Source: a virus | Strand: one strand, 5' to 3' | IMG/VR virus record: IMGVR_UViG_3300046804_003463 | Location: 13,033 to 77,032 of that record | DNA length: 64,000 nt | Shown here: one piece after another, positions 1-64,000 of the stretch | Position numbering within the stretch: position 1 is the first letter of the stretch | Layout of the letters: each line of letters opens with the position of its first letter | The notes under the pieces: model-generated | What the model was told of the DNA's origin: nothing | Database searches by the model: none | The model's input: only the letters and a program-made list of their open reading frames with translations | Translations under genes and position numbers: made by a program

Positions 1-135
1 GGCAGTTTTTTCAAAGAATTTTTTCTCCTCTTTGGTCCATTCACGATGAAACCTTGCAAATAGAATTGGTGTAGGAAATAACCCTTGAATTGTTGGATCC
101 GGTATAATACTAATTGTGTTATTTTTCTTGCTCAT
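1..135 (-). CDS. Partial (runs off window) putative 2OG-Fe(II) oxygenase, TIGR02466-like
   Basis: Manually read ORF MSKKNNTISIIPDPTIQGLFPTPILFARF...; the LFPTPI N-terminal motif is typical of this phage family. Confidence 0.5.
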   Translation of the reverse strand, partial: MSKKNNTISIIPDPTIQGLFPTPILFARFHREWTKEEKKFFEKTA

Positions 136-244
136 TTTCATCCCTATCAATATCTAACCACAAATAACGTGCAGTGTCATCAATCACTCGTTGTGACCAC
201 ATCTCTTCATTTTCTAGTACAGGCACATCATATTCTGGTGCCAT
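119..244 (-). CDS. Small acidic hypothetical protein (41 aa)
   Basis: Manually read ORF MAPEYDVPVLENEEMWSQRV...; fills the gap in a tightly packed minus-strand run. Confidence 0.45.
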   Translation of the reverse strand: MAPEYDVPVLENEEMWSQRVIDDTARYLWLDIDRDENEQEK

Positions 245-251
245 CCAAGGC

Positions 252-476
252 TTATTTGTATTTGCTTTCAAAGTATTCATTTACTTTATATTTTGCTTCT
301 TCCATTGATTCTGCTATAACTTTTACCCATGCTATACCACCGGCAATTTCCATGTCAAATGGCACAGGACCATTAAACTCAAACTCTTCGGGTATATTGA
401 TTTGTACTTCATATTCTTCAAGATTGCGTATGCGATTCATCACCGCATCAAACTCGGCTCGTCGTGTCATAGTCAT
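252..476 (-). CDS. Hypothetical protein
   Basis: 74-aa ORF in the minus-strand gene run. Confidence 0.6.
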   Translation of the reverse strand: MTMTRRAEFDAVMNRIRNLEEYEVQINIPEEFEFNGPVPFDMEIAGGIAWVKVIAESMEEAKYKVNEYFESKYK

Positions 477-1338
477 CTCCTATCACTCCATTGTACACGA
501 CTCGTTTCACAGTGTCAACTCTGTGAGCAGAATTTCGTGCGCCCATCACAACAATTACCTCATGATAATCTTTTTCACCATTAACTTTGTGTACTAATAT
601 TGCCACGCAAAAGCCGGCAGGATTTGTGAAGCCTGTTTTACTTATTTGAACACCCTCTACTTGTGACAATATAGCGTTGTTTGTATTATGTAGAACTAAA
701 ACTCTATTCTTTCTTTTACCTGGCGTTTCAATCGTCGTAATCTTTTTGGTAGAAATGTTTCGTATTTCTGGATAATTTGCCGCTTCAACAACCATCTGTG
801 TTACATCACTGGCTGTGCTTACATTATATTTACTCAAGCCGGAAGGATCATCAAAACTTGTGTTGTACATGTCTAGCATCAATGCTTTTGAATTCATGTG
901 ATCCATAAAACGTCTACGACCACCGGGATAATCTGCCGCTAATGTTTCTGCTGCTGCATTGTCACTCTTGATTAGTAGCATATGAAACAATTCACCACGG
1001 GTATACTCAAGGCGTGGCATTTTACTGCCTGCATTTTTACTGAGTACAAGTTTACGATTCATATCACGATCATAGTCTAATGCAACCATAGCAGTCATGA
1101 GTTTGGTCATACTTGCCAATGCACGGACTTCATCAATGTTTTGTGCCCTTGTAATTGTGCCCTCAGTAATATTTGTGACCATTACCGATACAGTGCTATA
1201 AGTTTGCACTGTCTGCTGCTTTGCTTTCTTTTTCTTTTTAACTTTGTGTTTAGACTTGGCATCTGCGGTTGTTATCGTCAGAAAAAATAAAACAAAAAAT
1301 GTTACAAGCCACTGTGTGAGTGTAAGTTTCTTATTCAT
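448..1338 (-). CDS. D-alanyl-D-alanine endopeptidase/carboxypeptidase (peptidase S11, PBP7/PbpG-like)
   Basis: Signal peptide, Lys-rich linker, and SxxK (ASMTK), SxN (SDN) and KTG (KTGFT) motifs. Confidence 0.9.
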   Translation of the reverse strand: MNKKLTLTQWLVTFFVLFFLTITTADAKSKHKVKKKKKAKQQTVQTYSTVSVMVTNITEGTITRAQNIDEVRALASMTKLMTAMVALDYDRDMNRKLVLSKNAGSKMPRLEYTRGELFHMLLIKSDNAAAETLAADYPGGRRRFMDHMNSKALMLDMYNTSFDDPSGLSKYNVSTASDVTQMVVEAANYPEIRNISTKKITTIETPGKRKNRVLVLHNTNNAILSQVEGVQISKTGFTNPAGFCVAILVHKVNGEKDYHEVIVVMGARNSAHRVDTVKRVVYNGVIGDDYDTTSRV

Positions 1339-1427
1339 TTAGTGATTAGAAAAAAAATAAATGGTGAAATCATCACCATAAAGAATACAACGATGTAGAA
1401 TAGTAGATACCTGAACATTGAGTTCAT
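1335..1427 (-). CDS. Small hydrophobic membrane peptide (30 aa)
   Basis: Manually read ORF MNSMFRYLLFYIVVFFMVMISPFIFFLITK with upstream AAGGAG. Confidence 0.45.
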   Translation of the reverse strand: MNSMFRYLLFYIVVFFMVMISPFIFFLITK

Positions 1428-1450
1428 CGCCCTCTCCTTGGGCGACAAAC

Positions 1451-1693
1451 TTATTTCAGTTTATCACCCACTTGTTTGATTGTGTTTTCATAGCCTTCAC
1501 AAAGTTCCATGTAATATTGAACCTCATTCCACGCATGTAACAATTGAAATTTTGCCTCATATAATGTATTCGTCAGTGCTTTATATTTGTCTCTAGGACC
1601 ATTCTCAATAAGTGTTATCAAAATGTCAAGTTTATCGATGATTGTAACATCACCACCAACATCATCATCAAAACTATCCGGATCGTCTGTCAT
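1451..1693 (-). CDS. Hypothetical protein
   Basis: 80-aa ORF; start overlaps the upstream stop. Confidence 0.6.
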   Translation of the reverse strand: MTDDPDSFDDDVGGDVTIIDKLDILITLIENGPRDKYKALTNTLYEAKFQLLHAWNEVQYYMELCEGYENTIKQVGDKLK

Positions 1694-1860
1694 TTTTCGC
1701 CTTTTTCAAGCAGATTAATTGCATCTTTTGTAAATCTTATTTCTTTATTAAGTGTATCACGAATTTCATACAAATCAAGTAATCTTGCCCGCAAACGATT
1801 TAGTTCCACGTTTTCATCCGTGGTCTTTTGTTTGGGTGTAAATGTATATATCTCAGCCAT
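1690..1860 (-). CDS. Hypothetical coiled-coil protein (56 aa)
   Basis: Manually read ORF MAEIYTFTPKQKTTDENVELNRLRARLLDL...; directly after a sigma70-like promoter. Confidence 0.6.
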   Translation of the reverse strand: MAEIYTFTPKQKTTDENVELNRLRARLLDLYEIRDTLNKEIRFTKDAINLLEKGEK

Positions 1861-1866
1861 GAAAAG

Positions 1867-1895
1867 AGTTTATCATCATTGAGAATATTTGTCAA
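1867..1895 (-). promoter_or_regulatory. sigma70-type promoter TTGACA-N17-TAAACT, likely leaderless
   Basis: -35 at 1890-1895, -10 at 1867-1872; ATG 6 nt downstream. Confidence 0.6.
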
Positions 1896-2032
1896 TCGTT
1901 TGCATCATTTTCATCCATCAATGCCCACATGAATAGAAAACCTGCCATCGCTATTAATATGGCAAACATATCACCCATTTGCATACCCATTACGATTAAA
2001 AACAGAAACAATAAAAATATGAATATTTTCAT
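1892..2032 (-). CDS. Small membrane protein (46 aa)
   Basis: Manually read hydrophobic ORF MKIFIFLLFLFLIVMGMQMG... Confidence 0.5.
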   Translation of the reverse strand: MKIFIFLLFLFLIVMGMQMGDMFAILIAMAGFLFMWALMDENDAND

Positions 2033-2347
2033 TTACCACCTCTCTGCACGTTGCCATGTGTCATCGTAATCAGCGGCGTAATCGGTGACATCTGGAATGT
2101 TGACTGCAAAATCCTCTATGTCAGGCATGTGTATCTCTTCACCTTTTCTGTGTGCCGAAAGATATTTGCCTGCTTTTGCACGTGTTGCTGCACCTTCAGG
2201 TGTTTGATGATACTCTAATAGTTTTTTTGACCGTATCGCCTTGTCTTCTTCAGAATGTACACGAACATTACCACAAGACATGGAACAATATGGTCCACGT
2301 TTCTTGTGTGTTACTCCACATCTAGGACAGGTTTTTTCGGCGGGCAT
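2033..2347 (-). CDS. Hypothetical protein with N-terminal Cys cluster (possible Zn finger)
   Basis: CPRC...YCSMSC. Confidence 0.6.
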   Translation of the reverse strand: MPAEKTCPRCGVTHKKRGPYCSMSCGNVRVHSEEDKAIRSKKLLEYHQTPEGAATRAKAGKYLSAHRKGEEIHMPDIEDFAVNIPDVTDYAADYDDTWQRAERW

Positions 2348-2945
2348 TTTCTTCTAGTGTTTTCTCTATGTATTCACATAGCCAATGACCTAAAATCAAA
2401 TGACCTTCTTGTATGCGTGGTGTTGACGTTGATGGTATGGCAATGTAATAATCTGAGTAGTCATGCATCCATCTTGTTTTCATACCAGTAAATGCAACAT
2501 TGACTAGACCATTCATGTGGCCAAATTTCATTGCTTCAAGAATGTTTTCTGATAAACCTGAGGTTGAAAGATAGATTGCTACATCACCAGGATTTGAAAG
2601 TGCTTGTAGTTGTCTTGAAAAGATATGCTTGAAACCCAAATCATTACCAATTGCAGTGAGAATTGAGGTGTCAGTGTTCAAAGCAATAGCGGCATATGCA
2701 TCACTCTGTAAATTGAAATAAGAAACTAATTCACCAGCAAGATGTTGTGCTTCTGCTGCTGAACCACCATTGCCCATGAAAAATATTTTTTTATTGTTCA
2801 ACAAGGCACTCACACATGCCTGTGCAGCAATTTTAGTTTCTTCTAATGGATTTGGTATTGGATGTGAAGCAAACTCTAATGGTGCATCCGCCAACAAAGA
2901 ATCAATCACCGCTCTGGTGTCTTTCAAAGACTCATATATGTTCAT
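2322..2945 (-). CDS. gmhA: Phosphoheptose (sedoheptulose-7-phosphate) isomerase
   Basis: SIS-domain motifs GNGGSAAEAQH, TAIGND, STSG, TPRIQEGH. Confidence 0.93.
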   Translation of the reverse strand: MNIYESLKDTRAVIDSLLADAPLEFASHPIPNPLEETKIAAQACVSALLNNKKIFFMGNGGSAAEAQHLAGELVSYFNLQSDAYAAIALNTDTSILTAIGNDLGFKHIFSRQLQALSNPGDVAIYLSTSGLSENILEAMKFGHMNGLVNVAFTGMKTRWMHDYSDYYIAIPSTSTPRIQEGHLILGHWLCEYIEKTLEENARRKNLS

Positions 2946-2953
2946 AACGACCT

Positions 2954-3223
2954 CTATGCTGATTGAAAAATATCCTGCGCCCTACATGTGGTAATGAAAT
3001 TGATGAATGCTACTGCTTCACTTTCATCTTCATAATATCGTAGTATTGTTTGACCTGTGTACTTTGAAATAATCATGAGTAAGATATAGTGGTCACGGTA
3101 GGTGGAAAACTTTATCCACCAACCGTTTCTGACCACTGGTTGCCAAAACTTCGTCTTACCTTCTATATCAAGCCTTAGTTTCTTTGATTTCGGATTTGAT
3201 GATTTTTTTTGCATCTTCTGCAA
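2954..3223 (-). CDS. Hypothetical protein (start uncertain)
   Basis: 89-aa ORF whose 5' end overlaps the upstream gene. Confidence 0.5.
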   Translation of the reverse strand: MQKMQKKSSNPKSKKLRLDIEGKTKFWQPVVRNGWWIKFSTYRDHYILLMIISKYTGQTILRYYEDESEAVAFINFITTCRAQDIFQSA

Positions 3224-3419
3224 TGTTCTTATTCAGATTTACTACTTTCTTTGTATATGTAGTAAAAGTGTTTTCTGTAACACTGTCAAAATAGGCAATG
3301 GTGTGATCAACTAAAACTTTGTTGAAATCAATTGTTTTGATTGTTGCTTCTTCAGCCTTGCGCTGAATATCATTCCATGAGTAGAAAGTTGGAAATTGAG
3401 GTGCTTGTGTGAAAAACAT
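3168..3419 (-). CDS. Phasin-like (PHA granule-associated) small helical protein
   Basis: Amphipathic helical 83-aa ORF, strong SD (CAGGAG), own promoter overlapped by a PhaR-like TGCAnTGCA element. Confidence 0.45.
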   Translation of the reverse strand: MFFTQAPQFPTFYSWNDIQRKAEEATIKTIDFNKVLVDHTIAYFDSVTENTFTTYTKKVVNLNKNIAEDAKKIIKSEIKETKA

Positions 3420-3467
3420 AATTATCTCCTGTAAAAGTTAGACAGCCCACTTAGGCACTGTCATACC

Positions 3468-3499
3468 ATTATATAGTATTTTTATGATGCAGTGCAATA
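3468..3499 (-). promoter_or_regulatory. sigma70-type promoter TTGCAC-N18-TATAAT with an overlapping PhaR-like operator
   Basis: -10 at 3468-3473, -35 at 3492-3497; ATGATGCAGTGCAATA at 3484-3499. Confidence 0.55.
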
Positions 3500-3888
3500 G
3501 ATTTCAGGTGATCTTTGCGTATCTTCGCCGTGACCCAATCGTTATAGTAATTCTCACTCAGCAAGGCATGGCGTGACATTATCTCATACGTTTCAAAATA
3601 CGCACATTCAGATTTGCTTTTACACAAATGAAGAATTATTCTTCGGTAGTTACTTTCTCCGGTTGCTGCAACTTCCCTTTTGAGTGTGTCGTTGGAACCG
3701 TAATAGGTTTCCCAATCGGAAGGTTTTCGGATCTTTTTTTTCTTGCCGTTGATTTGTCTTGTGCCAGCCTGCGTAAAGTATTTGCGTCCAATATATTTTC
3801 TTCCTGTAGTGAGATTTTCTATTAGGTACACAAAGCCAAACGATGTGCCGTCATACTCATACGGCACACCATCATAATACCATGTCAT
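3469..3888 (-). CDS. denA: GIY-YIG endonuclease, T4 endonuclease II-like
   Basis: GFVYLIEN...KYIGRK and YYGS motifs. Confidence 0.75.
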   Translation of the reverse strand: MTWYYDGVPYEYDGTSFGFVYLIENLTTGRKYIGRKYFTQAGTRQINGKKKKIRKPSDWETYYGSNDTLKREVAATGESNYRRIILHLCKSKSECAYFETYEIMSRHALLSENYYNDWVTAKIRKDHLKSIALHHKNTI

Positions 3889-4061
3889 AGTGGTTCTTCA
3901 TCATCATCGTCATGAAGGTCCTCATCATCAAAACTTTCATCGTCAAGTATTAAATATTCTCCGCAAAACGGACAATGTGTTGGGTCTGATTCTGTGTGCA
4001 TCTCATTGTAAGAGATGGCAAATTCAGAGCCACATGCTGTGCATTCATGTTGTATTCTCAT
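3885..4061 (-). CDS. Small zinc-ribbon protein with acidic tail (58 aa)
   Basis: Manually read ORF MRIQHECTACGSEF...HCPFCGEY...DDEEPL. Confidence 0.65.
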   Translation of the reverse strand: MRIQHECTACGSEFAISYNEMHTESDPTHCPFCGEYLILDDESFDDEDLHDDDDEEPL

Positions 4062-4063
4062 AA

Positions 4064-4498
4064 TTAATTACACCAAGATTGTTTTGCCTCACCAAAATAT
4101 TCACGTGCAAGGCCATTTTGAATTAACATTGAACGAAGACTTTGACCGTCTAGAACGATGTCTCCCAATACACGACCACCAAATTTATCCCAGTCATAGA
4201 GTATCACTTGACGCTTAGATGATTTAGCAACTGCATTGGTTGTAAATTTTGTTGCCAATTTTCCTCTTTCATCCTCCTGTGGACATTTAGCACGAAAGCC
4301 TTTTTCTGGTGTATCTACACCATAAATGCGAACAGCAAGTTCAGGCTTCAGTGGTGCAGGTAAAAATGGCGCTGCAATCACTACAGTGTCACCGTCATTT
4401 ACACGGACAATTTGTGCATCATACATCACGCCTTGTGGTGCTTTTTGTGCCAATGCCAGTGACGGCAATAGCATAATCATTAACAGCAATTTTTTCAT
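4064..4498 (-). CDS. Secreted thermonuclease (staphylococcal nuclease-like)
   Basis: Signal peptide; DGDT, RIYGVDTPE and DKFGGRVL motifs. Confidence 0.88.
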   Translation of the reverse strand: MKKLLLMIMLLPSLALAQKAPQGVMYDAQIVRVNDGDTVVIAAPFLPAPLKPELAVRIYGVDTPEKGFRAKCPQEDERGKLATKFTTNAVAKSSKRQVILYDWDKFGGRVLGDIVLDGQSLRSMLIQNGLAREYFGEAKQSWCN

Positions 4499-4968
4499 AT
4501 TGATTCCTTACAAACGAGATTGAGAATATCAAAGCGTGTGGTGTGCGGCACATTCAAACTAACGATGTTTGAATTGACTTCATATGAGTTGCGAAAAACT
4601 ACTTTATTATTTGCATCAACATACAAATCCATAAGCATCATGAGTTGTTTTCTACCACAGTGCAATGAACCAAATACATACAATGCACTCACAGGAACAT
4701 CTACGCCATAAAATTCTTGTGGAACATGATATGGCACATATGCGTGAAAACTAACAATTTCTTGTTTAGCGCCGACTGTGCTTTTCTCAATGTATATATC
4801 ATAACCATCGGACTGAGTTACAAAATGCCAGTCGTTTTGATTGTGGATGATTTTATCATCGTTTGTGAAGTTAAGCCGGTATTCCGACTCTTCTGCATTT
4901 ACCGAAAAGGCTAAAAGTGCTGCAATGACAAAAGAAAATAGGTGCTTCATGGGATCCCCCCGAAACAC
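4495..4968 (-). CDS. Secreted/periplasmic hypothetical protein (probable start MKHLF at 4950)
   Basis: Signal peptide ending in VNA-E. Confidence 0.65.
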   Translation of the reverse strand: MFRGDPMKHLFSFVIAALLAFSVNAEESEYRLNFTNDDKIIHNQNDWHFVTQSDGYDIYIEKSTVGAKQEIVSFHAYVPYHVPQEFYGVDVPVSALYVFGSLHCGRKQLMMLMDLYVDANNKVVFRNSYEVNSNIVSLNVPHTTRFDILNLVCKESI

Positions 4969-4984
4969 CTATTTAGAACACAAA

Positions 4985-5695
4985 TCAACTCCAGTATTTA
5001 CTGTTGTCCAATTTATCCCAATACTTTTGATTATTACGATTTATGAAGTTTTTGATCAAATACCAACCCATACCAAAGTACCCCATTTTCTTGAATCTAC
5101 GGGAATCTTGACCAAAATAATGATTTAGTATTTTAAACTTTTTAGGTTCATACATTCTTGAAAGGAAATAATCTTCAGATGTAGAAAACCTTTCATTGAA
5201 GCCCCCAAACGCATCAAACTTACTCTTACGGGTTAGCATGAAGGCACCCACAGCAAACGGAGAAAAATGTTTCAAAATTTGATTGATTTTATTGAAAATA
5301 AAAAACCCAAGTTCCGCTTTCCAATCATCTTCGTAACATCTAATATTTGCTCCAATCAAATCTAAATCGTTCTGTTCAATCTCAAAAACAGCATCACGAA
5401 TCATATAATTATCAAAAAATATCACATCAGCATCTATGAACAAAATATATGGTGTGGTGACTAATTTTGCGGCATTGTTTCGTGCCACAGCAACAGGACC
5501 ACCATCAATGATTTCAATATTCAGAAAAGCACGATTGTTTCTAATTACATCTCTGGTGTTGTCAGTTGAACAGTCAGCAATAATAATTCTAGTGTCACCT
5601 ATCTTCTGTTGACGTAAAGAATTAAGCAAATGATTTATGTAATTTTCTTCATTTTTGCTTGGAATAACAATTGTGATTTTATCGCTTAGTTTCAT
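4985..5695 (-). CDS. Glycosyltransferase family 2
   Basis: IVIPSKNEE, DCSTD, DAD (DxD) and ED motifs. Confidence 0.9.
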   Translation of the reverse strand: MKLSDKITIVIPSKNEENYINHLLNSLRQQKIGDTRIIIADCSTDNTRDVIRNNRAFLNIEIIDGGPVAVARNNAAKLVTTPYILFIDADVIFFDNYMIRDAVFEIEQNDLDLIGANIRCYEDDWKAELGFFIFNKINQILKHFSPFAVGAFMLTRKSKFDAFGGFNERFSTSEDYFLSRMYEPKKFKILNHYFGQDSRRFKKMGYFGMGWYLIKNFINRNNQKYWDKLDNSKYWS

Positions 5696-5864
5696 CTTTC
5701 CTCACGCACTTTCCCTCAATCTTAAAATTGTCAAACTTTAACCAATACGTCATAGACTGTAAAGTTTGTTCACATTGTTGTTGTGTATCAAATTGTAGAT
5801 TTATTCTTCCCGGTATGTCGTTTGAATTGTTCAGATGTACCGCTATCAATATCATCAACCACAT
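5679..5864 (-). CDS. Small hypothetical protein
   Basis: 61-aa ORF with hydrophobic N-terminus and two Cys. Confidence 0.5.
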   Translation of the reverse strand: MWLMILIAVHLNNSNDIPGRINLQFDTQQQCEQTLQSMTYWLKFDNFKIEGKCVRKDETKR

Positions 5865-6615
5865 TATCGCTCTCCTGTGTCCATGTGATTATTTCCCATC
5901 TACCATCATGGTGTTCAACAAGTGCTGTCATTGATTCTACCCAGTCACCGTCATTCATATACATTACACCATCAATTTTTTTTATTTCTGCTTGATGTAT
6001 ATGACCACAAATCACACCGTCAAATCCTTTTTTCTTACAATATGCCGCTAAATTACTTTCAAATTGAAATATGAAATCAACTGCTTTTTTTACCTTGCGC
6101 TTAAGGAAACGACTAAGACTAAAATAACCAACACCCATTCTATGGAGGATCCAATTGAATTTACTATTGAAAGATAAAATGGTGTCATACGCTTTGTCTC
6201 CTAGTATTGCTAGCCACGGAGCAAGTCTAGTAATACCGTCAAAAAAGTCTCCGTGAATAACAAGATAGTGTTTACCATCAGCACCAATGTGTTCTATTTG
6301 ATTATGCATTTCAATCATACCAAAATTTAAATTATATTGTAAATATGGTCTAAGAAATTCATCATGATTACCTAACACATATACCACTCTTGTATTTCTT
6401 TTTGCGTGTCCTAATATACGTCTTACCACATTTGTGTGACTTTGTTTCCAGCGCCATTTATTTTGTTTTATTTTCCAAGCATCAATTATATCACCAACAA
6501 GATAAAGTGTTTCACACGAATTATTTTTGAGAAAATTGTTTAGTGCTTCAGCCTTACAATCTTTCGTTCCAAGGTGAACGTCTGAAATGAAAATACTACG
6601 ATATTTTTTGTCCAT
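5788..6615 (-). CDS. plcP: LpxH2/PlcP-type metallophosphoesterase (putative phospholipase C)
   Basis: SDVHLG, GDIID, GNHD, HGD and CGHIH motifs plus YMNDGDWVESMTALVEH, matching the PlcP/LpxH2 subfamily; lies in the pstS run. Confidence 0.78.
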   Translation of the reverse strand: MDKKYRSIFISDVHLGTKDCKAEALNNFLKNNSCETLYLVGDIIDAWKIKQNKWRWKQSHTNVVRRILGHAKRNTRVVYVLGNHDEFLRPYLQYNLNFGMIEMHNQIEHIGADGKHYLVIHGDFFDGITRLAPWLAILGDKAYDTILSFNSKFNWILHRMGVGYFSLSRFLKRKVKKAVDFIFQFESNLAAYCKKKGFDGVICGHIHQAEIKKIDGVMYMNDGDWVESMTALVEHHDGRWEIITWTQESDNVVDDIDSGTSEQFKRHTGKNKSTI

Positions 6616-6676
6616 TGAAATACTGGTTACGGGTCCAGTGTCACCTGATAGTTGTGACCGATTTTTTTATTTTGTT

Positions 6677-8083
6677 TTAGAAGTTCAACTGGCTTCTGAA
6701 CATGACTGCTTGATCACCTTTTACACGACTGCCCGATGCACCAACTAATTGATCAAACTTTGTATCAACATAATTTACCATAAAACGTAGATTGTCGGTA
6801 GCAAACCATGTGATGCCATATGTCATAGCAGTAGCACGATTTGATTTGCCAGCCGCTACTACGATAGGACTTGCATCAAACTCACTCATACGTACACCAA
6901 CTTGCCATGCACCACGGCCACCTTTGTCTAAAGAATTGTTAGGTTTAATTGCACCAAACACACCGTCTTTATAATTGTATGATTCACCAGTAATATTATA
7001 AGTTGCTAAAACATAATACCCTTTAATTTCTTGATTTACACCAACAGCAGGATCATAAACGAATTCAAATTGTTCACCTTGTATTTTAAAGGCATTATAT
7101 GCTATTGCTGCTTCAAGACCTTGGCGTGTTCTAGTTGTCAAACCACTTAGAGCAGGGCCGGTAAACCAAGCATTTTGAGACCTTGATTCTGTTCTTGCAC
7201 TTGATGGTGTAACTCCACCTTTAATTTCACCTGTACTATATGCAGCACCCAAATGTGCGACATATGCTTTGCTGCCAGTGAGTTCAGCAATGTTTGTGGT
7301 TACACGACCAATGTAATCAAGACTATCTGCTACGACATCTTTGTTACCACGACCACGACTGACTGCGGCTGCATAGGTCAATCCTGTTGTCGGCACACCA
7401 TGAATCATAAAGCCTGTTTCTTTTGCAGGAATAAATTCACCTTCAACTTGACCAATCAGACTACGTTCCATCATATCAATATTGTTGGAACTTTGTAGTT
7501 GCTCTAAACTAAATGGCATTTTGAACAAACCAAACTGAAATTGCATTTCAGGATTGGCTGCATAGTTTACCCATCCTACATCTAAATTTGTTGTTGATGA
7601 TGCTGCGCCAACATCATTACCAAAATTACCCACAAATTCATATTTGAAGTCTTTAGCAAACTGTCCACGAACACCAAATCTAGCACGACGAACTTCTGCT
7701 AAGTTTTGATACGAATCCGTGGTTTGACCGACAGCATAATTCGGTGAGTAGTGTCGATAGTCCATATGTAATCGACCTGTAAATTGTGCTGTGTTGTTTC
7801 CATCTTTGCTTTTGAGTCCAATTCCATTTTCGGTGACTGAACCATCATTTGCTCTGGCTTGTCTCCACTTGTTGTTGTCGCTAACATCTTTGTCAATTCT
7901 TTGCTCGGCAAATTTTTTGTTTTCTTCTCTTTCTTCATATGCTTTGAGTTTTGTTTCATATTCTTGTTGAGTGATTACATTCTTCTCTCTTAGAATGTTC
8001 AATGTTTCTTTATACTCATCAGCATATGCAGGAATTGCCGCTGCTAGTGCAATTACGATAGAAAGTTTTTTAAATAGTTTCAT
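6677..8083 (-). CDS. Phosphate-selective outer-membrane porin (OprO/OprP family)
   Basis: Signal peptide, RRARFG, GLFKMPFSLEQL, C-terminal Phe; adjacent to pstS. Confidence 0.88.
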   Translation of the reverse strand: MKLFKKLSIVIALAAAIPAYADEYKETLNILREKNVITQQEYETKLKAYEEREENKKFAEQRIDKDVSDNNKWRQARANDGSVTENGIGLKSKDGNNTAQFTGRLHMDYRHYSPNYAVGQTTDSYQNLAEVRRARFGVRGQFAKDFKYEFVGNFGNDVGAASSTTNLDVGWVNYAANPEMQFQFGLFKMPFSLEQLQSSNNIDMMERSLIGQVEGEFIPAKETGFMIHGVPTTGLTYAAAVSRGRGNKDVVADSLDYIGRVTTNIAELTGSKAYVAHLGAAYSTGEIKGGVTPSSARTESRSQNAWFTGPALSGLTTRTRQGLEAAIAYNAFKIQGEQFEFVYDPAVGVNQEIKGYYVLATYNITGESYNYKDGVFGAIKPNNSLDKGGRGAWQVGVRMSEFDASPIVVAAGKSNRATAMTYGITWFATDNLRFMVNYVDTKFDQLVGASGSRVKGDQAVMFRSQLNF

Positions 8084-8092
8084 GATTTATCC

Positions 8093-9115
8093 TTATTTCC
8101 AAATTGAGTTACCGTCAGGACCTTTTAGATCCTTGCGCCAGTTGTCTTGTACAAGTTTAACCACATCGGCAGGCATATGAACATACTCTAATTCTTCACT
8201 CATTTTGCCACCGTTTTTGTAAGACCAGTCAAAGAACTTGAGAACTGCACGGCCTGTCAATGCATCTGCTTGTTGCTTGTGCATCAAAATAAAACTTGCG
8301 CCTGTTGCTGGCCATGCATCTTTACCTGTTTGCCATGTCAGCAATAGATACATGCCTGGTGCATTTGCCCAATCTGCATTTGCTGCCGCTGTTTTGAATG
8401 TAGAATCATCAGGTAATACAAAGTTACCATCACGATTCTTTAGTGACGCATAAGGAATCTTATTGCGTTTTGCATATGCATATTCAACATAACCAAATGC
8501 ACCTTTCAGTCTTTGTACTTGTGCTGCTACACCCTCATTACCTTTACCACCTACACCTGTTGGCCATTTTACTGCTGTGCCTTCACCGACTACTTTTGCA
8601 AATTCAGGATTTGCTTTACCAAGAAAGTTTGTCCAGATGAATGTGGTGCCTGAACCATCTGCACGATGAATAACTGTGATTGGTATTGCAGGTAGATTTA
8701 TACCAGGATTCAAATCGGTGATTGCTTTGTCATTCCACTTTGTAATTTTACCAAGATGAATGTTTGCGACTACATCTGGTGTCAGTTTCAGTTTGCCTGA
8801 CTCAATGCCATCAAGGTTGAATACTGGTACTACACCACCGATGATTGCTGGAAACTGCATTAGACCTTCTTTGTCTAATTCCTCTTTCTTCAATGGCATA
8901 TCAGATGCGCCAAAATCAACTGTCTTGGCTTTGATTTGACGAATGCCACCACCCGAACCGATTGATTGATAGTTTAGACCAATGCCAGTTTGTGCTTTAT
9001 ATGCTTCAGCCCACTTTGCATAGATTGGAAATGGAAAAGTCGCACCGGCTCCAGTAAATTCTGCTGCTGATGCGACTCCTGTGAATAGCAATAATGATAG
9101 TAAAAACTTCTTCAT
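8093..9115 (-). CDS. pstS: Phosphate ABC transporter periplasmic binding protein
   Basis: GAGATFP, GSGGG, DFGASD, RADGSGTT and GKGNEGV motifs. Confidence 0.96.
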   Translation of the reverse strand: MKKFLLSLLLFTGVASAAEFTGAGATFPFPIYAKWAEAYKAQTGIGLNYQSIGSGGGIRQIKAKTVDFGASDMPLKKEELDKEGLMQFPAIIGGVVPVFNLDGIESGKLKLTPDVVANIHLGKITKWNDKAITDLNPGINLPAIPITVIHRADGSGTTFIWTNFLGKANPEFAKVVGEGTAVKWPTGVGGKGNEGVAAQVQRLKGAFGYVEYAYAKRNKIPYASLKNRDGNFVLPDDSTFKTAAANADWANAPGMYLLLTWQTGKDAWPATGASFILMHKQQADALTGRAVLKFFDWSYKNGGKMSEELEYVHMPADVVKLVQDNWRKDLKGPDGNSIWK

Positions 9116-9152
9116 ATTATCTCCTTTGAGTTAGACTACTAAAATAGTTCTG

Positions 9153-9171
9153 TGTAACGGATCCGTCACAA
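9153..9171 (-). promoter_or_regulatory. Pho-box-like, near-palindromic element upstream of pstS
   Basis: TTGTGAC-GGAT-CCGTTAC: two GTnAC half-sites 11 bp apart. Confidence 0.4.
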
Positions 9172-9219
9172 TTTAGAATTTTTTTTAATAGTCTGACCGC
9201 CGAAGACAATCAGACTTTA

Positions 9220-9227
9220 TATTTAGT
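9220..9227 (-). promoter_or_regulatory. T4-late-type promoter candidate (ACTAAATA)
   Basis: Variant of TATAAATA directly after the nrdB stop; the same octamer occurs in tandem at 28147-28161. Confidence 0.45.
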
Positions 9228-9228
9228 A

Positions 9229-10221
9229 TTACGCTGCTTTACCCCAAACAGTTTCCCAATTGCCTGTCAATGCACCTTTTGAATAATCTGTTGCACGATT
9301 CTCAAAAAAGTTTGTGTGTGTTGGTGCATTGATCATCTCTTCAACCCATGGAAGCGGATTCTTTTTAACCTTGAATACACCCTTGAGACCCAGACTAATG
9401 AGGCGACGATCAGCAATGTAGCGTATGTAAAGTTTAACGTCATCAGCAGATAGACCAGACATGTCACCCATATTAAAAGCAAGATCAATAAACTTATCTT
9501 CAAGTTCAACCATTTTTTCAGCAATAGTATAAATTTTTGATTTAAGGTCGTCATTCCATATCTGCTTATTTTCTTCAATATAGGTTCGGAATAATTTAAT
9601 CATAGACTCAGCGTGTTGTGTTTCATCCACGATTGACCAAGTAATAATCTGACCCATGCCTCTCATTTTACCTTGGCGTGGGAAGTTAAGTAGCATGATA
9701 AAGGAACTGAATAGTTGCATCCCTTCGGTGAAAGCAGAGAATACTGCAATATGAGCAGCAGTAGAAGCCCTATCGCCATTCTGTGTGCTAATACCAAGAA
9801 TATAATCGTGTTTTGAACGCATTTCGTCATATTCCATAAACTCCGTGTATGTGGTGTCTGGCATACCAAGTGTTTCAATTAGATGTGAGTATGCTGCGAT
9901 GTGTAATGCTTCACGTGCTGCAAAACCTAACAGCATCATTCTTACTTCAGGTTGAGGGAAATAAGGTAGGTAATTATTAACATAGCCACCCGCAACATCA
10001 ATGTCACCCTGAGTAAAAAATCTGAATATATGAGTAAGAAAATTCTTTTCGTCTTTCGTAAGTTTATTCTTCCAATCCTTAACATCTTCAAGCATTGGAA
10101 CTTCCGTGTGAAGCCAGTGACTCTGTTCATGTTTGAGCCAACTTTCGTATGCCCAAGGATATGCAAATGGTTTGAATGATGTTCTTTCGTCTGTTAGTTT
10201 TGTATCTTGCTTTTTAATCAT
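9229..10221 (-). CDS. nrdB: Ribonucleotide reductase class Ia beta subunit
   Basis: EALH and DETQH di-iron motifs; NFFENRATDY tail. Confidence 0.96.
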   Translation of the reverse strand: MIKKQDTKLTDERTSFKPFAYPWAYESWLKHEQSHWLHTEVPMLEDVKDWKNKLTKDEKNFLTHIFRFFTQGDIDVAGGYVNNYLPYFPQPEVRMMLLGFAAREALHIAAYSHLIETLGMPDTTYTEFMEYDEMRSKHDYILGISTQNGDRASTAAHIAVFSAFTEGMQLFSSFIMLLNFPRQGKMRGMGQIITWSIVDETQHAESMIKLFRTYIEENKQIWNDDLKSKIYTIAEKMVELEDKFIDLAFNMGDMSGLSADDVKLYIRYIADRRLISLGLKGVFKVKKNPLPWVEEMINAPTHTNFFENRATDYSKGALTGNWETVWGKAA

Positions 10222-10459
10222 TGATGAATGCCTCTAGTTCTTGTTTTGTCTTATTACCTACTAATCTTTTTGTTGCCATGTTATCTTCCATCATCACCAA
10301 TGTTGGTACACCACGAATACCAAATTCTGCTGCTATTTCTGGTTGTGCGTCAATGTCAATTACTTCAATTGGCACATTTGTTTGTACATCTTCTAGTGTC
10401 TTTGCTAACATCTTACATGGACCACACCATGATGCTGTAAATCTAACGACCTTTTTCAT
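10214..10459 (-). CDS. Thioredoxin
   Basis: WCGPC motif. Confidence 0.95.
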   Translation of the reverse strand: MKKVVRFTASWCGPCKMLAKTLEDVQTNVPIEVIDIDAQPEIAAEFGIRGVPTLVMMEDNMATKRLVGNKTKQELEAFIND

Positions 10460-10593
10460 TTGCCTTGACCTCTATATTTTTTATGTGAACGCTTTTCATG
10501 TTTATTCATTGATGCTGTTTTCTTTTGACCGCCTTGTTTTGTGCGTTTGTGTACTGTTTTGTGTTTGTTCACGTTAGGTGCTTTAACTGACAT
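10456..10593 (-). CDS. Small, highly basic protein ending KKYRGQGK (45 aa)
   Basis: Manually read ORF with SD AGGAG. Confidence 0.7.
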   Translation of the reverse strand: MSVKAPNVNKHKTVHKRTKQGGQKKTASMNKHEKRSHKKYRGQGK

Positions 10594-10601
10594 AATTTCT
10601 C

Positions 10602-11234
10602 CTATTCATACATTACTGTTTCAGTGTCACCCAAAGACCATTTGGGATTTTGTTCTACAACATACTTCTTGGTACAAACTTTAAAATCTGGAAACTTTAG
10701 TTCTTTTGGATTACTTGCTGCGTCTAAAAACAAACAACGATTATTTGGCTGTGCTGCATACTGACCGTTGTATAATTCAATGAAATTGAAACTCTTATGA
10801 TCTTCTGGCCATTCAGCATAACTTGTATCTATAATATTTAAATCTGGTGCCGAATGGTCTACAGTAAACAAATAGTTGCCTTCGTAGAACTGTTTGTCTT
10901 TGGCATAAAACTTGCATGTAAGATTACGCACAAATGCTTTTTGTATCACAGTGAAATCATAACTGAAACAATCCCAAATTTGCAATGTGTCTAAAGGTAA
11001 AAAAGTTTTTGGGAGATTATCCGTTCTGCTAACAAAAGCATGTAATGGTAGTTTATCGTAAAGTGCGCCATAGTTTGGTAAATATGCCTCTATTCTGAAT
11101 GCTTGACTTCTGATGCTTTTGATTGTAACCCAGATACATGGCTCATACTCACCATGACCTTTCTCAAAATCATACAGAAACTCCTTGCGTATGTAACAAT
11201 GTACAGGTGGCAGATTTGCTACTAAATGTGCCAT
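10602..11234 (-). CDS. Conserved phage hypothetical protein
   Basis: 210-aa ORF; NLPP...IRKEFLYD...WDCFS...GQYAAQPNNR pattern recalled from aquatic phages. Confidence 0.75.
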   Translation of the reverse strand: MAHLVANLPPVHCYIRKEFLYDFEKGHGEYEPCIWVTIKSIRSQAFRIEAYLPNYGALYDKLPLHAFVSRTDNLPKTFLPLDTLQIWDCFSYDFTVIQKAFVRNLTCKFYAKDKQFYEGNYLFTVDHSAPDLNIIDTSYAEWPEDHKSFNFIELYNGQYAAQPNNRCLFLDAASNPKELKFPDFKVCTKKYVVEQNPKWSLGDTETVMYE

Positions 11235-11476
11235 TTTTTCTCATGTAAATGAAATTTCATGCCAACATATGTTCCTGCAAATGCACCAAGAACTGCTGGT
11301 ATGATCATCATGTTGTCGTTTGTGTAGTTGATGATTGCTACACCACCTAAAAATGTAATTGCTGATGCCCAAATACTTGATGCCATTGGTCTATCGTTTT
11401 GTACTGATTTAAGTAACTGTGTATAAACAATGTCTGTAACAAACATACAAACAAATGTAAAAATATATGCCCACAT
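11222..11476 (-). CDS. Small multi-pass membrane protein
   Basis: Three hydrophobic segments. Confidence 0.65.
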   Translation of the reverse strand: MWAYIFTFVCMFVTDIVYTQLLKSVQNDRPMASSIWASAITFLGGVAIINYTNDNMMIIPAVLGAFAGTYVGMKFHLHEKKWHI

Positions 11477-11604
11477 TATTTTTTCTCTTCGACTTTCTTT
11501 TCTACTGGTGGTGGCTCAGGTGGCCAGATTTGTTCTTTGATATAATTGGCTCCGAACCAGCCCCATGCTGAAAAGAAACCCCACATCATAATTTCAAGTA
11601 TCAT
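11476..11604 (-). CDS. Small membrane-anchored protein (42 aa)
   Basis: Manually read ORF MILEIMMWGFFSAWGWFGANYIKEQIWPPEPPPVEKK... Confidence 0.5.
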   Translation of the reverse strand: MILEIMMWGFFSAWGWFGANYIKEQIWPPEPPPVEKKVEEKK

Positions 11605-11605
11605 G

Positions 11606-12247
11606 TTACTTCTCCAATAATCTATTCACAAACTCTCTCAAAAGTTTATGATGTCTCCCTTGATGCCAATGTTTATGTAGATATGGTTTACTGTACCAAT
11701 ACTCTTCTGCTTCTAAGTGTGGACCAATTAGTCCTATTTTGTTTTGTATGACTGCTGCTGGATCACCGTTGCTGTATCTGGCAATTGTTTCGAACTTTGA
11801 TTCATCTCCGATAAATGCAGGTCCATCGTAAAAGAAGAACCTGTCTGTATTGCCTTGCCAGTCACATTCAACTGCTTTGGAATAATATCGTTTAGTACAG
11901 GTATTTGGTCGTCGTATGTATTGTTTGGCTTCAATGCCATCCACAATGTCCAAAAAATTGTGGTCAGCCCAATAAGCACCCATGCAAATACCGAGAAATC
12001 TACCACCATTCTTAATGTATTGTCTGACACCAGATTCATGATATTTAAACATATGGTCATAGGTGTCAGCATCGCCAATGCCACCAGGAAAGCAAACAAT
12101 ATCCACATCGTTAAAGTAGTCGTCTTCAATTTCATGTTTGGTAAAAAGTTTGTAGTTATAGTTAGCACCTAGTGCTTTGATTACACCATTACATGATTGT
12201 ACAGAACACCTTGGGTGCTGTACAAAAAGAGCAATTGTACAACTCAT
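11606..12247 (-). CDS. Class I glutamine amidotransferase-like (BPL_N-type) protein
   Basis: FPGG, FLGICMGAY (nucleophile Cys) and GPHLE motifs. Confidence 0.8.
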   Translation of the reverse strand: MSCTIALFVQHPRCSVQSCNGVIKALGANYNYKLFTKHEIEDDYFNDVDIVCFPGGIGDADTYDHMFKYHESGVRQYIKNGGRFLGICMGAYWADHNFLDIVDGIEAKQYIRRPNTCTKRYYSKAVECDWQGNTDRFFFYDGPAFIGDESKFETIARYSNGDPAAVIQNKIGLIGPHLEAEEYWYSKPYLHKHWHQGRHHKLLREFVNRLLEK

Positions 12248-12366
12248 TTTTCTTCTTTTTTATTCTCCTGCTCTTTTTTCTTTGGTTGTTGAACAGGAGT
12301 TTTTTCCTTGTAAGTTGGCCTTTTTGGATGCGGCTTTTGTTTTTTTGGATTTAGTTCGAATGACAT
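12244..12366 (-). CDS. Small basic hypothetical protein (40 aa)
   Basis: Manually read ORF MSFELNPKKQKPHPKRPTY...; abuts both neighbours. Confidence 0.45.
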   Translation of the reverse strand: MSFELNPKKQKPHPKRPTYKEKTPVQQPKKKEQENKKEEK

Positions 12367-14160
12367 TTAGCCCTCACATGCTAAACAGACCTCCTCGGTA
12401 GCCAGTTGCTTCAAATCAATTTCTTGAATGATTTCTCGTTCAATCTTTTTGGATACTTTGTCAGCCTTTGCTAGTTTTTCTGAACGACAGTAGTACAATG
12501 TTTTAAGTCCTTGCTTCCATGCTTGAAAGTGTACTGCATGAAGGTATTTAACATTTACATCAGGTCTAAAAAAGAGGTTAATGGATTGCGCCTGGTCAAT
12601 GTAATGCTGTCTGTCAGCGGCGTGGTCCACAACCCATCTTTGGTCAATTTCCATACCAGTTTTGTAGACATCTTTGGTGTAGTCATCCAGGAAATCCAAG
12701 TGCTGGACGGAACCGTCGTTTGCAATGATACTTGACCAGATTTCTTGATAATCCAATTTGCTGTCTGCATTACATTTCTCCTGAATAATTTTATCTAGAA
12801 ATTTATTCTTGTTTAGAAAAGCGCCTGAAAGAGTGTCTTGTCTATAAGCATTAGCACGGTAAGGCTCAACGGAGGGACTAGTATTGCCCATAATAATGGA
12901 AGATGAAGCATTAGGAGCAATGGCAAGCATATGGCTAAACCTTTTACCTGTACCAACAGCATCAGGAGCCTCACCTCTTTCTTTTCCGAGTTCGTAATTT
13001 GCATCATCTAATCTCTCACGAATATGTTTGAATACTTGATTGTTCAGTGACTTTGCTACTGCTGATTCGAACGCCACATTTTTCTTCTGTAGAAGAGCAT
13101 GATAGCCAAGAGCCCCCACGCCAATGCTGCGCTCTTGTTGAGCAGAGAACCTGGCTCTGTGTATAGCATCAGGAGCATTGTCAATAAAATACTGAAGTAC
13201 ATTATCAAGCATTTCCGCCACGTCCCGCAGAAAAAGTTTATCATTTTTCCAATCATCATAATACTCCAAGTTTACAGACGAAAGACAGCAAACTGCTGTG
13301 CGTTGTTTATCTGTAGGTAAAATAATTTCACTGCAAAGATTTGATTGTTTGATGCTCAGGCCTTTTTCTTTCTGAAACTCTGGCATCAAACGATTTGATG
13401 TGTCAATGAAATGAATGTATGGTTCACCAGTGAGCATACGTGTTTCAAGTATGCGTTGCCACAATTCACGTGCCGATATTTTATCTTTGACTTCACCTGA
13501 GTGTGGGTCTTTGAGTTCCCATGTATCATCAGCATCATGGTCAAGCATACATTTTTCAATCAGTTGCATAAAGTCATCGGTGATGTTGATGCCATGATGC
13601 AGATTTAGTGTACGCAGATTAGGATCACCAGTTGGCTTTCTCATCTCTAAGAAATTGATAATATCAGGATGAGAAATGTCAAGATAAGCAGCATAAGAGC
13701 CACGCCTTGTACGACCTTGTCTATATGCCAATGAAGATGCATCGTAAGTACGTAAGTGAGGCATAATACCAACGGACTTATCGTCAGCAGAACGAATTCC
13801 CAAGCCGATTCCAACACCACCTCCCAACATTGATAACCAATTTACTTCCGAAAGAGTATTGACCAAACCTTCCGCTGAATCATCCAAATAGGGTAGAAAA
13901 CAACTGATAGGCAGACCACGCTTACTGCGGCCAAAAGATAAGATAGGAGTAGAATAAGAAAGCCAGTGCTTACTAGAATAATCGTAAAGCCTTTGAGCAT
14001 GATCAGGATTGGATGCAAAGGCTGCGGATACGAATGCGAATCTTTCTTGTGGGCTTGTTTCGTCCTCACGCATGTACGATTCTCTAAGTCTTTTAATTCC
14101 GAGTTCATCAAATAAGTTATCCCTTGTATAGTCTATTGTAATGCTGCTCTTATCTACCAT
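12367..14160 (-). CDS. nrdA: Ribonucleotide reductase class Ia alpha subunit (short, no ATP cone apparent)
   Basis: ISCF, SNLCSEI, APNASSS, KTLYY and C-terminal CLAC. Confidence 0.96.
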   Translation of the reverse strand: MVDKSSITIDYTRDNLFDELGIKRLRESYMREDETSPQERFAFVSAAFASNPDHAQRLYDYSSKHWLSYSTPILSFGRSKRGLPISCFLPYLDDSAEGLVNTLSEVNWLSMLGGGVGIGLGIRSADDKSVGIMPHLRTYDASSLAYRQGRTRRGSYAAYLDISHPDIINFLEMRKPTGDPNLRTLNLHHGINITDDFMQLIEKCMLDHDADDTWELKDPHSGEVKDKISARELWQRILETRMLTGEPYIHFIDTSNRLMPEFQKEKGLSIKQSNLCSEIILPTDKQRTAVCCLSSVNLEYYDDWKNDKLFLRDVAEMLDNVLQYFIDNAPDAIHRARFSAQQERSIGVGALGYHALLQKKNVAFESAVAKSLNNQVFKHIRERLDDANYELGKERGEAPDAVGTGKRFSHMLAIAPNASSSIIMGNTSPSVEPYRANAYRQDTLSGAFLNKNKFLDKIIQEKCNADSKLDYQEIWSSIIANDGSVQHLDFLDDYTKDVYKTGMEIDQRWVVDHAADRQHYIDQAQSINLFFRPDVNVKYLHAVHFQAWKQGLKTLYYCRSEKLAKADKVSKKIEREIIQEIDLKQLATEEVCLACEG

Positions 14161-14173
14161 TTCTTCTCCATTG

Positions 14174-14827
14174 TTATTTTTCTAGTGCTGCCACTACATT
14201 TGGAAATTTATATTCAATAATTTCCCAACATGCTTTTGCTACATTCATATGTTCTTTTTGTGTGCCATTTTCCATACGCAACTGACAGTAGTGGATCCAA
14301 CTACGTAATGTACCATTCATGTACATACGTGACTGTGTGTTGCCTTCTGGTAATACTACACGTGCTTGTTCTTTTGCAATACCATTTGCTATCGCCCAAT
14401 CATATGCTGCTTTTGCTTCAGCAATTAGATTGACTTGCTTAACTTTCCATTCCGACTGTAATTCATTATCGTCAGTCTCAATAGAGTTTTGACGATTCTT
14501 TGTGTCTTGTAATCTTGCTTCACGTAGTTCAAAACCTAAATCTTTTGTTGGATCAGCATATCTTTGGCTGAACTCTTGAAAAGAAAAACTACGATGTCGC
14601 AAGATTTGTCTTGCAATGTCTCTTGTAGTGTTTATTTCCATAACGACATTGACCATTTCAAATGGTGACCAATGTTGATTTTTGATAAGATAACGAATCA
14701 ATTTTGCAGGGTCACTGTTCATTCCCTGATTGCTTGGATTTGATACACGTGCCATATGCACAATCAAATCTTCAGCAGAACTGTAACCATTTAATGGTAA
14801 CGTTATACCAACTAACTTCACATTCAT
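14174..14827 (-). CDS. thyX: Flavin-dependent thymidylate synthase
   Basis: RHRSFSFQEFSQRY ThyX motif. Confidence 0.96.
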   Translation of the reverse strand: MNVKLVGITLPLNGYSSAEDLIVHMARVSNPSNQGMNSDPAKLIRYLIKNQHWSPFEMVNVVMEINTTRDIARQILRHRSFSFQEFSQRYADPTKDLGFELREARLQDTKNRQNSIETDDNELQSEWKVKQVNLIAEAKAAYDWAIANGIAKEQARVVLPEGNTQSRMYMNGTLRSWIHYCQLRMENGTQKEHMNVAKACWEIIEYKFPNVVAALEK

Positions 14828-15873
14828 AATTTCTTCCAAAAAGTAAATTTGGCTATAGCCTCAAGTCCATAAAATGTATTACTATCTATGATTTCCTGAA
14901 TTTCGCCTGTTGAAAAACCGTTCAGCACCATCTCATTTATATCTTTACCTTCAATGTTATCAGGCCAAATTACAACATTATGATTTGATTTGATAGCATC
15001 CTCAATCAATTTACACACTTCTTTATTTCTTGGTTCATTATCAAATACCAAGGTAATTTTTTCTGCATGAATATTTTTCACTGTTAAAGATAAATTAGCA
15101 TCACCCGATGCTACACAATTATTCAGAAACAAACTATCTAGTGGACCTTCTACAAGATAAACACGTTTCTTTAAATCAACTCTGTCCATACCAAAGACAA
15201 GTTTACTTGTTGATTCATCTGTTCTCAATGTAACATAGCGTAGTGTGCGGTCGCTTGTCTCTAAAGCACGACCAGACACAGCAATTAGTTCGTTCTGGTA
15301 ATTAAAATATGGTATAACTAGCCTAGCGTCTTCAACTAGTTTCTTATCGTGATTTGGTATAAGCGCATCACAAAATGCTTTGTAGTTTGAAGTGAACAAC
15401 AACTTATCATAATGTTCTTCAGGTATTAAACGATTCTCAGCGTATGTTAGACAAAAATGTCCACTTGGTAAGTTACTGAGCCATTCCCCATGTTCAAATA
15501 TGCTGCGCTTTTTGATGTGACCAAATTTGGGTGGGTTGGTGACGATTCGTGGTGAAAACTCACTCTTTCTGTGATACGTGTTGGCAGTTCCGGTTGTGCC
15601 CGACTTGTACTTTTCGAGTACATATTCTCCATGTAAGGATGGGTCGATGTGCTTGAGGAAATTGGCGACATTTGTTCCTACTCCACAGTTATGACAGCGA
15701 TAGAATAAATCATTGCCCTTGGCAAAAATATAACCACGGGCTTTGATTTTGTTAGTTTTGGAATCTCCACAATACGGGCAAGAGAAGTTCCACAGATTGT
15801 CACCCTTCTGCTTGAAATTACGCAAGCGTGAAGAGGTCAATCTCACATATTTTGTATCAATATAAAGAGCCAT
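14824..15873 (-). CDS. gp61: DNA primase, T4 gp61-like
   Basis: CPYCGDS...CHNC Zn ribbon; TOPRIM VEGPLD and DNE motifs. Confidence 0.95.
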   Translation of the reverse strand: MALYIDTKYVRLTSSRLRNFKQKGDNLWNFSCPYCGDSKTNKIKARGYIFAKGNDLFYRCHNCGVGTNVANFLKHIDPSLHGEYVLEKYKSGTTGTANTYHRKSEFSPRIVTNPPKFGHIKKRSIFEHGEWLSNLPSGHFCLTYAENRLIPEEHYDKLLFTSNYKAFCDALIPNHDKKLVEDARLVIPYFNYQNELIAVSGRALETSDRTLRYVTLRTDESTSKLVFGMDRVDLKKRVYLVEGPLDSLFLNNCVASGDANLSLTVKNIHAEKITLVFDNEPRNKEVCKLIEDAIKSNHNVVIWPDNIEGKDINEMVLNGFSTGEIQEIIDSNTFYGLEAIAKFTFWKKL

Positions 15874-15879
15874 ACATTC

Positions 15880-15908
15880 ATTATAACACTACTGCTCAAG
15901 AAAATCAA
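15880..15908 (-). promoter_or_regulatory. sigma70-type promoter TTGATT-N17-TATAAT, likely leaderless for primase
   Basis: -10 at 15880-15885, -35 at 15903-15908; ATG 6 nt downstream with no SD. Confidence 0.6.
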
Positions 15909-16337
15909 TCAATTAAAAAACTTTGCCAGGTATTCGAATTTTACGTTAGAAATAATCCATGCGACAACCACAACGCCGCCGGCGACCATCCACTTCCACT
16001 GCATCAAAGACTTTAGGTCATCGTCTTCTTTTTGATTGTGTTCGGTGATATGGTCACGCAACGATTTGATTTCATCCATGATTCTACGTTCTGTCAGTTC
16101 AATCTTATCGGATAGATTTCTGTCTGTGGTAGTAATCCTCGAATGAAGTTCCTTAATATCGCTAACGGTATCTTCTTTGCGTTTGTCCATGTCTTTGTAA
16201 ATTTGGTTGACCACCGATGAATTGTTATCTGAGAGTTTCTCGATAACACGATCCATCTTTTCACAAAGGTCAACAAGTGTGTTGACTTTCTCTTTGAGAA
16301 CGCCAACTTCCACTTTGAGTGCTACATCTCCGTCCAT
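15909..16337 (-). CDS. Coiled-coil protein with C-terminal transmembrane helix
   Basis: Heptad pattern followed by WMVAGGVVVVAWII. Confidence 0.7.
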   Translation of the reverse strand: MDGDVALKVEVGVLKEKVNTLVDLCEKMDRVIEKLSDNNSSVVNQIYKDMDKRKEDTVSDIKELHSRITTTDRNLSDKIELTERRIMDEIKSLRDHITEHNQKEDDDLKSLMQWKWMVAGGVVVVAWIISNVKFEYLAKFFN

Positions 16338-16340
16338 TGC

Positions 16341-16538
16341 TTACTTCTTATCAGGTATCGCTGTACCTTCCAGTTTTTTGTGGACTTTGATAGTCTTGCA
16401 GACTTCTTTTTCTTTTTTAGTTTTGTTATCAAACTCTTTGACACACACTTTCTTTTCTTCAGCAGCAAAAGCGCCTTTGCTTAGTGGTACGAAAAGCAGA
16501 GCCAAAATCATGGATAAGAATGCAATTTCTTTTTTCAT
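16341..16538 (-). CDS. Small secreted basic protein
   Basis: Signal peptide and two Cys. Confidence 0.6.
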   Translation of the reverse strand: MKKEIAFLSMILALLFVPLSKGAFAAEEKKVCVKEFDNKTKKEKEVCKTIKVHKKLEGTAIPDKK

Positions 16539-16762
16539 TTTTCTTCCTTCGAAACAAATTTTTCGGTTGCGGTAAATCCCAATCCACCAAGCACAACATA
16601 CATTATAACATCAAGTGTCTGAGGATTCAATTTCTTTTCAAAAAACAATTCGGCAATAAAACCAGTAGCAAGCAAAAGGAACGCCAAAAAGGTAATGAAC
16701 CTTTTGCTGCTAGGCTGTTGCTCACCTTCAGCGGTGAGCATTTGTATCATAAATTTTTTCAC
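16535..16762 (-). CDS. Two-TM membrane protein, holin candidate
   Basis: SSKR followed by two TM helices; in the lysis cluster. Confidence 0.55.
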   Translation of the reverse strand: MKKFMIQMLTAEGEQQPSSKRFITFLAFLLLATGFIAELFFEKKLNPQTLDVIMYVVLGGLGFTATEKFVSKEEK

Positions 16763-17247
16763 AGTTCTGGATGTGGTGGCTGTGCTGGTGCTTCTTTACC
16801 ACCAAAACCTGTTGCCACTGTTGGTGCAAATGATGCAAATGCATCAAATCCAGCAGACATACCCATTGGTGCTGCAAACCCAGCCATGCTCGTTGGTGAA
16901 CTAAAGCCCACTGAACTTACTGGAGCTGGTGGTGGAGATGGTGGAGGTGGCTTGTTTGCTGCTTCAAGTGCCTTTGCTCTCAACTCTTTATCATCACCTG
17001 CTAACATAATACCCGACAATGTACCAGTCAAGAATGTAGCAATTGGAATAATCAATTCAAAAAACTTATTGTCAACAGGACTCATGCCGTTCATTGGCTG
17101 AGTAACAAAAATCAAACTATACAGAACAACAAAAACAATACCAAATAGTGTTAGACCTAAAACGATACCAATGAAAAACTTCAGTCGTGCGTTTAGTTCT
17201 TCAGTGGTGTATCTTTCTCCTGACCATAATTCGTTAATCATTTGCAT
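16759..17247 (-). CDS. Two-TM membrane protein with Pro-rich tail
   Basis: Hydrophobic helices followed by PPPPSPPPAP. Confidence 0.65.
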   Translation of the reverse strand: MQMINELWSGERYTTEELNARLKFFIGIVLGLTLFGIVFVVLYSLIFVTQPMNGMSPVDNKFFELIIPIATFLTGTLSGIMLAGDDKELRAKALEAANKPPPPSPPPAPVSSVGFSSPTSMAGFAAPMGMSAGFDAFASFAPTVATGFGGKEAPAQPPHPEL

Positions 17248-17462
17248 TCTCCTTTACTTGGAACTTGTAGCATTGGTTGTGAAGGTTGACCGACTTTATT
17301 TTTTTCGTAATGTGTCAAATCTTCTGGACAAGTTCCGTTTGCGCTACAGTATGGTTTTTTACATTGTTTCTGTTCCCAATTTTCTGGGTCTTGACATGGA
17401 TAACGATATCTTTCTTCACAAGCAACCAGTAATGGTAACAATAGAAGGACTAGATATTTCAT
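17238..17462 (-). CDS. Small Cys-rich lipoprotein
   Basis: Lipobox LVAC plus four further Cys. Confidence 0.7.
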   Translation of the reverse strand: MKYLVLLLLPLLVACEERYRYPCQDPENWEQKQCKKPYCSANGTCPEDLTHYEKNKVGQPSQPMLQVPSKGECK

Positions 17463-18079
17463 CAGTGTACTCCTAGAACATGAAGTGCATGTTCATAATG
17501 TTTCTTGCGGTCTTCAAGTCCTATGGTGCCACCATTAATTCTCTTAGTCATGGTCAGAATATCACCTTTATCTGCCCATTGATTCAGTTTGTTTGTTTCC
17601 CAAAACCAACATGCAGATTGTGCAGCGCCTTCAAATGTTTGTGTATATTCTGCTGCTTCTTCAGGAGATATTTCTAATGAAGCGGCAAACCAAGTATAGT
17701 TTGTTTTGCCAGTCAGTTGAATCAGTCCACGGCCACGGTATTTGTAGCCGTCACCAGATGCTTCGTTGCCATTACCCATACGGTCGGCGTAAATACGATT
17801 AGCAATTTTCTCTGGTTTCTTTTCATATGCTTTTGCAGTTGCCATATCTGGAAAATACTTTCCAAATATTTTCATCAGACTTTCTGCTTTGTAGTTCAAG
17901 TTCTCTGTGAGAAAAACAAAACCACCAGACTCATGTGAGCATTGTGCAATAAACGATGCAATACGCTGTGGCGTATTGATTTCATAATCTGGAAGTAATT
18001 GGCTTAATGCTTTGTGCCACTGATCAATATATGGGTTTTTTGGTAGTAATTGTTTTAATTGTTCTTTTGTGAGTTCCAT
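17462..18079 (-). CDS. Glycoside hydrolase family 19 endolysin
   Basis: FIAQCSHESGG, YRGRGLIQLTG and INGG motifs. Confidence 0.92.
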   Translation of the reverse strand: MELTKEQLKQLLPKNPYIDQWHKALSQLLPDYEINTPQRIASFIAQCSHESGGFVFLTENLNYKAESLMKIFGKYFPDMATAKAYEKKPEKIANRIYADRMGNGNEASGDGYKYRGRGLIQLTGKTNYTWFAASLEISPEEAAEYTQTFEGAAQSACWFWETNKLNQWADKGDILTMTKRINGGTIGLEDRKKHYEHALHVLGVH

Positions 18080-18094
18080 GTGTATCCTCAGGTA

Positions 18095-18355
18095 TTATTT
18101 TACGGAATCAAAAATCTCCTTTTGTAATCTATACCATTCTATCCACATGTCAACTTTGTCACTACACTTATGATACTCCATGTAGTTGTCAGATACGACC
18201 GTAATCACATCACTCAGTTTGGTCGTGTCTTCTTTTAGTTGTGTCAGTGGCGGGCAAGGTTTTCCTAGTGATTCTGGCATTTCAGGAAACTTACGAGCCA
18301 CTGGCACGGTAGTGCTACAGCCAGACAGCAATAAGACTATAAGTAATTTTTTCAT
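18095..18355 (-). CDS. Outer-membrane spanin (Rz1-like lipoprotein)
   Basis: Lipobox LSGC, Pro-rich, directly follows the i-spanin. Confidence 0.8.
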   Translation of the reverse strand: MKKLLIVLLLSGCSTTVPVARKFPEMPESLGKPCPPLTQLKEDTTKLSDVITVVSDNYMEYHKCSDKVDMWIEWYRLQKEIFDSVK

Positions 18356-18789
18356 GGCTTCTTGGCTGCTTCGTTCAAAATACTTACTACGTTGGGATCA
18401 AGTTCACACTTCGCATCAATAACTTTTTCCACTTCCTTAATCTTTTGGACAATAATCTCTCGTTTTTCAACGACTCTCTTTGTTCTCTCTCTGATTTGCG
18501 TTTCAATAACAACATTTGTCTGCTGTGATTTCGCTTCTGCATCTTTCACTTTCTCCTCTAGTTCAGCCACTCGTTGACGCCATTCTTGCTCTACGCTATA
18601 GCCTCCTTTCCAATATATACCGACACAGAGCAGTGCTATGGAAACATATTTGATTATGTTCGCATAGTTGCTAATGAATAATAGTCTGCTACCTATGAAA
18701 CCTAAGATGGTGCCTATGACACCACAAACTAAAACTGTATTAATAATGAATAGAAGAAAACCAGAGGGCAAAAAACTAAGAAGCCACAT
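18352..18789 (-). CDS. Inner-membrane spanin (Rz-like)
   Basis: N-terminal TM segments followed by a coiled coil; upstream of Rz1-like gene and endolysin. Confidence 0.75.
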   Translation of the reverse strand: MWLLSFLPSGFLLFIINTVLVCGVIGTILGFIGSRLLFISNYANIIKYVSIALLCVGIYWKGGYSVEQEWRQRVAELEEKVKDAEAKSQQTNVVIETQIRERTKRVVEKREIIVQKIKEVEKVIDAKCELDPNVVSILNEAAKKP

Positions 18790-19009
18790 TTGATTTTCTC
18801 TTTAGGAATGAAATGAATGTCGCAGTCTTGCGTTTCTTGACACCAGGTTCACCCTGTGGTCCTACACCAAGTCCGGCAATAGCACCACCGCCGACTGCGT
18901 TTGCTGGTGCGCCCATAGCACCAGCATCTTCTTTGAGTGGTTTACAGACTTTATCGGTGCTACACCAATAATAACCTGCACCACATTCTTTTTTGAATTC
19001 GTTAGACAT
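18776..19009 (-). CDS. Hypothetical protein (start MSNEFKKEC)
   Basis: Start follows CATAAATA at 19015-19022; Gly/Pro-rich with an LKE/D motif. Confidence 0.55.
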   Translation of the reverse strand: MSNEFKKECGAGYYWCSTDKVCKPLKEDAGAMGAPANAVGGGAIAGLGVGPQGEPGVKKRKTATFISFLKRKSNVAS

Positions 19010-19025
19010 AGTTTTATTTATGTTA

Positions 19026-19742
19026 TTAGTACCCTGTTCCACCAACATTATAGCCAGTATATACAGTCCAATTTGTGCCTGTGCTATCTCCAACCATAAC
19101 ATAACTTTGATTGGCAGTTACACCACGATTTGATGGTCCCAAATCACCGCCTGTGAGTTTTGCTGTAGAACTGTACAAACCGGAAATGACACCAACATTA
19201 TTATTACCTCTTGCTTGTACACCAACCAACAATTCAATCCAAGGACTGCCACCAGTCAGACTTGGGTTAAAAAATGTTAATTCATACACCATGTTGGGGC
19301 TGCCCGGTGTGCCAGTTGTTGATGATGTTCCTTCCCAACGCAACCTCTTATAGTCTGTACCCGAAGTAAAACTTGAAACTCTTTGCCATGAATTATCTGC
19401 GGCGGCAAAAAATATTTTATTGAGAGCAGGTGAAGATGCACTTAGACCATTGAATTGATTTGAGCCTGAACCGAATGTTACATAGTAATTTGAGTTTGGA
19501 AAAAAACTAGTATAACCAGTATTATTGTATGTCCATGTAAATGGTAAAGTCACATTTGTATTTGCATCATCACCAGTTGATGAAATGATAGATGTCCAAC
19601 CAGATGCGGGAAATGGACTTTGTGCGCCAGCACCCAGAACGGGCGCCTTTGTGCCAGTGTTTAATGTATAAACACCACTAACTGGTATCTGTGAATCAAC
19701 GTAGATTCCACCAGTGATTGTGATGCCAGGTCCGATTATCAT
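19026..19742 (-). CDS. Putative virion (fibre/appendage) protein
   Basis: Gly/Ser/Thr-rich, beta-type composition. Confidence 0.55.
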   Translation of the reverse strand: MIIGPGITITGGIYVDSQIPVSGVYTLNTGTKAPVLGAGAQSPFPASGWTSIISSTGDDANTNVTLPFTWTYNNTGYTSFFPNSNYYVTFGSGSNQFNGLSASSPALNKIFFAAADNSWQRVSSFTSGTDYKRLRWEGTSSTTGTPGSPNMVYELTFFNPSLTGGSPWIELLVGVQARGNNNVGVISGLYSSTAKLTGGDLGPSNRGVTANQSYVMVGDSTGTNWTVYTGYNVGGTGY

Positions 19743-20131
19743 TTTAGATTTCTGAGAACTTCTGCGACATTCATATCAATCGGTATTTCTGATGATATGA
19801 TGTCTGTGCCGTTGATGCCACGAACTCTTTCGGGCATGAGATTCAAAAATATCAAATATGTTTTGAGAATACTATAATCACTTTTGTTGGTGTGATAAAA
19901 CATTATTCTCGTCGATACTTCAGGACCAAAAATATTGTACAAAACAACAATGTGATTGAGTATCAGTCGCTCACGCATTTCACCATGTTTAGAGTAACGT
20001 CTGAATAATCGTTTGAGATAATTTAATCGCTTCATGTCCTCAGTGAACTCACTCATGATGCAATTAGGCCTATCATAAGCCTTTGCAGCATATAACATAA
20101 TATTTTCTTCAGTCAGATTCTCAAACGACAT
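19739..20131 (-). CDS. Conserved T4-like phage hypothetical protein
   Basis: LYAAKAYDRPNC...DMKRLNYLKRL...ERLILNH pattern. Confidence 0.75.
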   Translation of the reverse strand: MSFENLTEENIMLYAAKAYDRPNCIMSEFTEDMKRLNYLKRLFRRYSKHGEMRERLILNHIVVLYNIFGPEVSTRIMFYHTNKSDYSILKTYLIFLNLMPERVRGINGTDIISSEIPIDMNVAEVLRNLK

Positions 20132-20160
20132 AATAAATGCGGCTGACCGAAGCCAGCCGC
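20132..20160 (-). terminator. Intrinsic terminator-like hairpin with UUCG loop
   Basis: GCGGCTGGC-TTCG-GTCAGCCGC-ATTTATT. Confidence 0.7.
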
Positions 20161-20168
20161 CAATTCAA

Positions 20169-20747
20169 TCAAGAGTCAGGTGCAATAGCGTCATCAGATG
20201 CGTCACCAGTCATTGAACCCATTGCTACTAGAGTTTCAAATGTGGTGCGACCATTGCGTCCACCCATTGTAAAGGTGAATGCAGTGTTTCCAAATGTGTT
20301 CGCTGTTGGTGTACCAGTATACAGACCAGCATTTGAAACTGAGATGCTAGAAATTCTACCAGTAGCAGCAGTCGTTACGCTGACTTGTGCAGAGGTGTTA
20401 TTTGTACCACCACCAGACAATACCAGTGTATATGTGCAGGCCGATGCTGCTGGACCTACAGCGCCAGTGTTTGCTGTAACTGACACAACAGGACCAGAAC
20501 CTTTTGTACGAGCTACCCAACCAGCATGTGTTGGTTGACCGTCAGTGATAAGTGGCTCTTCTGTCGTATCTATACCGAATACACCAAACTCTACATTTGT
20601 GCGGGTTGCACTCATGTATGTGTTACCAAATACTGATGAAGTTTCCGAATTAGCTATACTTTCACCAGTGGTTGATACATCGTAGCCTGTTAGACCCGAA
20701 AAGTTTGGAGCATTGTTAGATGCGTCTACATTTCCCCAAAGTGGCAT
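20169..20747 (-). CDS. Putative virion structural protein (MPLWG N-terminus)
   Basis: MPLWG...HAGWV...GR...ETLVAM pattern; follows CATAAATA (20776-20783). Confidence 0.65.
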   Translation of the reverse strand: MPLWGNVDASNNAPNFSGLTGYDVSTTGESIANSETSSVFGNTYMSATRTNVEFGVFGIDTTEEPLITDGQPTHAGWVARTKGSGPVVSVTANTGAVGPAASACTYTLVLSGGGTNNTSAQVSVTTAATGRISSISVSNAGLYTGTPTANTFGNTAFTFTMGGRNGRTTFETLVAMGSMTGDASDDAIAPDS

Positions 20748-20778
20748 GTTTTTCTCCTATAAATCTTTGATTGTTTAT

Positions 20779-22269
20779 TTATGTTTTCTGCATATCGCTA
20801 GACAATTCGGGGTCTTTTTGAAACTTGTCCGATGCCTCTTCTTGTTCTTGCTTTTTTCCTTTTGCAGCATCTCTTACGATTTGTGCTTTACGGGATAGAG
20901 TTCTTGCTGCTGCACTTGGCTCGTCAACGGCTTCACTTACAGTCTTCCAGCCACCCCCCTTTGACTTGTACCACTTTGATGCCCAACCGTTGGCATATGC
21001 AGAAGGATACACATCAAACTTTTGTTTTGCTAGTGCTTTTGCTTTAGACCACAATGCAGGATTGGTCGGAGCATTCTTCTCTTCAAGATACTCAATCTCT
21101 TCGTTGACATGACCATACTTCTTTTTGTACCAATCAGGCATGCCATTCTTTTTTCTCCAATGTCTTACAGTCGCAGAATCATTTGCTTGGTCACGATACT
21201 TGTTTTCTGCTGTTGTGTTATGACTCTTCATTGCTTCTGCTGCTTCATGTGCATCTTTGGCAATGTGAACTAACGCTTCATTAGATTTCTTATGATACTC
21301 ATGACCTTCTAGTGGATGACGCTGTGATGGACGGCCTTCTGTCAGTTCAACTTCTTCTTTGTTGTATTTCTTTTTCAAATACTTGTCAACCTTGCGTTCA
21401 TATTCACCTTTTGGTTTCTTTGCAACAGGAGTACCATGTGGAGAAGGAACATATCGCTTAACTTCTTCTTTCATACCCTTAGGCTTGATACCTTTTTTCT
21501 TCATGTTGATAGCAATTGCTGCCTGTTGTGCAGGATTTGCTGCTTCGCTCAATTCACCACGCAGATAGTTTGCCGCTGTAGAAATATAATCTTCAGCCAA
21601 TGTAATCTTTGATTGTACCCATTCAGGAAGATTTGTGTTATCATCCATCATGTCAATCAAATCTTGTGCATTGAACATTAACGAACGAAGTTGTGACATT
21701 GCCATATCGCCTTCGTAATCGTATTCACGTGGGTCTTTTGCTTCTTTCATATGTTCCTCGTTTACTCTAGGTGATGCTTGAGTGAAAGATTGAAATGGTT
21801 TTTTTGAAGGTCCAGAAACATGTCTGCCTTTTTTGAACAATTCATATGAAATTCTTCCAGTTTGAATTTGTTCATTCACTTCTGTCTCTTCAGAAACTCT
21901 TGATGCTTTCATGATACCACGAATCAATGGTGCTTTGAGTTGTTTATGTCTTGGCACAGAAATGTTTTCTTTTGACTTAGGATGGCCGTATACATCATGA
22001 CCACCAGAAGTTCTCTTCAGTGACCAACCAGATTTTTTCAGATGAGCATGTACATCACGTGTCTTCATGCTTGACTCTGGCATCTCATCAAGTTGTTCAA
22101 CTGATTCAACTTTATATTTCTTTTTGATTTCGGCCTGCTTTGCAAGTCTTTCTCTGTCATCAGAAATGCTGTAAGAATGACCTAGTTCTTTGTAATAGTC
22201 GGGATGTGGTAGTCCCGACTTCTTACGCAGAGCCATTTGTCGTTGATGTAGTTTATCGGCGACTGACAT
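20779..22269 (-). CDS. Modular internal-head-type polyprotein with a HicA-like domain
   Basis: Modules separated by (L/V)xE acidic linkers; aa ~63-124 are HicA-like. Confidence 0.7.
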   Translation of the reverse strand: MSVADKLHQRQMALRKKSGLPHPDYYKELGHSYSISDDRERLAKQAEIKKKYKVESVEQLDEMPESSMKTRDVHAHLKKSGWSLKRTSGGHDVYGHPKSKENISVPRHKQLKAPLIRGIMKASRVSEETEVNEQIQTGRISYELFKKGRHVSGPSKKPFQSFTQASPRVNEEHMKEAKDPREYDYEGDMAMSQLRSLMFNAQDLIDMMDDNTNLPEWVQSKITLAEDYISTAANYLRGELSEAANPAQQAAIAINMKKKGIKPKGMKEEVKRYVPSPHGTPVAKKPKGEYERKVDKYLKKKYNKEEVELTEGRPSQRHPLEGHEYHKKSNEALVHIAKDAHEAAEAMKSHNTTAENKYRDQANDSATVRHWRKKNGMPDWYKKKYGHVNEEIEYLEEKNAPTNPALWSKAKALAKQKFDVYPSAYANGWASKWYKSKGGGWKTVSEAVDEPSAAARTLSRKAQIVRDAAKGKKQEQEEASDKFQKDPELSSDMQKT

Positions 22270-22271
22270 GA

Positions 22272-23294
22272 CTAGTCTTTCTTAGCCATTTTGGTTGCGG
22301 TGGCATACATTACCGACTTTGCACGTTCACCGTAACGCTGTTTGAAACCAGAAAGTTTTTTCTTCATACCCATTACATAATCTTCTTTCTTCTTTGCTTC
22401 ACCTTTTGTCAGTTCACGCTCATCAATTTGCTCAACTGATTCTGGCATTGTCTTTACACCGACAGTTTTACCAGCAGCAATTTTTGGTTGTTTCTTCTTA
22501 GCTTCAAAACTTGCTTTTTGGTCTTCATATTCTTTTGTCCACTCGTCATTTGTTGGCTCTTCAACGATGGTTTCAACAAAGCCATTTACCTTGTCGGCAT
22601 CAAGCACTTCAATTTTTGTACCGTCAATGTCCATCTCTTCAGTTTCAATTGGTGCTAGAACTTTCAGACCATGCTCATTGTACAGTTCAAGCATTTCTGT
22701 AAATGATGCTGACTCATTGACACGTGTTGAACGCTTGTAGTTTTGACGGGCACCATAACCACCTTTTTTCTTTGGTGTATCATCTTCATCATCGTCATCT
22801 TTGTAGTCACGCTTATGTACAAGACCTGTTGCTGTCTTTGTGACTGAACCTGTTGCTGTCTTACCAGCATCCATGCGCTTCTTAGCATCTGCTACAGTTG
22901 GAAATGCTTCGTTCAGTTGCTCTTGTTCTGATGCTTCAACTTCTTCATTCTTTTTACCATAGTAATCATCTTTGTACATGCGTGATGTTGCCTTACGCAG
23001 ACCTTTTGTGCGGTTTTTTGTCTTGTCTGCAATTGCTTTGCTTACATATGAACCAAGTGCTTTTCTACCTGCTGGTGTATCACCAACTTCGTCTAATTGT
23101 TCAACTTCTTCTTTCTTCAGCACACCACGACCAACCAACACATCTTTGTGTGTAATCTTATCTTTTGGATGTGCTAGTGCTGCCAAAGATTTCTCTTTGT
23201 CGGTTTTTGGTGTTGAACCATGACTTGTTTCTGCCATGATTTTTGCTGCTGCTTCTGCGACACCTTTCAGTGCCTTGTCATGAAAAATTGACAT
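22272..23294 (-). CDS. Modular internal-head-type protein
   Basis: Charged modules with EQLDE, QLNE, RVNE and QIDE linkers. Confidence 0.65.
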   Translation of the reverse strand: MSIFHDKALKGVAEAAAKIMAETSHGSTPKTDKEKSLAALAHPKDKITHKDVLVGRGVLKKEEVEQLDEVGDTPAGRKALGSYVSKAIADKTKNRTKGLRKATSRMYKDDYYGKKNEEVEASEQEQLNEAFPTVADAKKRMDAGKTATGSVTKTATGLVHKRDYKDDDDEDDTPKKKGGYGARQNYKRSTRVNESASFTEMLELYNEHGLKVLAPIETEEMDIDGTKIEVLDADKVNGFVETIVEEPTNDEWTKEYEDQKASFEAKKKQPKIAAGKTVGVKTMPESVEQIDERELTKGEAKKKEDYVMGMKKKLSGFKQRYGERAKSVMYATATKMAKKD

Positions 23295-23318
23295 TGTAGT
23301 TCTCCTGATTTAGTTTTG

Positions 23319-24629
23319 TTATCTTGTAATCTCTTCCCAATCCATTGATGCATAGATGTCTGAACCGTTTAGGGTAGCAGAAGCACATAATGTTAATTCG
23401 TATGGAGTGTTGGTGAAACTGTCTCTTTCTAATTGAAATTTGAATAATGCTTCTTTAAGAATATCAACTGGTGCTGCACTAATTGTTGCACCAGTAAAAC
23501 CTGATGCTAATACACGACCGCCAGTCATTGTACCGCCATCAATTTTGTATTCAACAGAAGAATTATCTCCCGCACTTACCCAAGTTCCACCTCCAGTGGT
23601 GTTGGCGCCTGCTCTTACTTGCCAATTATAAACTGAGTTATTCGTAATACCCAATATTGATAGTGCAGTAAGAATTACGATTGCATCTAAACGATTTGCT
23701 TTTAATCTTAGTGAAATAACTGGATAATATGTTCCAGGCGTTGGTAAATCAATAGGTGATCCAATTGCTGTTTGAATGGCTTGTTGAGAGCCATACAATT
23801 CATACCCACCTTCAGAAATGACTGTCGAACATATTTGCTTCATTGTTGAGTTACTTGCGGTAACTCCAGTATTCTTGATTTCATATCTTAATGGCAAAGA
23901 GGCCGTTGTCATGTAAGGTGTTAAATTTTTATTATCATTATGAAATATATGTGCGATTGTCATTTTACCATCAACAACAAAACCACAACGAACATCACCA
24001 ACACCTAACCATTCAACGTCCATCCAAAGAATGTTTGTTTTACTTACGTCAAGTCCACCAGTGTGTTCTGCACCACCACTTTGTGATGAATAACCCGTAC
24101 CGTCAAACTTATCTACATTCCAATCTGATTGTGCAACTCTTGTTTCTGTAACTGTGCTTGATGTGTTTGTTCTCAATACGAAATAATTTGTTGTACCATC
24201 ATTCTCAAGATAAATGCCATTACTTTGACCAAAATATCCTACTCTTTGACGAACATTTGCTTTTGGTTCGTTCATAGCAAATGTTGACATAATCAACAAA
24301 GATTTACCTGGTTGATAAGACATAACTTTTGTCGTTTCTCTGGCAACTTCAGCATTTGCGGTTGTGCCAACAGTCATATTAATTGTACTTTGGTTTTCAA
24401 CAAAAGTGTATGAACTATTACTTGCTGTGTTTGATGTTACCCACAGTCCATTATCAGAAAAACGATGTGTGCTTTCAAACAAAGTAACAGGATTTACGAT
24501 ACGCAAACGGCCAAACGCATCTGTCAAAGTGCCAGACGGTGAAAGACGATCAGACATCATATTCACTTCATAACGAGTGAATACTTGTCCTGAATCTATC
24601 TTATGTAAGTCCGTTCTAAATTGTGCCAT
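23319..24629 (-). CDS. Putative virion structural protein
   Basis: DAFGRLR motif; beta-rich 436 aa. Confidence 0.6.
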   Translation of the reverse strand: MAQFRTDLHKIDSGQVFTRYEVNMMSDRLSPSGTLTDAFGRLRIVNPVTLFESTHRFSDNGLWVTSNTASNSSYTFVENQSTINMTVGTTANAEVARETTKVMSYQPGKSLLIMSTFAMNEPKANVRQRVGYFGQSNGIYLENDGTTNYFVLRTNTSSTVTETRVAQSDWNVDKFDGTGYSSQSGGAEHTGGLDVSKTNILWMDVEWLGVGDVRCGFVVDGKMTIAHIFHNDNKNLTPYMTTASLPLRYEIKNTGVTASNSTMKQICSTVISEGGYELYGSQQAIQTAIGSPIDLPTPGTYYPVISLRLKANRLDAIVILTALSILGITNNSVYNWQVRAGANTTGGGTWVSAGDNSSVEYKIDGGTMTGGRVLASGFTGATISAAPVDILKEALFKFQLERDSFTNTPYELTLCASATLNGSDIYASMDWEEITR

Positions 24630-24631
24630 AA

Positions 24632-24894
24632 ATTAGCAGTTCCACTTTCTTATTTTGGCTTTAACTCCGGATATTTTTTATGCATTTCTTCCCTTGATAG
24701 TTCATGCATATCTTTCCACATTTTTGCTTCTTTTTTAGTTTTTGTGGTTCTAATATGACGGCCATTTTCATCATGCACATTATATTCAACATCGGCTGTT
24801 GTTCTGCCACGATAACTTTCTTTCTTAGTTATTGTTGCTTTCTTTTCTTCAACTATGAAAGACTTAAATGTTTTCATTAGCAATTCCACTTTCT
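24632..24894. repeat. 19-bp direct repeat (1 mismatch) flanking a small gene
   Basis: attagcagttccactttct (24632-24650) and attagcaattccactttct (24876-24894). Confidence 0.85.
24650..24877 (-). CDS. Small protein with capsid-targeting-like N-terminus (MKTFKSFIVEE)
   Basis: N-terminus resembles the T4 IP CTS MKTYQEFIAE. Confidence 0.7.
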   Translation of the reverse strand: MKTFKSFIVEEKKATITKKESYRGRTTADVEYNVHDENGRHIRTTKTKKEAKMWKDMHELSREEMHKKYPELKPK

Positions 24895-25593
24895 CAGTGC
24901 TTTATTAATACGTGAATCTGGATCACGTGCTGTCTTTGCTGATGTCAGTCTACGCTTCATGCCGCCCATTCTTGCACAGAATGATTTGCGACGATTTGCT
25001 GCTTTAGAACCAGGTTTCAGTTTGCTTGGCTTTGTTGTCACAGCCATTGACAGTTTTGAACCTGGATTCTCACGACGATATGATTCAATACCTTTACGAT
25101 TCAAACCACCAGACTCAGACTTACCTTCTTTACGCTGCCATGCTGCAACTTCTTCTAACTGTTCTAATTGTTCATCTGTCAGCGGACCATCGTCTGCTTC
25201 ATAGTTCTCTTTTTTCACTTTCATCATCTTTGGCTTTGTGAACACAGGATTATCCGCACCACCAGCATCACCTTCTCTCTCCTCTACAAATTTTTTCAGC
25301 TTTTTATAATAATCTGATTTTTCACCGATATGCTTCAATGCAATTTTTCTAGCAACATGTTTTTCATCAGTATGTTCCATTTCAACTTTAGTGCCATGTG
25401 CTACCAAATCTTGAATATCTGAAATAGACATTTTATATTTTTTTGCTAAATCATCTTCAGAAGGAACTGATTTATCAAGTTCAACTTCTTCTTTTACACA
25501 TGAGCCTGGTGAATATGGTTTTTTACCAGGTACTGGTCTATGACCTGGCCAACAACGACCAGCTTCATCTAAGAATGCGCTAAACGATTTCAT
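24877..25593 (-). CDS. Modular internal-head-type protein (CTS-like MKSFSAFLDE; DUF5661-like and DUF6321-like modules)
   Basis: GTKVEMEH...DYY module and AWQRKEGK...SFCARM...WNC module, separated by LEE/ELD linkers; DUF names from memory. Confidence 0.7.
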   Translation of the reverse strand: MKSFSAFLDEAGRCWPGHRPVPGKKPYSPGSCVKEEVELDKSVPSEDDLAKKYKMSISDIQDLVAHGTKVEMEHTDEKHVARKIALKHIGEKSDYYKKLKKFVEEREGDAGGADNPVFTKPKMMKVKKENYEADDGPLTDEQLEQLEEVAAWQRKEGKSESGGLNRKGIESYRRENPGSKLSMAVTTKPSKLKPGSKAANRRKSFCARMGGMKRRLTSAKTARDPDSRINKALRKWNC

Positions 25594-28115
25594 ATGTAAT
25601 TTCTCTTTTTAAATGTTGTAAGTGAGATACCTTTTTTCTTCAGTTCGTCTTCTTTTTGATCACCAATTGATGCTGTAGTCGTGTCGCCTGTAAGTTCATT
25701 GATATTTTTAGGCACAACTTGTGTTGCTTTACCTTTTTTGCTTAATTTTTCACCCATGTCTCTAGCAGGAGATTCACCAGCACCCGCCATTGAAATGCCT
25801 GGCTCTATACCTTTGTCTATTGACTCTTGAATTTTTTTCTGCCAATTTTCTTTGATGGTTGAGATGGTGATGGTTCTTCTATCTTCACTTCTTCCTTCGG
25901 CAACGGGCTTGTCAAGGGCTGGTCGTTCTTTTCTTCCAACACTGGCTCTAACTTTTCCAAGTTCTTTGGCTGTTGGGGTGAAACTATTTTGTCCATAAAC
26001 TGCTTCAATCGCAGAATTATCAGGTGAATGTACTTCATACAAATCCTCTTTTAGTTTTACAACATATCTCTTGCCTACTTTTGCTACTGTGCCACCTTTT
26101 TGGTGTGCTTCTTTTGCTGCTGAACCACGAATAAAAAACAATCGTGTCTTGCCATTCTTGTCTGTCAATAGTTTTTGTTTCTTCGTTTCTTCACTAATCT
26201 TGCCTTTGCCAAAATTTGATACATTGATTGGATCACCTTTACGTTCTGGGTTAGGATCGTGTTTTCTTTTTGCACGAACAGCAGCAGCACGTTCTTTCTT
26301 TGACAACGCTGCACGTTTTTCATTTGACATGCATTTTGGTTTTGGTTCACCTGGCTCTCTTGCACAAGGACCAATTGCTTCACCCTTACTATTGATGCGT
26401 TTCCAACCACCTTCGGGATCAGTTTTGCTGAACCATTTACGCAGGTCTTCTTTAATCATGCCTCTTCCTAGTGTAAGTAGATTAAATGCACCAGGATCAG
26501 ACATCGTATTCACTTCCTCTTCTTCTACCATGTCTTCTTCATCTGACTTGAGCAAACGAAGTGTGCGTGTGACTTCTTCTACAGTATCTCCTGTTACTGA
26601 TACTGTGACTGCTTCATTCATCTTAGCCATTTTGCTTTGATGTGTTTCAACAGTCTTTGCAATCTTTTCTACTGGCACTAGACTACCATGCACTGAACGA
26701 TGTGTGACTTTACCATCTTTACCATAACGACCAAAGCCATAATACTCAAGACCCATTGTGTTCATATCATCATGTGTGCCGGCATCTTTATGTGGTTTCG
26801 TGTCGGTACGAATTGGTGCTGTATCTTTTTTACCTAACTCTGTAGCAATCCAACCTTTTGCTGAATCATTCTTTGGTGGTTTACCAACAAACTTTTGTAT
26901 GTTCTTGAAAATGCCGTCTAGTTCTTTTGTCTTTGCTTCTACAACTTCTGGTGGTGCAGAACGCAAATCTTCTGAGTTATCAAACTCAACATAATTGTCA
27001 CGGAATAGTTTACCAAACATTGGTCGTGCCGCTTGTACAGAATCCCATTTTTCTTTACGAATGTCTTCTGGTACTGTACGACCACCACGTTGACCACGTT
27101 CAATATTTCTCTCTTTTGATACTTCGTCGGCTGTGTTGACCATAATCATGGATGTTTCATATCCTAACTTCTCAAGCATGTCTTTGATTTTGGCATACTT
27201 TTCTGGGTCATCACCTGTACCATTGATGATAAGACCATTACGACCATGAAGTGCAAGACGTTGACGCAACTCTGTAACATTCTTTGCACGTTTGCGAACT
27301 GCATTTCTTTGCGCTTCTTCATTGTCTGGCATTTTCTTATCAAGACCTTCTTTGTCCATCAGATACTCAAGTGCTTTGTCTGAATTGATTTCAGTCAGAC
27401 CATGACCATCAAGTGTCTTACTCAACACATAATCTTTACCTGAGCCAGGACCACCACCAAGAAACACTGCTTTGAAAATACCTTTGTCGTGAACACCTTC
27501 ACGAATGATTTCTTCGTGCAATCTCATACCTTTACGTACATCATTGAACATTTGTTTGACATGTGCATGAGACATTGATGATGGTGCGCCCTTCTTGAAT
27601 GAATCAAGGTCACCACTCTTTGCATGTTCACGCATCTTTGAAGCAGAAATGCCAGTTACACCTTCAGCATCAGGATCACGTTCACCCGCTGAGTGTACTT
27701 TGATTGATTTGAAATTGAAACGGGCACCTTCATGTGTGCCATTATACTTGTGAAGCAATCTGTGATATTCTTCTGTACGATCAGAGCCACCAACCATGTG
27801 TAGATGAGTTACACCTTTCTTATGCAATGCTTCTGCATGGTCAAAGAATGTTGGCTTGTCTTTAGATGCTGCTGTGAAGTTCGTGCCAGGAAATGCACGT
27901 TTAGCATGTTTGACTTTTTGATCTGCTGTAAGGGGATTTTTCTTAGAGTCCTGTGAATGTGACAAGACGATGTGATGAGAACCGCCGACAGAATCGGCAA
28001 TATCTTTGACTTTGTTGACTAGTTTTTCGTGACCGTTTGTGATAGGATTCATGCGACCAAATGCTAGGACGGCATGTTTCTCTTTCTGTTCACGTAGAAA
28101 ATCTCTAAATTTCAT
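25590..28115 (-). CDS. Modular protein: CTS-like N-terminus, HIGH-superfamily nucleotidyltransferase, P-loop kinase (zeta/AAA_33-like), further modules
   Basis: MKFRDFLRE; FGRMNPITNGH, VGGSDR, ISASKMR; GGPGSGK; DLRKWF...KPKC module. Confidence 0.8.
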   Translation of the reverse strand: MKFRDFLREQKEKHAVLAFGRMNPITNGHEKLVNKVKDIADSVGGSHHIVLSHSQDSKKNPLTADQKVKHAKRAFPGTNFTAASKDKPTFFDHAEALHKKGVTHLHMVGGSDRTEEYHRLLHKYNGTHEGARFNFKSIKVHSAGERDPDAEGVTGISASKMREHAKSGDLDSFKKGAPSSMSHAHVKQMFNDVRKGMRLHEEIIREGVHDKGIFKAVFLGGGPGSGKDYVLSKTLDGHGLTEINSDKALEYLMDKEGLDKKMPDNEEAQRNAVRKRAKNVTELRQRLALHGRNGLIINGTGDDPEKYAKIKDMLEKLGYETSMIMVNTADEVSKERNIERGQRGGRTVPEDIRKEKWDSVQAARPMFGKLFRDNYVEFDNSEDLRSAPPEVVEAKTKELDGIFKNIQKFVGKPPKNDSAKGWIATELGKKDTAPIRTDTKPHKDAGTHDDMNTMGLEYYGFGRYGKDGKVTHRSVHGSLVPVEKIAKTVETHQSKMAKMNEAVTVSVTGDTVEEVTRTLRLLKSDEEDMVEEEEVNTMSDPGAFNLLTLGRGMIKEDLRKWFSKTDPEGGWKRINSKGEAIGPCAREPGEPKPKCMSNEKRAALSKKERAAAVRAKRKHDPNPERKGDPINVSNFGKGKISEETKKQKLLTDKNGKTRLFFIRGSAAKEAHQKGGTVAKVGKRYVVKLKEDLYEVHSPDNSAIEAVYGQNSFTPTAKELGKVRASVGRKERPALDKPVAEGRSEDRRTITISTIKENWQKKIQESIDKGIEPGISMAGAGESPARDMGEKLSKKGKATQVVPKNINELTGDTTTASIGDQKEDELKKKGISLTTFKKRNYI

Positions 28116-28146
28116 ATCCCCCTACCTCTGCGGCAGTTGTTTACAT

Positions 28147-28161
28147 TATTTAGTATTTAGT
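28147..28161 (-). promoter_or_regulatory. Tandem T4-late-type promoter candidates (ACTAAATA x2)
   Basis: Directly upstream of the CTS-bearing gene run. Confidence 0.55.
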
Positions 28162-28864
28162 AGATTTCCGTTGCTCCTGTGCTGGCCATGACACCTTGAC
28201 AGTGTATTTTATCTAGTTCCACAAGACGGTCAGGTTCAATGTTGAAGAAATGTGCATGTTCTGTGTCAACACCGGCATCTTGAACTACACCAATGTTTCT
28301 TCTACAGACGATAGAGTAATCATCAATAAGACTTGGGCAAAATGAGAATAAACGAGTAATCAACAAATCAGTAAATGTTTCTGCAACTTCACCTCTCATC
28401 CAAGTTGGCATTCTTTTCTTAAACACATACCTACCAAAGTGGTCATGCTCTGCTATGTCAAATTCATCATGAAGTATGGTTCTTGCAGAAAACTTGTACA
28501 CTCTACGAACAGAATGCATCAGACGTTTCATCTCAGGTGCTTGTTTCAGAAGCATCATCATTTTTAGCATCAACACATTTTCTGCTTCACTTTTGCGGGC
28601 AACAGCAGCAAACTGTGCTATGTCTTTATCACCAGAAAAGTCAGCAATCAAATCAACAAGACCACTCATGCTGTCATACTTTTCTTTTTCTACTGCCTCT
28701 GGTGAACCATCTGCTAAAATAACAATCGCATCAGGACATTTCTTTCTGAGTGATACAAGACCTTCAATCGTTTGTTGTAATCTATCTTCACGACTGAGTA
28801 CACCCATGTTTGGATTAAGAGCAGATGTTACAATGAATAGCTGAAGTGAAGGAATCAATGACAT
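28157..28864 (-). CDS. Putative glycosyltransferase-like (GT-A) protein
   Basis: VTSA...RLQQT...ILADGS...KFSAR pattern; last gene of the sugar/cyclitol cluster. Confidence 0.5.
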   Translation of the reverse strand: MSLIPSLQLFIVTSALNPNMGVLSREDRLQQTIEGLVSLRKKCPDAIVILADGSPEAVEKEKYDSMSGLVDLIADFSGDKDIAQFAAVARKSEAENVLMLKMMMLLKQAPEMKRLMHSVRRVYKFSARTILHDEFDIAEHDHFGRYVFKKRMPTWMRGEVAETFTDLLITRLFSFCPSLIDDYSIVCRRNIGVVQDAGVDTEHAHFFNIEPDRLVELDKIHCQGVMASTGATEIY

Positions 28865-29529
28865 TCGTACTCCGAAAATAATTTAATTGTTTTATATGTC
28901 GCTTTTGATTTCAATACATGAAGAATCGTGTCAGTAATTTCTTTTGTATCTAACAACTTGTCTTTATTCGGATGACCATCTTGCATCGGTGTATTAATGC
29001 CACCAGGATGAATACTTGTCACACGAATTTCATCCATTTGTGTATAAATCTCTTTACCAAGAACATCAGCAAAAGCAGTAATAGCGTGTTTAGACGCTGA
29101 ATAAACTGCTTCCCATTCCAGTGGCATAAGACCTGATACAGAATTGATGAAGAAAATATCACTATGTTTATTCATCCACTTGTATGCTTCTTTTGTTACA
29201 TACATCGTGCCTTTGACATTCAAATCAATGATTCTGTCTATTGACTCAAATGAAAAATCATCTCTGAATAAACCCCATTGATATACGCCAGCATTGTTTA
29301 CAAGAACATCAATGTGTGTACCAATTCTTTTGAATGCTTCTTCAACTTGTTTTGATTTCGTGATGTCACATTCTATCCATTGAAATGTGTCGGGAAAGGC
29401 AAAAAGGTTGATAGATGGCTTTGTGCGTGAAAGACCATATACAAAGTAACCTTCATCAATCAGTCTGTCTGCTATATCATAACCAAGACCATAACTACAA
29501 CCTGTCACCACAGCCACTTTACGCATCAT
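28855..29529 (-). CDS. Short-chain dehydrogenase/reductase
   Basis: TGCSYGLG, NNAG, YSASK and PGG motifs. Confidence 0.92.
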   Translation of the reverse strand: MMRKVAVVTGCSYGLGYDIADRLIDEGYFVYGLSRTKPSINLFAFPDTFQWIECDITKSKQVEEAFKRIGTHIDVLVNNAGVYQWGLFRDDFSFESIDRIIDLNVKGTMYVTKEAYKWMNKHSDIFFINSVSGLMPLEWEAVYSASKHAITAFADVLGKEIYTQMDEIRVTSIHPGGINTPMQDGHPNKDKLLDTKEITDTILHVLKSKATYKTIKLFSEYECH

Positions 29530-30662
29530 ATCTCCTCAAAAACATCAATCGCTAATTTCATTTCATCTTCTGTAATGTCATTTACAATCTTATAGTTGCC
29601 AATAGCAATAGGTAATGGCGCATACTGATTACCATTACGATGCTTTGTTGCATCACGTAGGCTCTCTAACAATAACTTCATGTTGGTAAAGTCTTTGTGA
29701 AATGTTTTGAGTTTTAGTCTCTTTGCGACACCAAATATTCGTTTGAGTTGAACAGTATCAATGTAGCCACGAATGAATGAAATACATGAACTGTATAAAC
29801 AATCCAATGCTACTGCTTCACCATGTAGCAATTCAGGTATATTAGTCATTTCAATGACAGGACTGAATGTGTGTCCAAAATCTACACACCGATCTAATCG
29901 TTTTTCCCACAGATTAGGTCCAAGTTCTGCAATCATGTCTGTGATAGCAAGATTGATGACACGAACTGGTACGGCACCATACTGAAACTTTTCATCAATC
30001 AGTATTTCTGCATTCTCTTCTAGTAGATGAAAGAGTTCTGGTGATTTGATGACAGCAAGTTTGAATATCTCTGCAATGCCATTGATGATTTCTCGTTCAC
30101 TCTGTGTACGAATAAATTTCTTGTCAATGTATGTCGCAAGTGGTGGGTAGTACGCACCAATACGATTGCGTCTGCCTAGATGATTGACACCAACTTTAGA
30201 ACCTACAGAAGCGTCAACGATGGCAAGAAGTGTTGTGGGAATTTTAACGTATGGAATTCCACGGCGGTATATGCTACAAGCAAAGCCAACAATATCCAGC
30301 AGAACACCTCCGCCAATAGCGATAATCGGTTCACGGCGTAACACTCCATTCTGTTCAAAAAAGTCTAAGATACGATCTACATTCTTCCAGTTTTTATTTT
30401 CTTCTTTGCAGTCTACACAAAGTATTTTGCAACTCAACTTGACCGCACCAAAGTATGTTGCAATGTTATCTTTGTACAAATCATGTACTTCAGAATCAAT
30501 AACAATGATTCTGCGATCACTATTCGTAATGTTTACAATGTCTTGATTACTTGGGCTGAAGATGTCAGCAGAGTATGTAAGTTTGAATTCTACTGGTAGT
30601 TCTGTTTTGACTGACCAAGTTCGTTTGAACTTGTCATAATCCATCATAAAGTCTAAACTCAT
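29526..30662 (-). CDS. Sedoheptulose-7-phosphate cyclase, 2-epi-5-epi-valiolone synthase (EEVS)-like
   Basis: DHQS fold (GGGVLLD, PTTLLAIVDASVG) with MIAELGPNLWE..LDRCVDFGHTFSP and KHRNG, unlike AroB (LNxGHTxGH). Confidence 0.85.
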   Translation of the reverse strand: MSLDFMMDYDKFKRTWSVKTELPVEFKLTYSADIFSPSNQDIVNITNSDRRIIVIDSEVHDLYKDNIATYFGAVKLSCKILCVDCKEENKNWKNVDRILDFFEQNGVLRREPIIAIGGGVLLDIVGFACSIYRRGIPYVKIPTTLLAIVDASVGSKVGVNHLGRRNRIGAYYPPLATYIDKKFIRTQSEREIINGIAEIFKLAVIKSPELFHLLEENAEILIDEKFQYGAVPVRVINLAITDMIAELGPNLWEKRLDRCVDFGHTFSPVIEMTNIPELLHGEAVALDCLYSSCISFIRGYIDTVQLKRIFGVAKRLKLKTFHKDFTNMKLLLESLRDATKHRNGNQYAPLPIAIGNYKIVNDITEDEMKLAIDVFEEI

Positions 30663-31612
30663 TTCATCGCCTTACTAAACAATTTACATGCATGAACATA
30701 AAAATATTTTGCTTTGTCAATATCACCTGCCAGCAATTTGAAGGGCAGCATACGAATGAACTGTGATGCTTCAAGTATATCTATGAGTTTCATTTTATCT
30801 TCTGGTAACTCAGAGATGAAGTGTTTGTTGAATGTATCAAAGTTATTCGTGTCATCGTTTGGATTAGATAAATTAATTCCTTTCACATGAACATTGTGGT
30901 CATTGATAAGACCATAATAACTGCGTGAACACTGAAGCACTTGTGCGTAGTCAAGGTATTTGGTATTCCACATACTCTCTTCATACACATCAATGAAAAC
31001 TACACGGTCTTCTTCAAATGAGTACATGATATTCTCAAGTGTTGGATTACCATGTATATTACACTCATCATCGTTCTTTAATTCGGAAAAGTATTCTTTC
31101 AGAACATGAAGATAACCACCCACACCTGTAACAACTTCACCATTGAAATGATATGTGCCATAATAAAAGAAATCTTCAAACTCTTTTATCTTGATAGCAT
31201 CTTCAATTTTCTGTTGTATTTCTTCAATAAAATAAAGTTTTGGTGCGCCAGCAATAGGTTCTTTTCTGATTGAGTGAAGTGTATTCAGTCCTTTCCAGAC
31301 TGCTTGACTTATTTTGAAGATTTGTTCTTCACTTAGTATGTCTTTGCTAAGAATGCTTTTGATGTCATGAAAGCCCTCTAGATATTCTAAATCAAACCAT
31401 GCTTCAACGCTAGTAGAATCAACATTTACAACTTTGGGAAATAGATTAGGATATAGTGTATTGTATTGCTGTAGTTTCATTAACTGAGAATACCAACGCA
31501 TGAAACCATATTCACGATTTCCTACACGTGAAATTTCCTTGCGTACAATTTTCTCATCTGGTAACCAATAAGTTCTACTTAATGAGCCACCCTTCAATGA
31601 TATAGTTTTCAT
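30659..31612 (-). CDS. Aminoglycoside-phosphotransferase/choline-kinase-like protein
   Basis: LKGGSLS loop, HGNPTLENI (HGD-like) and FID motifs. Confidence 0.7.
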   Translation of the reverse strand: MKTISLKGGSLSRTYWLPDEKIVRKEISRVGNREYGFMRWYSQLMKLQQYNTLYPNLFPKVVNVDSTSVEAWFDLEYLEGFHDIKSILSKDILSEEQIFKISQAVWKGLNTLHSIRKEPIAGAPKLYFIEEIQQKIEDAIKIKEFEDFFYYGTYHFNGEVVTGVGGYLHVLKEYFSELKNDDECNIHGNPTLENIMYSFEEDRVVFIDVYEESMWNTKYLDYAQVLQCSRSYYGLINDHNVHVKGINLSNPNDDTNNFDTFNKHFISELPEDKMKLIDILEASQFIRMLPFKLLAGDIDKAKYFYVHACKLFSKAMK

Positions 31613-32340
31613 TTTGCACCTAGTGTTTGCCTTGCTATCTCAATGCCGTATTCTTGTGGACTACCTAGCACAATTGTCTCTTGACTACCACCAAGAGGAT
31701 TCATGAATACTTGTTTATTGGATTGTATCATACTTTGTATCACATCTGCAATATACAATTCACCATCTTTTTCGGCTAACTTGTTGTAATATTCTAAGTA
31801 AAGGTGTCCAGTTAGAAAACCATAGAAGCCTGATGACGCATACGGTGAGATTTGTTTCTTTTCTACGATTTCAATTACCGTGTTTTCATATGCACGAACA
31901 TAAGAATACTTTGGTGAATTACCCACGAACACATCAATGTACGCATCATGCTTTGCGGTCAAGTCATCAGCAATAAAATCTATACGACGACCTTTGATGA
32001 TCGTATCTGCGTTATGTACAAATGTTGGTAAATGTTTGTTGTTTAGTTGTTCAATACCAATTGCCGCTGTGTGTGCTTGACCTTTTGTATCACCAATATA
32101 CAAAATATTGCTGTCGTTCCAACCTAGTGGCTTGATTGCTTCAACAAGTTGTTCTTTGAAATAGATGTCTCTTTTGTTGGCGACAAGAATAAGTTGATTG
32201 ACCCAACCAATGTTTTTCAAAATGTCATATATGATTGTCTTATCATTCCAAGGCAAAAGATATTTTGGTATGTCAAAGCCGACATCATGAAAACGGGTGT
32301 TATAACCCGCCATACAGATTATCAGATTCATTTCAGCCAT
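31609..32340 (-). CDS. Sugar-phosphate nucleotidyltransferase-like protein
   Basis: ICMAGYNTRF...PKYLL, TKGQAHT, NAD, EKK, GELYI and LGSP motifs. Confidence 0.82.
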   Translation of the reverse strand: MAEMNLIICMAGYNTRFHDVGFDIPKYLLPWNDKTIIYDILKNIGWVNQLILVANKRDIYFKEQLVEAIKPLGWNDSNILYIGDTKGQAHTAAIGIEQLNNKHLPTFVHNADTIIKGRRIDFIADDLTAKHDAYIDVFVGNSPKYSYVRAYENTVIEIVEKKQISPYASSGFYGFLTGHLYLEYYNKLAEKDGELYIADVIQSMIQSNKQVFMNPLGGSQETIVLGSPQEYGIEIARQTLGAK

Positions 32341-33041
32341 TCTTCCATATCATTTCGTAGCAGTGAATGCCATGTGCTGTTGTACTCACCTGGTGAAAAC
32401 GGATGATTGACATCACAATACACAAGATTCTCACCAACAAGATTGTTTCTCTTCCAGTTGGCACTCATAAAATCTTCCATCATGTATTGTACACCAGAAT
32501 TGTAGAACTCATCAATGTGATTGTAAGCATCAGCATACTTGTCCATGTTTTCGGATGATGAGAACGCAAACTGATCGTTGCCAAAGTCACGTTCTGGTGT
32601 CATGCGACAGTTTGGTATATACAACTTACTGTTGTCTAGTTCTTCAAATGGTATGCGAACATTAATAGCAAAGTCAAATCGTGAACGAATGACCCAATCA
32701 AACTTTGTTTCAAAGTATTTTTCATACTCATACTTTGTTTTCATACACTCTCTGATTGCATACAACTGAGCATATGTTGACATGCGACCATCTTTAACTT
32801 TCCAGTTTGGTGATGGTGGTGGAGTATTCGTGTACTTTGACAAATCAACTGTGGGATTTGGTGATGTCTTAAAGCTGTATGCATTGTATGTTGAAGAAAT
32901 CTTTTGCATTTGTTCAGCAGGCATTTCCCAAGAATGCAGAAATACAGTAACATCATTACCTTTGATGATGTTCTCGTAATGATATGCATAGCCTTTTTCC
33001 CACATTCTTGGTTGGCCAGAAATACATAGTGCTATTCTCAT
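32328..33041 (-). CDS. Putative glycosyltransferase-like protein
   Basis: MRIALCISGQPR...FLHSW...DWVIRSRFD...NDQFA pattern recalled from phage sugar loci. Confidence 0.6.
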   Translation of the reverse strand: MRIALCISGQPRMWEKGYAYHYENIIKGNDVTVFLHSWEMPAEQMQKISSTYNAYSFKTSPNPTVDLSKYTNTPPPSPNWKVKDGRMSTYAQLYAIRECMKTKYEYEKYFETKFDWVIRSRFDFAINVRIPFEELDNSKLYIPNCRMTPERDFGNDQFAFSSSENMDKYADAYNHIDEFYNSGVQYMMEDFMSANWKRNNLVGENLVYCDVNHPFSPGEYNSTWHSLLRNDMEEWLK

Positions 33042-33718
33042 AGTTCTCTTCCTACATTTGCTTTGTTGTCTGTGATGCCAAATGGCTTTAGTTGTTCCTT
33101 TTCCATCACAACCATACTATTGTAAAATGAAACAGAATACAGATTGTGATATACATCTAATGCTTCTTGTGAAATTGGTGAACCTTGAAAGTGTTGCTGA
33201 TTGACAATATCAGTTGCTCGTTTACAATGTTCTGTGAATGTACCAGCACCACGAAACACACCACCCCATGGCTGTGGCCAATAACTTGTGTGAGTGTCTT
33301 CACAAATGTAAACACCACCTTCTTTGATATGTGGAAAAACTTTATTGAGTGTGGTGATTTGATGATTCATTACATGTGAACCATCGTCAATTACAATGTC
33401 AAACTTGTCTTGTGTTTTGAGAAATTCATCCCAAAACTCTGGATCACTTTGGTCACCCATCACAATATTGACATCACCATCATACTCATACTTCAAACAT
33501 TCTTCATTGATGTCAATAGCAACAACTGATGTATCAGAACCAAAGTATTTCAACCACATCTCAATTGAGCCACCACCCAACACACCAATTTCAAGTATGC
33601 GTGGTGCTTTGTGAGTAAATTTACTCAGATGTCTTTCATATACATCAAAATAACCTGACCATTTGGTAGAACCTTTTTCAAGTTCCCAAAATAATTCTTT
33701 GATTCTATTTGTCGTCAT
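33038..33718 (-). CDS. Class I SAM-dependent methyltransferase
   Basis: LEIGVLGGGS, GDQS, DIVIDDGSH and GGVYICED motifs. Confidence 0.88.
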   Translation of the reverse strand: MTTNRIKELFWELEKGSTKWSGYFDVYERHLSKFTHKAPRILEIGVLGGGSIEMWLKYFGSDTSVVAIDINEECLKYEYDGDVNIVMGDQSDPEFWDEFLKTQDKFDIVIDDGSHVMNHQITTLNKVFPHIKEGGVYICEDTHTSYWPQPWGGVFRGAGTFTEHCKRATDIVNQQHFQGSPISQEALDVYHNLYSVSFYNSMVVMEKEQLKPFGITDNKANVGREL

Positions 33719-34547
33719 ATTTCGCCTCAATCACTTTACGCCATTCTGGCACACGATCATACTGATGTACAATAGTATACTCTATTCCTGTTGAAGTTAC
33801 AACCTTGTCACCTTCTAGTTTCGGTGATGGTTCTAATAGATGTGGTCTAAACTGTTCAATCTTACTTGGATCAGCAGTTGTACCTAATTGACATGCCCAA
33901 CCTTCTTCTGATTTCATGTACATTGATGTTTTCACATATGGATGTCTAGAAACCATCACATTGAATACCGCTTGATCAACAATTGGTATTGGGCGATTGA
34001 TACAGTTCAAAAATAATTGCAATGTTAAATCTCTCATTGCATGTCCACGGCCGGCAAGAACACCTACATTGAAAATTGTATTGTTCTTGAAATCATCATA
34101 GATGCCTTGACCATAACATTGTGTAATATTTTCACGACCCCATGGCTCATCTTTATATTTCATACTTTCAGAAGAAAACACTAAGTCTTCTTGTGCAGAA
34201 AGATTCTCTTCTAACCATGTAACAGGATTTTTTTGAAAGATAACATCTCGTACATCAGTGGTAATCACATAACGATAGTCGTTGCTTTTGAGCAGTTTGT
34301 AAATATGAACAAATCGTTCAACATGCACCATCAGTTGTGATTGATAAGTTAGATTACCTTCACCGTCTTGATTGAATGCAATGATTGAGAAACCTGCTTC
34401 AGTTACCTTTTTTACGGTATCTTTGTCGCAGTTCATGAGAATCAGAACTTTGTCACCCTCAAAGCCTGATTGATTGATTGAATTAATCCAATACTTTAGT
34501 TTTGCCCAATCATAATTTGTTGAGCAACCCACGATCAAATCCTTCAT
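33705..34547 (-). CDS. Putative glycosyltransferase (GT-A, DxD)
   Basis: TDVRDVIFQ, NVGV, DQAVFN and HQYDR motifs. Confidence 0.75.
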   Translation of the reverse strand: MKDLIVGCSTNYDWAKLKYWINSINQSGFEGDKVLILMNCDKDTVKKVTEAGFSIIAFNQDGEGNLTYQSQLMVHVERFVHIYKLLKSNDYRYVITTDVRDVIFQKNPVTWLEENLSAQEDLVFSSESMKYKDEPWGRENITQCYGQGIYDDFKNNTIFNVGVLAGRGHAMRDLTLQLFLNCINRPIPIVDQAVFNVMVSRHPYVKTSMYMKSEEGWACQLGTTADPSKIEQFRPHLLEPSPKLEGDKVVTSTGIEYTIVHQYDRVPEWRKVIEAKYDDK

Positions 34548-34562
34548 AATATCTCCAATAAT

Positions 34563-34748
34563 TTATTTTATGTCTGTTGTTGCCCAGTTCGTTGTGTATT
34601 TTTTGTATTGTTGTTGACTCTGACCAGGCGTGTCATCAAGATATTTAGCAGTGAGTTCTGGTCTGCCCCACTCACCACCACCTGCTTTAGACACAAACTC
34701 TTGTCTGCTATCTTTATTTGCCTTGAGATAATCTTTGAATGTTTTCAT
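34563..34748 (-). CDS. Small protein with CTS-like N-terminus (MKTFKDYLK)
   Basis: GEWG...Y..DTPGQ motif. Confidence 0.6.
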
Positions 34749-35068
34749 ATCGTGAATGAAGAACCGCAACCACAAGTAGCAGTTACGTTTGGATTTTTGA
34801 TTGTAAATGAAGCGCCCATCAAATCTTCTTTATAATCAATCTCGGCTTCATTCATATATTGTAAACTTATAGTATCTATGACAACGCCAACACCATCTCT
34901 TTCGAATGTCATATCATCTTCATTTGGTGGGTATTCTTCTAACGTAAACCCATATTGAAAACCCGAACACCCACCACCTTGTACAAACACACGAAGTTTC
35001 AATGAAGGATCTTCTTCAGCAATAATTGTCTTGATTTTTCTCACAGCAGAATCAGATATAGTTATCAT
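34745..35068 (-). CDS. erpA: A-type Fe-S cluster carrier (ErpA/IscA/HesB)
   Basis: GGGCSGFQY and TCGCGSSF motifs. Confidence 0.92.
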
Positions 35069-35190
35069 TCAGATTTATTCCCTTTAACAATACCCATTAC
35101 TTTTGCTTGTAAATTTTTTGCAAACTGTGGTTGTGGAAAATTCCAACCAATAAATGCACCCAATAACAACCAGAAAAGTGTTTCTAACAT
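35065..35190 (-). CDS. Small membrane protein (41 aa)
   Basis: Manually read [28 protein letters not shown]... with SD AGGAG. Confidence 0.6.
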
Positions 35191-35200
35191 ATGAGTCTCC

Positions 35201-35473
35201 TTATCCTCTTGTGAGTGTCAGTATTTTTTGCATTTGTTTCTCAATGATAGGACCACGATTAGGCCAATGAATGTATGGCTGACTTGCGGTCTTGTATAGA
35301 TTCGTCAGAAATGGCATGATAATCTTTTCCACTTGTTGAAGTCTTGCTTTATACTCTTCAACGGTTTCATCTTTCTCAGCAATGACTGCTTGGTACTCAA
35401 CTTCATCTACTGTGCTGAAGCCAAAATCATCATCTGCATACTCTGCTAAAATTTTATTGATATCGTATTCCAT
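35201..35473 (-). CDS. Conserved phage hypothetical protein
   Basis: DFGFS...PFLTNL...YIHWPNR pattern. Confidence 0.7.
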   Translation of the reverse strand: MEYDINKILAEYADDDFGFSTVDEVEYQAVIAEKDETVEEYKARLQQVEKIIMPFLTNLYKTASQPYIHWPNRGPIIEKQMQKILTLTRG

Positions 35474-36696
35474 TACTTGTCCCATGCTTTCTGTGCGTTA
35501 AAGTTTTGTCTGCTGAACTCTAGTCTGTCTACTAGTTTCAATGCTTTACCAACATGATCTACAGCAACAAAACCCTCTGGTGCTGTGATACGAAAACCAT
35601 CATCAGTGCGAACAAATGTACCAATGCTCTTGATAGTTTCCAACTTACGAATAATCATCAACTTGGCATCAACAATCAAATTCATCAAGTCAAATATTGA
35701 TTTTAGTTGAATGGCATTTGAACGATAGAAACGCATCACTTCATTCTTTTCTTTGATACGTTTTTGTTTTGTATCTTCTTTCTTTGCTGCAAGAATTTCT
35801 TTGTTCAATTTTGCTTCAACATAATTCATCAATTCTTGTGTATGAATTCTTGTGTCTGCAATCTTTTTACCTTCACGAACTTTTGTATTGTTGAATGTTT
35901 TGATTTGTGTAAGAAAAACATCCGATGCAGCAATACGATTCAATGTCAATGCGGGTATTGAATTGAAAACTCTGCCTGCATTTGAAAGAATAGATGTAAT
36001 TGCTGCCGTTTCTTCTTCAGTAAATGTAACTGAACCTGACGCATCAGTAAACGAAGCATCACGAAACCAAACATCTTTTGTTGGCTTCAAATGTCCAATG
36101 TCAATGTTGTATGATGCTTTCATTGTCTCTAATGTTTTACCAGAGTATGATGTATGAAACACAACACCAATCTGTGCAGCCATCATTGTCTGTGCTAACT
36201 TTGATTTTGTTGGCACAGCATATACGATTGTGTTTGGTTGAAATATAATGTATTCTTCACCATCAATAGTTTCTTTTTTGATGTCGCCCTTACTGAACAT
36301 CATATCACCTTGCAGTACACCTTTGATACCCAATTTAGGTAAGAATGCAAGTGCAAGTTTTAGTTTCTGATTCAGTCCACCACCAGGATGATTTGCATCA
36401 ATATCTTCATCAGTATAATTCAATTTTGCATTTTTTGCAAACACTGATTTAGTGCCAACGAAAAAATTACCGTTCTCTGGATTTGTACCAGCAAAGATAG
36501 CAGGTGCGCCATCCCATTTTGTGGTTACATTTATTTTTGAACCTGTATGACCGGCAAGCATATTACGCAATGAACGAAGAAAATCTATTGCTTCACGTGC
36601 GCCTGATACACCACCGTTTAGTACGTTGTCTTCAAGATGCTCAAGATGAACATTCTTGCCTTCTTTACTTTCTTTGAGATATTCCATGAATTTCAT
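35473..36696 (-). CDS. DUF6267-like protein with ligase-type KxDG motif and CTS-like N-terminus
   Basis: MKFMEYLKE; HLEHLED; TKWDG; QGD; PEGFV; LKLVDR. Confidence 0.7.
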   Translation of the reverse strand: MKFMEYLKESKEGKNVHLEHLEDNVLNGGVSGAREAIDFLRSLRNMLAGHTGSKINVTTKWDGAPAIFAGTNPENGNFFVGTKSVFAKNAKLNYTDEDIDANHPGGGLNQKLKLALAFLPKLGIKGVLQGDMMFSKGDIKKETIDGEEYIIFQPNTIVYAVPTKSKLAQTMMAAQIGVVFHTSYSGKTLETMKASYNIDIGHLKPTKDVWFRDASFTDASGSVTFTEEETAAITSILSNAGRVFNSIPALTLNRIAASDVFLTQIKTFNNTKVREGKKIADTRIHTQELMNYVEAKLNKEILAAKKEDTKQKRIKEKNEVMRFYRSNAIQLKSIFDLMNLIVDAKLMIIRKLETIKSIGTFVRTDDGFRITAPEGFVAVDHVGKALKLVDRLEFSRQNFNAQKAWDK

Positions 36697-37421
36697 TTTG
36701 ACATACTTAGAAATGGGTTTTCTTTTTTTGTTCCTGGTGCCACAGAAAATTTACTATTAGGCATTTTTTTGATTTTTATTTCCGCTTGTACTTCATAAAA
36801 TTCTGAACGGGTAGCAACACGAACTTTGAAATCACCTGATCCACTCAAAACTGGAATGCCTTTTATTTTGAGTGGATTCTTTTTTGATATCATATAAAAA
36901 TCATCACCTGCCTGCATGTAGTAAGCCGGCTCCGCTTTACCAATTGTATAGTGTTCTGTTACGACATCACCAAGATTATAATTTTCTTCATTAGCAATAT
37001 AACGATTGACACTTGGTTGATCAAAAAATGCTTTCATTACACTCAAAGGCACTGCACCTTCCTCTTTGAGTCCACTTTTTGTAGTTGGTATCTTGATTAC
37101 TTTTTCGGGTATGCCAGAAAACTTTGCAATATCCTTGATAAACTTTTTGGCTTGTGCAGACTTATTCAAAATATCTACGGTGTGTTTGGCAGCAGGAGTT
37201 TTATAAGTCGTATGCCACTTACCTTTCTCATAATAAACACGTGGATTGGAAAGATTATCTGTGTGAGACATTTTTACCTCTATCCACACTTTCATGCGAT
37301 TGTACTCCATCAATACATCAGAATACTCTGTGCTAACTTTCGGCCTTTTTGCTGTAACTCCAGGAATCTTATTGATATTTTTGGCGACATCATTTTCAAA
37401 TTTGTCGGAGGCTGCACTCAT
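36693..37421 (-). CDS. PD-(D/E)xK nuclease-like protein
   Basis: FE...SD...IEVK pattern. Confidence 0.6.
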   Translation of the reverse strand: MSAASDKFENDVAKNINKIPGVTAKRPKVSTEYSDVLMEYNRMKVWIEVKMSHTDNLSNPRVYYEKGKWHTTYKTPAAKHTVDILNKSAQAKKFIKDIAKFSGIPEKVIKIPTTKSGLKEEGAVPLSVMKAFFDQPSVNRYIANEENYNLGDVVTEHYTIGKAEPAYYMQAGDDFYMISKKNPLKIKGIPVLSGSGDFKVRVATRSEFYEVQAEIKIKKMPNSKFSVAPGTKKENPFLSMSK

Positions 37422-37448
37422 TAAACATCCTTTCAGTTGTTATTAGAG

Positions 37449-37456
37449 TATTTATA
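37449..37456 (-). promoter_or_regulatory. T4 late promoter consensus TATAAATA
   Basis: Exact match at the end of gp41, upstream of the nuclease and DUF6267-like genes; gp55 is in the window. Confidence 0.65.
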
Positions 37457-38858
37457 CCTTGAAGCCTCCGAACTTATTCTTCATTCCTGACTGTCTTTCA
37501 CGGTCACCGAAACTATTCAGAGGTTTGTCATCAACTTGACCAGAATCAACAAGGTCTTCTTGTGCTGACTGTTCTACATCATACAGTTTCATTTTGGCTC
37601 TGTCAATACCAATAACAAACCTTTTGAAATAACCAGGATCATTGTAACGATTCTTTAGTTGCTTAATTAATATCTGATTCAATTGTTGCAACTCTTCGGT
37701 ACTTATCAAAGCGAACATAAAGTCAGCGGTCGCTGGTAGGCCAAAGGACTCTGAAGTGTCCTCAAGACCAGGATCGCTGGAGGTGAAGCCAGAACGAGTT
37801 GTCTGCGTAGCCGATACTATTGGAACATCAAACTCAACCGCTAGACCTCTAAGCTCTTCCGCAATAGCCTTAACATAAGAATAACTATTTACATTAGCAC
37901 CAGGTTTGATTCTGGCACTTGCACAAATGTTAAGATAGTCAATGAAGATGATGTCAGGTTTGAAACTTTTCTTTAGTTGCAATTCATTTAACAAAGCACG
38001 GAAGTGCAATGCTGATGCTGCTGCTGTTGGATACTCTTTGATGATAAGTTTGCCTTGTGTCTTGACTTTGAGTGCAGAAAACTTACGATCATAATCTTGC
38101 TTTGAAATAGAATTTAAGTCTGCAATATCAATATTCAATAGATTCGCATCAATACGTTCAGCAATTCTTTCTTCGGCCATTTCCATTGTGATATACAACA
38201 CATTCAGGCCTTGTGATAAACATGAACCAGCCACATGACACATGAACAATGATTTACCAACGCCTGTGCCAGCAAGTGCAATGTTCAGTGTTTTCTTTGG
38301 CAGACCACCTTTGGTAATTTTATTGAACAAATCAAGGTCAAATGGTATTTTTGTTTCATGACGATGATAGAACTCAAAACGGTTGTCGGAATCATCAATA
38401 TAGTCGTGACCAACGGACCTGTCAAATGATACACCAAGTGCATCACTTAACAACTTTGGTATCATGCCTTTATCTTCTTTGTTAGCCTTATCATCAAGAA
38501 TATTAACAGACTTCATGATGGCATTGTAGATTGCTTTATCTTGACAAAACTTCTCTGTTTGTTTGATTAGCCATTCTGTATCTGTTGGGTCATCTTTATC
38601 TGCATTTATTTCACGAATCATCTCAACTGATTTTCTGACCTGATCTTCAGTTAGTTTGCGTGATTCAGTGAAATTAATTACAAGAGATTCGTAGGTAGGA
38701 AGATGTTTAAATTGGTGAATGTGTTCATCAATTTCGTTGAACACAATTTTTTCGGTGCTGTCAGTGAAGTATTCTGTTTTTATGAAAGGTAAAATCTTTC
38801 TTGCATAATCTTCATTGTAAATTAAGTTCTTCAGTATCGTAGTTTCTAGTCTTTTCAT
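37452..38858 (-). CDS. gp41: Replicative helicase, T4 gp41-like
   Basis: AGTGVGKS, IDYLNI, SATQTTR, SESFGLPATAD and QLKNRY motifs. Confidence 0.96.
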   Translation of the reverse strand: MKRLETTILKNLIYNEDYARKILPFIKTEYFTDSTEKIVFNEIDEHIHQFKHLPTYESLVINFTESRKLTEDQVRKSVEMIREINADKDDPTDTEWLIKQTEKFCQDKAIYNAIMKSVNILDDKANKEDKGMIPKLLSDALGVSFDRSVGHDYIDDSDNRFEFYHRHETKIPFDLDLFNKITKGGLPKKTLNIALAGTGVGKSLFMCHVAGSCLSQGLNVLYITMEMAEERIAERIDANLLNIDIADLNSISKQDYDRKFSALKVKTQGKLIIKEYPTAAASALHFRALLNELQLKKSFKPDIIFIDYLNICASARIKPGANVNSYSYVKAIAEELRGLAVEFDVPIVSATQTTRSGFTSSDPGLEDTSESFGLPATADFMFALISTEELQQLNQILIKQLKNRYNDPGYFKRFVIGIDRAKMKLYDVEQSAQEDLVDSGQVDDKPLNSFGDRERQSGMKNKFGGFKV

Positions 38859-39183
38859 TCGGTTTTTCCAAAAGTATTTCTGTGAGTATATCACCAATCA
38901 TTGTAACAAACTCTTCATCATTTTGCAAGTCATTCATATCAAATGATGAGGAGTTGATGATTGTGTAATCAAACGAAAGTCGGGCAAAGTCGCCTTCTTC
39001 TACAATCTTTGCTTTGCCATATTGATAAACAACACCAGCATACTTACCTTTGAGTATGCCGATGTTTGTTATGACATCATCTTCTTCAGATGATAGAAAA
39101 TGGAAGTCTTCGTCAATCTGATACTTCGGCTTCTTCTTCCAAGGATACAGTTTCGCCCATAATGCTACTATAAGTGATTTCAT
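38812..39183 (-). CDS. Hypothetical protein at the T4 gene 40 position
   Basis: Lies between uvsX and gp41. Confidence 0.55.
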   Translation of the reverse strand: MKSLIVALWAKLYPWKKKPKYQIDEDFHFLSSEEDDVITNIGILKGKYAGVVYQYGKAKIVEEGDFARLSFDYTIINSSSFDMNDLQNDEEFVTMIGDILTEILLEKPNEKTRNYDTEELNLQ

Positions 39184-40174
39184 ATTTCTTCCTTACAAAC
39201 TCCTTGAACCTTTCATCAGCAAGAATATCCTTCCAAAATTCTTCTGTTTGTGTTTCTGCAAATCTCTTTTTGTCTAACACTTCACCAGTTTCTTGGTCAA
39301 CTTTGGCATACCAGCCATTACTTGGCTTCACAACGAAATTACCTTCGATAGCGATATCCAATAAGCCAGACCACTTGTTAATACCACCATCAAAAGATAC
39401 AGTAACAGGTATTTTAGATTTTTCACGGACATATCTACTTTTCTCTACGTTGATGATGAAGTTGTAGCCAACGATTTCTGAACCATCTTTGTCTTGTTGA
39501 CGACCAAGAATCCAAATTGTATCGGCTGAGTAATAAGAGCCTGTGCCACCACCAACGATGTCTTTCGGAAACATACCAATCTCTTTGTATGTGTGATTAA
39601 CAACGACCATTGGTATATCTTTGATCGTTAGATGTGGTGTGACCATACGAAACAAAGACTTCATCTGCTTTGCTCGGCTCATGTCAGCAACAGATTTACC
39701 TTCAATTGAATCTTCAACTTCTTTCTTTGATGCCAAATTACCAATTGAATCTAACACAATAATTACTTTGTCAGTCTTCTCAATGTTTTGTAGTTGATTC
39801 ATGATGTCATGTTTCAACTGTTCAACATCAGTAATTGGTGTGTGCAACACACGTTCAGTATCTATACCAAAGGCATCAAAGTAACTTTGTGGTGTGCCAA
39901 ATTCTGAATCATAAAATAATACAACGGCATCATCATATTTGTTCATGTAAGATTTTGCCATGAGTAAAGCAAATGCCGTCTTGAAGTGTTTTGATGGACC
40001 GGCAAACATCGTAAGACCAGGTGTCAAGCCACCATCTAAATCACCCGAAAGTGCCACATTGACAATAGGCACATCAGTTTGAATCATGTCTTTTTCCGTA
40101 AAGAACTTTGATTTAGAAAGCACCGATGTCTCTTTGATCGTTGATGATTTCTTTAGTTTGTCAAGTACGCTCAT
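39113..40174 (-). CDS. uvsX: RecA-like recombinase
   Basis: GPSKHFKT, YDSEFG, DSIGNLAS motifs. Confidence 0.96.
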   Translation of the reverse strand: MSVLDKLKKSSTIKETSVLSKSKFFTEKDMIQTDVPIVNVALSGDLDGGLTPGLTMFAGPSKHFKTAFALLMAKSYMNKYDDAVVLFYDSEFGTPQSYFDAFGIDTERVLHTPITDVEQLKHDIMNQLQNIEKTDKVIIVLDSIGNLASKKEVEDSIEGKSVADMSRAKQMKSLFRMVTPHLTIKDIPMVVVNHTYKEIGMFPKDIVGGGTGSYYSADTIWILGRQQDKDGSEIVGYNFIINVEKSRYVREKSKIPVTVSFDGGINKWSGLLDIAIEGNFVVKPSNGWYAKVDQETGEVLDKKRFAETQTEEFWKDILADERFKEFVRKKYEITYSSIMGETVSLEEEAEVSD

Positions 40175-41072
40175 TCATATCTCCAATGTCTGCAATTTTA
40201 TCTTTTGGTATCACCGTATGTTTATCATCTACAAAGAATGATTCTAATGTACGTGATGGTGTGCTGTCAAGTTTTTTCTTCTTTACAACCTTTTTGATTG
40301 GCTCTATTTCACCTTTATCTTCTCTGATTCTACGATATGTTTGATTTGCCGCTATCAATAATAGCACAGCAAGTGGGTCAAACACAATGATAATGACAAA
40401 GATAACTAGGCGAACTGCTTTGTCAATCAAGTCCCTATCTTGTGTGCCATAAACTACTTCGGCAACATATTTTATAGGCCCCAAATCCGATTCAGCCTTT
40501 TTAACTTCCAAGGATAAAGGGAGCTTTTCCTCTGTGAGTGTCTGTATCTCTTTTTGAAGCCTCTTAGTCTCAGCAATGATTCTCTCACGGTCTTTCTGTT
40601 GGGCTTTGCGGATCTGGTTCGCCCGTTCGGCACCCTTTTCGTCTTTTGACCTGCCCATAACTTGATCGACAGCCTCATCATACTGACTAAGGTTCTTGTT
40701 GTTCCTCTCAATCTGCGATTGAATAACTTTGATCTTTTCATCATAGATTTCTACCTTTGCTGCTTGTGGTGCTATTGTGCTTGAATGTTCAATGTGTGCT
40801 TTTGACAAATAACCAAAAATACCCATTGATGTAATACCCATCAACAACACAACTGCAATGAGAAAATAAAGTTTGAGTGCAGAGAATGTTGTTTTCCAAT
40901 GATTATATACCCACGATACAGTTACCAGTTTTGCTGCTTCAAGCACAGAACCCATGAGAATAATAGGCCAGTATGAACCTGGAAATATCTGTGCAAGTCC
41001 AATCACCGAGTAATATGCAGCAATACCCGATAAGGCAATAGCAGTCAAAAATGGCAGTATTACATGTATCAC
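40161..41072 (-). CDS. Multi-TM coiled-coil membrane protein
   Basis: Three N-terminal TMs, a coiled coil, then GPIKY and FDPLAV. Confidence 0.75.
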   Translation of the reverse strand: MIHVILPFLTAIALSGIAAYYSVIGLAQIFPGSYWPIILMGSVLEAAKLVTVSWVYNHWKTTFSALKLYFLIAVVLLMGITSMGIFGYLSKAHIEHSSTIAPQAAKVEIYDEKIKVIQSQIERNNKNLSQYDEAVDQVMGRSKDEKGAERANQIRKAQQKDRERIIAETKRLQKEIQTLTEEKLPLSLEVKKAESDLGPIKYVAEVVYGTQDRDLIDKAVRLVIFVIIIVFDPLAVLLLIAANQTYRRIREDKGEIEPIKKVVKKKKLDSTPSRTLESFFVDDKHTVIPKDKIADIGDMNERT

Positions 41073-43597
41073 GTGAAGAAACTTTCAAGTGTGTATCGCT
41101 TCTCTGTCTTCCAACCAATACAATCAAGAATCAATTTGATCGGTTCAAGAAAAGTTTTTTCAAACTGTGTTTCATAATCAATATATTCTTGCAGACCAAA
41201 CTCTTTTGGTAGTCTTGTTGGAAAAGAAACAACTGTATCTCTAAACGGGTTTGGTGTTTTAAGATAGGTGAATTTCAACTTTTCACCTTCTTGTATCAAA
41301 GGATACTTAGTCAACAAGTTGTGCTGTTTAAGGAAATGATTATACAGTATTGCACCCTTCACATGTATTGGAGTGCCTTTCTTGTATATTGTAGTAGAAT
41401 CAGCATACTCTTTCAAGCCATTACAACCACGTGGAAAAGAAATATCTTCAACAGGTAACTTACGAAACTCTTCTCTAAAGTCGGCAATGAATTGATGCAC
41501 CGTTTCTTCGTCGGTGTTTACGACCAAATCAACCAGCTTGTACATCTTGGCTCTTACGGCGGTAGGTGTTGATGACTTGACCATCTCAAGACCCATAACT
41601 TTGAGTTTGGGTTTTGCATATTGTACACCTTCGTTATTGTACACATTCAGAATATAACGTTTCTTTGCTGTCCAAATACCTTTGTCGGACAAGCCTTCAC
41701 GTTTCATTTGCATTTTCTGGTCGTATGCGTGAACATATTCAGCAAGACTCTGATAACTTTCATCAATATATGGTTGAATCTTCTCTTCACAGATTTTGTC
41801 CATGAAGGTGATAACTTTCTCAGCCGATGACTTCTGTTTATAGACAGAATCAACCAATGGACCAAGATTGAGATAGATCGAATCTGTATCTGAAGCAATA
41901 ACATAGTCTTTATCAGTTTTTAATAATTTGTTTAGATATTCGTTGAGTTTGTTTTCAATCCAACGAATTGACAATTGACCTGCTTGTGTAACAGCAAGTG
42001 CTTGCCTCAAATCATAGAACCGAAAATACTGTGAACCCATCGCACCATAAGCAGAGTTCAAAGAGACTTTCTTAGCCAACTGTAGATTGTTATATCTTGC
42101 AATTAACTTTTCAATTTCTTTTTTCTTTGCTGCATCTTTTTCATCTTCATAATCTTGTTGCTGCTTCAACATCAACTTCTTGAATTTCTTGCGGTCTTCA
42201 TACATCTCAATCATCATTGCTGGCAGAAAGCCTTGTTTGTCTGTACGAAAGAATTGACCGTTAGGTGTGATAGTTACATTGCTCATCACACTTGTGTCAA
42301 TTTCTCTCTCAAGCAAACTTTCTACTGATGCCTGTGTTGAAAGACGGCGCATGTCATCTGTATAATCTTCTTTCTCAACCAAAGTTTCGGGTGAGATATT
42401 GTATTGCATAATCAAATGCGGATACAGACTGTTCAAGTCAAACGATGCAACCCAATTGTGTAAGCCAATTTGTGGTTCTTTGACATATGCACCTTCAAAT
42501 GCTTCACTCTTCTTTGCAACACGGCGTGGTGGCACAACAATCTTTTTTTCTAGTAGATAGTTGTAGATTAGTGCATCCCACATTCTTGTTTGTGCAAACA
42601 CATCATCATAGTTACACTTTGTGTCATATGCCAGAGTAAGTGCAAGTTCAATTAGTTTTAGTTTGTCTTCTAACTTCAGAATCAGGTGTACATCTTTGAT
42701 GTTATACTCAATAAACTTCTGATGGTCAAGTTTATAAAGTTGATGTAGATTATCATATTCATCATACGATAGTTTGCTTTCACCAAGTTCTACACTTGCA
42801 ATTGTATCAAGACGATAGTTCTCGGCGTTTTTACCACCTGGCGCATACCATTGATACAGTTCAAGATAGTCAAGAACAGAAATGCCAATCAAATCATAAA
42901 CAGTTTGTTCTTTGCCTTTGAACATGGTCTTTCTTTCTGAATAGACTGACCATGGCGACAACTTATTTACTGCATCATCCCCAAATAAACGTTTAAACCG
43001 ATTGACAAGGTAAGGAACATCAAAGAACTTGATATTCCAACCAGTAACAACGTCAGGCCAATTACTTGACCAGTCAGCAATAAACCGTTCACACAGATCG
43101 ATTTCATCTTCACAACGAATGTATGTTTCTTCACCTTTTACCTCATAATCACCACAACCATAAACTGTAGTACCGCCGTTCAATTGATGAATAGCGATTG
43201 CTGTAATAGGCTCAGTGGCCTTGTATGGATCGGGAAATCCATTTTCTGAACCGACCTCAATGTCTATGAATACGACAGAGAGATGAGAAATATCCCAATC
43301 AATAATGCCTCTAAAATTGTCAGCAATGAAGGCGTATTCATAGCGTGTATTGCCGTAGATTTTAAAGTTTGCAATGTCTTCATAACGTTTGACAAAATCA
43401 CGTGCCTCCCGAATGGTATCAAAAGTCATAGGTTCCAATGGCTCATTGAACAATGAACGCCACTGAGATGGTTTGTTAGATTGCACAAACAAAGACGGAG
43501 AGTATTTGACTTTGCTCTTTACTCTCCGCCCATTGTTTACTCCACGAAAAAGAATGTTATTGCCGTGGACACAAACATTTGTATAATATTTTGACAT
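41069..43597 (-). CDS. gp43: Family B DNA polymerase, T4 gp43-like
   Basis: DIEV exonuclease motif, DLNSLYP, KVSLNSAYG, DTDS. Confidence 0.97.
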   Translation of the reverse strand: MSKYYTNVCVHGNNILFRGVNNGRRVKSKVKYSPSLFVQSNKPSQWRSLFNEPLEPMTFDTIREARDFVKRYEDIANFKIYGNTRYEYAFIADNFRGIIDWDISHLSVVFIDIEVGSENGFPDPYKATEPITAIAIHQLNGGTTVYGCGDYEVKGEETYIRCEDEIDLCERFIADWSSNWPDVVTGWNIKFFDVPYLVNRFKRLFGDDAVNKLSPWSVYSERKTMFKGKEQTVYDLIGISVLDYLELYQWYAPGGKNAENYRLDTIASVELGESKLSYDEYDNLHQLYKLDHQKFIEYNIKDVHLILKLEDKLKLIELALTLAYDTKCNYDDVFAQTRMWDALIYNYLLEKKIVVPPRRVAKKSEAFEGAYVKEPQIGLHNWVASFDLNSLYPHLIMQYNISPETLVEKEDYTDDMRRLSTQASVESLLEREIDTSVMSNVTITPNGQFFRTDKQGFLPAMMIEMYEDRKKFKKLMLKQQQDYEDEKDAAKKKEIEKLIARYNNLQLAKKVSLNSAYGAMGSQYFRFYDLRQALAVTQAGQLSIRWIENKLNEYLNKLLKTDKDYVIASDTDSIYLNLGPLVDSVYKQKSSAEKVITFMDKICEEKIQPYIDESYQSLAEYVHAYDQKMQMKREGLSDKGIWTAKKRYILNVYNNEGVQYAKPKLKVMGLEMVKSSTPTAVRAKMYKLVDLVVNTDEETVHQFIADFREEFRKLPVEDISFPRGCNGLKEYADSTTIYKKGTPIHVKGAILYNHFLKQHNLLTKYPLIQEGEKLKFTYLKTPNPFRDTVVSFPTRLPKEFGLQEYIDYETQFEKTFLEPIKLILDCIGWKTEKRYTLESFFT

Positions 43598-43902
43598 TAA
43601 AGTTTAAGACCTGGTGGCGCTATCTCAATGCGACTGAACATTTTTCTGTATTGAGATAGTAAATCGGTCACAGGCGTATTGACTGTTAAAATATCATCAT
43701 ACTTGAATTTGATGCCTTTGTCAAACTCTTCAACATAAGCAAGATATGGTGCAAAACCAACACCACCAGGATCATTTGCAGCACGTGGTGGCACAGCAAT
43801 GACTTGCATAGGATTTTTTACTACAATATCGTCACCTTGTTCAGTGACTTCACCAATAATTGTTTGATGTGTTTTAAATGTAATACAAACTATTTCACTC
43901 AT
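43597..43902 (-). CDS. Conserved hypothetical protein (small beta-rich)
   Basis: 101-aa ORF immediately upstream of gp43. Confidence 0.65.
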   Translation of the reverse strand: MSEIVCITFKTHQTIIGEVTEQGDDIVVKNPMQVIAVPPRAANDPGGVGFAPYLAYVEEFDKGIKFKYDDILTVNTPVTDLLSQYRKMFSRIEIAPPGLKL

Positions 43903-44129
43903 ACTGTTACCTTTGTAGATGGTTCATAAACATCAAGTGTTACCCACTTTTTTGGAAATAACATTTCACGGCCAACAAAGTCGGCAATGTCATATGTTGG
44001 GTCATCAACAAGACCAATTAATTCAACCTTGTCATCAAACTCACGCATTACAAGATCATACTTGTATGCTTTAGGAAGTTTAGTGTTTGTTTCAGCCAGT
44101 TGTTTAGCCACTTTTGTAATATTACTCAT
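43899..44129 (-). CDS. Hypothetical protein
   Basis: 76-aa ORF with overlapping start and stop. Confidence 0.6.
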   Translation of the reverse strand: MSNITKVAKQLAETNTKLPKAYKYDLVMREFDDKVELIGLVDDPTYDIADFVGREMLFPKKWVTLDVYEPSTKVTV

Positions 44130-44132
44130 AAC

Positions 44133-44627
44133 TTACTCCTTACATTGAATAACTTTAACATCACATTTTTTCAAAAATTCAATACCCGATTCACTTCTGT
44201 AGGTTTCTTTGAAATAGACCTCCTTGATTCCTGACTGATATATCATTTTAGCACATTCCAAGCACGGTGCGTGGGTAATAAACATTGTTGCCCCTTCACT
44301 TGAGTTTGTTGACCGAGAAACTTTCGCAAGACAGTTTGATTCGGCATGAAGCACTTCTGGCTTAGAGTGCAATTTTGACCATCCATGTGCAGTTTCAGTA
44401 TAACCATTATGCAACATGAATTTGTCACTTTGCTGACATTCGGATTTTAACACATATTCAAGTTCTTCACAATTGTTGTCCCAACCAGATGGCATACCAT
44501 TGTAACCAATACCAATAATAGTATTGTCTTTGACGATTACACAACCTACCTGTAATCTTTTTGCTGTAGAAAGTTCAGCATAAACACTTGCCGCTTTCAT
44601 ATGGGCTTTTATGTATTTTTCTTTCAT
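44133..44627 (-). CDS. cd: dCMP deaminase
   Basis: GYNG, HAESN and PCLEC motifs. Confidence 0.92.
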   Translation of the reverse strand: MKEKYIKAHMKAASVYAELSTAKRLQVGCVIVKDNTIIGIGYNGMPSGWDNNCEELEYVLKSECQQSDKFMLHNGYTETAHGWSKLHSKPEVLHAESNCLAKVSRSTNSSEGATMFITHAPCLECAKMIYQSGIKEVYFKETYRSESGIEFLKKCDVKVIQCKE

Positions 44628-44679
44628 AATAAGTAAGCACTCACTTGCATACAAGGGCACTACGAAAAAATCATCCTGG

Positions 44680-45495
44680 TTATTCCAGAATGATAAGTGG
44701 TACCCTAGCTACGTTTACGCCGTTAGCGTGTAAAAAGAATGGAAGAAATCTTTCGCCTAAAAATCCTGGATAACGCCAAGGTAAAGGCTCAGATGTTGTC
44801 TGTTGTGTTGGATATACAGCGATTGTATTTTGCCACACGTATTCTAATAATTCGAATAACTCAGATGCGTACTTTCTGAATAATTGTTTACGCATGACAT
44901 AGCATGTCTCAAAACTTGCACCATGCTCATCCCACCACTGCATACTGTCTCTGTAGTCTGGCAATAATTTTTCAATACCCTCTAAAAACAGATTCAGGTA
45001 TTCCGGTGGTTGTGAATGTAAGTATTGTGTACGAACAGAATAAGGCAGTGGCGTAATTGGATTTGTGATTGCATCATGTGTTTCAAGCAGTTTCAGTGCT
45101 GCTGCTTTCTGTTCGTCAGAAGCCATGTAATCAGCACTTTCTTTTGTTGGTGGCATTGCTGCTTTTAGCACATTTCTGTCTAAGTCACCTTTAAAGTCAA
45201 GATAGCGACGATATGTTGTACAACCGATGAAGTCAGCACGTGCGTGTTTCCACAAGTAATATTCAGATGCTTGTTGACCTAACGCACGAAGAAAATCATC
45301 TTCACTGCGTGTGCCATAATAATGACGATACTCATACACACTCTTATGATGAGATGTGTTTATCCAATTACCTGGTCCCGGTGGATGCCAACCATATGGT
45401 GCATGACTACCAGCATACGCAGCCTTCAACCAAGACGATTCGTGATTAAAAGGAAAGTCCTTATGAAAATGACTTACCATTAGTAGATCAGTCAT
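44680..45495 (-). CDS. DUF4422-like putative glycosyltransferase
   Basis: SEYYLWK, IGCTTYRRY, YASELFELL and RYPGFLGER motifs. Confidence 0.7.
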   Translation of the reverse strand: MTDLLMVSHFHKDFPFNHESSWLKAAYAGSHAPYGWHPPGPGNWINTSHHKSVYEYRHYYGTRSEDDFLRALGQQASEYYLWKHARADFIGCTTYRRYLDFKGDLDRNVLKAAMPPTKESADYMASDEQKAAALKLLETHDAITNPITPLPYSVRTQYLHSQPPEYLNLFLEGIEKLLPDYRDSMQWWDEHGASFETCYVMRKQLFRKYASELFELLEYVWQNTIAVYPTQQTTSEPLPWRYPGFLGERFLPFFLHANGVNVARVPLIILE

Positions 45496-45652
45496 CTTGT
45501 GTCTCTTCTTTTCTCTTCTTCTTGAACTCAATACGTGGTGCAATGATTGCTTGAATCATCTCACGTTTGTAGTCAAATTTATGTTCACCTTTAAGACTTG
45601 ACAGTAAAATCTTCAAGTCTTTTTTCATTTTAAAATTTTGATTGGGTTTCAT
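45488..45652 (-). CDS. Small basic hypothetical protein (54 aa)
   Basis: Manually read ORF MKPNQNFKMKKDLKILL... Confidence 0.55.
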   Translation of the reverse strand: MKPNQNFKMKKDLKILLSSLKGEHKFDYKREMIQAIIAPRIEFKKKRKEETQDD

Positions 45653-46230
45653 TACCATGTCCAAGAAACGTATGAGTATCGTGTGCCTTTCGTCACTAAG
45701 TCAACTCTGTGTGGATAAAGAAAGTTTGATGGGAAAATCATAATCTCACCTGCCTTCAAAGTTATGGGTGTATCTTGCCAAAACACCAGATCACCACCCT
45801 CATAGCCACCATTTAAACCACCAAGAATAGTGAGTGTTGGTATACCTTTGCGCTGACCATCAAACATTGAATGAATGTGATCGCAATGAAGTTTCATGTT
45901 TGTGTTTTCACGATATCGATTAAAACGAACTTCTGTGTAACCTTGCCAAGTGGCATACCAATCGCAACCCCATTCCGCAAGTTCTTGGTGATATCTTTGT
46001 AGACCATCCCAAATTCTTTGCATAATGTATTCTTTGTGTTTTACATTTGACCATGTAACGGCAAGTTCGTGTTCATACGAATGATTGGAATTGTTATGAT
46101 AATCATAAAATTGATGTGTTTGAAACTGACCCTCTACTAGTTCTAGTTCGTCAACAGTCTCTTGGCACACTTCTGGTGTGAGCCAATCGGAATAGATTTT
46201 GAGGTATGATCGTAAGTCTTTGTTCATCAT
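45652..46230 (-). CDS. 2OG-Fe(II) dioxygenase (prolyl-hydroxylase-like)
   Basis: HCD, EGG, FPSNFLYPH and RYS motifs. Confidence 0.88.
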   Translation of the reverse strand: MMNKDLRSYLKIYSDWLTPEVCQETVDELELVEGQFQTHQFYDYHNNSNHSYEHELAVTWSNVKHKEYIMQRIWDGLQRYHQELAEWGCDWYATWQGYTEVRFNRYRENTNMKLHCDHIHSMFDGQRKGIPTLTILGGLNGGYEGGDLVFWQDTPITLKAGEIMIFPSNFLYPHRVDLVTKGTRYSYVSWTW

Positions 46231-46239
46231 GTATCCTTC

Positions 46240-46261
46240 AAAGTGGGGCTTGCGCCCCACT
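46240..46261 (-). terminator. GNRA-loop hairpin after hsp20 (weak terminator or stabiliser)
   Basis: AGTGGGGC-GCAA-GCCCCACT-TT. Confidence 0.55.
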
Positions 46262-46263
46262 CA

Positions 46264-46743
46264 TTACGCAGCCTTCTTTTCTTCTTGTAGAAGTTGAGGC
46301 TGGAATGTTTTGAGTTCATTACCAATCTCAATCTTACGTGGTTTCTTATGCTCTGGAATGATGTTCTCAAGTCCAATGCGTAGAATGCCATCTTTGTATT
46401 CTGCACCTTTTACTTCAATGGTGTCAGCAATAGTGATTGACTTAGTGAAAGAACGTGTACCAATACCACGATGTAGATATTCCAAGTTTGGTGTTCCTTC
46501 AACCTTTTCACCTTTGATAGTCAATGTATTTTCTTGTACCTGAATATCAATTTCATCTTTACTGAAACCAGCAACAGCAAGTTCTACCGCATACTTATTA
46601 TCATCTATTTTGATGATGTTATGTGGCGGAAAGTTATTTACTGGTTTAGTTTCATTCAGAATTGATTCTACATCACGAATAAAGTTTTCAAAGCCAAGTG
46701 TCTGATGAAACAATGGTCCAAAAGCAATACGTCCTACTGTCAT
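46264..46743 (-). CDS. Small heat-shock protein (Hsp20/IbpA-like)
   Basis: NFPPHNI, LAVAGF, YLHRGI, DGIL and PRKIEI motifs; SD AAGGAG before MTVGR. Confidence 0.95.
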   Translation of the reverse strand: MTVGRIAFGPLFHQTLGFENFIRDVESILNETKPVNNFPPHNIIKIDDNKYAVELAVAGFSKDEIDIQVQENTLTIKGEKVEGTPNLEYLHRGIGTRSFTKSITIADTIEVKGAEYKDGILRIGLENIIPEHKKPRKIEIGNELKTFQPQLLQEEKKAA

Positions 46744-46804
46744 AGTTTTCTCCTTTTTAAGCAAGTTAAATTACGTGACCCCGAAGGCATCACGACTTAC
46801 TTGC
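46741..46804 (-). promoter_or_regulatory. ROSE-like RNA thermometer candidate
   Basis: UUCG hairpin followed by CUUGCUU-AAA-AAGGAG covering the hsp20 SD. Confidence 0.6.
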
Positions 46805-46978
46805 AACCACAAATGCTGTGCGGTTGACAAGATAAGTTCTTTGTGGATTACTTTGACTAAAGACTTTAATAAACTCGTTACTACCTTCTTTAATCACGTT
46901 GTCGTAATCCCTAGTATACACTTCTTCTTTAGTGTATTTATTTATTAGTTTGATCGGATTGTTTTTCACTTTGCTCAT
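46790..46978 (-). CDS. Hypothetical protein
   Basis: 62-aa ORF between regA and hsp20. Confidence 0.6.
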   Translation of the reverse strand: MSKVKNNPIKLINKYTKEEVYTRDYDNVIKEGSNEFIKVFSQSNPQRTYLVNRTAFVVASKS

Positions 46979-46991
46979 GATGACTCACCAT

Positions 46992-47393
46992 TTATTCTTT
47001 CTTCTTTTTACCGATATTATATTTGGCAACTAATTCCCAGTCATCTTTCTCTTTGAAAGATATAATTTTAATTTGATGAATTGGTGCCATGTTGTTTTCA
47101 ATTATATCATAGTTCACAACTTTAATCAAGCCCCACTCTTCAAGTAAATTGGCAATAGCGTTACGTCTTTGTATATCGTTTTCGGTAATCGTTGATGGTT
47201 TACCGTCTAATGCAAATAACTCTTTGAAATGTACAATGTAATATTTGCCTTGCTTGTGCAATATGTGGCAAGACTGATACAATACTCTTTCTTTTCTTGA
47301 TGATACACCAATCCTTGTTAGTGTCTCTCGTACTTTTAGAAAGTCATCCTCTTCTACAAGAACAACTTCAACAAACTTAGATATATCCACCAT
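46992..47393 (-). CDS. regA: Translational repressor RegA
   Basis: FLKVRETLTRIG, LYQSCHILHKQG and HFKEL motifs. Confidence 0.96.
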   Translation of the reverse strand: MVDISKFVEVVLVEEDDFLKVRETLTRIGVSSRKERVLYQSCHILHKQGKYYIVHFKELFALDGKPSTITENDIQRRNAIANLLEEWGLIKVVNYDIIENNMAPIHQIKIISFKEKDDWELVAKYNIGKKKKE

Positions 47394-47394
47394 G

Positions 47395-47781
47395 TCATTT
47401 CCTTAACCCACCCGTTAGGGTTTCTTCTTTTAGTTTTTGGATTTGTTCTTTGCTTAGTATTCGCAAAGCCTCACGTGCTTTGGAATCGGACAGGCCATAG
47501 ACCAGTTTGACACATTCCAAATCATCGTTTTTTTCAGACTTAGCCCACTTCGCAAATGGTCTTTTCATAGACCTGACAGTATTTAGTAAATAGTCAAATT
47601 GTAGCTTCTTTTCAAGGTAGTGCCTACTATTCATCTCGTTTGCAAAGGCTAGACAGTCTTTGTGCTGAGACAAGGCTCGGTTGACCAGAAAAGGATTGTA
47701 GTCCTTCTCAGTCAGGTCATCTACAATAAGTTGTTTCTTGGTTTGTAGAATAGCTGTGGCGTAGTCAAATGGATTGCTCAT
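47395..47781 (-). CDS. gp62: Clamp loader small subunit, gp62-like
   Basis: YNPFLVNRALS motif; position before regA. Confidence 0.9.
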   Translation of the reverse strand: MSNPFDYATAILQTKKQLIVDDLTEKDYNPFLVNRALSQHKDCLAFANEMNSRHYLEKKLQFDYLLNTVRSMKRPFAKWAKSEKNDDLECVKLVYGLSDSKAREALRILSKEQIQKLKEETLTGGLRK

Positions 47782-48242
47782 TTTTTATAACTTGAATCTG
47801 CATATTTCATAAGTTCGTGAATTTCTTCCTGAGTCAACTTCTTGACCGCTATCAATGATTCTTGCTCAATTGGAATCACTACCATCTTATGACCGAACTT
47901 CGTTGTGTATCTTTCACTCTCAACGAATGTTTTAGGATTAGCACTGAAAATCCAACCACCCCATTTGTATTTTGGATTTATCAAAGGGGGTATAGAAACA
48001 AAATACAGTTCATCAACATTACGACATTTTCTCAACTGTGTTTCTCTAAAAGTGAAAGCATTTTTTACCACAAAAGGTTGTTCTGTTTTAACCTCTATAT
48101 GTTTACCATCAACAATCATATCTTTTGTGTGATCGAAATGATCAATAGATTCCTGAACTTTGTGTCCTAAACTATTTAAATAGTTCACAACAATCTTTTC
48201 ACCTATTCTACCTAATATGTCAATTCGTTGTTCGTGTTTCAT
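47778..48242 (-). CDS. PD-(D/E)xK nuclease-like protein
   Basis: GRIGEKIV...DMIVDGKHIEVK. Confidence 0.6.
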   Translation of the reverse strand: MKHEQRIDILGRIGEKIVVNYLNSLGHKVQESIDHFDHTKDMIVDGKHIEVKTEQPFVVKNAFTFRETQLRKCRNVDELYFVSIPPLINPKYKWGGWIFSANPKTFVESERYTTKFGHKMVVIPIEQESLIAVKKLTQEEIHELMKYADSSYKK

Positions 48243-48639
48243 GTTTTTCCAAATATTTCACAAGTTTCATAACACCATCCAGATTATCTCCGGCTCTTGC
48301 TAAAGCAGAATTACAGTCGTGACAAATCCAACCCCTAAACTGACCAGTTTTGTGATCATGATCCAAAAAGAGTCCTATTGGTTTTCTATTTTTAGTTTGT
48401 TCAAGTGTGCATTTACCACAACACTCACAAACATTTGGTCTTGCTCTAACGTATTTTTTTAAATTGGCTCTAACTTTTATTTGTTTACTAACACAAACTT
48501 TGCAACGATTATCACGCTTATCATAATTTGTTAACAATGATGCAAATTCAATTAAAGGTTTTTCAACTTTGCAGTATATACATGGTTTAGTTTCAACCAA
48601 TTGAGGCTGTTCACCTAAAAACTGAGATAAATTACCCAT
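48220..48639 (-). CDS. Endonuclease VII-type His-Me nuclease (homing-endonuclease-like)
   Basis: CxxC pairs; LDHDHKTGQFRGWICHDCN. Confidence 0.85.
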   Translation of the reverse strand: MGNLSQFLGEQPQLVETKPCIYCKVEKPLIEFASLLTNYDKRDNRCKVCVSKQIKVRANLKKYVRARPNVCECCGKCTLEQTKNRKPIGLFLDHDHKTGQFRGWICHDCNSALARAGDNLDGVMKLVKYLEKHETRTTN

Positions 48640-48640
48640 A

Positions 48641-49570
48641 TCATTTGAATTCCACGTTGGCCATAATTTCTGTCAGACAAGCAACAAGATTGATTTCATG
48701 ATCAGCAACGAATGCCTGCTTATACTGATAGTCAGCAAGAATTAGCACTGCCTGTGGTATACTCTGAGGCTTTGCAATGTCATACAAAGCATCATAGAGT
48801 TTGCGAAAGAATGTCGTGTTATCAATTTCCGACGTTGCTGCCCATTTACGGACGGATGTAAAGTCTTTTTCTTTCAGATGTTTGACAATCTGTGTTAGAG
48901 AAATATCACCAATCTGAGAGAGTATGCCTACATCAATCTTGCCGAGTTTGGAATAGCGTTGAAGTTCATTAATAACACGACGAAAATCTGGAAAGTGTTT
49001 CTTGACTACTTCAGCGATTACCTTTTCATCAAATTCAACTTTCTCTGTGTCTAGTATGTGTGTGATGCGTTTGAAGAAGGCAGAAGCCATCTTTTGTTTT
49101 TCACCATTCTTCAAACCAAATTCAATCACCGCACAACGACTGTGTAGTGGGTCAATGATTTTGTTTTTGTAGTTACAAGTGAAAATGAAAGAACAGTTTG
49201 CAGCAAACTCTTCAATAGCGTTACGCAGAATTGCTTGTGCGTTTGGTGTTAGATAGTCTGCTTCATCTAGAATGACGACCTTTCGGCCGCCAGATAGAGA
49301 AATAGATGATGCATAGTTTTTAATTTTGACACGAATCGTATCAACACCGTTCTCATCAGAACCATTGATTATCATGTAGTCGCAACCGATTTCGTTGCAC
49401 ATGGCCTTGGCGATTGTAGTCTTGCCCACGCCCGCTCCACCAGCCAGAAGGAGATTTGGTATCTCCTTCTGATTCACGTATTCTTGAAATGTTGCCTTCA
49501 AGCGTTCTGGTAAAATACAATCTTCCACTGTTCGTGGCCGATACTTTTCTGTCCACAGAAGATGTTCCAT
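48641..49570 (-). CDS. gp44: Clamp loader large subunit, gp44-like
   Basis: EKYRP, GAGVGKTT, DEAD and SRC motifs. Confidence 0.96.
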   Translation of the reverse strand: MEHLLWTEKYRPRTVEDCILPERLKATFQEYVNQKEIPNLLLAGGAGVGKTTIAKAMCNEIGCDYMIINGSDENGVDTIRVKIKNYASSISLSGGRKVVILDEADYLTPNAQAILRNAIEEFAANCSFIFTCNYKNKIIDPLHSRCAVIEFGLKNGEKQKMASAFFKRITHILDTEKVEFDEKVIAEVVKKHFPDFRRVINELQRYSKLGKIDVGILSQIGDISLTQIVKHLKEKDFTSVRKWAATSEIDNTTFFRKLYDALYDIAKPQSIPQAVLILADYQYKQAFVADHEINLVACLTEIMANVEFK

Positions 49571-49609
49571 GGTAACCTTTCACAAAAATCATAATGTAGT
49601 AATATTATA

Positions 49610-49819
49610 TCAGTCAGCGTTCAATGCTGCAAGAACTTCCAGATAATTTTCTTTTACATGCCAATCAATGCCGTTGATACCATAGATAACAGTTTTGCCT
49701 TCCTGTTCTGGAATAGTTTTTACTGGCTCAAACACGGATGCAATTGCCTCTTTATTAATGGCGATAGATTCACCATCAAAAGCAGGTGATGCATTCGTAA
49801 AAACAACGAACTTACCCAT
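49610..49819 (-). CDS. Hypothetical protein
   Basis: 69-aa ORF between gp45 and gp44. Confidence 0.6.
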   Translation of the reverse strand: MGKFVVFTNASPAFDGESIAINKEAIASVFEPVKTIPEQEGKTVIYGINGIDWHVKENYLEVLAALNAD

Positions 49820-49821
49820 GA

Positions 49822-50502
49822 TTAACCTTTCTCATATTTTGAACCAGCTTCAGTTGCAATCCAATACTGAATGTTCATTGATTTGTGTTTGAAATGTGCA
49901 ATACCTTTTGAAGATATTGTAACTGCATAAGCACCAGAAAGCATCTTCAAGTTTTCGGTTTTGAAGAGCATTTTGTATTTGTTACCATTACTCTTTGAAA
50001 CTTCCAAAGACTCGGTGTGTGCTGCATCATTCTGTGAATCAAATGCAGTCACAGAGATTTTACTTCCATCAGATTCAACGGCAATGTGTGGTGAAGACAG
50101 AACATTGGCTGCACGTAGAATCCAATCAAAGTCTTCAGCACTCAAATCAAACTTGATTTCTGGATTGTCCAGTTCCAGATTTTTGTCTGGTGCTGCAACA
50201 ATCATGCTAGTGGCACAAAAACGATATTTGATTTTGCTACGACCTTGCAAACCAGAGATGAGTACATTTGCCTCATCAAAGTCAATGACCGGCTCTTCTT
50301 TGTGAAGAGAAAGAACGGACAAAAAGTTGTTTAGATCATATACACCAAACTCTTTTGGAATCTCTTCAGAGACAACAGCCTCGGCAAGAATATTCTTGTG
50401 TGTAGAGATGGTACGAATTGTTTTACCTGGTTTGAAAACAATGCCTTGATTGATACTAGCAAAGTTTTTCAACACAGACAAAGTTTCATTTGAAAGTTTC
50501 AT
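49822..50502 (-). CDS. gp45: Sliding clamp, gp45-like
   Basis: LKNFASIN, FGVYDL..FL and YWIATE motifs. Confidence 0.95.
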   Translation of the reverse strand: MKLSNETLSVLKNFASINQGIVFKPGKTIRTISTHKNILAEAVVSEEIPKEFGVYDLNNFLSVLSLHKEEPVIDFDEANVLISGLQGRSKIKYRFCATSMIVAAPDKNLELDNPEIKFDLSAEDFDWILRAANVLSSPHIAVESDGSKISVTAFDSQNDAAHTESLEVSKSNGNKYKMLFKTENLKMLSGAYAVTISSKGIAHFKHKSMNIQYWIATEAGSKYEKG

Positions 50503-50505
50503 AAT

Positions 50506-50775
50506 TTATTTCCTCGTCAAATCATGGTTGTGTAAGGCCATTATAGCATAATGTACAACTTTCATCAAGTCATCACGATTGTAGCCGTTCTTTTTGCCGT
50601 ATCGTTGTGCGTATTTGATGATGTTACCAATAAAGAATCCTTCACCATGCCCACAATCAATGATGAATTCTGAAGTTTGGAATTTGTTTAGTGAGTAGTG
50701 TTGACCGTATGTCTTATCAACGTATTCTTTTATGTCTTTAAGAATACGGTCTTCACTGTACTTGTAATCTATCAC
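50506..50775 (-). CDS. DUF3310-like small helical protein
   Basis: HY...GEGFFIGNIIKYAQRYGKK...DLMK. Confidence 0.7.
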   Translation of the reverse strand: MIDYKYSEDRILKDIKEYVDKTYGQHYSLNKFQTSEFIIDCGHGEGFFIGNIIKYAQRYGKKNGYNRDDLMKVVHYAIMALHNHDLTRK

Positions 50776-51587
50776 AGTCTACCAGTATACTGAGCAACGG
50801 CGGGCATGTTGCCAGTAAATGCGTATGTACCAATATGCTGTGTCTTCATCCAAGGACATAACCAAACTTGTCCACCAATCTTGCGCCACATCTGACAGAA
50901 CATGTAATCTTCTGATAGATAACGTTCAGAGCCTCCACCAACACAAGAATCGGCTGTGTCAATCACCGTATCAAAGTATGCATGAATGTAACGTGAACCA
51001 TCAAAGTGTGCTTGACCAACATGGTCGGGTTTGTATTTGATTTGAGGATAAGCATCCTTCATTTTATCGAACACACCACGTTTAATCATCATGTGACCTG
51101 TGCCAATCTCCATCACTTCAAGTGGGTCAGATACTTGAAATTGTTGTGTGCCTTTCACCACATTGAATACATATTCACCAACAAGATTCTCAAGTTCTCT
51201 TGGGTTTAAATCTGGATGACGACGAGCAGTCTCAGCAATATTACTCCAATTGATTGACTTCTTTGGATATGGACCACCAATTACATCTTTATCAAGTGCA
51301 AGTAAGGCAACAACATCGTTCGGATCAAAATGAATATCCGAATCGATAAACATCATGTGTGTAAAATCTGTGCGTAGAAACTCATCTACTAGATAATTTC
51401 TTGCTCTTGTGATGAGAGATTCGTTGAAGAGGAAGGAAAACTTTGTTTCAATACCGTAACGAATCATAACGGTTTGAAGGTCAAGACATGATTTCATGTA
51501 CAGACCGTGATTCATTCCACCATACATGGGTGTGGCAATGAACAGTTTATTTTTTCTTAGTTGTTCAATATCGACTTGTATTTGCAT
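50772..51587 (-). CDS. Glycosyltransferase-like (GT-A) conserved phage protein
   Basis: ATPMYGG, ESLITRARN, FIDSD and YLSEDYMFC motifs. Confidence 0.7.
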   Translation of the reverse strand: MQIQVDIEQLRKNKLFIATPMYGGMNHGLYMKSCLDLQTVMIRYGIETKFSFLFNESLITRARNYLVDEFLRTDFTHMMFIDSDIHFDPNDVVALLALDKDVIGGPYPKKSINWSNIAETARRHPDLNPRELENLVGEYVFNVVKGTQQFQVSDPLEVMEIGTGHMMIKRGVFDKMKDAYPQIKYKPDHVGQAHFDGSRYIHAYFDTVIDTADSCVGGGSERYLSEDYMFCQMWRKIGGQVWLCPWMKTQHIGTYAFTGNMPAVAQYTGRL

Positions 51588-51597
51588 AATCTATCCA

Positions 51598-51637
51598 TAA
51601 AAAAGAGTGAGAACACATAATATATATGCTCTCACTC
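51598..51637 (-). terminator. Intrinsic terminator
   Basis: GAGTGAGAGCATATA-TAT-TATGTGTTCTCACTC followed by a T run. Confidence 0.75.
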
Positions 51638-51656
51638 CACCAGTTTTTAGCCTAAT

Positions 51657-51920
51657 TTAGGCAAACGCCTGACCACCAAGAACTGCATGTGCAGCAGCGA
51701 TCATTTTCTTGGTAGGTTTACCAAGTTTGTAGTATGTGATGCGACGACCATCAGCAAGAGTTTTCTTGTTGGTATAAATGCAGTAACCTTCCGCACGTAG
51801 TTCTTCAATGCGGGCACCAACATTTACAATACCAAAACGGGCACGTGCCTGAGCAGCGGTCAAAGTATTGTAAGGACCATCCTTAGAAAGGAACTTGAGG
51901 ATTTTCTCTTTAGCAGACAT
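51657..51920 (-). CDS. Winged helix-turn-helix protein
   Basis: LT.AQARARFGI..VGARIEELRAEGYCI. Confidence 0.75.
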   Translation of the reverse strand: MSAKEKILKFLSKDGPYNTLTAAQARARFGIVNVGARIEELRAEGYCIYTNKKTLADGRRITYYKLGKPTKKMIAAAHAVLGGQAFA

Positions 51921-51941
51921 TCAATTTACTCCATAAAAATT

Positions 51942-51983
51942 AGTCGCACGAAAAAATAAAAAGTAGAGGCGACTTTTCTCTAC
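51942..51983 (-). promoter_or_regulatory. 5'-UTR hairpin/pseudoknot candidate
   Basis: GTAGAG/CTCTAC stem; loop AGTCGC complementary to downstream GCGACT. Confidence 0.45.
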
Positions 51984-51992
51984 ATACTTACT

Positions 51993-52030
51993 ATTATATA
52001 AAAAAAGAGAGAGTGTGTCAACACTCTCTC
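51993..52030 (-). promoter_or_regulatory. Consensus sigma70 promoter fused with an intrinsic terminator
   Basis: GAGAGAGTGT-TGAC-ACACTCTCTC-T7; TTGACA at 52016-52021, N17, TATAAT at 51993-51998. Confidence 0.85.
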
Positions 52031-52051
52031 AGGCAAAAGTGAATTACAACC

Positions 52052-53233
52052 TTAGAATGGTTGTTCTTCAGAGGAAGTCACCGGTACTTCATCAACCACA
52101 ACTGGTGCAGCATTAGGGTCAATACCAGCATCAATCTTAGTATACAGATCAAGGAAGGTAATCTTAGTATCGGCATCAAAACGATTCAAGCAATACTCAA
52201 TTGCCTTTTTCTTATCACCGTAGATACCGAAAGTTTTGACAATGTGTACTAGGCGGCGGGTAGAAATAACTTCATCACAACCACCATCAGCAAACGTATT
52301 ACGAATTGTATTTGCCCAAGTCACAAGATTTTTGGCAAATGTCTCATCAGAGCGACCAACAGAATCAAGTTCTTTGTTGACAATTTTTTCTTCAATACGT
52401 GCAGGTGGAAACTCTTGTTCCATTGTGTTAGGAAAACGCTCAAGAAACGCCTCATTCAACACATTGGTAAACATATAACGACCATCTTCAGAGCCTTTAC
52501 CTTTTGTGTTAGCAGTGGCGAACACGGTAAAGCCTGGCGCAGGTACAACCAACTCATTCTTTTTCTTTAGCAAGAATGGCTTACCCTCAAGCACCCGTTG
52601 TAAGCACGACAAGTTTTGTGCACCGTAGTCAATCTCATCAATACAGAGTACAGCACCTTGACGGGCAGCAACGGTCACAGGACCATCACGCCATTCCATC
52701 TGACCGTTGATAAGTACATAGTTACCAAGCAAGTCACCTTCATCAGAATCAGGTGTCATTGATACGCAAATAAATTTACGTTTTGCTTTGGCACAAGCCT
52801 GTTCAATACTCATGGTCTTACCGTTACCAGACTGACCAGTAATGAACACAGGAAAGAACTGTTTTGATTTCACAATTGACAACACATCTTCAAAGTTGCC
52901 AAAAGGAACATAGTTGTCATATTGAGAAGGAATCAGATTCTCAATTTCAAGATCAGTTGTCACATTAGCAATGCGATTACCTGATGTATTCTCAACCTTA
53001 GCCAAAGGTATTACCTGAGCAGCCAGACTGATAGCAGGAGCAGCACCAGAGGCGTTAGGAACACGATATACACCACGTTTGACCTTATTAGCCTCATCAT
53101 TGGTGAACCAGTAAGGGATAGCAAGACCAGCATTCTCAGCGACATCTTTCACTTCTGACAACGATACTTCAGATTTGCCAGTTGCAATAAGTGCATCAAG
53201 AAATGCCTTGCGTTTGTCAGCACGACTTGTCAT
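52052..53233 (-). CDS. MoxR/CobS-like AAA+ ATPase
   Basis: GQSGNGKT, IDEID, ATANTKGKG and NEAFLERF motifs. Confidence 0.92.
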   Translation of the reverse strand: MTSRADKRKAFLDALIATGKSEVSLSEVKDVAENAGLAIPYWFTNDEANKVKRGVYRVPNASGAAPAISLAAQVIPLAKVENTSGNRIANVTTDLEIENLIPSQYDNYVPFGNFEDVLSIVKSKQFFPVFITGQSGNGKTMSIEQACAKAKRKFICVSMTPDSDEGDLLGNYVLINGQMEWRDGPVTVAARQGAVLCIDEIDYGAQNLSCLQRVLEGKPFLLKKKNELVVPAPGFTVFATANTKGKGSEDGRYMFTNVLNEAFLERFPNTMEQEFPPARIEEKIVNKELDSVGRSDETFAKNLVTWANTIRNTFADGGCDEVISTRRLVHIVKTFGIYGDKKKAIEYCLNRFDADTKITFLDLYTKIDAGIDPNAAPVVVDEVPVTSSEEQPF

Positions 53234-53265
53234 AATATAAACTCTCCATCACATTAGGAACTACC

Positions 53266-53302
53266 ATTATAAAGAAATTCCACCACTTTGTCAAGTGGTG
53301 GA
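53266..53302 (-). promoter_or_regulatory. Consensus sigma70 promoter fused with a hairpin/terminator
   Basis: TCCACCACTT-GACA-AAGTGGTGGA-ATTTCTTT; TTGACA at 53289-53294, N17, TATAAT at 53266-53271. Confidence 0.85.
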
Positions 53303-53308
53303 TTGTTA

Positions 53309-55606
53309 TCAAACTGCTATCATACCAATGAACCGTGATACCAGAACACGATTGACCTGACGATTCTTGGCAAACTTACTGAACGCCTTGGTCAAGGTTG
53401 ATGTAGTAACTTTTTCTGGTGCTTCAAAGTCCTCATCATCAACACTCAAATCAGAACCACCAGGTAGAATAAAGAATGATTCATATCCAGGGTTCTTTGA
53501 TTCAAGAAATTTTTCCTTACGAACAATTTTGATGTATTTCATATAAGCATCTCTTATTTGTAAGAAATTTTGCCGTTCATTTTTACGCAATTCATCAAGT
53601 TCAGCATTGTGTAAACGGCGGCGTACAGCACCCTTCAATGCATGATTAGGTGCCAAATAGAAACCGATGACTTTAGCACCAGTTGTTTTAGTCAACCATT
53701 TAGAAATAGCAATACGCACACTGTCTTCACCGTAAGTCATCTCTTGTTGAATCTTGTTTTTCTTATCACACAGAAAAACGTTTTGATAATCAGAGTTGAA
53801 AAAGTTGCGTGAGCCAGTGCCAACATTATTGGTCACATGAAACGAATTGATATCGTCAGCATCACCATCATGTACTACACACAGATTCACAATATCAAGA
53901 TTGTTGACAGTGCGAAACTCATTGATGATTGGTTGACAAGCAATCAATGCCTCAGTCATTGGTGTATTTGACAATGAATCTGAAGGTGGACGATAAAAGT
54001 TTCTACCACCAGCATAACGGCCGGCATGCCAAGCATCCATGAGGCACAGAATATTCTTGACTGCTTTAGAAAATTCTGAGTTGCTCATTTTGGAGTTAAT
54101 CATCTCACGCAGATACACCGATGACAACCACATTTCATTGTTGTTTTCTGAAAAGCATTCCGATGTTTTGCTTGTGTAATCAGTTTCTTCACCGGGATAG
54201 TCAATGCTGTAACGAACATGATCAGCATTACCAAAACCATAAGCAGTGAATGGTATGTTTACTTTGCGACAAAACATAGCCAAAATCAAAATCTGTTCAT
54301 ATGATGCCGATAAATTATCAGACATTGAACCAGACTTATCAAGCAACAAAACAAGACCATGCGATTTACCTTTTGGTACACGCATTACTTTTTTGAAAAT
54401 GTTGTCATCAATCTGATATTTGAAAATGCGGCTAATATCAATGTCACCAGTTGACGATACTTTGGCTTTTGAAAACTTATCAGCAGCCTTACGCATTTCA
54501 AATTCTTTTGCTAACAGTGAAATGAATCGCTCATTCTTACGACGAAAATCATTGTACAGACTGTTAGCAACCGTTTCATATGATTCTGGTCGTTGCTCTG
54601 AAAATTCTTTAGTTAGAACCTCTTGAACACGTTTTGCTGGTGTAACAATTCTTGCCAAGTTAGGCTTAGGAATATCAATGTAACGATACTCACGTGCGTT
54701 TTTGGCAATCAGTTTGTTTTCATTCTGACGGAAGTTTTCATCAGTCTCACACCGTGGCTCAGAAGATGATTGGTCTTCATTCACACTTTGTGATTCTTTG
54801 TTACGAACTAATTCGTTTTTGTCTTCACCGTCAACATCACCATCTTCATCAGACTGTTCATCACCATTTGATGATGATTCTGTTTCTTGATCACCATCTT
54901 CACCTTTGGCTTTAGACTTAGATTTTTCTTCACCTTGACCATCAGTCTCAGCATCACCTTCATTTGAGCCTGGCTTAGTTTGATAATCGTCATCACCTTC
55001 ATCACCAAAACCGAAGTTGTCTTGAGGTGTGTTAGTCTGTGATTGTTCTTCTTTTGAGTAATCCCAAATCTCATTGGTGAGTTTGAGAACATCATCCCAA
55101 GTTTCACATTCTTGAGTGCGGTCAACAAACTCTTGCTCTTTTGCATTGAAACGAACATCAGGCAAAGAGTAACTAGACTTTGTGTAGATATTCAAACGAT
55201 CAATGAACGGTAACGAATTGACACTGCGACCTTTCAAGCCGAAGAAATCTTTTTCCATCAGTTCATTGAAGCCGTTGACAAACGAACGGCGTAAACCAGG
55301 ATAACGGCGTTTCTGTCGTTTCTCAATACGTGCATCTTCAACTACATTCAAAAAGCCTTTGTAGTTTACACCACGATTGTGTACAGCACCATGCCAACCA
55401 TCAGCAGGTGTATCAATGGCATGACCAACTTCATGACCCATTAACAAGTCATAAAGATCGCCAGACATTTGTTCCCAAATAGGACAAGTTAGAACACGTG
55501 TTTTGGGATTGAACATTGCCGTTGAAACTTTGGCATGTTGAACTACTAGATTTTCGGTGGCCATGAGTTTGGCCAGACCAGACTTTTGATTTTGAATGTT
55601 ACTCAT
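53309..55606 (-). CDS. CobT-like protein: HExxH peptidase-like domain, acidic linker, VWA domain
   Basis: HEVGH, NVVEDARIE, DKSGSM (MIDAS), TP and HDG motifs; partner of the MoxR ATPase. Confidence 0.88.
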   Translation of the reverse strand: MSNIQNQKSGLAKLMATENLVVQHAKVSTAMFNPKTRVLTCPIWEQMSGDLYDLLMGHEVGHAIDTPADGWHGAVHNRGVNYKGFLNVVEDARIEKRQKRRYPGLRRSFVNGFNELMEKDFFGLKGRSVNSLPFIDRLNIYTKSSYSLPDVRFNAKEQEFVDRTQECETWDDVLKLTNEIWDYSKEEQSQTNTPQDNFGFGDEGDDDYQTKPGSNEGDAETDGQGEEKSKSKAKGEDGDQETESSSNGDEQSDEDGDVDGEDKNELVRNKESQSVNEDQSSSEPRCETDENFRQNENKLIAKNAREYRYIDIPKPNLARIVTPAKRVQEVLTKEFSEQRPESYETVANSLYNDFRRKNERFISLLAKEFEMRKAADKFSKAKVSSTGDIDISRIFKYQIDDNIFKKVMRVPKGKSHGLVLLLDKSGSMSDNLSASYEQILILAMFCRKVNIPFTAYGFGNADHVRYSIDYPGEETDYTSKTSECFSENNNEMWLSSVYLREMINSKMSNSEFSKAVKNILCLMDAWHAGRYAGGRNFYRPPSDSLSNTPMTEALIACQPIINEFRTVNNLDIVNLCVVHDGDADDINSFHVTNNVGTGSRNFFNSDYQNVFLCDKKNKIQQEMTYGEDSVRIAISKWLTKTTGAKVIGFYLAPNHALKGAVRRRLHNAELDELRKNERQNFLQIRDAYMKYIKIVRKEKFLESKNPGYESFFILPGGSDLSVDDEDFEAPEKVTTSTLTKAFSKFAKNRQVNRVLVSRFIGMIAV

Positions 55607-55635
55607 TTGATAACCTCAACTATCATTGAGTAACC

Positions 55636-55664
55636 ATTATATATGGTTTGGTGGGGTTTGTCAA
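55636..55664 (-). promoter_or_regulatory. Consensus sigma70 (early) promoter
   Basis: TTGACA-aaccccaccaaaccata-TATAATggt. Confidence 0.88.
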
Positions 55665-55724
55665 GCACATCAGAAAAGTGTTGCAAAAAAGACATCAATA
55701 CCTCCATATCAAACTGTACACACC

Positions 55725-55753
55725 ATTATAACTGGTGTGGTGGAGATTGTCAA
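55725..55753 (-). promoter_or_regulatory. Consensus sigma70 (early) promoter
   Basis: TTGACA-atctccaccacaccagt-TATAATggt. Confidence 0.88.
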
Positions 55754-55765
55754 GTTGTTTTTTTG

Positions 55766-57097
55766 CTAACGACCAACTTGCTGTAGATACTTAGCCTTTG
55801 TCTCTTCCCAGGTCAACTCAATAAGGTCATCATAAAATAATGTTTCATATGATACATTATTTTTCTTCATCAGTTGTTTGATGCGACCTTTGGCATGTTT
55901 GTCTCTCCAGATGCCGACTAATGAATCATAGTCGGTAGGAAATGCTTTGATTAATTCACTTTCTTTGATACGGTCACAAAGAAAATCGTTTGTGTTTGTA
56001 TACAATGGACTGAAATAAATGCCACGTGCATGTTCAGAACGAATCAACTCTTTAGGTATGTTTAGTTGAGAGTATGTGAAGTTCAATGAACGATTCTTGT
56101 GATCACGTTTGTGTGGTTGACCGCTTGGCTTCACTGCTTCATACCACTCAAAATATTTGCGTGTGTGATTCTTCTTGAGCCATTCACGAATCTCATATCG
56201 TGTATCTTTTTCTGGTTCAAAAGAAACGGAACCAGAGGTGAAACCCATTGGCTGCCAATGATCAAGATTATCATATTGTGATAAGCCGCCTGCTTTTGTC
56301 TTGCCATATAAAGATGTTGTTGTTACACCTACAAGCACATCACCGTAAACTCTTTTCCAAATATTTTGCACTTCGTCTGATAAACACAACAATGCCAGCA
56401 GTTTGCCGCCAACATAATTAAAGCCAAGTGGTTGAAACGGCACAATAGTTGAACCGATGGCTGTATGATTAATCATCGCACCTTGTGTCTTGCGTTCACG
56501 TGACCAGCCAATAAAATTGTCACGTGGTGTTAAATCAAGAAAATCTGATGAGATACAAATAACACCTAGATATTTGCCTGTCACATCATCTTTGACAATG
56601 AAGTTAAGATTACGACCAATGTTTGAATTGTTCTTCATCGTAGAGATGAATGTGCGAATTGTATTCCAGGTTTCTGGCAATTTTTTGTTTCTCTTCTTTT
56701 CAATTGTGACAGAAGAGCCGTCAATACCTGTTTTTGTAATTTCACCAGAGTCATCCGTATATTCAAGCACAGGCTTGAGTTTCAGATAGTCTTCAGCGGA
56801 TTCTGGCACCCAAATGTTAGCCTTGACATCTTCAATAGATGTTGCTTGTGACAAATCAATTAGTTGTTTTTCAACACCAAATAATGTTGAGACTTCTCTA
56901 GAAGGATATTTGTCCTGAACTTCGCACCACTTTTGATACAGTGTGTATTCTTTAACGTCCATTCGTGAGACATAGGTCAATTCACGGATTACTTTCTCAC
57001 GCAGGTAGTCAACATCAATATCGGAAAAAGAACTGGCAGGATTTTTATCTTGCCATTCTTGCCATTGTTGTTCTACATATGTCTTTTCATCAATCAT
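55766..57097 (-). CDS. DUF4338 (Druantia DruA-like) domain protein
   Basis: GRNLNFIVKD...LGVI...PRDNFIGW, GGKLLA and TTSLYG motifs. Confidence 0.7.
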   Translation of the reverse strand: MIDEKTYVEQQWQEWQDKNPASSFSDIDVDYLREKVIRELTYVSRMDVKEYTLYQKWCEVQDKYPSREVSTLFGVEKQLIDLSQATSIEDVKANIWVPESAEDYLKLKPVLEYTDDSGEITKTGIDGSSVTIEKKRNKKLPETWNTIRTFISTMKNNSNIGRNLNFIVKDDVTGKYLGVICISSDFLDLTPRDNFIGWSRERKTQGAMINHTAIGSTIVPFQPLGFNYVGGKLLALLCLSDEVQNIWKRVYGDVLVGVTTTSLYGKTKAGGLSQYDNLDHWQPMGFTSGSVSFEPEKDTRYEIREWLKKNHTRKYFEWYEAVKPSGQPHKRDHKNRSLNFTYSQLNIPKELIRSEHARGIYFSPLYTNTNDFLCDRIKESELIKAFPTDYDSLVGIWRDKHAKGRIKQLMKKNNVSYETLFYDDLIELTWEETKAKYLQQVGR

Positions 57098-57666
57098 TGT
57101 TTTTTGCTTTTACGAATAATTTTTTTCACAAGTTTGTTTGCCTTTTGTCTTGCCATTTTCAACGCAAGAGGCTTCACAAGATTAGTATATCTTACTCCGT
57201 TGAGATGGTCAAGCTCATGTAGAAAACAACGTGCAGATAACCCATGAAGTTTTACCTGATTTAAGTTGCCGTTTTCGTCTGTGAACTCTACTTCAATCCA
57301 TGATGGTCTATCAACATTCAAAAACAAACCAGGAAAAGATAAACAGCCTTCTTTGTCCTTTACATATGGACCTTCATCTACGACTTTGGGATTAATACAT
57401 ACCAATTGAAACTCTTCGGTACCAATCACAAAGATTCTTTCAGCAACGCCGCATTGATTGGCAGACAAACCTAAACCTGCATAAAGTTTCATTGTCATCT
57501 TCAATCTTTTGGCCAATGTAACTAATGCTGGTGCAGGAAATCCACCGGTGTATTCTGGTATCTTTTGACCAAGCATAGGATAATCTTCACCAAACACACG
57601 AAGAGGATCAATCTTTTCTATCTGTTGTATACCAGCAGTAGTATCAATAATTAGTTTTTCACTCAT
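57094..57666 (-). CDS. def: Peptide deformylase
   Basis: GLGLSANQ, EGCLS and HELDH motifs. Confidence 0.95.
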   Translation of the reverse strand: MSEKLIIDTTAGIQQIEKIDPLRVFGEDYPMLGQKIPEYTGGFPAPALVTLAKRLKMTMKLYAGLGLSANQCGVAERIFVIGTEEFQLVCINPKVVDEGPYVKDKEGCLSFPGLFLNVDRPSWIEVEFTDENGNLNQVKLHGLSARCFLHELDHLNGVRYTNLVKPLALKMARQKANKLVKKIIRKSKKQ

Positions 57667-59369
57667 TTCACTATCCTTGAAAAGTTTTTAACTTTCTCAA
57701 ACCTAATTGTATTTGCAAATTTATCTTGTAATATGTCACCCTTGTGGCTGATGACAAATAGATTTACATCATCAAGAGAGTGCAATATCTTCATCAAGTC
57801 TTCTGTGCCACTTGTATCTAAACTTGAATCAAACACTTCATCAAGTATTAATAGATTAGTGTTGGTAGAATTCTTTAGTTTTGCTACGGCACGCCATGTC
57901 AACATCAGTGCCATATCAATACGCTGTTTCTCACCTTCTGAGAAGTTGTGATATGAAAACTCATCACGATGTCTGGATTTAATTGTTTCTCTAAACGATT
58001 CATCAAGATTAAAGTTTACAAAGAAATCCATGCTTGTAAGATACTTGTTCACTAATTTGTTTATCACAGGTAAATACTGTTTGATAATGTTAGTTTTGAT
58101 ACCAGTATCTTTCAACAATGAAGAGGCAACATCATAGTATGCCTTTTCATCCAACAACTGCTTCAGTTCTTCTTGTGCTTGTTCAACTTCTTTCTTGATT
58201 AAGCTCAACTCATTTTCATCAACGTTTTCTTTTGGCTTTTGTACTTGTTTGATTTGTTTTTCCAGTTTAGTGATTGAATCATTCAAACCTTTTACACTGG
58301 TTTGTGTAGTTGCCAATTGAATACGAACATTTGATAACTCTTTTTCTTTTTCACGAAGTTCAGTTACAACAGTTTCTTGTTCAGTAATTTTTGTCTGAAG
58401 TTCTACTAGACCACTAACAAGTTCTTTTTCTTTTGTTCCAAGTTCGCTAAGTTGCCCCTCTTTAAACTCCAAGGTAATGGCTTGCCTACAGGTTGGGCAA
58501 TCAGCATTGTGTTCATAGAACTCTCTATCTGTTCCCAATTTGGATATTTTGCTTTCAATCTGAGATTCAACTTTTTTAAACGAAGTAATCTTCTTTTCAT
58601 TTTCAGGAATTTTAGCACAGATTTCTGATAAGGTTTGCTTGGCTTGCTCCAAGCTGTCAATGTCATCATGTAGGGTGCGTATGGTTTCTCTGTGCAGAAG
58701 TATCTCTTTCTCATATTCTTTTACCTTCTCTTCGTTATCTTGATTCAGTTTATCCTGATGCTCTTTCTTCAATTCATATTTCTGAAGCAACAATGCTATA
58801 TCATTCTTTTTTGATACGGTTTGATCTTTGTTTGTTGACAATCTTTCTTTGATGAGACTATTCATCGTAGAAAAGATTTGTATGTCTAGTAAATCTTCAA
58901 TGATTGCTCTACGGTCAGCAGCAGACAACTGCATGAACGGTGTAAAGGATGCTGAACCAAGTATGACGATCTGCGTAAAAGACTTGTAGTTTAGTTTGAG
59001 AATAAACCTCTCTAGATAGTCTTGATAGTCTTTTACAGCCGCATCTTGATTCAGCAAAACTGTATCTTGGTAGATTTCAAAGATGTTTGGTTTAATGCCA
59101 CGAACAATCTTGAACTCTTTGCTACCAATAGAAAATTCTATTTCAACAACACAATCTCTACTGTTTATACTATTTAATAAATTAGGTTTGTTGACATTAC
59201 GAAACGGCTTACCAAACAAACCAAAGCACAAGGCATCAAGCATTGTTGACTTGCCTGAACCATTTGTGCCAACTATTAATGTATTAGCATTGCTATTAAG
59301 TGCTATCTCGGTAAAGTAATTGCCTGTACTTAATAGATTTTTCCAACGCAGAGTTTTAAATAATATCAT
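57663..59369 (-). CDS. gp46: Recombination endonuclease subunit gp46 (Rad50/SbcC-like)
   Basis: GTNGSGKS, CPTC hook, FSEGE and LDEVFD motifs. Confidence 0.96.
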   Translation of the reverse strand: MILFKTLRWKNLLSTGNYFTEIALNSNANTLIVGTNGSGKSTMLDALCFGLFGKPFRNVNKPNLLNSINSRDCVVEIEFSIGSKEFKIVRGIKPNIFEIYQDTVLLNQDAAVKDYQDYLERFILKLNYKSFTQIVILGSASFTPFMQLSAADRRAIIEDLLDIQIFSTMNSLIKERLSTNKDQTVSKKNDIALLLQKYELKKEHQDKLNQDNEEKVKEYEKEILLHRETIRTLHDDIDSLEQAKQTLSEICAKIPENEKKITSFKKVESQIESKISKLGTDREFYEHNADCPTCRQAITLEFKEGQLSELGTKEKELVSGLVELQTKITEQETVVTELREKEKELSNVRIQLATTQTSVKGLNDSITKLEKQIKQVQKPKENVDENELSLIKKEVEQAQEELKQLLDEKAYYDVASSLLKDTGIKTNIIKQYLPVINKLVNKYLTSMDFFVNFNLDESFRETIKSRHRDEFSYHNFSEGEKQRIDMALMLTWRAVAKLKNSTNTNLLILDEVFDSSLDTSGTEDLMKILHSLDDVNLFVISHKGDILQDKFANTIRFEKVKNFSRIVK

Positions 59370-60442
59370 TCAGTAGTGGTACTCAAAGCCTCAACGTAAA
59401 GTTCCTGCATAATGTTTTTTAGTTTATCAGGTTCCACATTGATTGTCATGTTATCAATATACTTTGAAAGAATCGTCATCGTATCTTCTGCTTGGTCAAT
59501 TAGTTCTTGGTCAACATCACCTGTCGTGTCGGTAAAGTCTTCTACGATTGATATGTCAGCAGCGCCAGCCTTGTAAATGCTATCAATCACAAAGTCAAAC
59601 AAAAATGGATTTAGTTTATTGACTACAACAACTTTGACATAGCAACCTTCATAGACCGAATAATCCATAAATGAAGATTTGTAACCCTCAGCAAAATGTT
59701 CAAGTTCGTCATTGTAGTTCAACTTATGAAACATTCTGTATGGGTTTTTAACAAACTCTTGTTCACGGGTATGTGTGTCAAAGATAACAAAGCCACGTGG
59801 GTCATTATAATCTGCCCATGTCATTTCATTCGGTGTGCCAACATAGTAAATATGGCCGTCATCAGAACGATGATGAAAATGGCCAGACAAAACTATATCA
59901 TACTTGTTAAACAGTGACTTGTCAACACCTTCATGGCAAATGTTGCCACGGTCCATTTCAAAACCTTTTATTTCAAAATGGCCAAAAACGATTTGTGATT
60001 TGGAGTCTTTTAGTTTTTGAAGAATTTCTTCTTGGTTGTCATCACAGATCCAAGGTACCAGATCAACATCAATACCGCCAAACTGCATTGTATTGAAAGT
60101 ATCCAGTACAGTAATGTTATCATAACCGTCTAAAAGTAATTTAGATGAGTTAACCTGTAAGGTGTTTTTGAAAGCAACATCATGGTTACCAAGGAACGTG
60201 ATGAATGTGATGTTGTTTTCTGCAAGTTTATCAAAGAAATATTCACGACACAGATAGAGTGAATTGAAGTTAATAAACTTACGGCGGTCGAAAAGATCAC
60301 CAAGTTGTACAACGGTAGTAACATTGTGATCCTTTAGATATGGGAAAAAGACGTTCGCATAGAACTTCTCTATGTATTTATGAAAATCTAAAGAGTCACC
60401 TCTCATACCGAAGTGAGTATCACCAAGCACACATATTTTCAT
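59366..60442 (-). CDS. gp47: Recombination endonuclease subunit gp47 (Mre11/SbcD-like)
   Basis: GDTHFG, GDLFD, GNHD and SGHFH motifs. Confidence 0.96.
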   Translation of the reverse strand: MKICVLGDTHFGMRGDSLDFHKYIEKFYANVFFPYLKDHNVTTVVQLGDLFDRRKFINFNSLYLCREYFFDKLAENNITFITFLGNHDVAFKNTLQVNSSKLLLDGYDNITVLDTFNTMQFGGIDVDLVPWICDDNQEEILQKLKDSKSQIVFGHFEIKGFEMDRGNICHEGVDKSLFNKYDIVLSGHFHHRSDDGHIYYVGTPNEMTWADYNDPRGFVIFDTHTREQEFVKNPYRMFHKLNYNDELEHFAEGYKSSFMDYSVYEGCYVKVVVVNKLNPFLFDFVIDSIYKAGAADISIVEDFTDTTGDVDQELIDQAEDTMTILSKYIDNMTINVEPDKLKNIMQELYVEALSTTTE

Positions 60443-60446
60443 AATA

Positions 60447-60986
60447 TTATTCTACATCATCATCTAGGAATTGTTCAAGCCCCTCCGACTTCTTTTCTTT
60501 TTTCTTTTTCTTATTTTCCTCAAAGTTGTGAATAAACTCTGAGATGTTATCATACAATTCAAACTGTTTCATATTACCGTTTTCATCTTCGTACATCTCA
60601 CCCTCATCAAGCAAACCGAATTGTTGTGTGGCTTTGTACTTCACATATAGTTGTTTCTTTTCACGCATAATTCTACGTAGAAATGCATAGTAAATTATTT
60701 GTGTGAAGTAGGCAAATGGATTTTTTGATTTAGCCGGGTCAAAGTTGCGAAAGTACATCAGACAGTTTTCTACACCATCTGATATCATCTCATCACGGTA
60801 TGTGTATGAAATAAAGTTTGGCTTACGTGATAGATGTTCTGCAATCTTTAGAAAGCACTCACCAATGTAATCTGGTATCTTTGGTTCTGGTTTACTATTA
60901 GTCTTCGCATCTTCACAATCTGTTCTATATTTTATAAGTGCTGCTAGAAAGTCTGCGTTGTTGACGTAATGATTTGATGTTGTCAT
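60447..60986 (-). CDS. gp55: Late-transcription sigma factor gp55
   Basis: HYVNN, NF..YTYRDEMISDG and NPFAYFTQI motifs. Confidence 0.95.
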   Translation of the reverse strand: MTTSNHYVNNADFLAALIKYRTDCEDAKTNSKPEPKIPDYIGECFLKIAEHLSRKPNFISYTYRDEMISDGVENCLMYFRNFDPAKSKNPFAYFTQIIYYAFLRRIMREKKQLYVKYKATQQFGLLDEGEMYEDENGNMKQFELYDNISEFIHNFEENKKKKKEKKSEGLEQFLDDDVE

Positions 60987-61918
60987 TATACATTACCGTA
61001 AATGTTATTCTTCAAGTATGTATATCCCTTGATGAGTTCTTCTACACCATCATCTATTGTATAATAAGGCAACCAACCTGTTGCTTCTAATTTTTCATTA
61101 GAGACAATGTAATTACGTTGATCTGGGTCTTTCTTGATATCGCCTTCTATAACTGTGAATGTTGGTATATGTTTCTTGATAATGTCACAGAGTTCTAATT
61201 TAGATACATTTGCTGAAGACAGACCTACATTGTAGATGTTGCTCTTCATTTCATCAAACTGATACATGGCATGTAGAAATGCTTCACATACATCACGAAC
61301 ATGAATGTAGTTACGTTTGAAGTGACCTTCAAAGATGATTACATATCCATCATTAACTGCACGATAAACTAAATCGTTTACCAGCAAATCTGTACGCATA
61401 CGTGGTGACATACCAAACACTGTAGCCAAACGATAACTGATTGAGTTCTCACGTTCCATCAATCGTTGTTCTACAGCAACTTTATCAATAGCATACTTTG
61501 AGATTGGTCGCAGTGGTGAATCTTCTGTACAGAAATTATTTTCATCACCTGTACCATATGCAGAGTTGGTTGTCGGCATGATGATACGCTGTTCATCAGA
61601 AACGGCATTCAACATCCAGAACATGGCATCTTTGTTTGTTGTATCTGCACCAACAACATCTTTATTGCACAACGGTGCGCCAACAAGTGCGGCAAGAGGT
61701 ATAATGACATCTGCTTTCTTCAGCAATGGTGACATGTGATGTGGATTACGAATGTCACCATTTACAATAGTAAGTTTTTTGTTTTCACAAAGATGATTTA
61801 AACCTGTCTGTTTATACATGAAGTTATCAATAAGAGTTACTTCATGATTCATCTGCATCAAATACTCAGTCAGAATGCAGCCAATATAACCTGCACCACC
61901 AGTCACTAATATATTCAT
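60986..61918 (-). CDS. NAD-dependent nucleotide-sugar epimerase/dehydratase/reductase
   Basis: TGGAGYIG and YAIDK (YxxxK) motifs. Confidence 0.9.
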   Translation of the reverse strand: MNILVTGGAGYIGCILTEYLMQMNHEVTLIDNFMYKQTGLNHLCENKKLTIVNGDIRNPHHMSPLLKKADVIIPLAALVGAPLCNKDVVGADTTNKDAMFWMLNAVSDEQRIIMPTTNSAYGTGDENNFCTEDSPLRPISKYAIDKVAVEQRLMERENSISYRLATVFGMSPRMRTDLLVNDLVYRAVNDGYVIIFEGHFKRNYIHVRDVCEAFLHAMYQFDEMKSNIYNVGLSSANVSKLELCDIIKKHIPTFTVIEGDIKKDPDQRNYIVSNEKLEATGWLPYYTIDDGVEELIKGYTYLKNNIYGNV

Positions 61919-61919
61919 G

Positions 61920-63101
61920 TTACACCCTATTCAATACATTTGTTATTTCATCAATTGATATTTTGCTTAGTGTTGGGTAGTTACCAACATAGAAAGAATA
62001 AAAATGCATGTGATCAGTATTCGGATATTTCATGTAATGATCTTGAGGTACAATACCTTTTAGATATGGCTGTCTCAATTGATTACCACCACCTGCTGAA
62101 CCACGACGAAACTCAATCTCTTCATCACGCATCTTATGCATCAGTCTTTCTACAAAATCTTTGTTAGCATATTCTGACTGTAAAACAATGTTGAACGCAT
62201 AGTTGCTACAACCAATCAATCTGAAGTCCACCTTATATTTCTTCTGATCTAGTTTTGATAAGAAGTAAAAAAGATTCTCATTTCGTAGTTTAACATTTTC
62301 ATCCAAATGTTTCAACTGATTTTGACCAAGTATGCCGCCAATCTCATTGTTACGCATATTGTATGCAGCATAAGCAAAGATAAAGTCTGAGTTCAACTCT
62401 GGATATTCTGCCTTATATTTTTCAGCCATTATCCAGTCACCACATTCACGAACCATGCCATGTGAACGAAGCATACGAACTGTGCGATAAACTTCTTCAT
62501 CATTTGTACATACCATGCCACCCTCAATAGTAGACATGTGATGTGCAAAGTAAAAAGAGAAGTTAGACATCCAACCATAACTACCAAGTAATTTACCATT
62601 GTGTGTTGCACCATGTGATTCACACACATCTTCAATTAAAGGTATGTTGCGATGACGTAGAACTTCCAATACTCTACCAGATAAACAATCAAAGCCTTGT
62701 GCATAAGTAATGAATACAGCACGTGTCTTATCACTGATTGCGTTCAGTATACCAATGTCATTCATGCCAAGCGTATCTAAATCAATGTCAACAAACACTG
62801 GTGTGAAACCACACTGAAGAATAGAAGCAATGTCCGACACCCATGTAAATGGTGGCACAATCACTTCACCACCTTCTGGATGTTTAATCTTCAACATTGT
62901 CATTGACAATAGATTTGCTGAAGCACCTGAGTTGACGAACACGGAGTATTTCACTCCCAACCATTTACTCCATGCCTCTTCAAAAGCACGACACTCTGGT
63001 CCATTCGTAAGTTTAGGATTATCTTTTTTAAGATGCTCTATTACCAAATCTAAATCTTCTCTAGTAATATTATCTGACATTAAAGGATACTTCATCATCA
63101 C
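61920..63101 (-). CDS. DegT-family PLP enzyme, ColD/RfbH-like NDP-sugar 3-dehydratase
   Basis: NSGASAN, EDVCE and SFYFAHHMSTIEGG (His at the usual Lys position). Confidence 0.82.
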   Translation of the reverse strand: MMMKYPLMSDNITREDLDLVIEHLKKDNPKLTNGPECRAFEEAWSKWLGVKYSVFVNSGASANLLSMTMLKIKHPEGGEVIVPPFTWVSDIASILQCGFTPVFVDIDLDTLGMNDIGILNAISDKTRAVFITYAQGFDCLSGRVLEVLRHRNIPLIEDVCESHGATHNGKLLGSYGWMSNFSFYFAHHMSTIEGGMVCTNDEEVYRTVRMLRSHGMVRECGDWIMAEKYKAEYPELNSDFIFAYAAYNMRNNEIGGILGQNQLKHLDENVKLRNENLFYFLSKLDQKKYKVDFRLIGCSNYAFNIVLQSEYANKDFVERLMHKMRDEEIEFRRGSAGGGNQLRQPYLKGIVPQDHYMKYPNTDHMHFYSFYVGNYPTLSKISIDEITNVLNRV

Positions 63102-64000
63102 TCCATTATAATCTTCGAGCCTTCAAAATCAAATCTGAAAGGCACCCATACATTGATTTCAGGTATTGCTTGTTTTATCTTTTCATGAGCATCTGGTGGC
63201 GCAAGAAACATAAAGAAACCACCACCACCAGCACCCATCAGTTTACCACCATATGCTCCAGCATTGATAGCCTTGTTGTATATTGTATCTATGTAATCAG
63301 TTGTAACAGTGTCAGTAAGTTGTCGTTTACGATTCCATTGATACTTTAACAATTCACCTATCTCTTTTATTTTACCATGACTCTCAAAAATATGCAATGC
63401 GGTTTCAGTGATTGTTGTAATTTCTTCAAGTAGTTTTTTAGACTTGCCTTCTTTGATAGCATCGACTTGCTGTTTGGCGTGTACATTTGAAAATCTATCG
63501 ATACCAGAAAAACCTAGCATGATATGTTCTTCTAGGTCTAAGACATAATCATCTTTGATTCTTAGATCACGAACGTTCATGTTTGCTCCAGAAAGTTCAA
63601 GAACACGAACGCCGCCATATGCGGCCATGAATTGATCTTGGACGCCAACAGACTCACCAATATAGTTTTGTTCTATATTGATAGCATCTAACGCCAAACC
63701 ATATGGCGTAGGCAACTTGCCCTGTAATGTAAGTATGGCGTGAATCAGTCCAACAGTGAACGAAGAACTTGATCCAATACCAGAACGAGCAGGCAAATCC
63801 CCATCATGAGTAATAGAAATTCCATTAGGTATATCATAGTATTTCAAACACTCCCGTACAGAAGGATGATCTATTTGTGAGACATCTGATACACTTTCAA
63901 TCTTAGAGTAAATAACTCTGTTTACATAATCAAAATAAGGTGGTAAAACTTTTAGATTTATATAGCAATAATGCGCCATAGCAGCAGATATGATTTTAGT
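63098..64000 (-). CDS. GHMP kinase, HddA-like heptose-7-phosphate kinase (5' end outside window)
   Basis: PARSGIGSSSS, GVQDQ and GKLMGAGGGGF motifs; frame open to the window edge. Confidence 0.85.
   Translation of the reverse strand, partial: TKIISAAMAHYCYINLKVLPPYFDYVNRVIYSKIESVSDVSQIDHPSVRECLKYYDIPNGISITHDGDLPARSGIGSSSSFTVGLIHAILTLQGKLPTPYGLALDAINIEQNYIGESVGVQDQFMAAYGGVRVLELSGANMNVRDLRIKDDYVLDLEEHIMLGFSGIDRFSNVHAKQQVDAIKEGKSKKLLEEITTITETALHIFESHGKIKEIGELLKYQWNRKRQLTDTVTTDYIDTIYNKAINAGAYGGKLMGAGGGGFFMFLAPPDAHEKIKQAIPEINVWVPFRFDFEGSKIIME

Follow-up and report, generated by a model that had tools for sequence, protein, structure and literature searches.

Introduction

The closest described systems to the locus reported here are the internal proteins of bacteriophage T4, the processed head proteins of giant phages, the HicA toxins and the polyvalent proteins. 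IPII and IPIII of T4 carry the leader MKTYQEFIAE, which by itself suffices for packaging, and the T4 prohead protease gp21 cleaves after Glu in the motif L/I-X-E (PMC9026906). In the T4 leader, an exchange of Glu for Asp at position 10 blocks the cut (PMC9026906). In the giant phages phiKZ and SPN3US, many head proteins are cut after Glu by a diverged homologue of gp21 (PMC9026906). HicA toxins are mono-domain proteins of 50-100 aa that are paired with HicB (PMC11594946). Polyvalent proteins, as described by Iyer et al. (2017), are multi-domain proteins predicted to enter the host with the DNA for conflict (PMC5512222); neither HicA nor cyanophages come up in the main text of their paper.

Here we analyse a gene of an uncultured T4-like aquatic phage coding for a 496-aa protein in which a HicA domain is embedded between acidic linkers. 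A preliminary description of this DNA had offered two roles for the domain, either a toxin held latent in a polyprotein, to be released at head maturation and injected, or a decoy for host HicB. The reading favoured here, to which we assign a probability of roughly 0.55, is that the HicA module is head cargo, which would be excised by the prohead protease and injected. No description of such an arrangement was found in the literature on HicA in cyanophages, marine myoviruses and polyvalent proteins.

Results

Source record and genome setting

The window, that is, the whole stretch of 64,000 nt that was analysed, is part of a 77-kb IMG/VR record with a CheckV completeness of 45%. Its gene set is that of the replication region of a T4-like myovirus, with nearly every gene on the minus strand, and includes DNA polymerase gp43, helicase gp41, UvsX, the clamp loader and gp46/47, along with ribonucleotide reductase, primase, PstS and endolysin. 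Cyanomyoviruses are the nearest isolates, one structural protein being ~57% identical. No isolated phage was matched when 20 kb of the window was searched by megablast, and in protein searches the cyanomyoviruses were matched by single modules only, HicA not being among those modules. NCBIfam has no model for the 496-aa protein or its neighbours. A cyanophage origin was considered and is unlikely; since a psbA-type gene is absent from five related records, two of them complete, the host of this phage lineage, judged from gene content, is probably not a cyanobacterium.

The features of the locus are collected in Table 1.

Table 1. Features of the HicA-bearing gene and of the run in which it lies, in window coordinates
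Feature	Position	Strand	Remarks
Tandem late-promoter-like motif TACTAAATACTAAATA	28147..28162	(-)	38-45 nt upstream of the 841-aa gene
841-aa protein, leader MKFRDFLRE	25590..28115	(-)	First gene of the run
238-aa protein, leader MKSFSAFLDE	24877..25593	(-)	DUF5661 + DUF6321
75-aa Lys-rich ORF, leader MKTFKSFIVE	24650..24877	(-)	
436-aa acidic protein, homologue of a cyanomyovirus 'virion structural protein'	23319..24629	(-)	phrog_1645, E 1.7e-128
340-aa modular basic protein	22272..23294	(-)	Two EQ(L/I)DE linkers
496-aa modular protein with HicA module, predicted late	20779..22269	(-)	Basic, pI 9.4
N-terminal module, aa 1-54	22108..22269	(-)	Kept in orthologues; unlike the T4 capsid-targeting sequence
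Linker 1, ESVEQLDE, aa 55-62	22084..22107	(-)	Predicted cut after Glu62 (L-D-E)
HicA domain module, aa 63-127	21889..22083	(-)	Pfam, PHROG and fold matches
G89-G90-H91, HicA catalytic Gly/His motif	21997..22005	(-)	Alignment with 4c26; invariance in the family
Linker 2, VSEETEVNE, aa 125-133	21871..21897	(-)	Two predicted cuts: V-S-E, V-N-E
Linker 3, EEVELTE, aa 305-311	21337..21357	(-)	Site of module insertion in relatives
Linker 4, EEIEYLEE, aa 390-397	21079..21102	(-)	Site of module insertion in relatives

Identity, fold and catalytic residues of the HicA domain

The preliminary description had recognised a HicA-like domain at window 21898-22083 (-), which translates to residues 63-124 of the 496-aa ORF, and had named an HMM search against HicA_toxin and structure prediction as checks; both bear the assignment out. 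The Pfam model HicA_toxin (PF07927) matches aa 71-122 with an E value of 9.5e-10 and 38.9 bits, above its curated cut-off of 27 bits, and PHROG 353 'toxin' matches the domain with an E value of 6.5e-12. In a phmmer search against the PDB, designed coiled coils ranked top, which is a composition artefact; HicA chains came next.

As the AlphaFold model of the full-length protein is too poor for use (pLDDT 49), the HicA domain was folded separately, from aa 56-135 with an alignment of 51 sequences as input. The resulting model has a mean pLDDT of 79.7, with 86-93 in the core and low confidence in both linkers, and its elements follow the order helix, three strands, helix, which is that of the dsRBD-like HicA fold. 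The top seven Foldseek matches of this model in the PDB are all HicA toxins (6g26, 4c26, 4p78, 1whz, 5yrz, 6hpb), with a target TM of 0.66-0.85 and best rmsd values of 1.0-1.8 A.

In the alignment with 4c26, the HicA chain of B. pseudomallei, the His of the GGH motif (aa 89-91) falls on the position of the H24A substitution, and Gly22 and His24 of that toxin are the residues required for toxicity (PMC11594946). G89, G90 and H91 do not vary within the family in an alignment of 20 homologues, and the catalytic His is retained in at least 90% of the sequences across alignment A2. On the sequence matches and the predicted fold, residues 63-127 are a genuine HicA domain with its catalytic residues intact. 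The fragment predicted to be set free would be of ~7.3 kDa, with a pI of 10.6.

The absence of a recognisable hicB, also noted in the preliminary description for the window, extends beyond it: the HicB families PF15919 and PF05534 have no match across the 77-kb contig (45% complete), nor in two relatives whose genomes, of 172 and 162 kb, are complete and bear terminal repeats. The only HicB-like match in these complete relatives, in G001, was rejected as noise, having 15 bits and three stop codons. An inhibitor unrelated to HicB may be encoded.

Modular architecture of the 496-aa protein

More than 5500 metagenome homologues of the whole 496-aa protein were found, and PF07927 is present in 120/120 among the matches listed; JGI automatic annotation already labels these homologues as HicA-like. 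HicA is the only Pfam family found on the 496-aa protein. In the alignment of 20 homologues, the protein appears as beads on a string, with conserved blocks separated by acidic linkers that read EEVEQLDE before HicA and SEETEIDE after it, then KEEVELxE and EEVEYLEE. Residues E58, L60, D61 and E62 of linker 1 are invariant, and the additional modules of relatives are inserted precisely at the acidic linkers. The flanking motifs reported earlier for the HicA domain lie, as reported, in linkers 1 and 2.

The HicA module is not tied to one position or one gene. Among 47 IMG/VR loci, its start varies between residues 47 and 311, in proteins of 194-825 aa, and the remaining modules are reordered. 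When homologues are clustered at 50% identity, 199 clusters are found, about two-thirds of which are represented by long proteins with the domain at varied positions, and the domain is embedded in ~100 protein clusters. In L030, the HicA module is present in the orthologue of the leader-bearing 238-aa gene and missing from the orthologue of the 496-aa gene. Two stretches of each of the proteins P0079, P0123 and P0129 match the HicA query, so that a polyprotein may hold two HicA modules.

A T4-like N-terminal capsid-targeting leader is not found on the 496-aa protein. Its C-terminal tail, PELSS-x-I/M-x-K (window 20782-20840 (-)), is kept in several relatives (L006, L028, L031, L035, L044) despite their differing module content and may be a second targeting or docking signal. 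Both ends of T4 Alt are propeptides (PMC9026906), and it is by this analogy that we speculate that the conserved N-terminal module and C-terminal tail might take the place of the leader.

Linker joints as predicted cut sites

A hydrophobic-x-Glu motif stands just upstream of 94 of the 96 internal HicA domains among the 50%-identity cluster representatives. At the exact junction, positions P3-P1 are hydrophobic-x-Glu in all 77 embedded HicA domains of the representatives, which come from related sequences and hence are not 77 independent events. P3 at these junctions is L in 55, I in 15, V in 5 and M in 2, and P1 is Glu in every one (77/77), while the background of hydrophobic-x-Glu is 2.7% per position and linker positions P9 to P4 are variable. 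On the C-terminal side, V-x-E is found 37-38 residues past the catalytic His in 68/106 domains. Certain stand-alone relatives start precisely where the predicted product starts, with M-x-G-A-N/S. The linker codons vary at synonymous sites, and so the constraint, as read from the sequences, is on the protein.

A protease of the Peptidase_S77 (gp21) type is encoded in both complete relatives, one instance being L054:9587-10237, with E values of 1e-35 to 1e-36, and also in a third record. No gp21 gene is present in the contig of the window, which is 45% complete and misses the head module altogether. The joints that bound the HicA module are of the L/I-X-E type and look like cut sites for gp21.

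The gene run and its leaders

The HicA-bearing gene lies in a run whose products have, in order, 841, 238, 75, 436, 340, 496 (HicA), 192 and 130 aa, followed by endolysin and primase. The run is located in the replication region, outside the head module, and is syntenic in eight relatives. Because the stop of the preceding 340-aa gene is only 2 nt before the start of the HicA gene, the two are probably co-transcribed. Further upstream in the run, the 436-aa protein shares 57% identity with a protein of S-RIM8 that carries the annotation virion structural. Immediately upstream of the whole lies a stretch of genes for sugar modification (window 28157-34547 (-)), among them those for a FabG-like reductase, a methyltransferase and a glycosyltransferase.

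The leader of the 75-aa ORF (20% Lys) agrees with that of T4 IPII and IPIII at 6/10 positions, position 4 being aromatic (F/Y). Among the relatives, L012 and L015 have this ORF and L006, L011 and L019 lack it; by its sequence it looks like a classical small internal protein. The 841-aa protein comprises cytidylyltransferase-like, Zeta-toxin/AAA-type P-loop kinase and small modules; one of these small modules (DLRKWFSKTDP...) is found again in other phages, on proteins that bear HicA. T4-like leaders are also found on other HicA-bearing proteins (L030, L031, L044), as in the 194-aa protein of L030:6656-7240, in which MKTFKELMLE is joined to a CWPGHKPVPGKKPY mini-module, HicA and DUF6321. In the head module of G001, a 222-aa protein (L054:8125-8793) is encoded between the portal and prohead-protease genes; it starts with MKSLLEFKSIVE, so that the lineage has a leader of this type within its head module as well.

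The modular proteins have a basic, Lys-rich composition (pI 8.5-9.7, 12-20% Lys), whereas their structural neighbours are acidic. This composition matches that of the internal proteins of T4, which are basic and DNA-bound.

Late-promoter-like motif

A tandem ACTAAATA motif ahead of the gene run is kept in five relatives, and two more distant relatives have TATAAATA or CATAAATA in its place. The late promoter of cyanomyoviruses is NATAAATA (PMC2984593), from which the promoter-like motif of the run is one base off; the NATAAATA 7-mer is not enriched within the window. The promoter evidence for late transcription of the run is modest.

Stand-alone leader-plus-HicA proteins

Nine clusters of ~80-aa proteins consist of a T4-like leader, for example MLTFKEFIAE, and HicA, and nothing more. 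One of these clusters could be placed genomically, on a T4-like metagenome contig (L058), where a 74-aa protein (L058:10001-10225) combines the leader MLSFKEFIVE with HicA and has CATAAATA 26 nt upstream. Its neighbours are a homing endonuclease, an endolysin and a gp32-type SSB (E 7e-113), and the locus has the layout of a T4 ip gene. Proteins of this kind were not found in isolated phages or in IMG/VR.

Discussion

Proposed role of the HicA module

From these observations we infer packaging, cleavage, injection and RNase activity, in the following sequence. The HicA domain would be one cargo module of a T4-type internal-protein system, and its gene would be transcribed late, within a run that includes the homologue of a virion structural protein. 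Incorporation of the basic, Lys-rich polyprotein into the prohead core would follow, and there a gp21-type prohead protease would cleave the hydrophobic-x-Glu linkers behind their Glu and free a HicA unit of ~65-71 aa. This unit would accompany the packaged DNA, first in the head and then into the next host cell. The injected HicA could then act as a ribosome-independent RNase, making a first strike on host mRNA or defence RNAs. An antitoxin would not be required, because the toxin would be sequestered in proheads, in a cell that is already lost.

Of the two roles offered in the preliminary description, the comparative evidence favours the latent toxin, released at head maturation and injected, as indicated by the joint motif, the gp21-type protease of the complete relatives, the leaders of neighbouring genes and of stand-alone HicA proteins, the late-promoter-like motif and the Lys-rich composition. 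Against head cargo it can be said that the 496-aa protein is without a T4-like leader, that the run lies in the replication region rather than in the head module, that this 45%-complete contig has no gp21 gene, that the junction counts come from related sequences, and that the promoter-like motif is one base off NATAAATA, a 7-mer not enriched in the window. A broader proposal, that T4-like phages from oceans and lakes fill their heads with protease-cut strings of interchangeable effector modules, of which the HicA RNase is one widespread injected module, is advanced tentatively, as something a little short of an even chance.

Alternative explanations

The missing leader and the position in the replication region would be accommodated if the 496-aa protein stayed uncut in the cytoplasm of the infected cell, with HicA degrading host or early phage mRNA late in infection and the linkers serving as flexible spacers. 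T4 RegB is an RNase that degrades early mRNA. The retention of the catalytic residues would also fit an uncut enzyme, and a lytic phage would have no need of the antitoxin. This explanation is nevertheless considered unlikely, as it does not account for the fixed P3 and P1 at every joint beside a variable remainder, for the existence of leader-plus-HicA proteins, or for the movement of the module between genes with its joints kept.

The precise insertion and shuffling of modules at the linkers, together with a ~12-nt core, GAAGAAGTTGAA, common to the linkers, could also be explained if the linkers were mainly junctions for cassette exchange, providing shared sequence for recombination, with no proteolysis and the modules acting together. 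Beyond the core, however, the Leu, Asp and Glu codons of the proposed cut site differ synonymously, and highly divergent linkers still retain hydrophobic-x-Glu directly before the module; both features indicate selection on the protein and make it quite improbable that exchange is the main function of the linkers. Cassette exchange can, for its part, be compatible with the head-cargo reading.

The second role of the preliminary description, a decoy or mimic binding host HicB or another defence component, or else a non-catalytic RNA-binding module, finds some basis in the frequent acquisition of toxin-antitoxin components by phages against defence (review PMC11594946) and in the RNA binding of the dsRBD-like fold, but is very improbable, as the Gly and His required for HicA toxicity are invariant in the family and would be needless in a decoy, and titration of host HicB would release host HicA and harm the phage.

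Comparison with known systems

The head-cargo reading can be compared with the four systems introduced above. With the ejection or inner-body proteins of phiKZ and SPN3US, the 496-aa protein shares short Glu-ending motifs and, through its complete relatives, a gp21-like protease, the cutting being predicted here. The proteins of these giant phages are, however, large, single and propeptide-trimmed rather than strings of small interchangeable modules, and HicA is unreported there.

The likeness to polyvalent proteins lies in the multi-domain make-up, the proposed travel with the DNA into a new host and a role in conflict. The difference is that the hallmark domains and built-in processing peptidase of polyvalent proteins were not found, Pfam matching HicA only, and that processing would here be by a head protease.

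The HicA module shares with the HicA toxins of HicAB systems (PF07927) the sequence family, the helix-three-strands-helix fold and the catalytic Gly and His. Unlike in HicAB systems, it is embedded (aa 63-127 of 496) in a protein from a T4-like phage of lytic type, and neither the contig nor two complete relatives gave a HicB match. HicA is known as a small toxin restrained by HicB, the sole form in a 2024 review; in the present proposal, it would be an offensive, packaged cargo without antitoxin.

The closest parallel is with IPI, IPII, IPIII and Alt of T4. Like these, the 496-aa protein is basic and, by prediction, late; its neighbours carry 10-residue leaders of the MKTYQEFIAE type; L/I-X-E sites for a Peptidase_S77 protease are present, at which cutting is predicted; and the hypervariable cargo would be aimed at the host. 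The system differs from that of T4 in having many unrelated modules per polyprotein, with predicted cut sites between them, in place of one cargo per leader, and in that the HicA-bearing protein has no N-terminal leader, for which the conserved ends may substitute. A HicA RNase is not known as a cargo among the T4 internal proteins. Under the broader proposal, host RNA would meet a pre-formed first strike at the moment of infection, and the modules would form a natural cassette system by which injected cargo evolves. If the head-cargo reading is correct, the locus provides a concrete candidate for how abundant aquatic phages shut off the host at once or counter its defences, and proteins could be loaded into phage heads with the conserved leader and linker as tools. 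The idea of the T4 internal protein, with one cargo to each leader, would then be widened to polyproteins that are cut by a protease and whose modules can be exchanged.

Follow-up and report, generated by a model that had tools for sequence, protein, structure and literature searches.

An uncultured freshwater T4-like phage carries a cassette of eight genes around a sugar-phosphate cyclase that is assigned, by sequence, to the EEVS type. The core of this cassette, formed by the genes for a nucleotidyltransferase, a kinase-like protein, the cyclase and a short-chain dehydrogenase/reductase (SDR), would make a nucleotide-activated C7-cyclitol during infection, and phage transferases would use this compound for a glycoconjugate. 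This is the reading that we prefer, and homology and gene linkage make it somewhat probable. The literature search turned up no paper that links EEVS to phages or describes such a cassette in a virus. Likewise, 50,697 deposited phage records yielded no EEVS-like gene.

The cassette and its genomic setting

The window, that is, the whole stretch of 64,000 nucleotides that was analysed, comes from a 77-kb virus contig in IMG/VR, which is about 45% complete. Phage markers in the window include a T4-type DNA polymerase, UvsX, DnaB and a virion protein; the polymerase belongs to phrog_262 and is 52-53% identical to those of Synechococcus myophages. Near-identical DNA is present in metagenomes from 11 studies, mostly freshwater. 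According to the ORF listing of the window, the eight genes occupy positions 28157-34547, all on the minus strand, and every junction between them is an overlap of 4 to 26 nt. From g1 to g8, they are:

g1, 33705..34547, minus strand: 280 aa; GT-A-type glycosyltransferase, putative and weakly assigned
g2, 33038..33730, minus strand: 230 aa; SAM-dependent methyltransferase of class I (accessory gene, for tailoring)
g3, 32328..33041, minus strand: 237 aa; DUF7796 protein with a predicted GT-A glycosyltransferase fold
g4, 31609..32340, minus strand: 243 aa; sugar-1-phosphate-type nucleotidyltransferase (core)
g5, 30659..31612, minus strand: 317 aa; putative small-molecule kinase, protein-kinase-like (APH/NahK-type), whose catalytic loop is atypical (core)
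g6, 29526..30662, minus strand: 378 aa; EEVS-type sedoheptulose-7-phosphate cyclase (core)
g7, 28855..29529, minus strand: 224 aa; classical SDR, probable cyclitol ketoreductase (core)
g8, 28157..28864, minus strand: 235 aa; conserved protein, no family assigned

In the same order, Pfam and PHROGs give a weak glycosyltransferase (phrog_1579), Methyltransf_24, DUF7796, NTP_transferase, no family, DHQ_synthase with DHQS_C, adh_short and no family. The ORF list and both family searches thus bear out the run of eight co-directional genes set out in a preliminary description of this DNA. All eight are under purifying selection, with pairwise dN/dS values of 0.02-0.21.

Predicted functions of the core and accessory proteins

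The cyclase g6 contains the Pfam domains PF01761 (DHQ_synthase) and PF24621 (DHQS_C), and many of its homologues are named 3-dehydroquinate synthase (DHQS) in their source records, as would be expected of an ordinary DHQS for aromatic amino-acid synthesis. Nevertheless, this function has next to no probability. The AroB equivalog model gives g6 a score of 215.9, under the cut-off of 305, while its best solved relative is ValA (4P53; 283 bits, E 2.8e-83), followed by the DDGS 5TPR (222), and the ValA score is twice that of any DHQS (at most 142). Moreover, no further shikimate genes are found near the cassette. The motifs that had been quoted for g6, MIAELGPNLWE, LDRCVDFGHTFSP and KHRNG, can all be read in its translation; the Asp of VDFGH and the His of KHRNG align with D281 and H360 of ValA, which we take to be the two fingerprint residues of EEVS. 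Every phage and bacterial homologue keeps these residues, as do 141 of the 156 nearest representatives; in AroB, Asn and Val occupy the same positions. The candidate metal ligands (E198, H264, H280) do not vary, and pairwise dN/dS of g6 is 0.02-0.04. In the tree, the phage cyclases are monophyletic (support 99) and a branch with support 100 sets AroB apart from them; since reference EEVS, EVS and DDGS sequences are not in this tree, EEVS is told apart from its sister enzymes by bit scores and the two fingerprint residues alone. A DDGS assignment was rejected, as the Ala/Thr fingerprint of DDGS is absent and the ValA score is higher. Judged by its sequence, g6 is thus of the EEVS type, and neither AroB nor DDGS, in agreement with the original claim.

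The other core proteins differ in how readily they can be classified. The g4 product matches NTP_transferase (PF00483, E 1.7e-11) and, weakly, RmlA/GlmU-type NCBIfam models, with the NDP-sugar pyrophosphorylase 4EVW as its top PDB match (E 6e-18). The g7 product matches adh_short (E 1.5e-40) and has TGxxxGxG-like, NNAG and YxxxK motifs; it is a probable cyclitol ketoreductase. For g5 there is no Pfam match. Its AF2 model (pLDDT 87) is matched in Foldseek by APH(2''), N-acetylhexosamine 1-kinase, methylthioribose kinase and fructosamine-3-kinase (E about 1e-7), so that its predicted fold is of the aminoglycoside-kinase/NahK type and resembles anomeric sugar kinases. The motifs LKGGSLS, HGNxTLEN and FIDxYEE are invariant across phage and bacterial homologues, with an Asn at the usual site of the catalytic Asp of APH-type kinases. 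The protein may be an atypical kinase or have another activity. It is not of the ROK type and was not recognised as a relative of AcbM/ValC; its predicted fold is protein-kinase-like and its catalytic loop atypical. In favour of a kinase role, a g5-type protein and the cyclase are joined in one protein in P0124, and many other related cyclases are fused to ROK sugar kinases.

Among the flanking genes, g3 is, by its model, a GT-A-fold transferase. The AF2 model (pLDDT 84) resembles GT6 retaining transferases in the PDB (ABO GTA/GTB and BoGT6a; E about 1e-6, TM about 0.5) and, in BFVD, giant-virus and cyanophage proteins labelled DUF7796 or 'glycosyltransferase' (TM 0.7-0.77). DUF7796-type proteins are widely carried by viruses without the cyclase and, consequently, g3 may use ordinary NDP-sugars. 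Similarity of g1 to glycosyltransferases is weakly indicated by phrog_1579 (E 4.7e-6) and an Atlas lead, a viral cluster with PF03407 Nucleotid_trans on 10% of its members, with neither a Pfam nor a PDB sequence match; the gene is kept in most T4-like variants (dN/dS 0.05-0.10). The methyltransferase g2 matches Methyltransf_24 (29.1 bits, cut-off 26.3), phrog_21658 (E 2e-23) and, weakly, an RMNT/CmcI sugar O-methyltransferase. Finally, g8 had been described as GT-like, which was not confirmed: Pfam, NCBIfam, PHROG and PDB searches gave no match, no search assigned a family or fold, and a profile comparison with g3 found no relation. Atlas leads point to distant clusters in which 18% of the members carry WavE and 20% carry DUF7796. 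This gene is kept, and at times duplicated, in T4-like variants (dN/dS 0.09-0.16).

Conservation of the core in viruses and bacteria

The nucleotidyltransferase, kinase, cyclase and SDR genes are adjacent in 39 of 39 close loci and, without exception, in the 26 divergent viral loci that were examined, where cyclase identity falls to 53%. Synteny in the related viral contigs thus extends to the whole four-gene core. The methyltransferase gene is dispensable, since several variants lack it or have it at the opposite end of the cassette. Other genes that the viral variants add encode GT8, GT2, GT29 and MptE-like proteins, or a DegT aminotransferase together with an NDP-sugar 4,6-dehydratase.

The core is also adjacent in bacterial MAGs of Balneolaceae, Myxococcales and Fibrobacteria, with a variant in a Holophagaceae MAG. 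In these four loci, as in all viral variants examined, g4 adjoins the cyclase, and g7 always follows it, except that an aldo-keto reductase takes its place in Holophagaceae, where a GT61 protein is additionally present. The Balneolaceae copy is inside a surface-polysaccharide locus: around it are RmlA-like, UDP-GlcNAc 2-epimerase, ABC transporter, DegT, GT2, GT1 and FnlA/B/C-like genes, a HAD-NTase fusion adjoins the core and a g3 homologue (E 2.9e-13) is immediately upstream. No glycan context was recognised among the few neighbouring genes scanned in Myxococcales and Fibrobacteria. The phage cassette would derive from bacteria with the same core, at least one copy of which is in a surface-polysaccharide locus.

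Proposed pathway, alternatives and known systems

In the proposed route, g6 would convert sedoheptulose 7-phosphate, an intermediate of the pentose-phosphate pathway, into 2-epi-5-epi-valiolone; g7 would reduce the ring ketone, g5 would phosphorylate the cyclitol and g4 would join the cyclitol phosphate with an NTP to give an NDP-cyclitol. SDR-type reduction, 1-kinase, nucleotidyltransferase and GDP-valienol steps have been described for acarbose biosynthesis (PMC9200736). As claimed at the outset, the kinase, SDR and nucleotidyltransferase are co-conserved with the cyclase in viruses and bacteria and, therefore, the core fits the synthesis of an NDP-activated C7-cyclitol. Other parts of the pathway scheme fared less well. 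A GT-B pseudoglycosyltransferase of the AcbS/VldE type, a C2-epimerase and a dehydratase were not recognised in the eight genes; thus, a valienol-type unsaturated donor is unsupported. The oxocarbenium-like transition state used by glycosyltransferases is out of reach for a saturated cyclitol, and it is therefore chemically doubtful that a GT-A enzyme could transfer it directly as a 'pseudoglycosyl' unit. The variable flanking genes (g1, g2, g3 and g8) would decorate or use the donor beside ordinary sugars to give a glycoconjugate. As the phage has no genes for lipid-carrier initiation or export, the likeliest acceptor would be either a virion protein of the phage or an envelope glycan that the host's own machinery assembles.

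The NDP-cyclitol might also be used like CDP-ribitol, CDP-glycerol or CDP-inositol, with the cyclitol phosphate being passed on to form a phosphodiester link to a glycan or lipid. This is a minor but real possibility: the chemistry is feasible with a saturated cyclitol, a reductase with a small NTP_transferase-family enzyme follows the logic of TarJ/TarI, the family-less g8 could be the transferase, and neither an allylic-activating dehydratase nor the GT-B enzyme was recognised. However, LicD, TagF, Stealth and CDP-alcohol phosphatidyltransferase families were not detected in the eight genes, and the predicted fold of g3 is nearest to retaining glycosyltransferases. It is rather unlikely that the NDP-cyclitol is a mere intermediate of a soluble compound, such as a pseudo-oligosaccharide glycosidase inhibitor targeting host or competitor enzymes, a signal or a compatible solute, since the cassette has no exporter, the core lies in a polysaccharide locus in Balneolaceae and the variable sets of several glycosyltransferases resemble glycan assembly. 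Nevertheless, all characterised EEVS pathways yield small molecules (acarbose, validamycin, kirkamide and gadusol; PMC12904256, PMC9200736), one viral variant has, beside the core, a DegT aminotransferase and an NDP-sugar 4,6-dehydratase, as would serve to make the amino-dideoxyhexose partner in acarviosine, and neither a Bac_transf initiating transferase nor a Wzx flippase is encoded by near-complete relatives.

DNA had been named among the possible acceptors, and a restriction-blocking hypermodification like the glucosyl-hydroxymethylcytosine of T4 would suit a T4-like phage with the cassette near DnaB, UvsX and DNA polymerase. Such a role is very unlikely: a thymidylate-synthase-family (dCMP/dUMP hydroxymethylase) gene is absent from the record, where ThyX alone was found, from a complete 172-kb relative, which in particular argues against T4-style glycosylation, and from four other large relatives. 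The T4 alpha- and beta-glucosyltransferase families were not detected either, and bacterial polysaccharide and other loci carry the same core. Even more improbable is a sunscreen or antioxidant, gadusol-like as put forward earlier or mycosporine-like, for which the cyclase product would be oxidised and methylated. Gadusol needs EEVS, methyltransferase and oxidoreductase activities (PMC4426668), and the cassette has both a methyltransferase and an SDR; yet the former is inconstant in viruses and outside the bacterial core, while the kinase and nucleotidyltransferase, unneeded for gadusol, are constant. In addition, the DDGS fingerprint is absent, no ATP-grasp or NRPS-like gene was found, and the relatives have no psbA, hence no sign of a phototrophic host.

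The preferred route to an NDP-cyclitol has a close parallel in the GDP-valienol branch of acarbose and validamycin biosynthesis, with the AcbC/ValA EEVS, AcbM/ValC kinases, AcbN reductase, AcbU 1-kinase, AcbR/ValB nucleotidyltransferase and AcbS/VldE pseudoglycosyltransferases. In each, an EEVS-type cyclase is accompanied by reductase, kinase and NTP_transferase-family enzymes, and the phage route would share the course from sedoheptulose 7-phosphate through cyclitol and cyclitol phosphate to NDP-cyclitol. By contrast, the phage cassette is viral, its core has four genes, its putative kinase, with an Asn-type catalytic loop in a protein-kinase-like predicted fold, is not a ROK sugar kinase, and no epimerase, dehydratase, phosphatase or GT-B pseudoglycosyltransferase is recognised; its neighbours are GT-A-type or unassigned, in a glycan-like context rather than an actinomycete antibiotic cluster. 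The vertebrate gadusol pathway (EEVS plus a bifunctional MT-Ox; PMC4426668) shares the two fingerprint residues and has a SAM methyltransferase and an oxidoreductase nearby. The phage, however, has no fused MT-Ox, its methyltransferase is dispensable, and its kinase and nucleotidyltransferase are obligatory. Similarly, the ebo cluster (EboD cyclase and UbiA prenyltransferase) is a compact mobile operon with a sedoheptulose-7-phosphate-cyclase-like enzyme and an unassigned product (PMC5133447), but its prenyltransferase, TatD-like and xylose-isomerase-like partners are absent from the phage cassette. EboD also forms a separate clade, closer to DDGS and EVS.

Like the glycan/LPS islands of T4-like cyanophages (such as P-SSM2 and S-SKS1) and the glycosyltransferase sets of giant viruses, the cassette is a hypervariable island in the genome of a large virus, with glycosyltransferase-like and sugar-nucleotide genes; the g3 fold family is present in S-SKS1, S-PRM1, chloroviruses and mimivirus relatives. 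We know of no report of a sugar-phosphate cyclase in cyanophage glycan/LPS islands. TarJ/TarI and TagD supply CDP-ribitol and CDP-glycerol for teichoic acids and capsules, and thus also activate a polyol with a reductase and a small nucleotidyltransferase for envelope polymers. In the phage, by contrast, the polyol to be activated would be a C7 carbocycle that the cyclase makes de novo. As this enzyme removes the phosphate, a kinase is needed, and no TagF- or LicD-type transferase was found in the cassette. Finally, NDP-heptose pathways (GmhA, HldE/HddA kinase, GmhB, HldE/HddC nucleotidyltransferase) serve LPS, capsule and S-layer glycans. Like the phage route, they begin with sedoheptulose 7-phosphate, use a kinase and a nucleotidyltransferase to reach an NDP-activated C7 unit and belong to surface-glycan loci. 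Their first enzyme is an isomerase, whereas the phage route begins with a cyclase, by which the phosphate is removed and a carbocycle formed; the product would consequently be a carbasugar without a ring oxygen.

Setting of the cassette

The stretch under study is phage DNA: its T4-type DNA polymerase shares 52-53% identity with the Synechococcus myophage enzymes, and the same strand also encodes UvsX, DnaB and a virion protein. The source IMG/VR record is 77 kb long and estimated to be about 45% complete; a 172-kb genome with terminal repeats is found among its relatives. At window 28157-34547, eight minus-strand ORFs of 224-378 codons each overlap by 4-26 nt at every junction. Family scans reproduced the gene order of the preliminary description, and the cyclase motifs quoted there are found in the translation of g6.

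g1, 33705-34547, minus strand: weak match to a glycosyltransferase PHROG
g2, minus strand: methyltransferase, Methyltransf_24
g3, minus strand: weak match to DUF7796
g4, minus strand: nucleotidyltransferase (NTase), NTP_transferase, PF00483
g5, minus strand: kinase-like, no family in the Pfam scan
g6, minus strand: cyclase, DHQ_synthase and DHQS_C
g7, minus strand: short-chain dehydrogenase/reductase (SDR), adh_short
g8, 28157-28864, minus strand: no family

All eight genes are under purifying selection (dN/dS 0.02-0.21), with the strongest constraint on the g6 cyclase (0.02-0.04). Near-identical DNA is contained in the metagenomes of 11 studies, freshwater for the most part.

Scans for sigma-70 promoters and terminators gave results at chance level. 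For the exact T4 late motif, TATAAATA, the window has a single site (37449-37456, versus 3.5 expected by chance), which does not lie ahead of the cassette. The 70 nt upstream of g1 are largely occupied by the end of a small upstream ORF and a ribosome-binding site, so that no cassette-specific promoter can be called. Contigs from two metatranscriptome libraries match parts of the cassette at 90-99% identity, but such contigs cannot show transcription or strand.

Several features lie around the cassette. On the minus strand at 28141-28157, CTAAATA, a variant of the T4 late promoter, occurs twice in tandem; the pair directly follows the g8 stop and precedes by about 25 nt the start of a gene for an 841-aa protein. 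The 841-aa gene is probably under a late promoter of its own and separate from the cassette. The two flanks (35473-36696 and 25590-28115) match different parts of phrog_455 (764 aa): profile positions 17-341 are covered by a 407-aa DUF6267 protein, and positions 421-629 by the cytidylyltransferase-like N-terminal part of the 841-aa protein. Thus, the two would be one protein or direct neighbours in other phages, with the cassette in the slot between them. Directly upstream of g1, an IscA-like Fe-S assembly protein is encoded at 34745-35068 (PF01521, E 2.6e-21), and an ORF of about 61 aa at 34563-34749 has an N-terminus (MKTFKDYLK) like those of the 841-aa (MKFRDFLRE) and 407-aa proteins. Further away, a 496-aa ORF at 20779-22269 has a HicA toxin-like domain at residues 71-122 (PF07927, E 9.5e-10).

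Class of the cyclase

The g6 product has a two-domain, DHQS-like architecture (PF01761, E 5.7e-36; PF24621, E 5.8e-19), and the database label of the gene is mostly '3-dehydroquinate synthase'. Against all PDB sequences, its best match is ValA, the EEVS (synthase of 2-epi-5-epi-valiolone) of validamycin (4P53, E 2.8e-83, 283 bits), followed by the Anabaena DDGS (5TPR, 222 bits), the best DHQS (142) and DOIS (94). With ValA well ahead of the DHQSs and a score of 215.9 bits against the NCBIfam AroB equivalog TIGR01357, under its cut-off of 305, an identity as AroB (3-dehydroquinate synthase) was rejected; this shows that the '3-dehydroquinate synthase' labels on these phage genes are wrong. A DDGS/mycosporine route was likewise considered and rejected.

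In the HMMER alignment, the Asp of g6 VDFGH stands opposite the Asp of ValA VDFGH and the Ala of DDGS IAYGH, and the His of g6 KHRNG opposite the His of ValA KHRDG and the Thr of DDGS LTRDG. We take these two sites to be D281 and H360 of ValA, numbered as the PDB chain position minus a six-residue tag offset. According to Kean et al. 2014, Asp281 and His360 in ValA, versus Ala and Thr in DDGS, reportedly separate the two classes. Two such separating sites and a 14-residue fingerprint have been published (PMC4426668). All phage and bacterial homologues examined carry the Asp/His pair, as do 141 of the 156 nearest cluster representatives; at these sites, Asn and Val stand in two annotated AroB proteins. 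Other residues are invariant in the cyclase alignment, namely the candidate metal ligands E198, H264 and H280, as well as D150, K156, N166, K201 and R258.

Of the phylogeny proposed as a check on the class, the part built, with FastTree from 158 sequences, is rooted on AroB as its one named reference class. In it, the phage cyclases form one clade (support 99), far from AroB and among cyclases of the Asp/His type. Their sister is a metagenome protein, P0122, with 55% identity. A wider group with support 92 takes in the phage clade, P0122 and five of the six bacterial cyclases retrieved together with a kinase-cyclase fusion (P0124); the sixth, a Streptomyces protein, belongs to the adjoining clade and lacks an adjacent g5-type kinase. 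By sequence, g6 is thus classed as EEVS-type, as the preliminary description had it, with the call between EEVS and EVS depending on bit scores and two residues. Many cellular EEVS-type cyclases carry a fused N-terminal ROK sugar kinase, in proteins of ~720-760 aa (P0130, P0136, P0141, P0134), and one has an AMP-binding adenylation domain as its fusion partner.

The conserved core and its probable kinase

In 39 IMG/VR contigs with close homologues (cyclase 72-99% identical), all eight genes keep their places, and 154 viral stretches emerged from a profile scan. Of the more divergent loci, 26 were examined, with cyclase identity as low as 53%; each of them has NTase, kinase, cyclase and SDR complete and in that order. 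Unlike this core, g1, g2, g3 and g8 may be present, absent, moved or duplicated, and further genes are inserted. Adjacent copies of the four core families also occur in Balneolaceae, Myxococcales and Fibrobacteria MAGs. A Holophagaceae MAG differs: behind its kinase and cyclase come an aldo-keto reductase, a 370-aa protein whose NTase match is marginal, and a protein with a GT61 domain. The proposed check of synteny therefore bore out co-conservation of the core genes with the cyclase, in all viral variants examined and in bacterial MAGs.

The cassette is also mosaic. The cyclase of one contig, L011, is 97% identical to that of the window; its adjoining kinase-like and NTase genes are 59% and 70% identical to their counterparts at 30659-32340. 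These values suggest allele exchange inside the core. In two short IMG/VR contigs, viral or bacterial, with cyclases 53-54% identical, a 412-aa RuBisCO-like protein (RuBisCO_large catalytic domain, E 2e-43) is encoded between the NTase and the kinase-like gene (L120:881-2119 and L122:1127-2365). Two other contigs, L090 and L092, have two diverged copies of g8, at 9781-10494 and 11253-11984.

The AlphaFold model of the kinase-like g5 (pLDDT 87) has a bilobal, protein-kinase-like fold, for which Foldseek returned APH(2''), N-acetylhexosamine 1-kinase (NahK), MTR kinase and fructosamine-3-kinase with probability 1.00, E ~1e-7 and TM 0.5-0.6; the profile search against PDB sequences gave kinase matches at E ~0.4. 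Two of the fold relatives, small-molecule kinases, yield sugar 1-phosphates, which are the kind of substrate that NTases require. The catalytic loop of APH, NahK and MTR kinase is HxDxxxxN, with a catalytic Asp, and is accompanied by a Mg-binding Asp. In g5, this canonical catalytic Asp is absent: every phage and bacterial member has the loop HGNxTLEN, with an invariant Asn, Asn189 of g5, at the position of the catalytic Asp of the superfamily, as judged by motif equivalence. The Asp of a downstream FIDxYEE is retained. From its model, g5 is a probable atypical kinase. It does not match the ROK/glucokinase-type cyclitol kinases (AcbM/ValC) of GDP-valienol-type pathways, since the Pfam scan found no ROK domain in g5, which has a protein-kinase-like fold instead.

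The metagenome protein P0124 joins the kinase-like protein and the cyclase in a single chain, and ROK sugar kinases are fused to many other related cyclases. By analogy with the latter, the g5-type fusion argues for cyclitol phosphorylation as the step coupled to the cyclase. As for the remaining core genes, the NTP_transferase-family g4 has an NDP-sugar pyrophosphorylase as its nearest solved relative, and its linkage to the cyclase is kept in all variants examined. The g7 product is a classical SDR with intact YxxxK and NNAG. For its proposed step there is a reported precedent, as AcbN reduces valienone 7-phosphate (PMC9200736).

Proposed product, glycan context and known pathways

The g3 model (pLDDT 84) has a GT-A Rossmann-like fold, whose nearest PDB relatives by fold are retaining GT6 enzymes. 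Its invariant D115, R121 and D123, within FDWVIRSRFDF, do not form a plain DxD motif; metal-independent GT6 enzymes exist. The g3 fold is close to that of DUF7796 proteins, and of proteins labelled 'glycosyltransferase', from giant viruses and cyanophages (TM 0.7-0.77), so that the g3 family is not specific to cyclitol loci; in the Balneolaceae MAG, a g3 homologue lies directly next to the core. The g1 product is weakly glycosyltransferase-like. Profile searches against the PDB gave nothing for g1 or g3 and chance-level matches for g8, and profile-profile comparison found no relation among the three. For g8, a Pfam scan of 17 members gave chance matches alone, and a search for longer fused forms returned two unnamed proteins. 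Finally, g2 is a Methyltransf_24/CmcI-like enzyme that is dispensable among variants: it is absent from L023, L029, L079, L083 and other contigs, and lies outside the bacterial core. The gadusol pathway has an obligatory MT-Ox partner; in the cassette, methyltransferase and SDR are separate genes. A gadusol-like product, the alternative raised earlier, is thus disfavoured.

In some loci, the core has glycan genes around it. In the Balneolaceae MAG, it lies within a long co-directional surface-polysaccharide locus with RmlA-like, UDP-GlcNAc 2-epimerase, ABC transporter, formyltransferase, DegT, HAD-NTase, GT2, GT1 and FnlA/B/C-like genes, and in one viral variant it is surrounded by GT8, GT2, GT29 and MptE-like genes. 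An NDP-sugar 4,6-dehydratase and a DegT-type aminotransferase are added to the phage cassette of another variant (L079:4483-5610 and L079:10470-11798). Judging from their families, the product of the pair would be an NDP-4-amino-4,6-dideoxyhexose; a partner of this type is joined to GDP-valienol in acarbose. By analogy, an invariant precursor module with swappable transferases has the look of glycan-diversifying loci.

In the best-supported reading, g6 would convert sedoheptulose 7-phosphate to 2-epi-5-epi-valiolone, g7 would reduce this product, g5 would phosphorylate the reduced cyclitol, and g4 would turn the cyclitol phosphate into an NDP-cyclitol for use by neighbouring transferases. No C2-epimerase or dehydratase family is matched by the eight products, of which g1 and g8 have no firm family, and the ring may therefore remain saturated. 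Glycosyl transfer passes through a cation-like transition state, which a saturated carbocycle is unable to stabilise. Consequently, transfer as cyclitol phosphate, as with CDP-ribitol, is a serious alternative. A GT-B pseudoglycosyltransferase of the AcbS or VldE/ValL type was not recognised: the cassette has no GT5, GT20 or Glycos_transf_1 match and g3 has a GT-A fold. A soluble pseudo-oligosaccharide as the product is another serious alternative to a glycoconjugate.

With regard to the acceptor, near-complete relatives lack an initiating phosphoglycosyl transferase and a Wzx flippase, so that the phage would need host machinery or cytoplasmic acceptors. Neither a thymidylate-synthase-family gene nor psbA was found in the complete relative and four other large ones. 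The lack of the former makes T4-style DNA glycosylation unlikely, and with it DNA as the acceptor, which had been among the earlier suggestions. Overall, the earlier interpretation is supported in part: it stands as regards an EEVS-type cyclase linked to the NTase, the kinase-like gene and the SDR, whose own alternative, the gadusol route, is disfavoured.

Taken together, it is possible, if somewhat short of an even chance, that an abundant freshwater lineage of T4-like phages and the core-bearing bacteria build an NDP-C7-cyclitol into an envelope or virion glycoconjugate by means of a new Asn-loop family of cyclitol kinases. The cyclitol could be attached through a pseudo-glycosidic, non-hydrolysable bond or through a phosphodiester. 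Known C7-cyclitols are antibiotics and inhibitors of glycosidases from bacteria (acarbose, validamycin) or sunscreens (gadusol, mycosporines); to our knowledge, none is a virus-made building block. If true, a carbasugar-containing structural glycan and a viral cyclitol pathway would both be firsts, with a compact four-gene route spread over an abundant lake phage lineage and bacterial glycan loci. Phage auxiliary metabolism would then reach carbasugar chemistry, and glycans that glycosidases, phage depolymerases included, cannot cut would be indicated. Enzymologists would gain a pathway to activated pseudosugars that is minimal and easy to express, together with a new type of kinase.

No EEVS-like gene was found among 50,697 deposited phage records, a distant DNA search with the cassette gave no match in such records, and the literature search found no paper tying EEVS or cyclitols to phages. 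The enzyme families of the cassette are known ones, and its logic runs parallel to that of GDP-valienol and NDP-heptose synthesis. Relative to these pathways, what is new is the viral setting, the minimal four-gene form, the putative kinase type and the glycan context.
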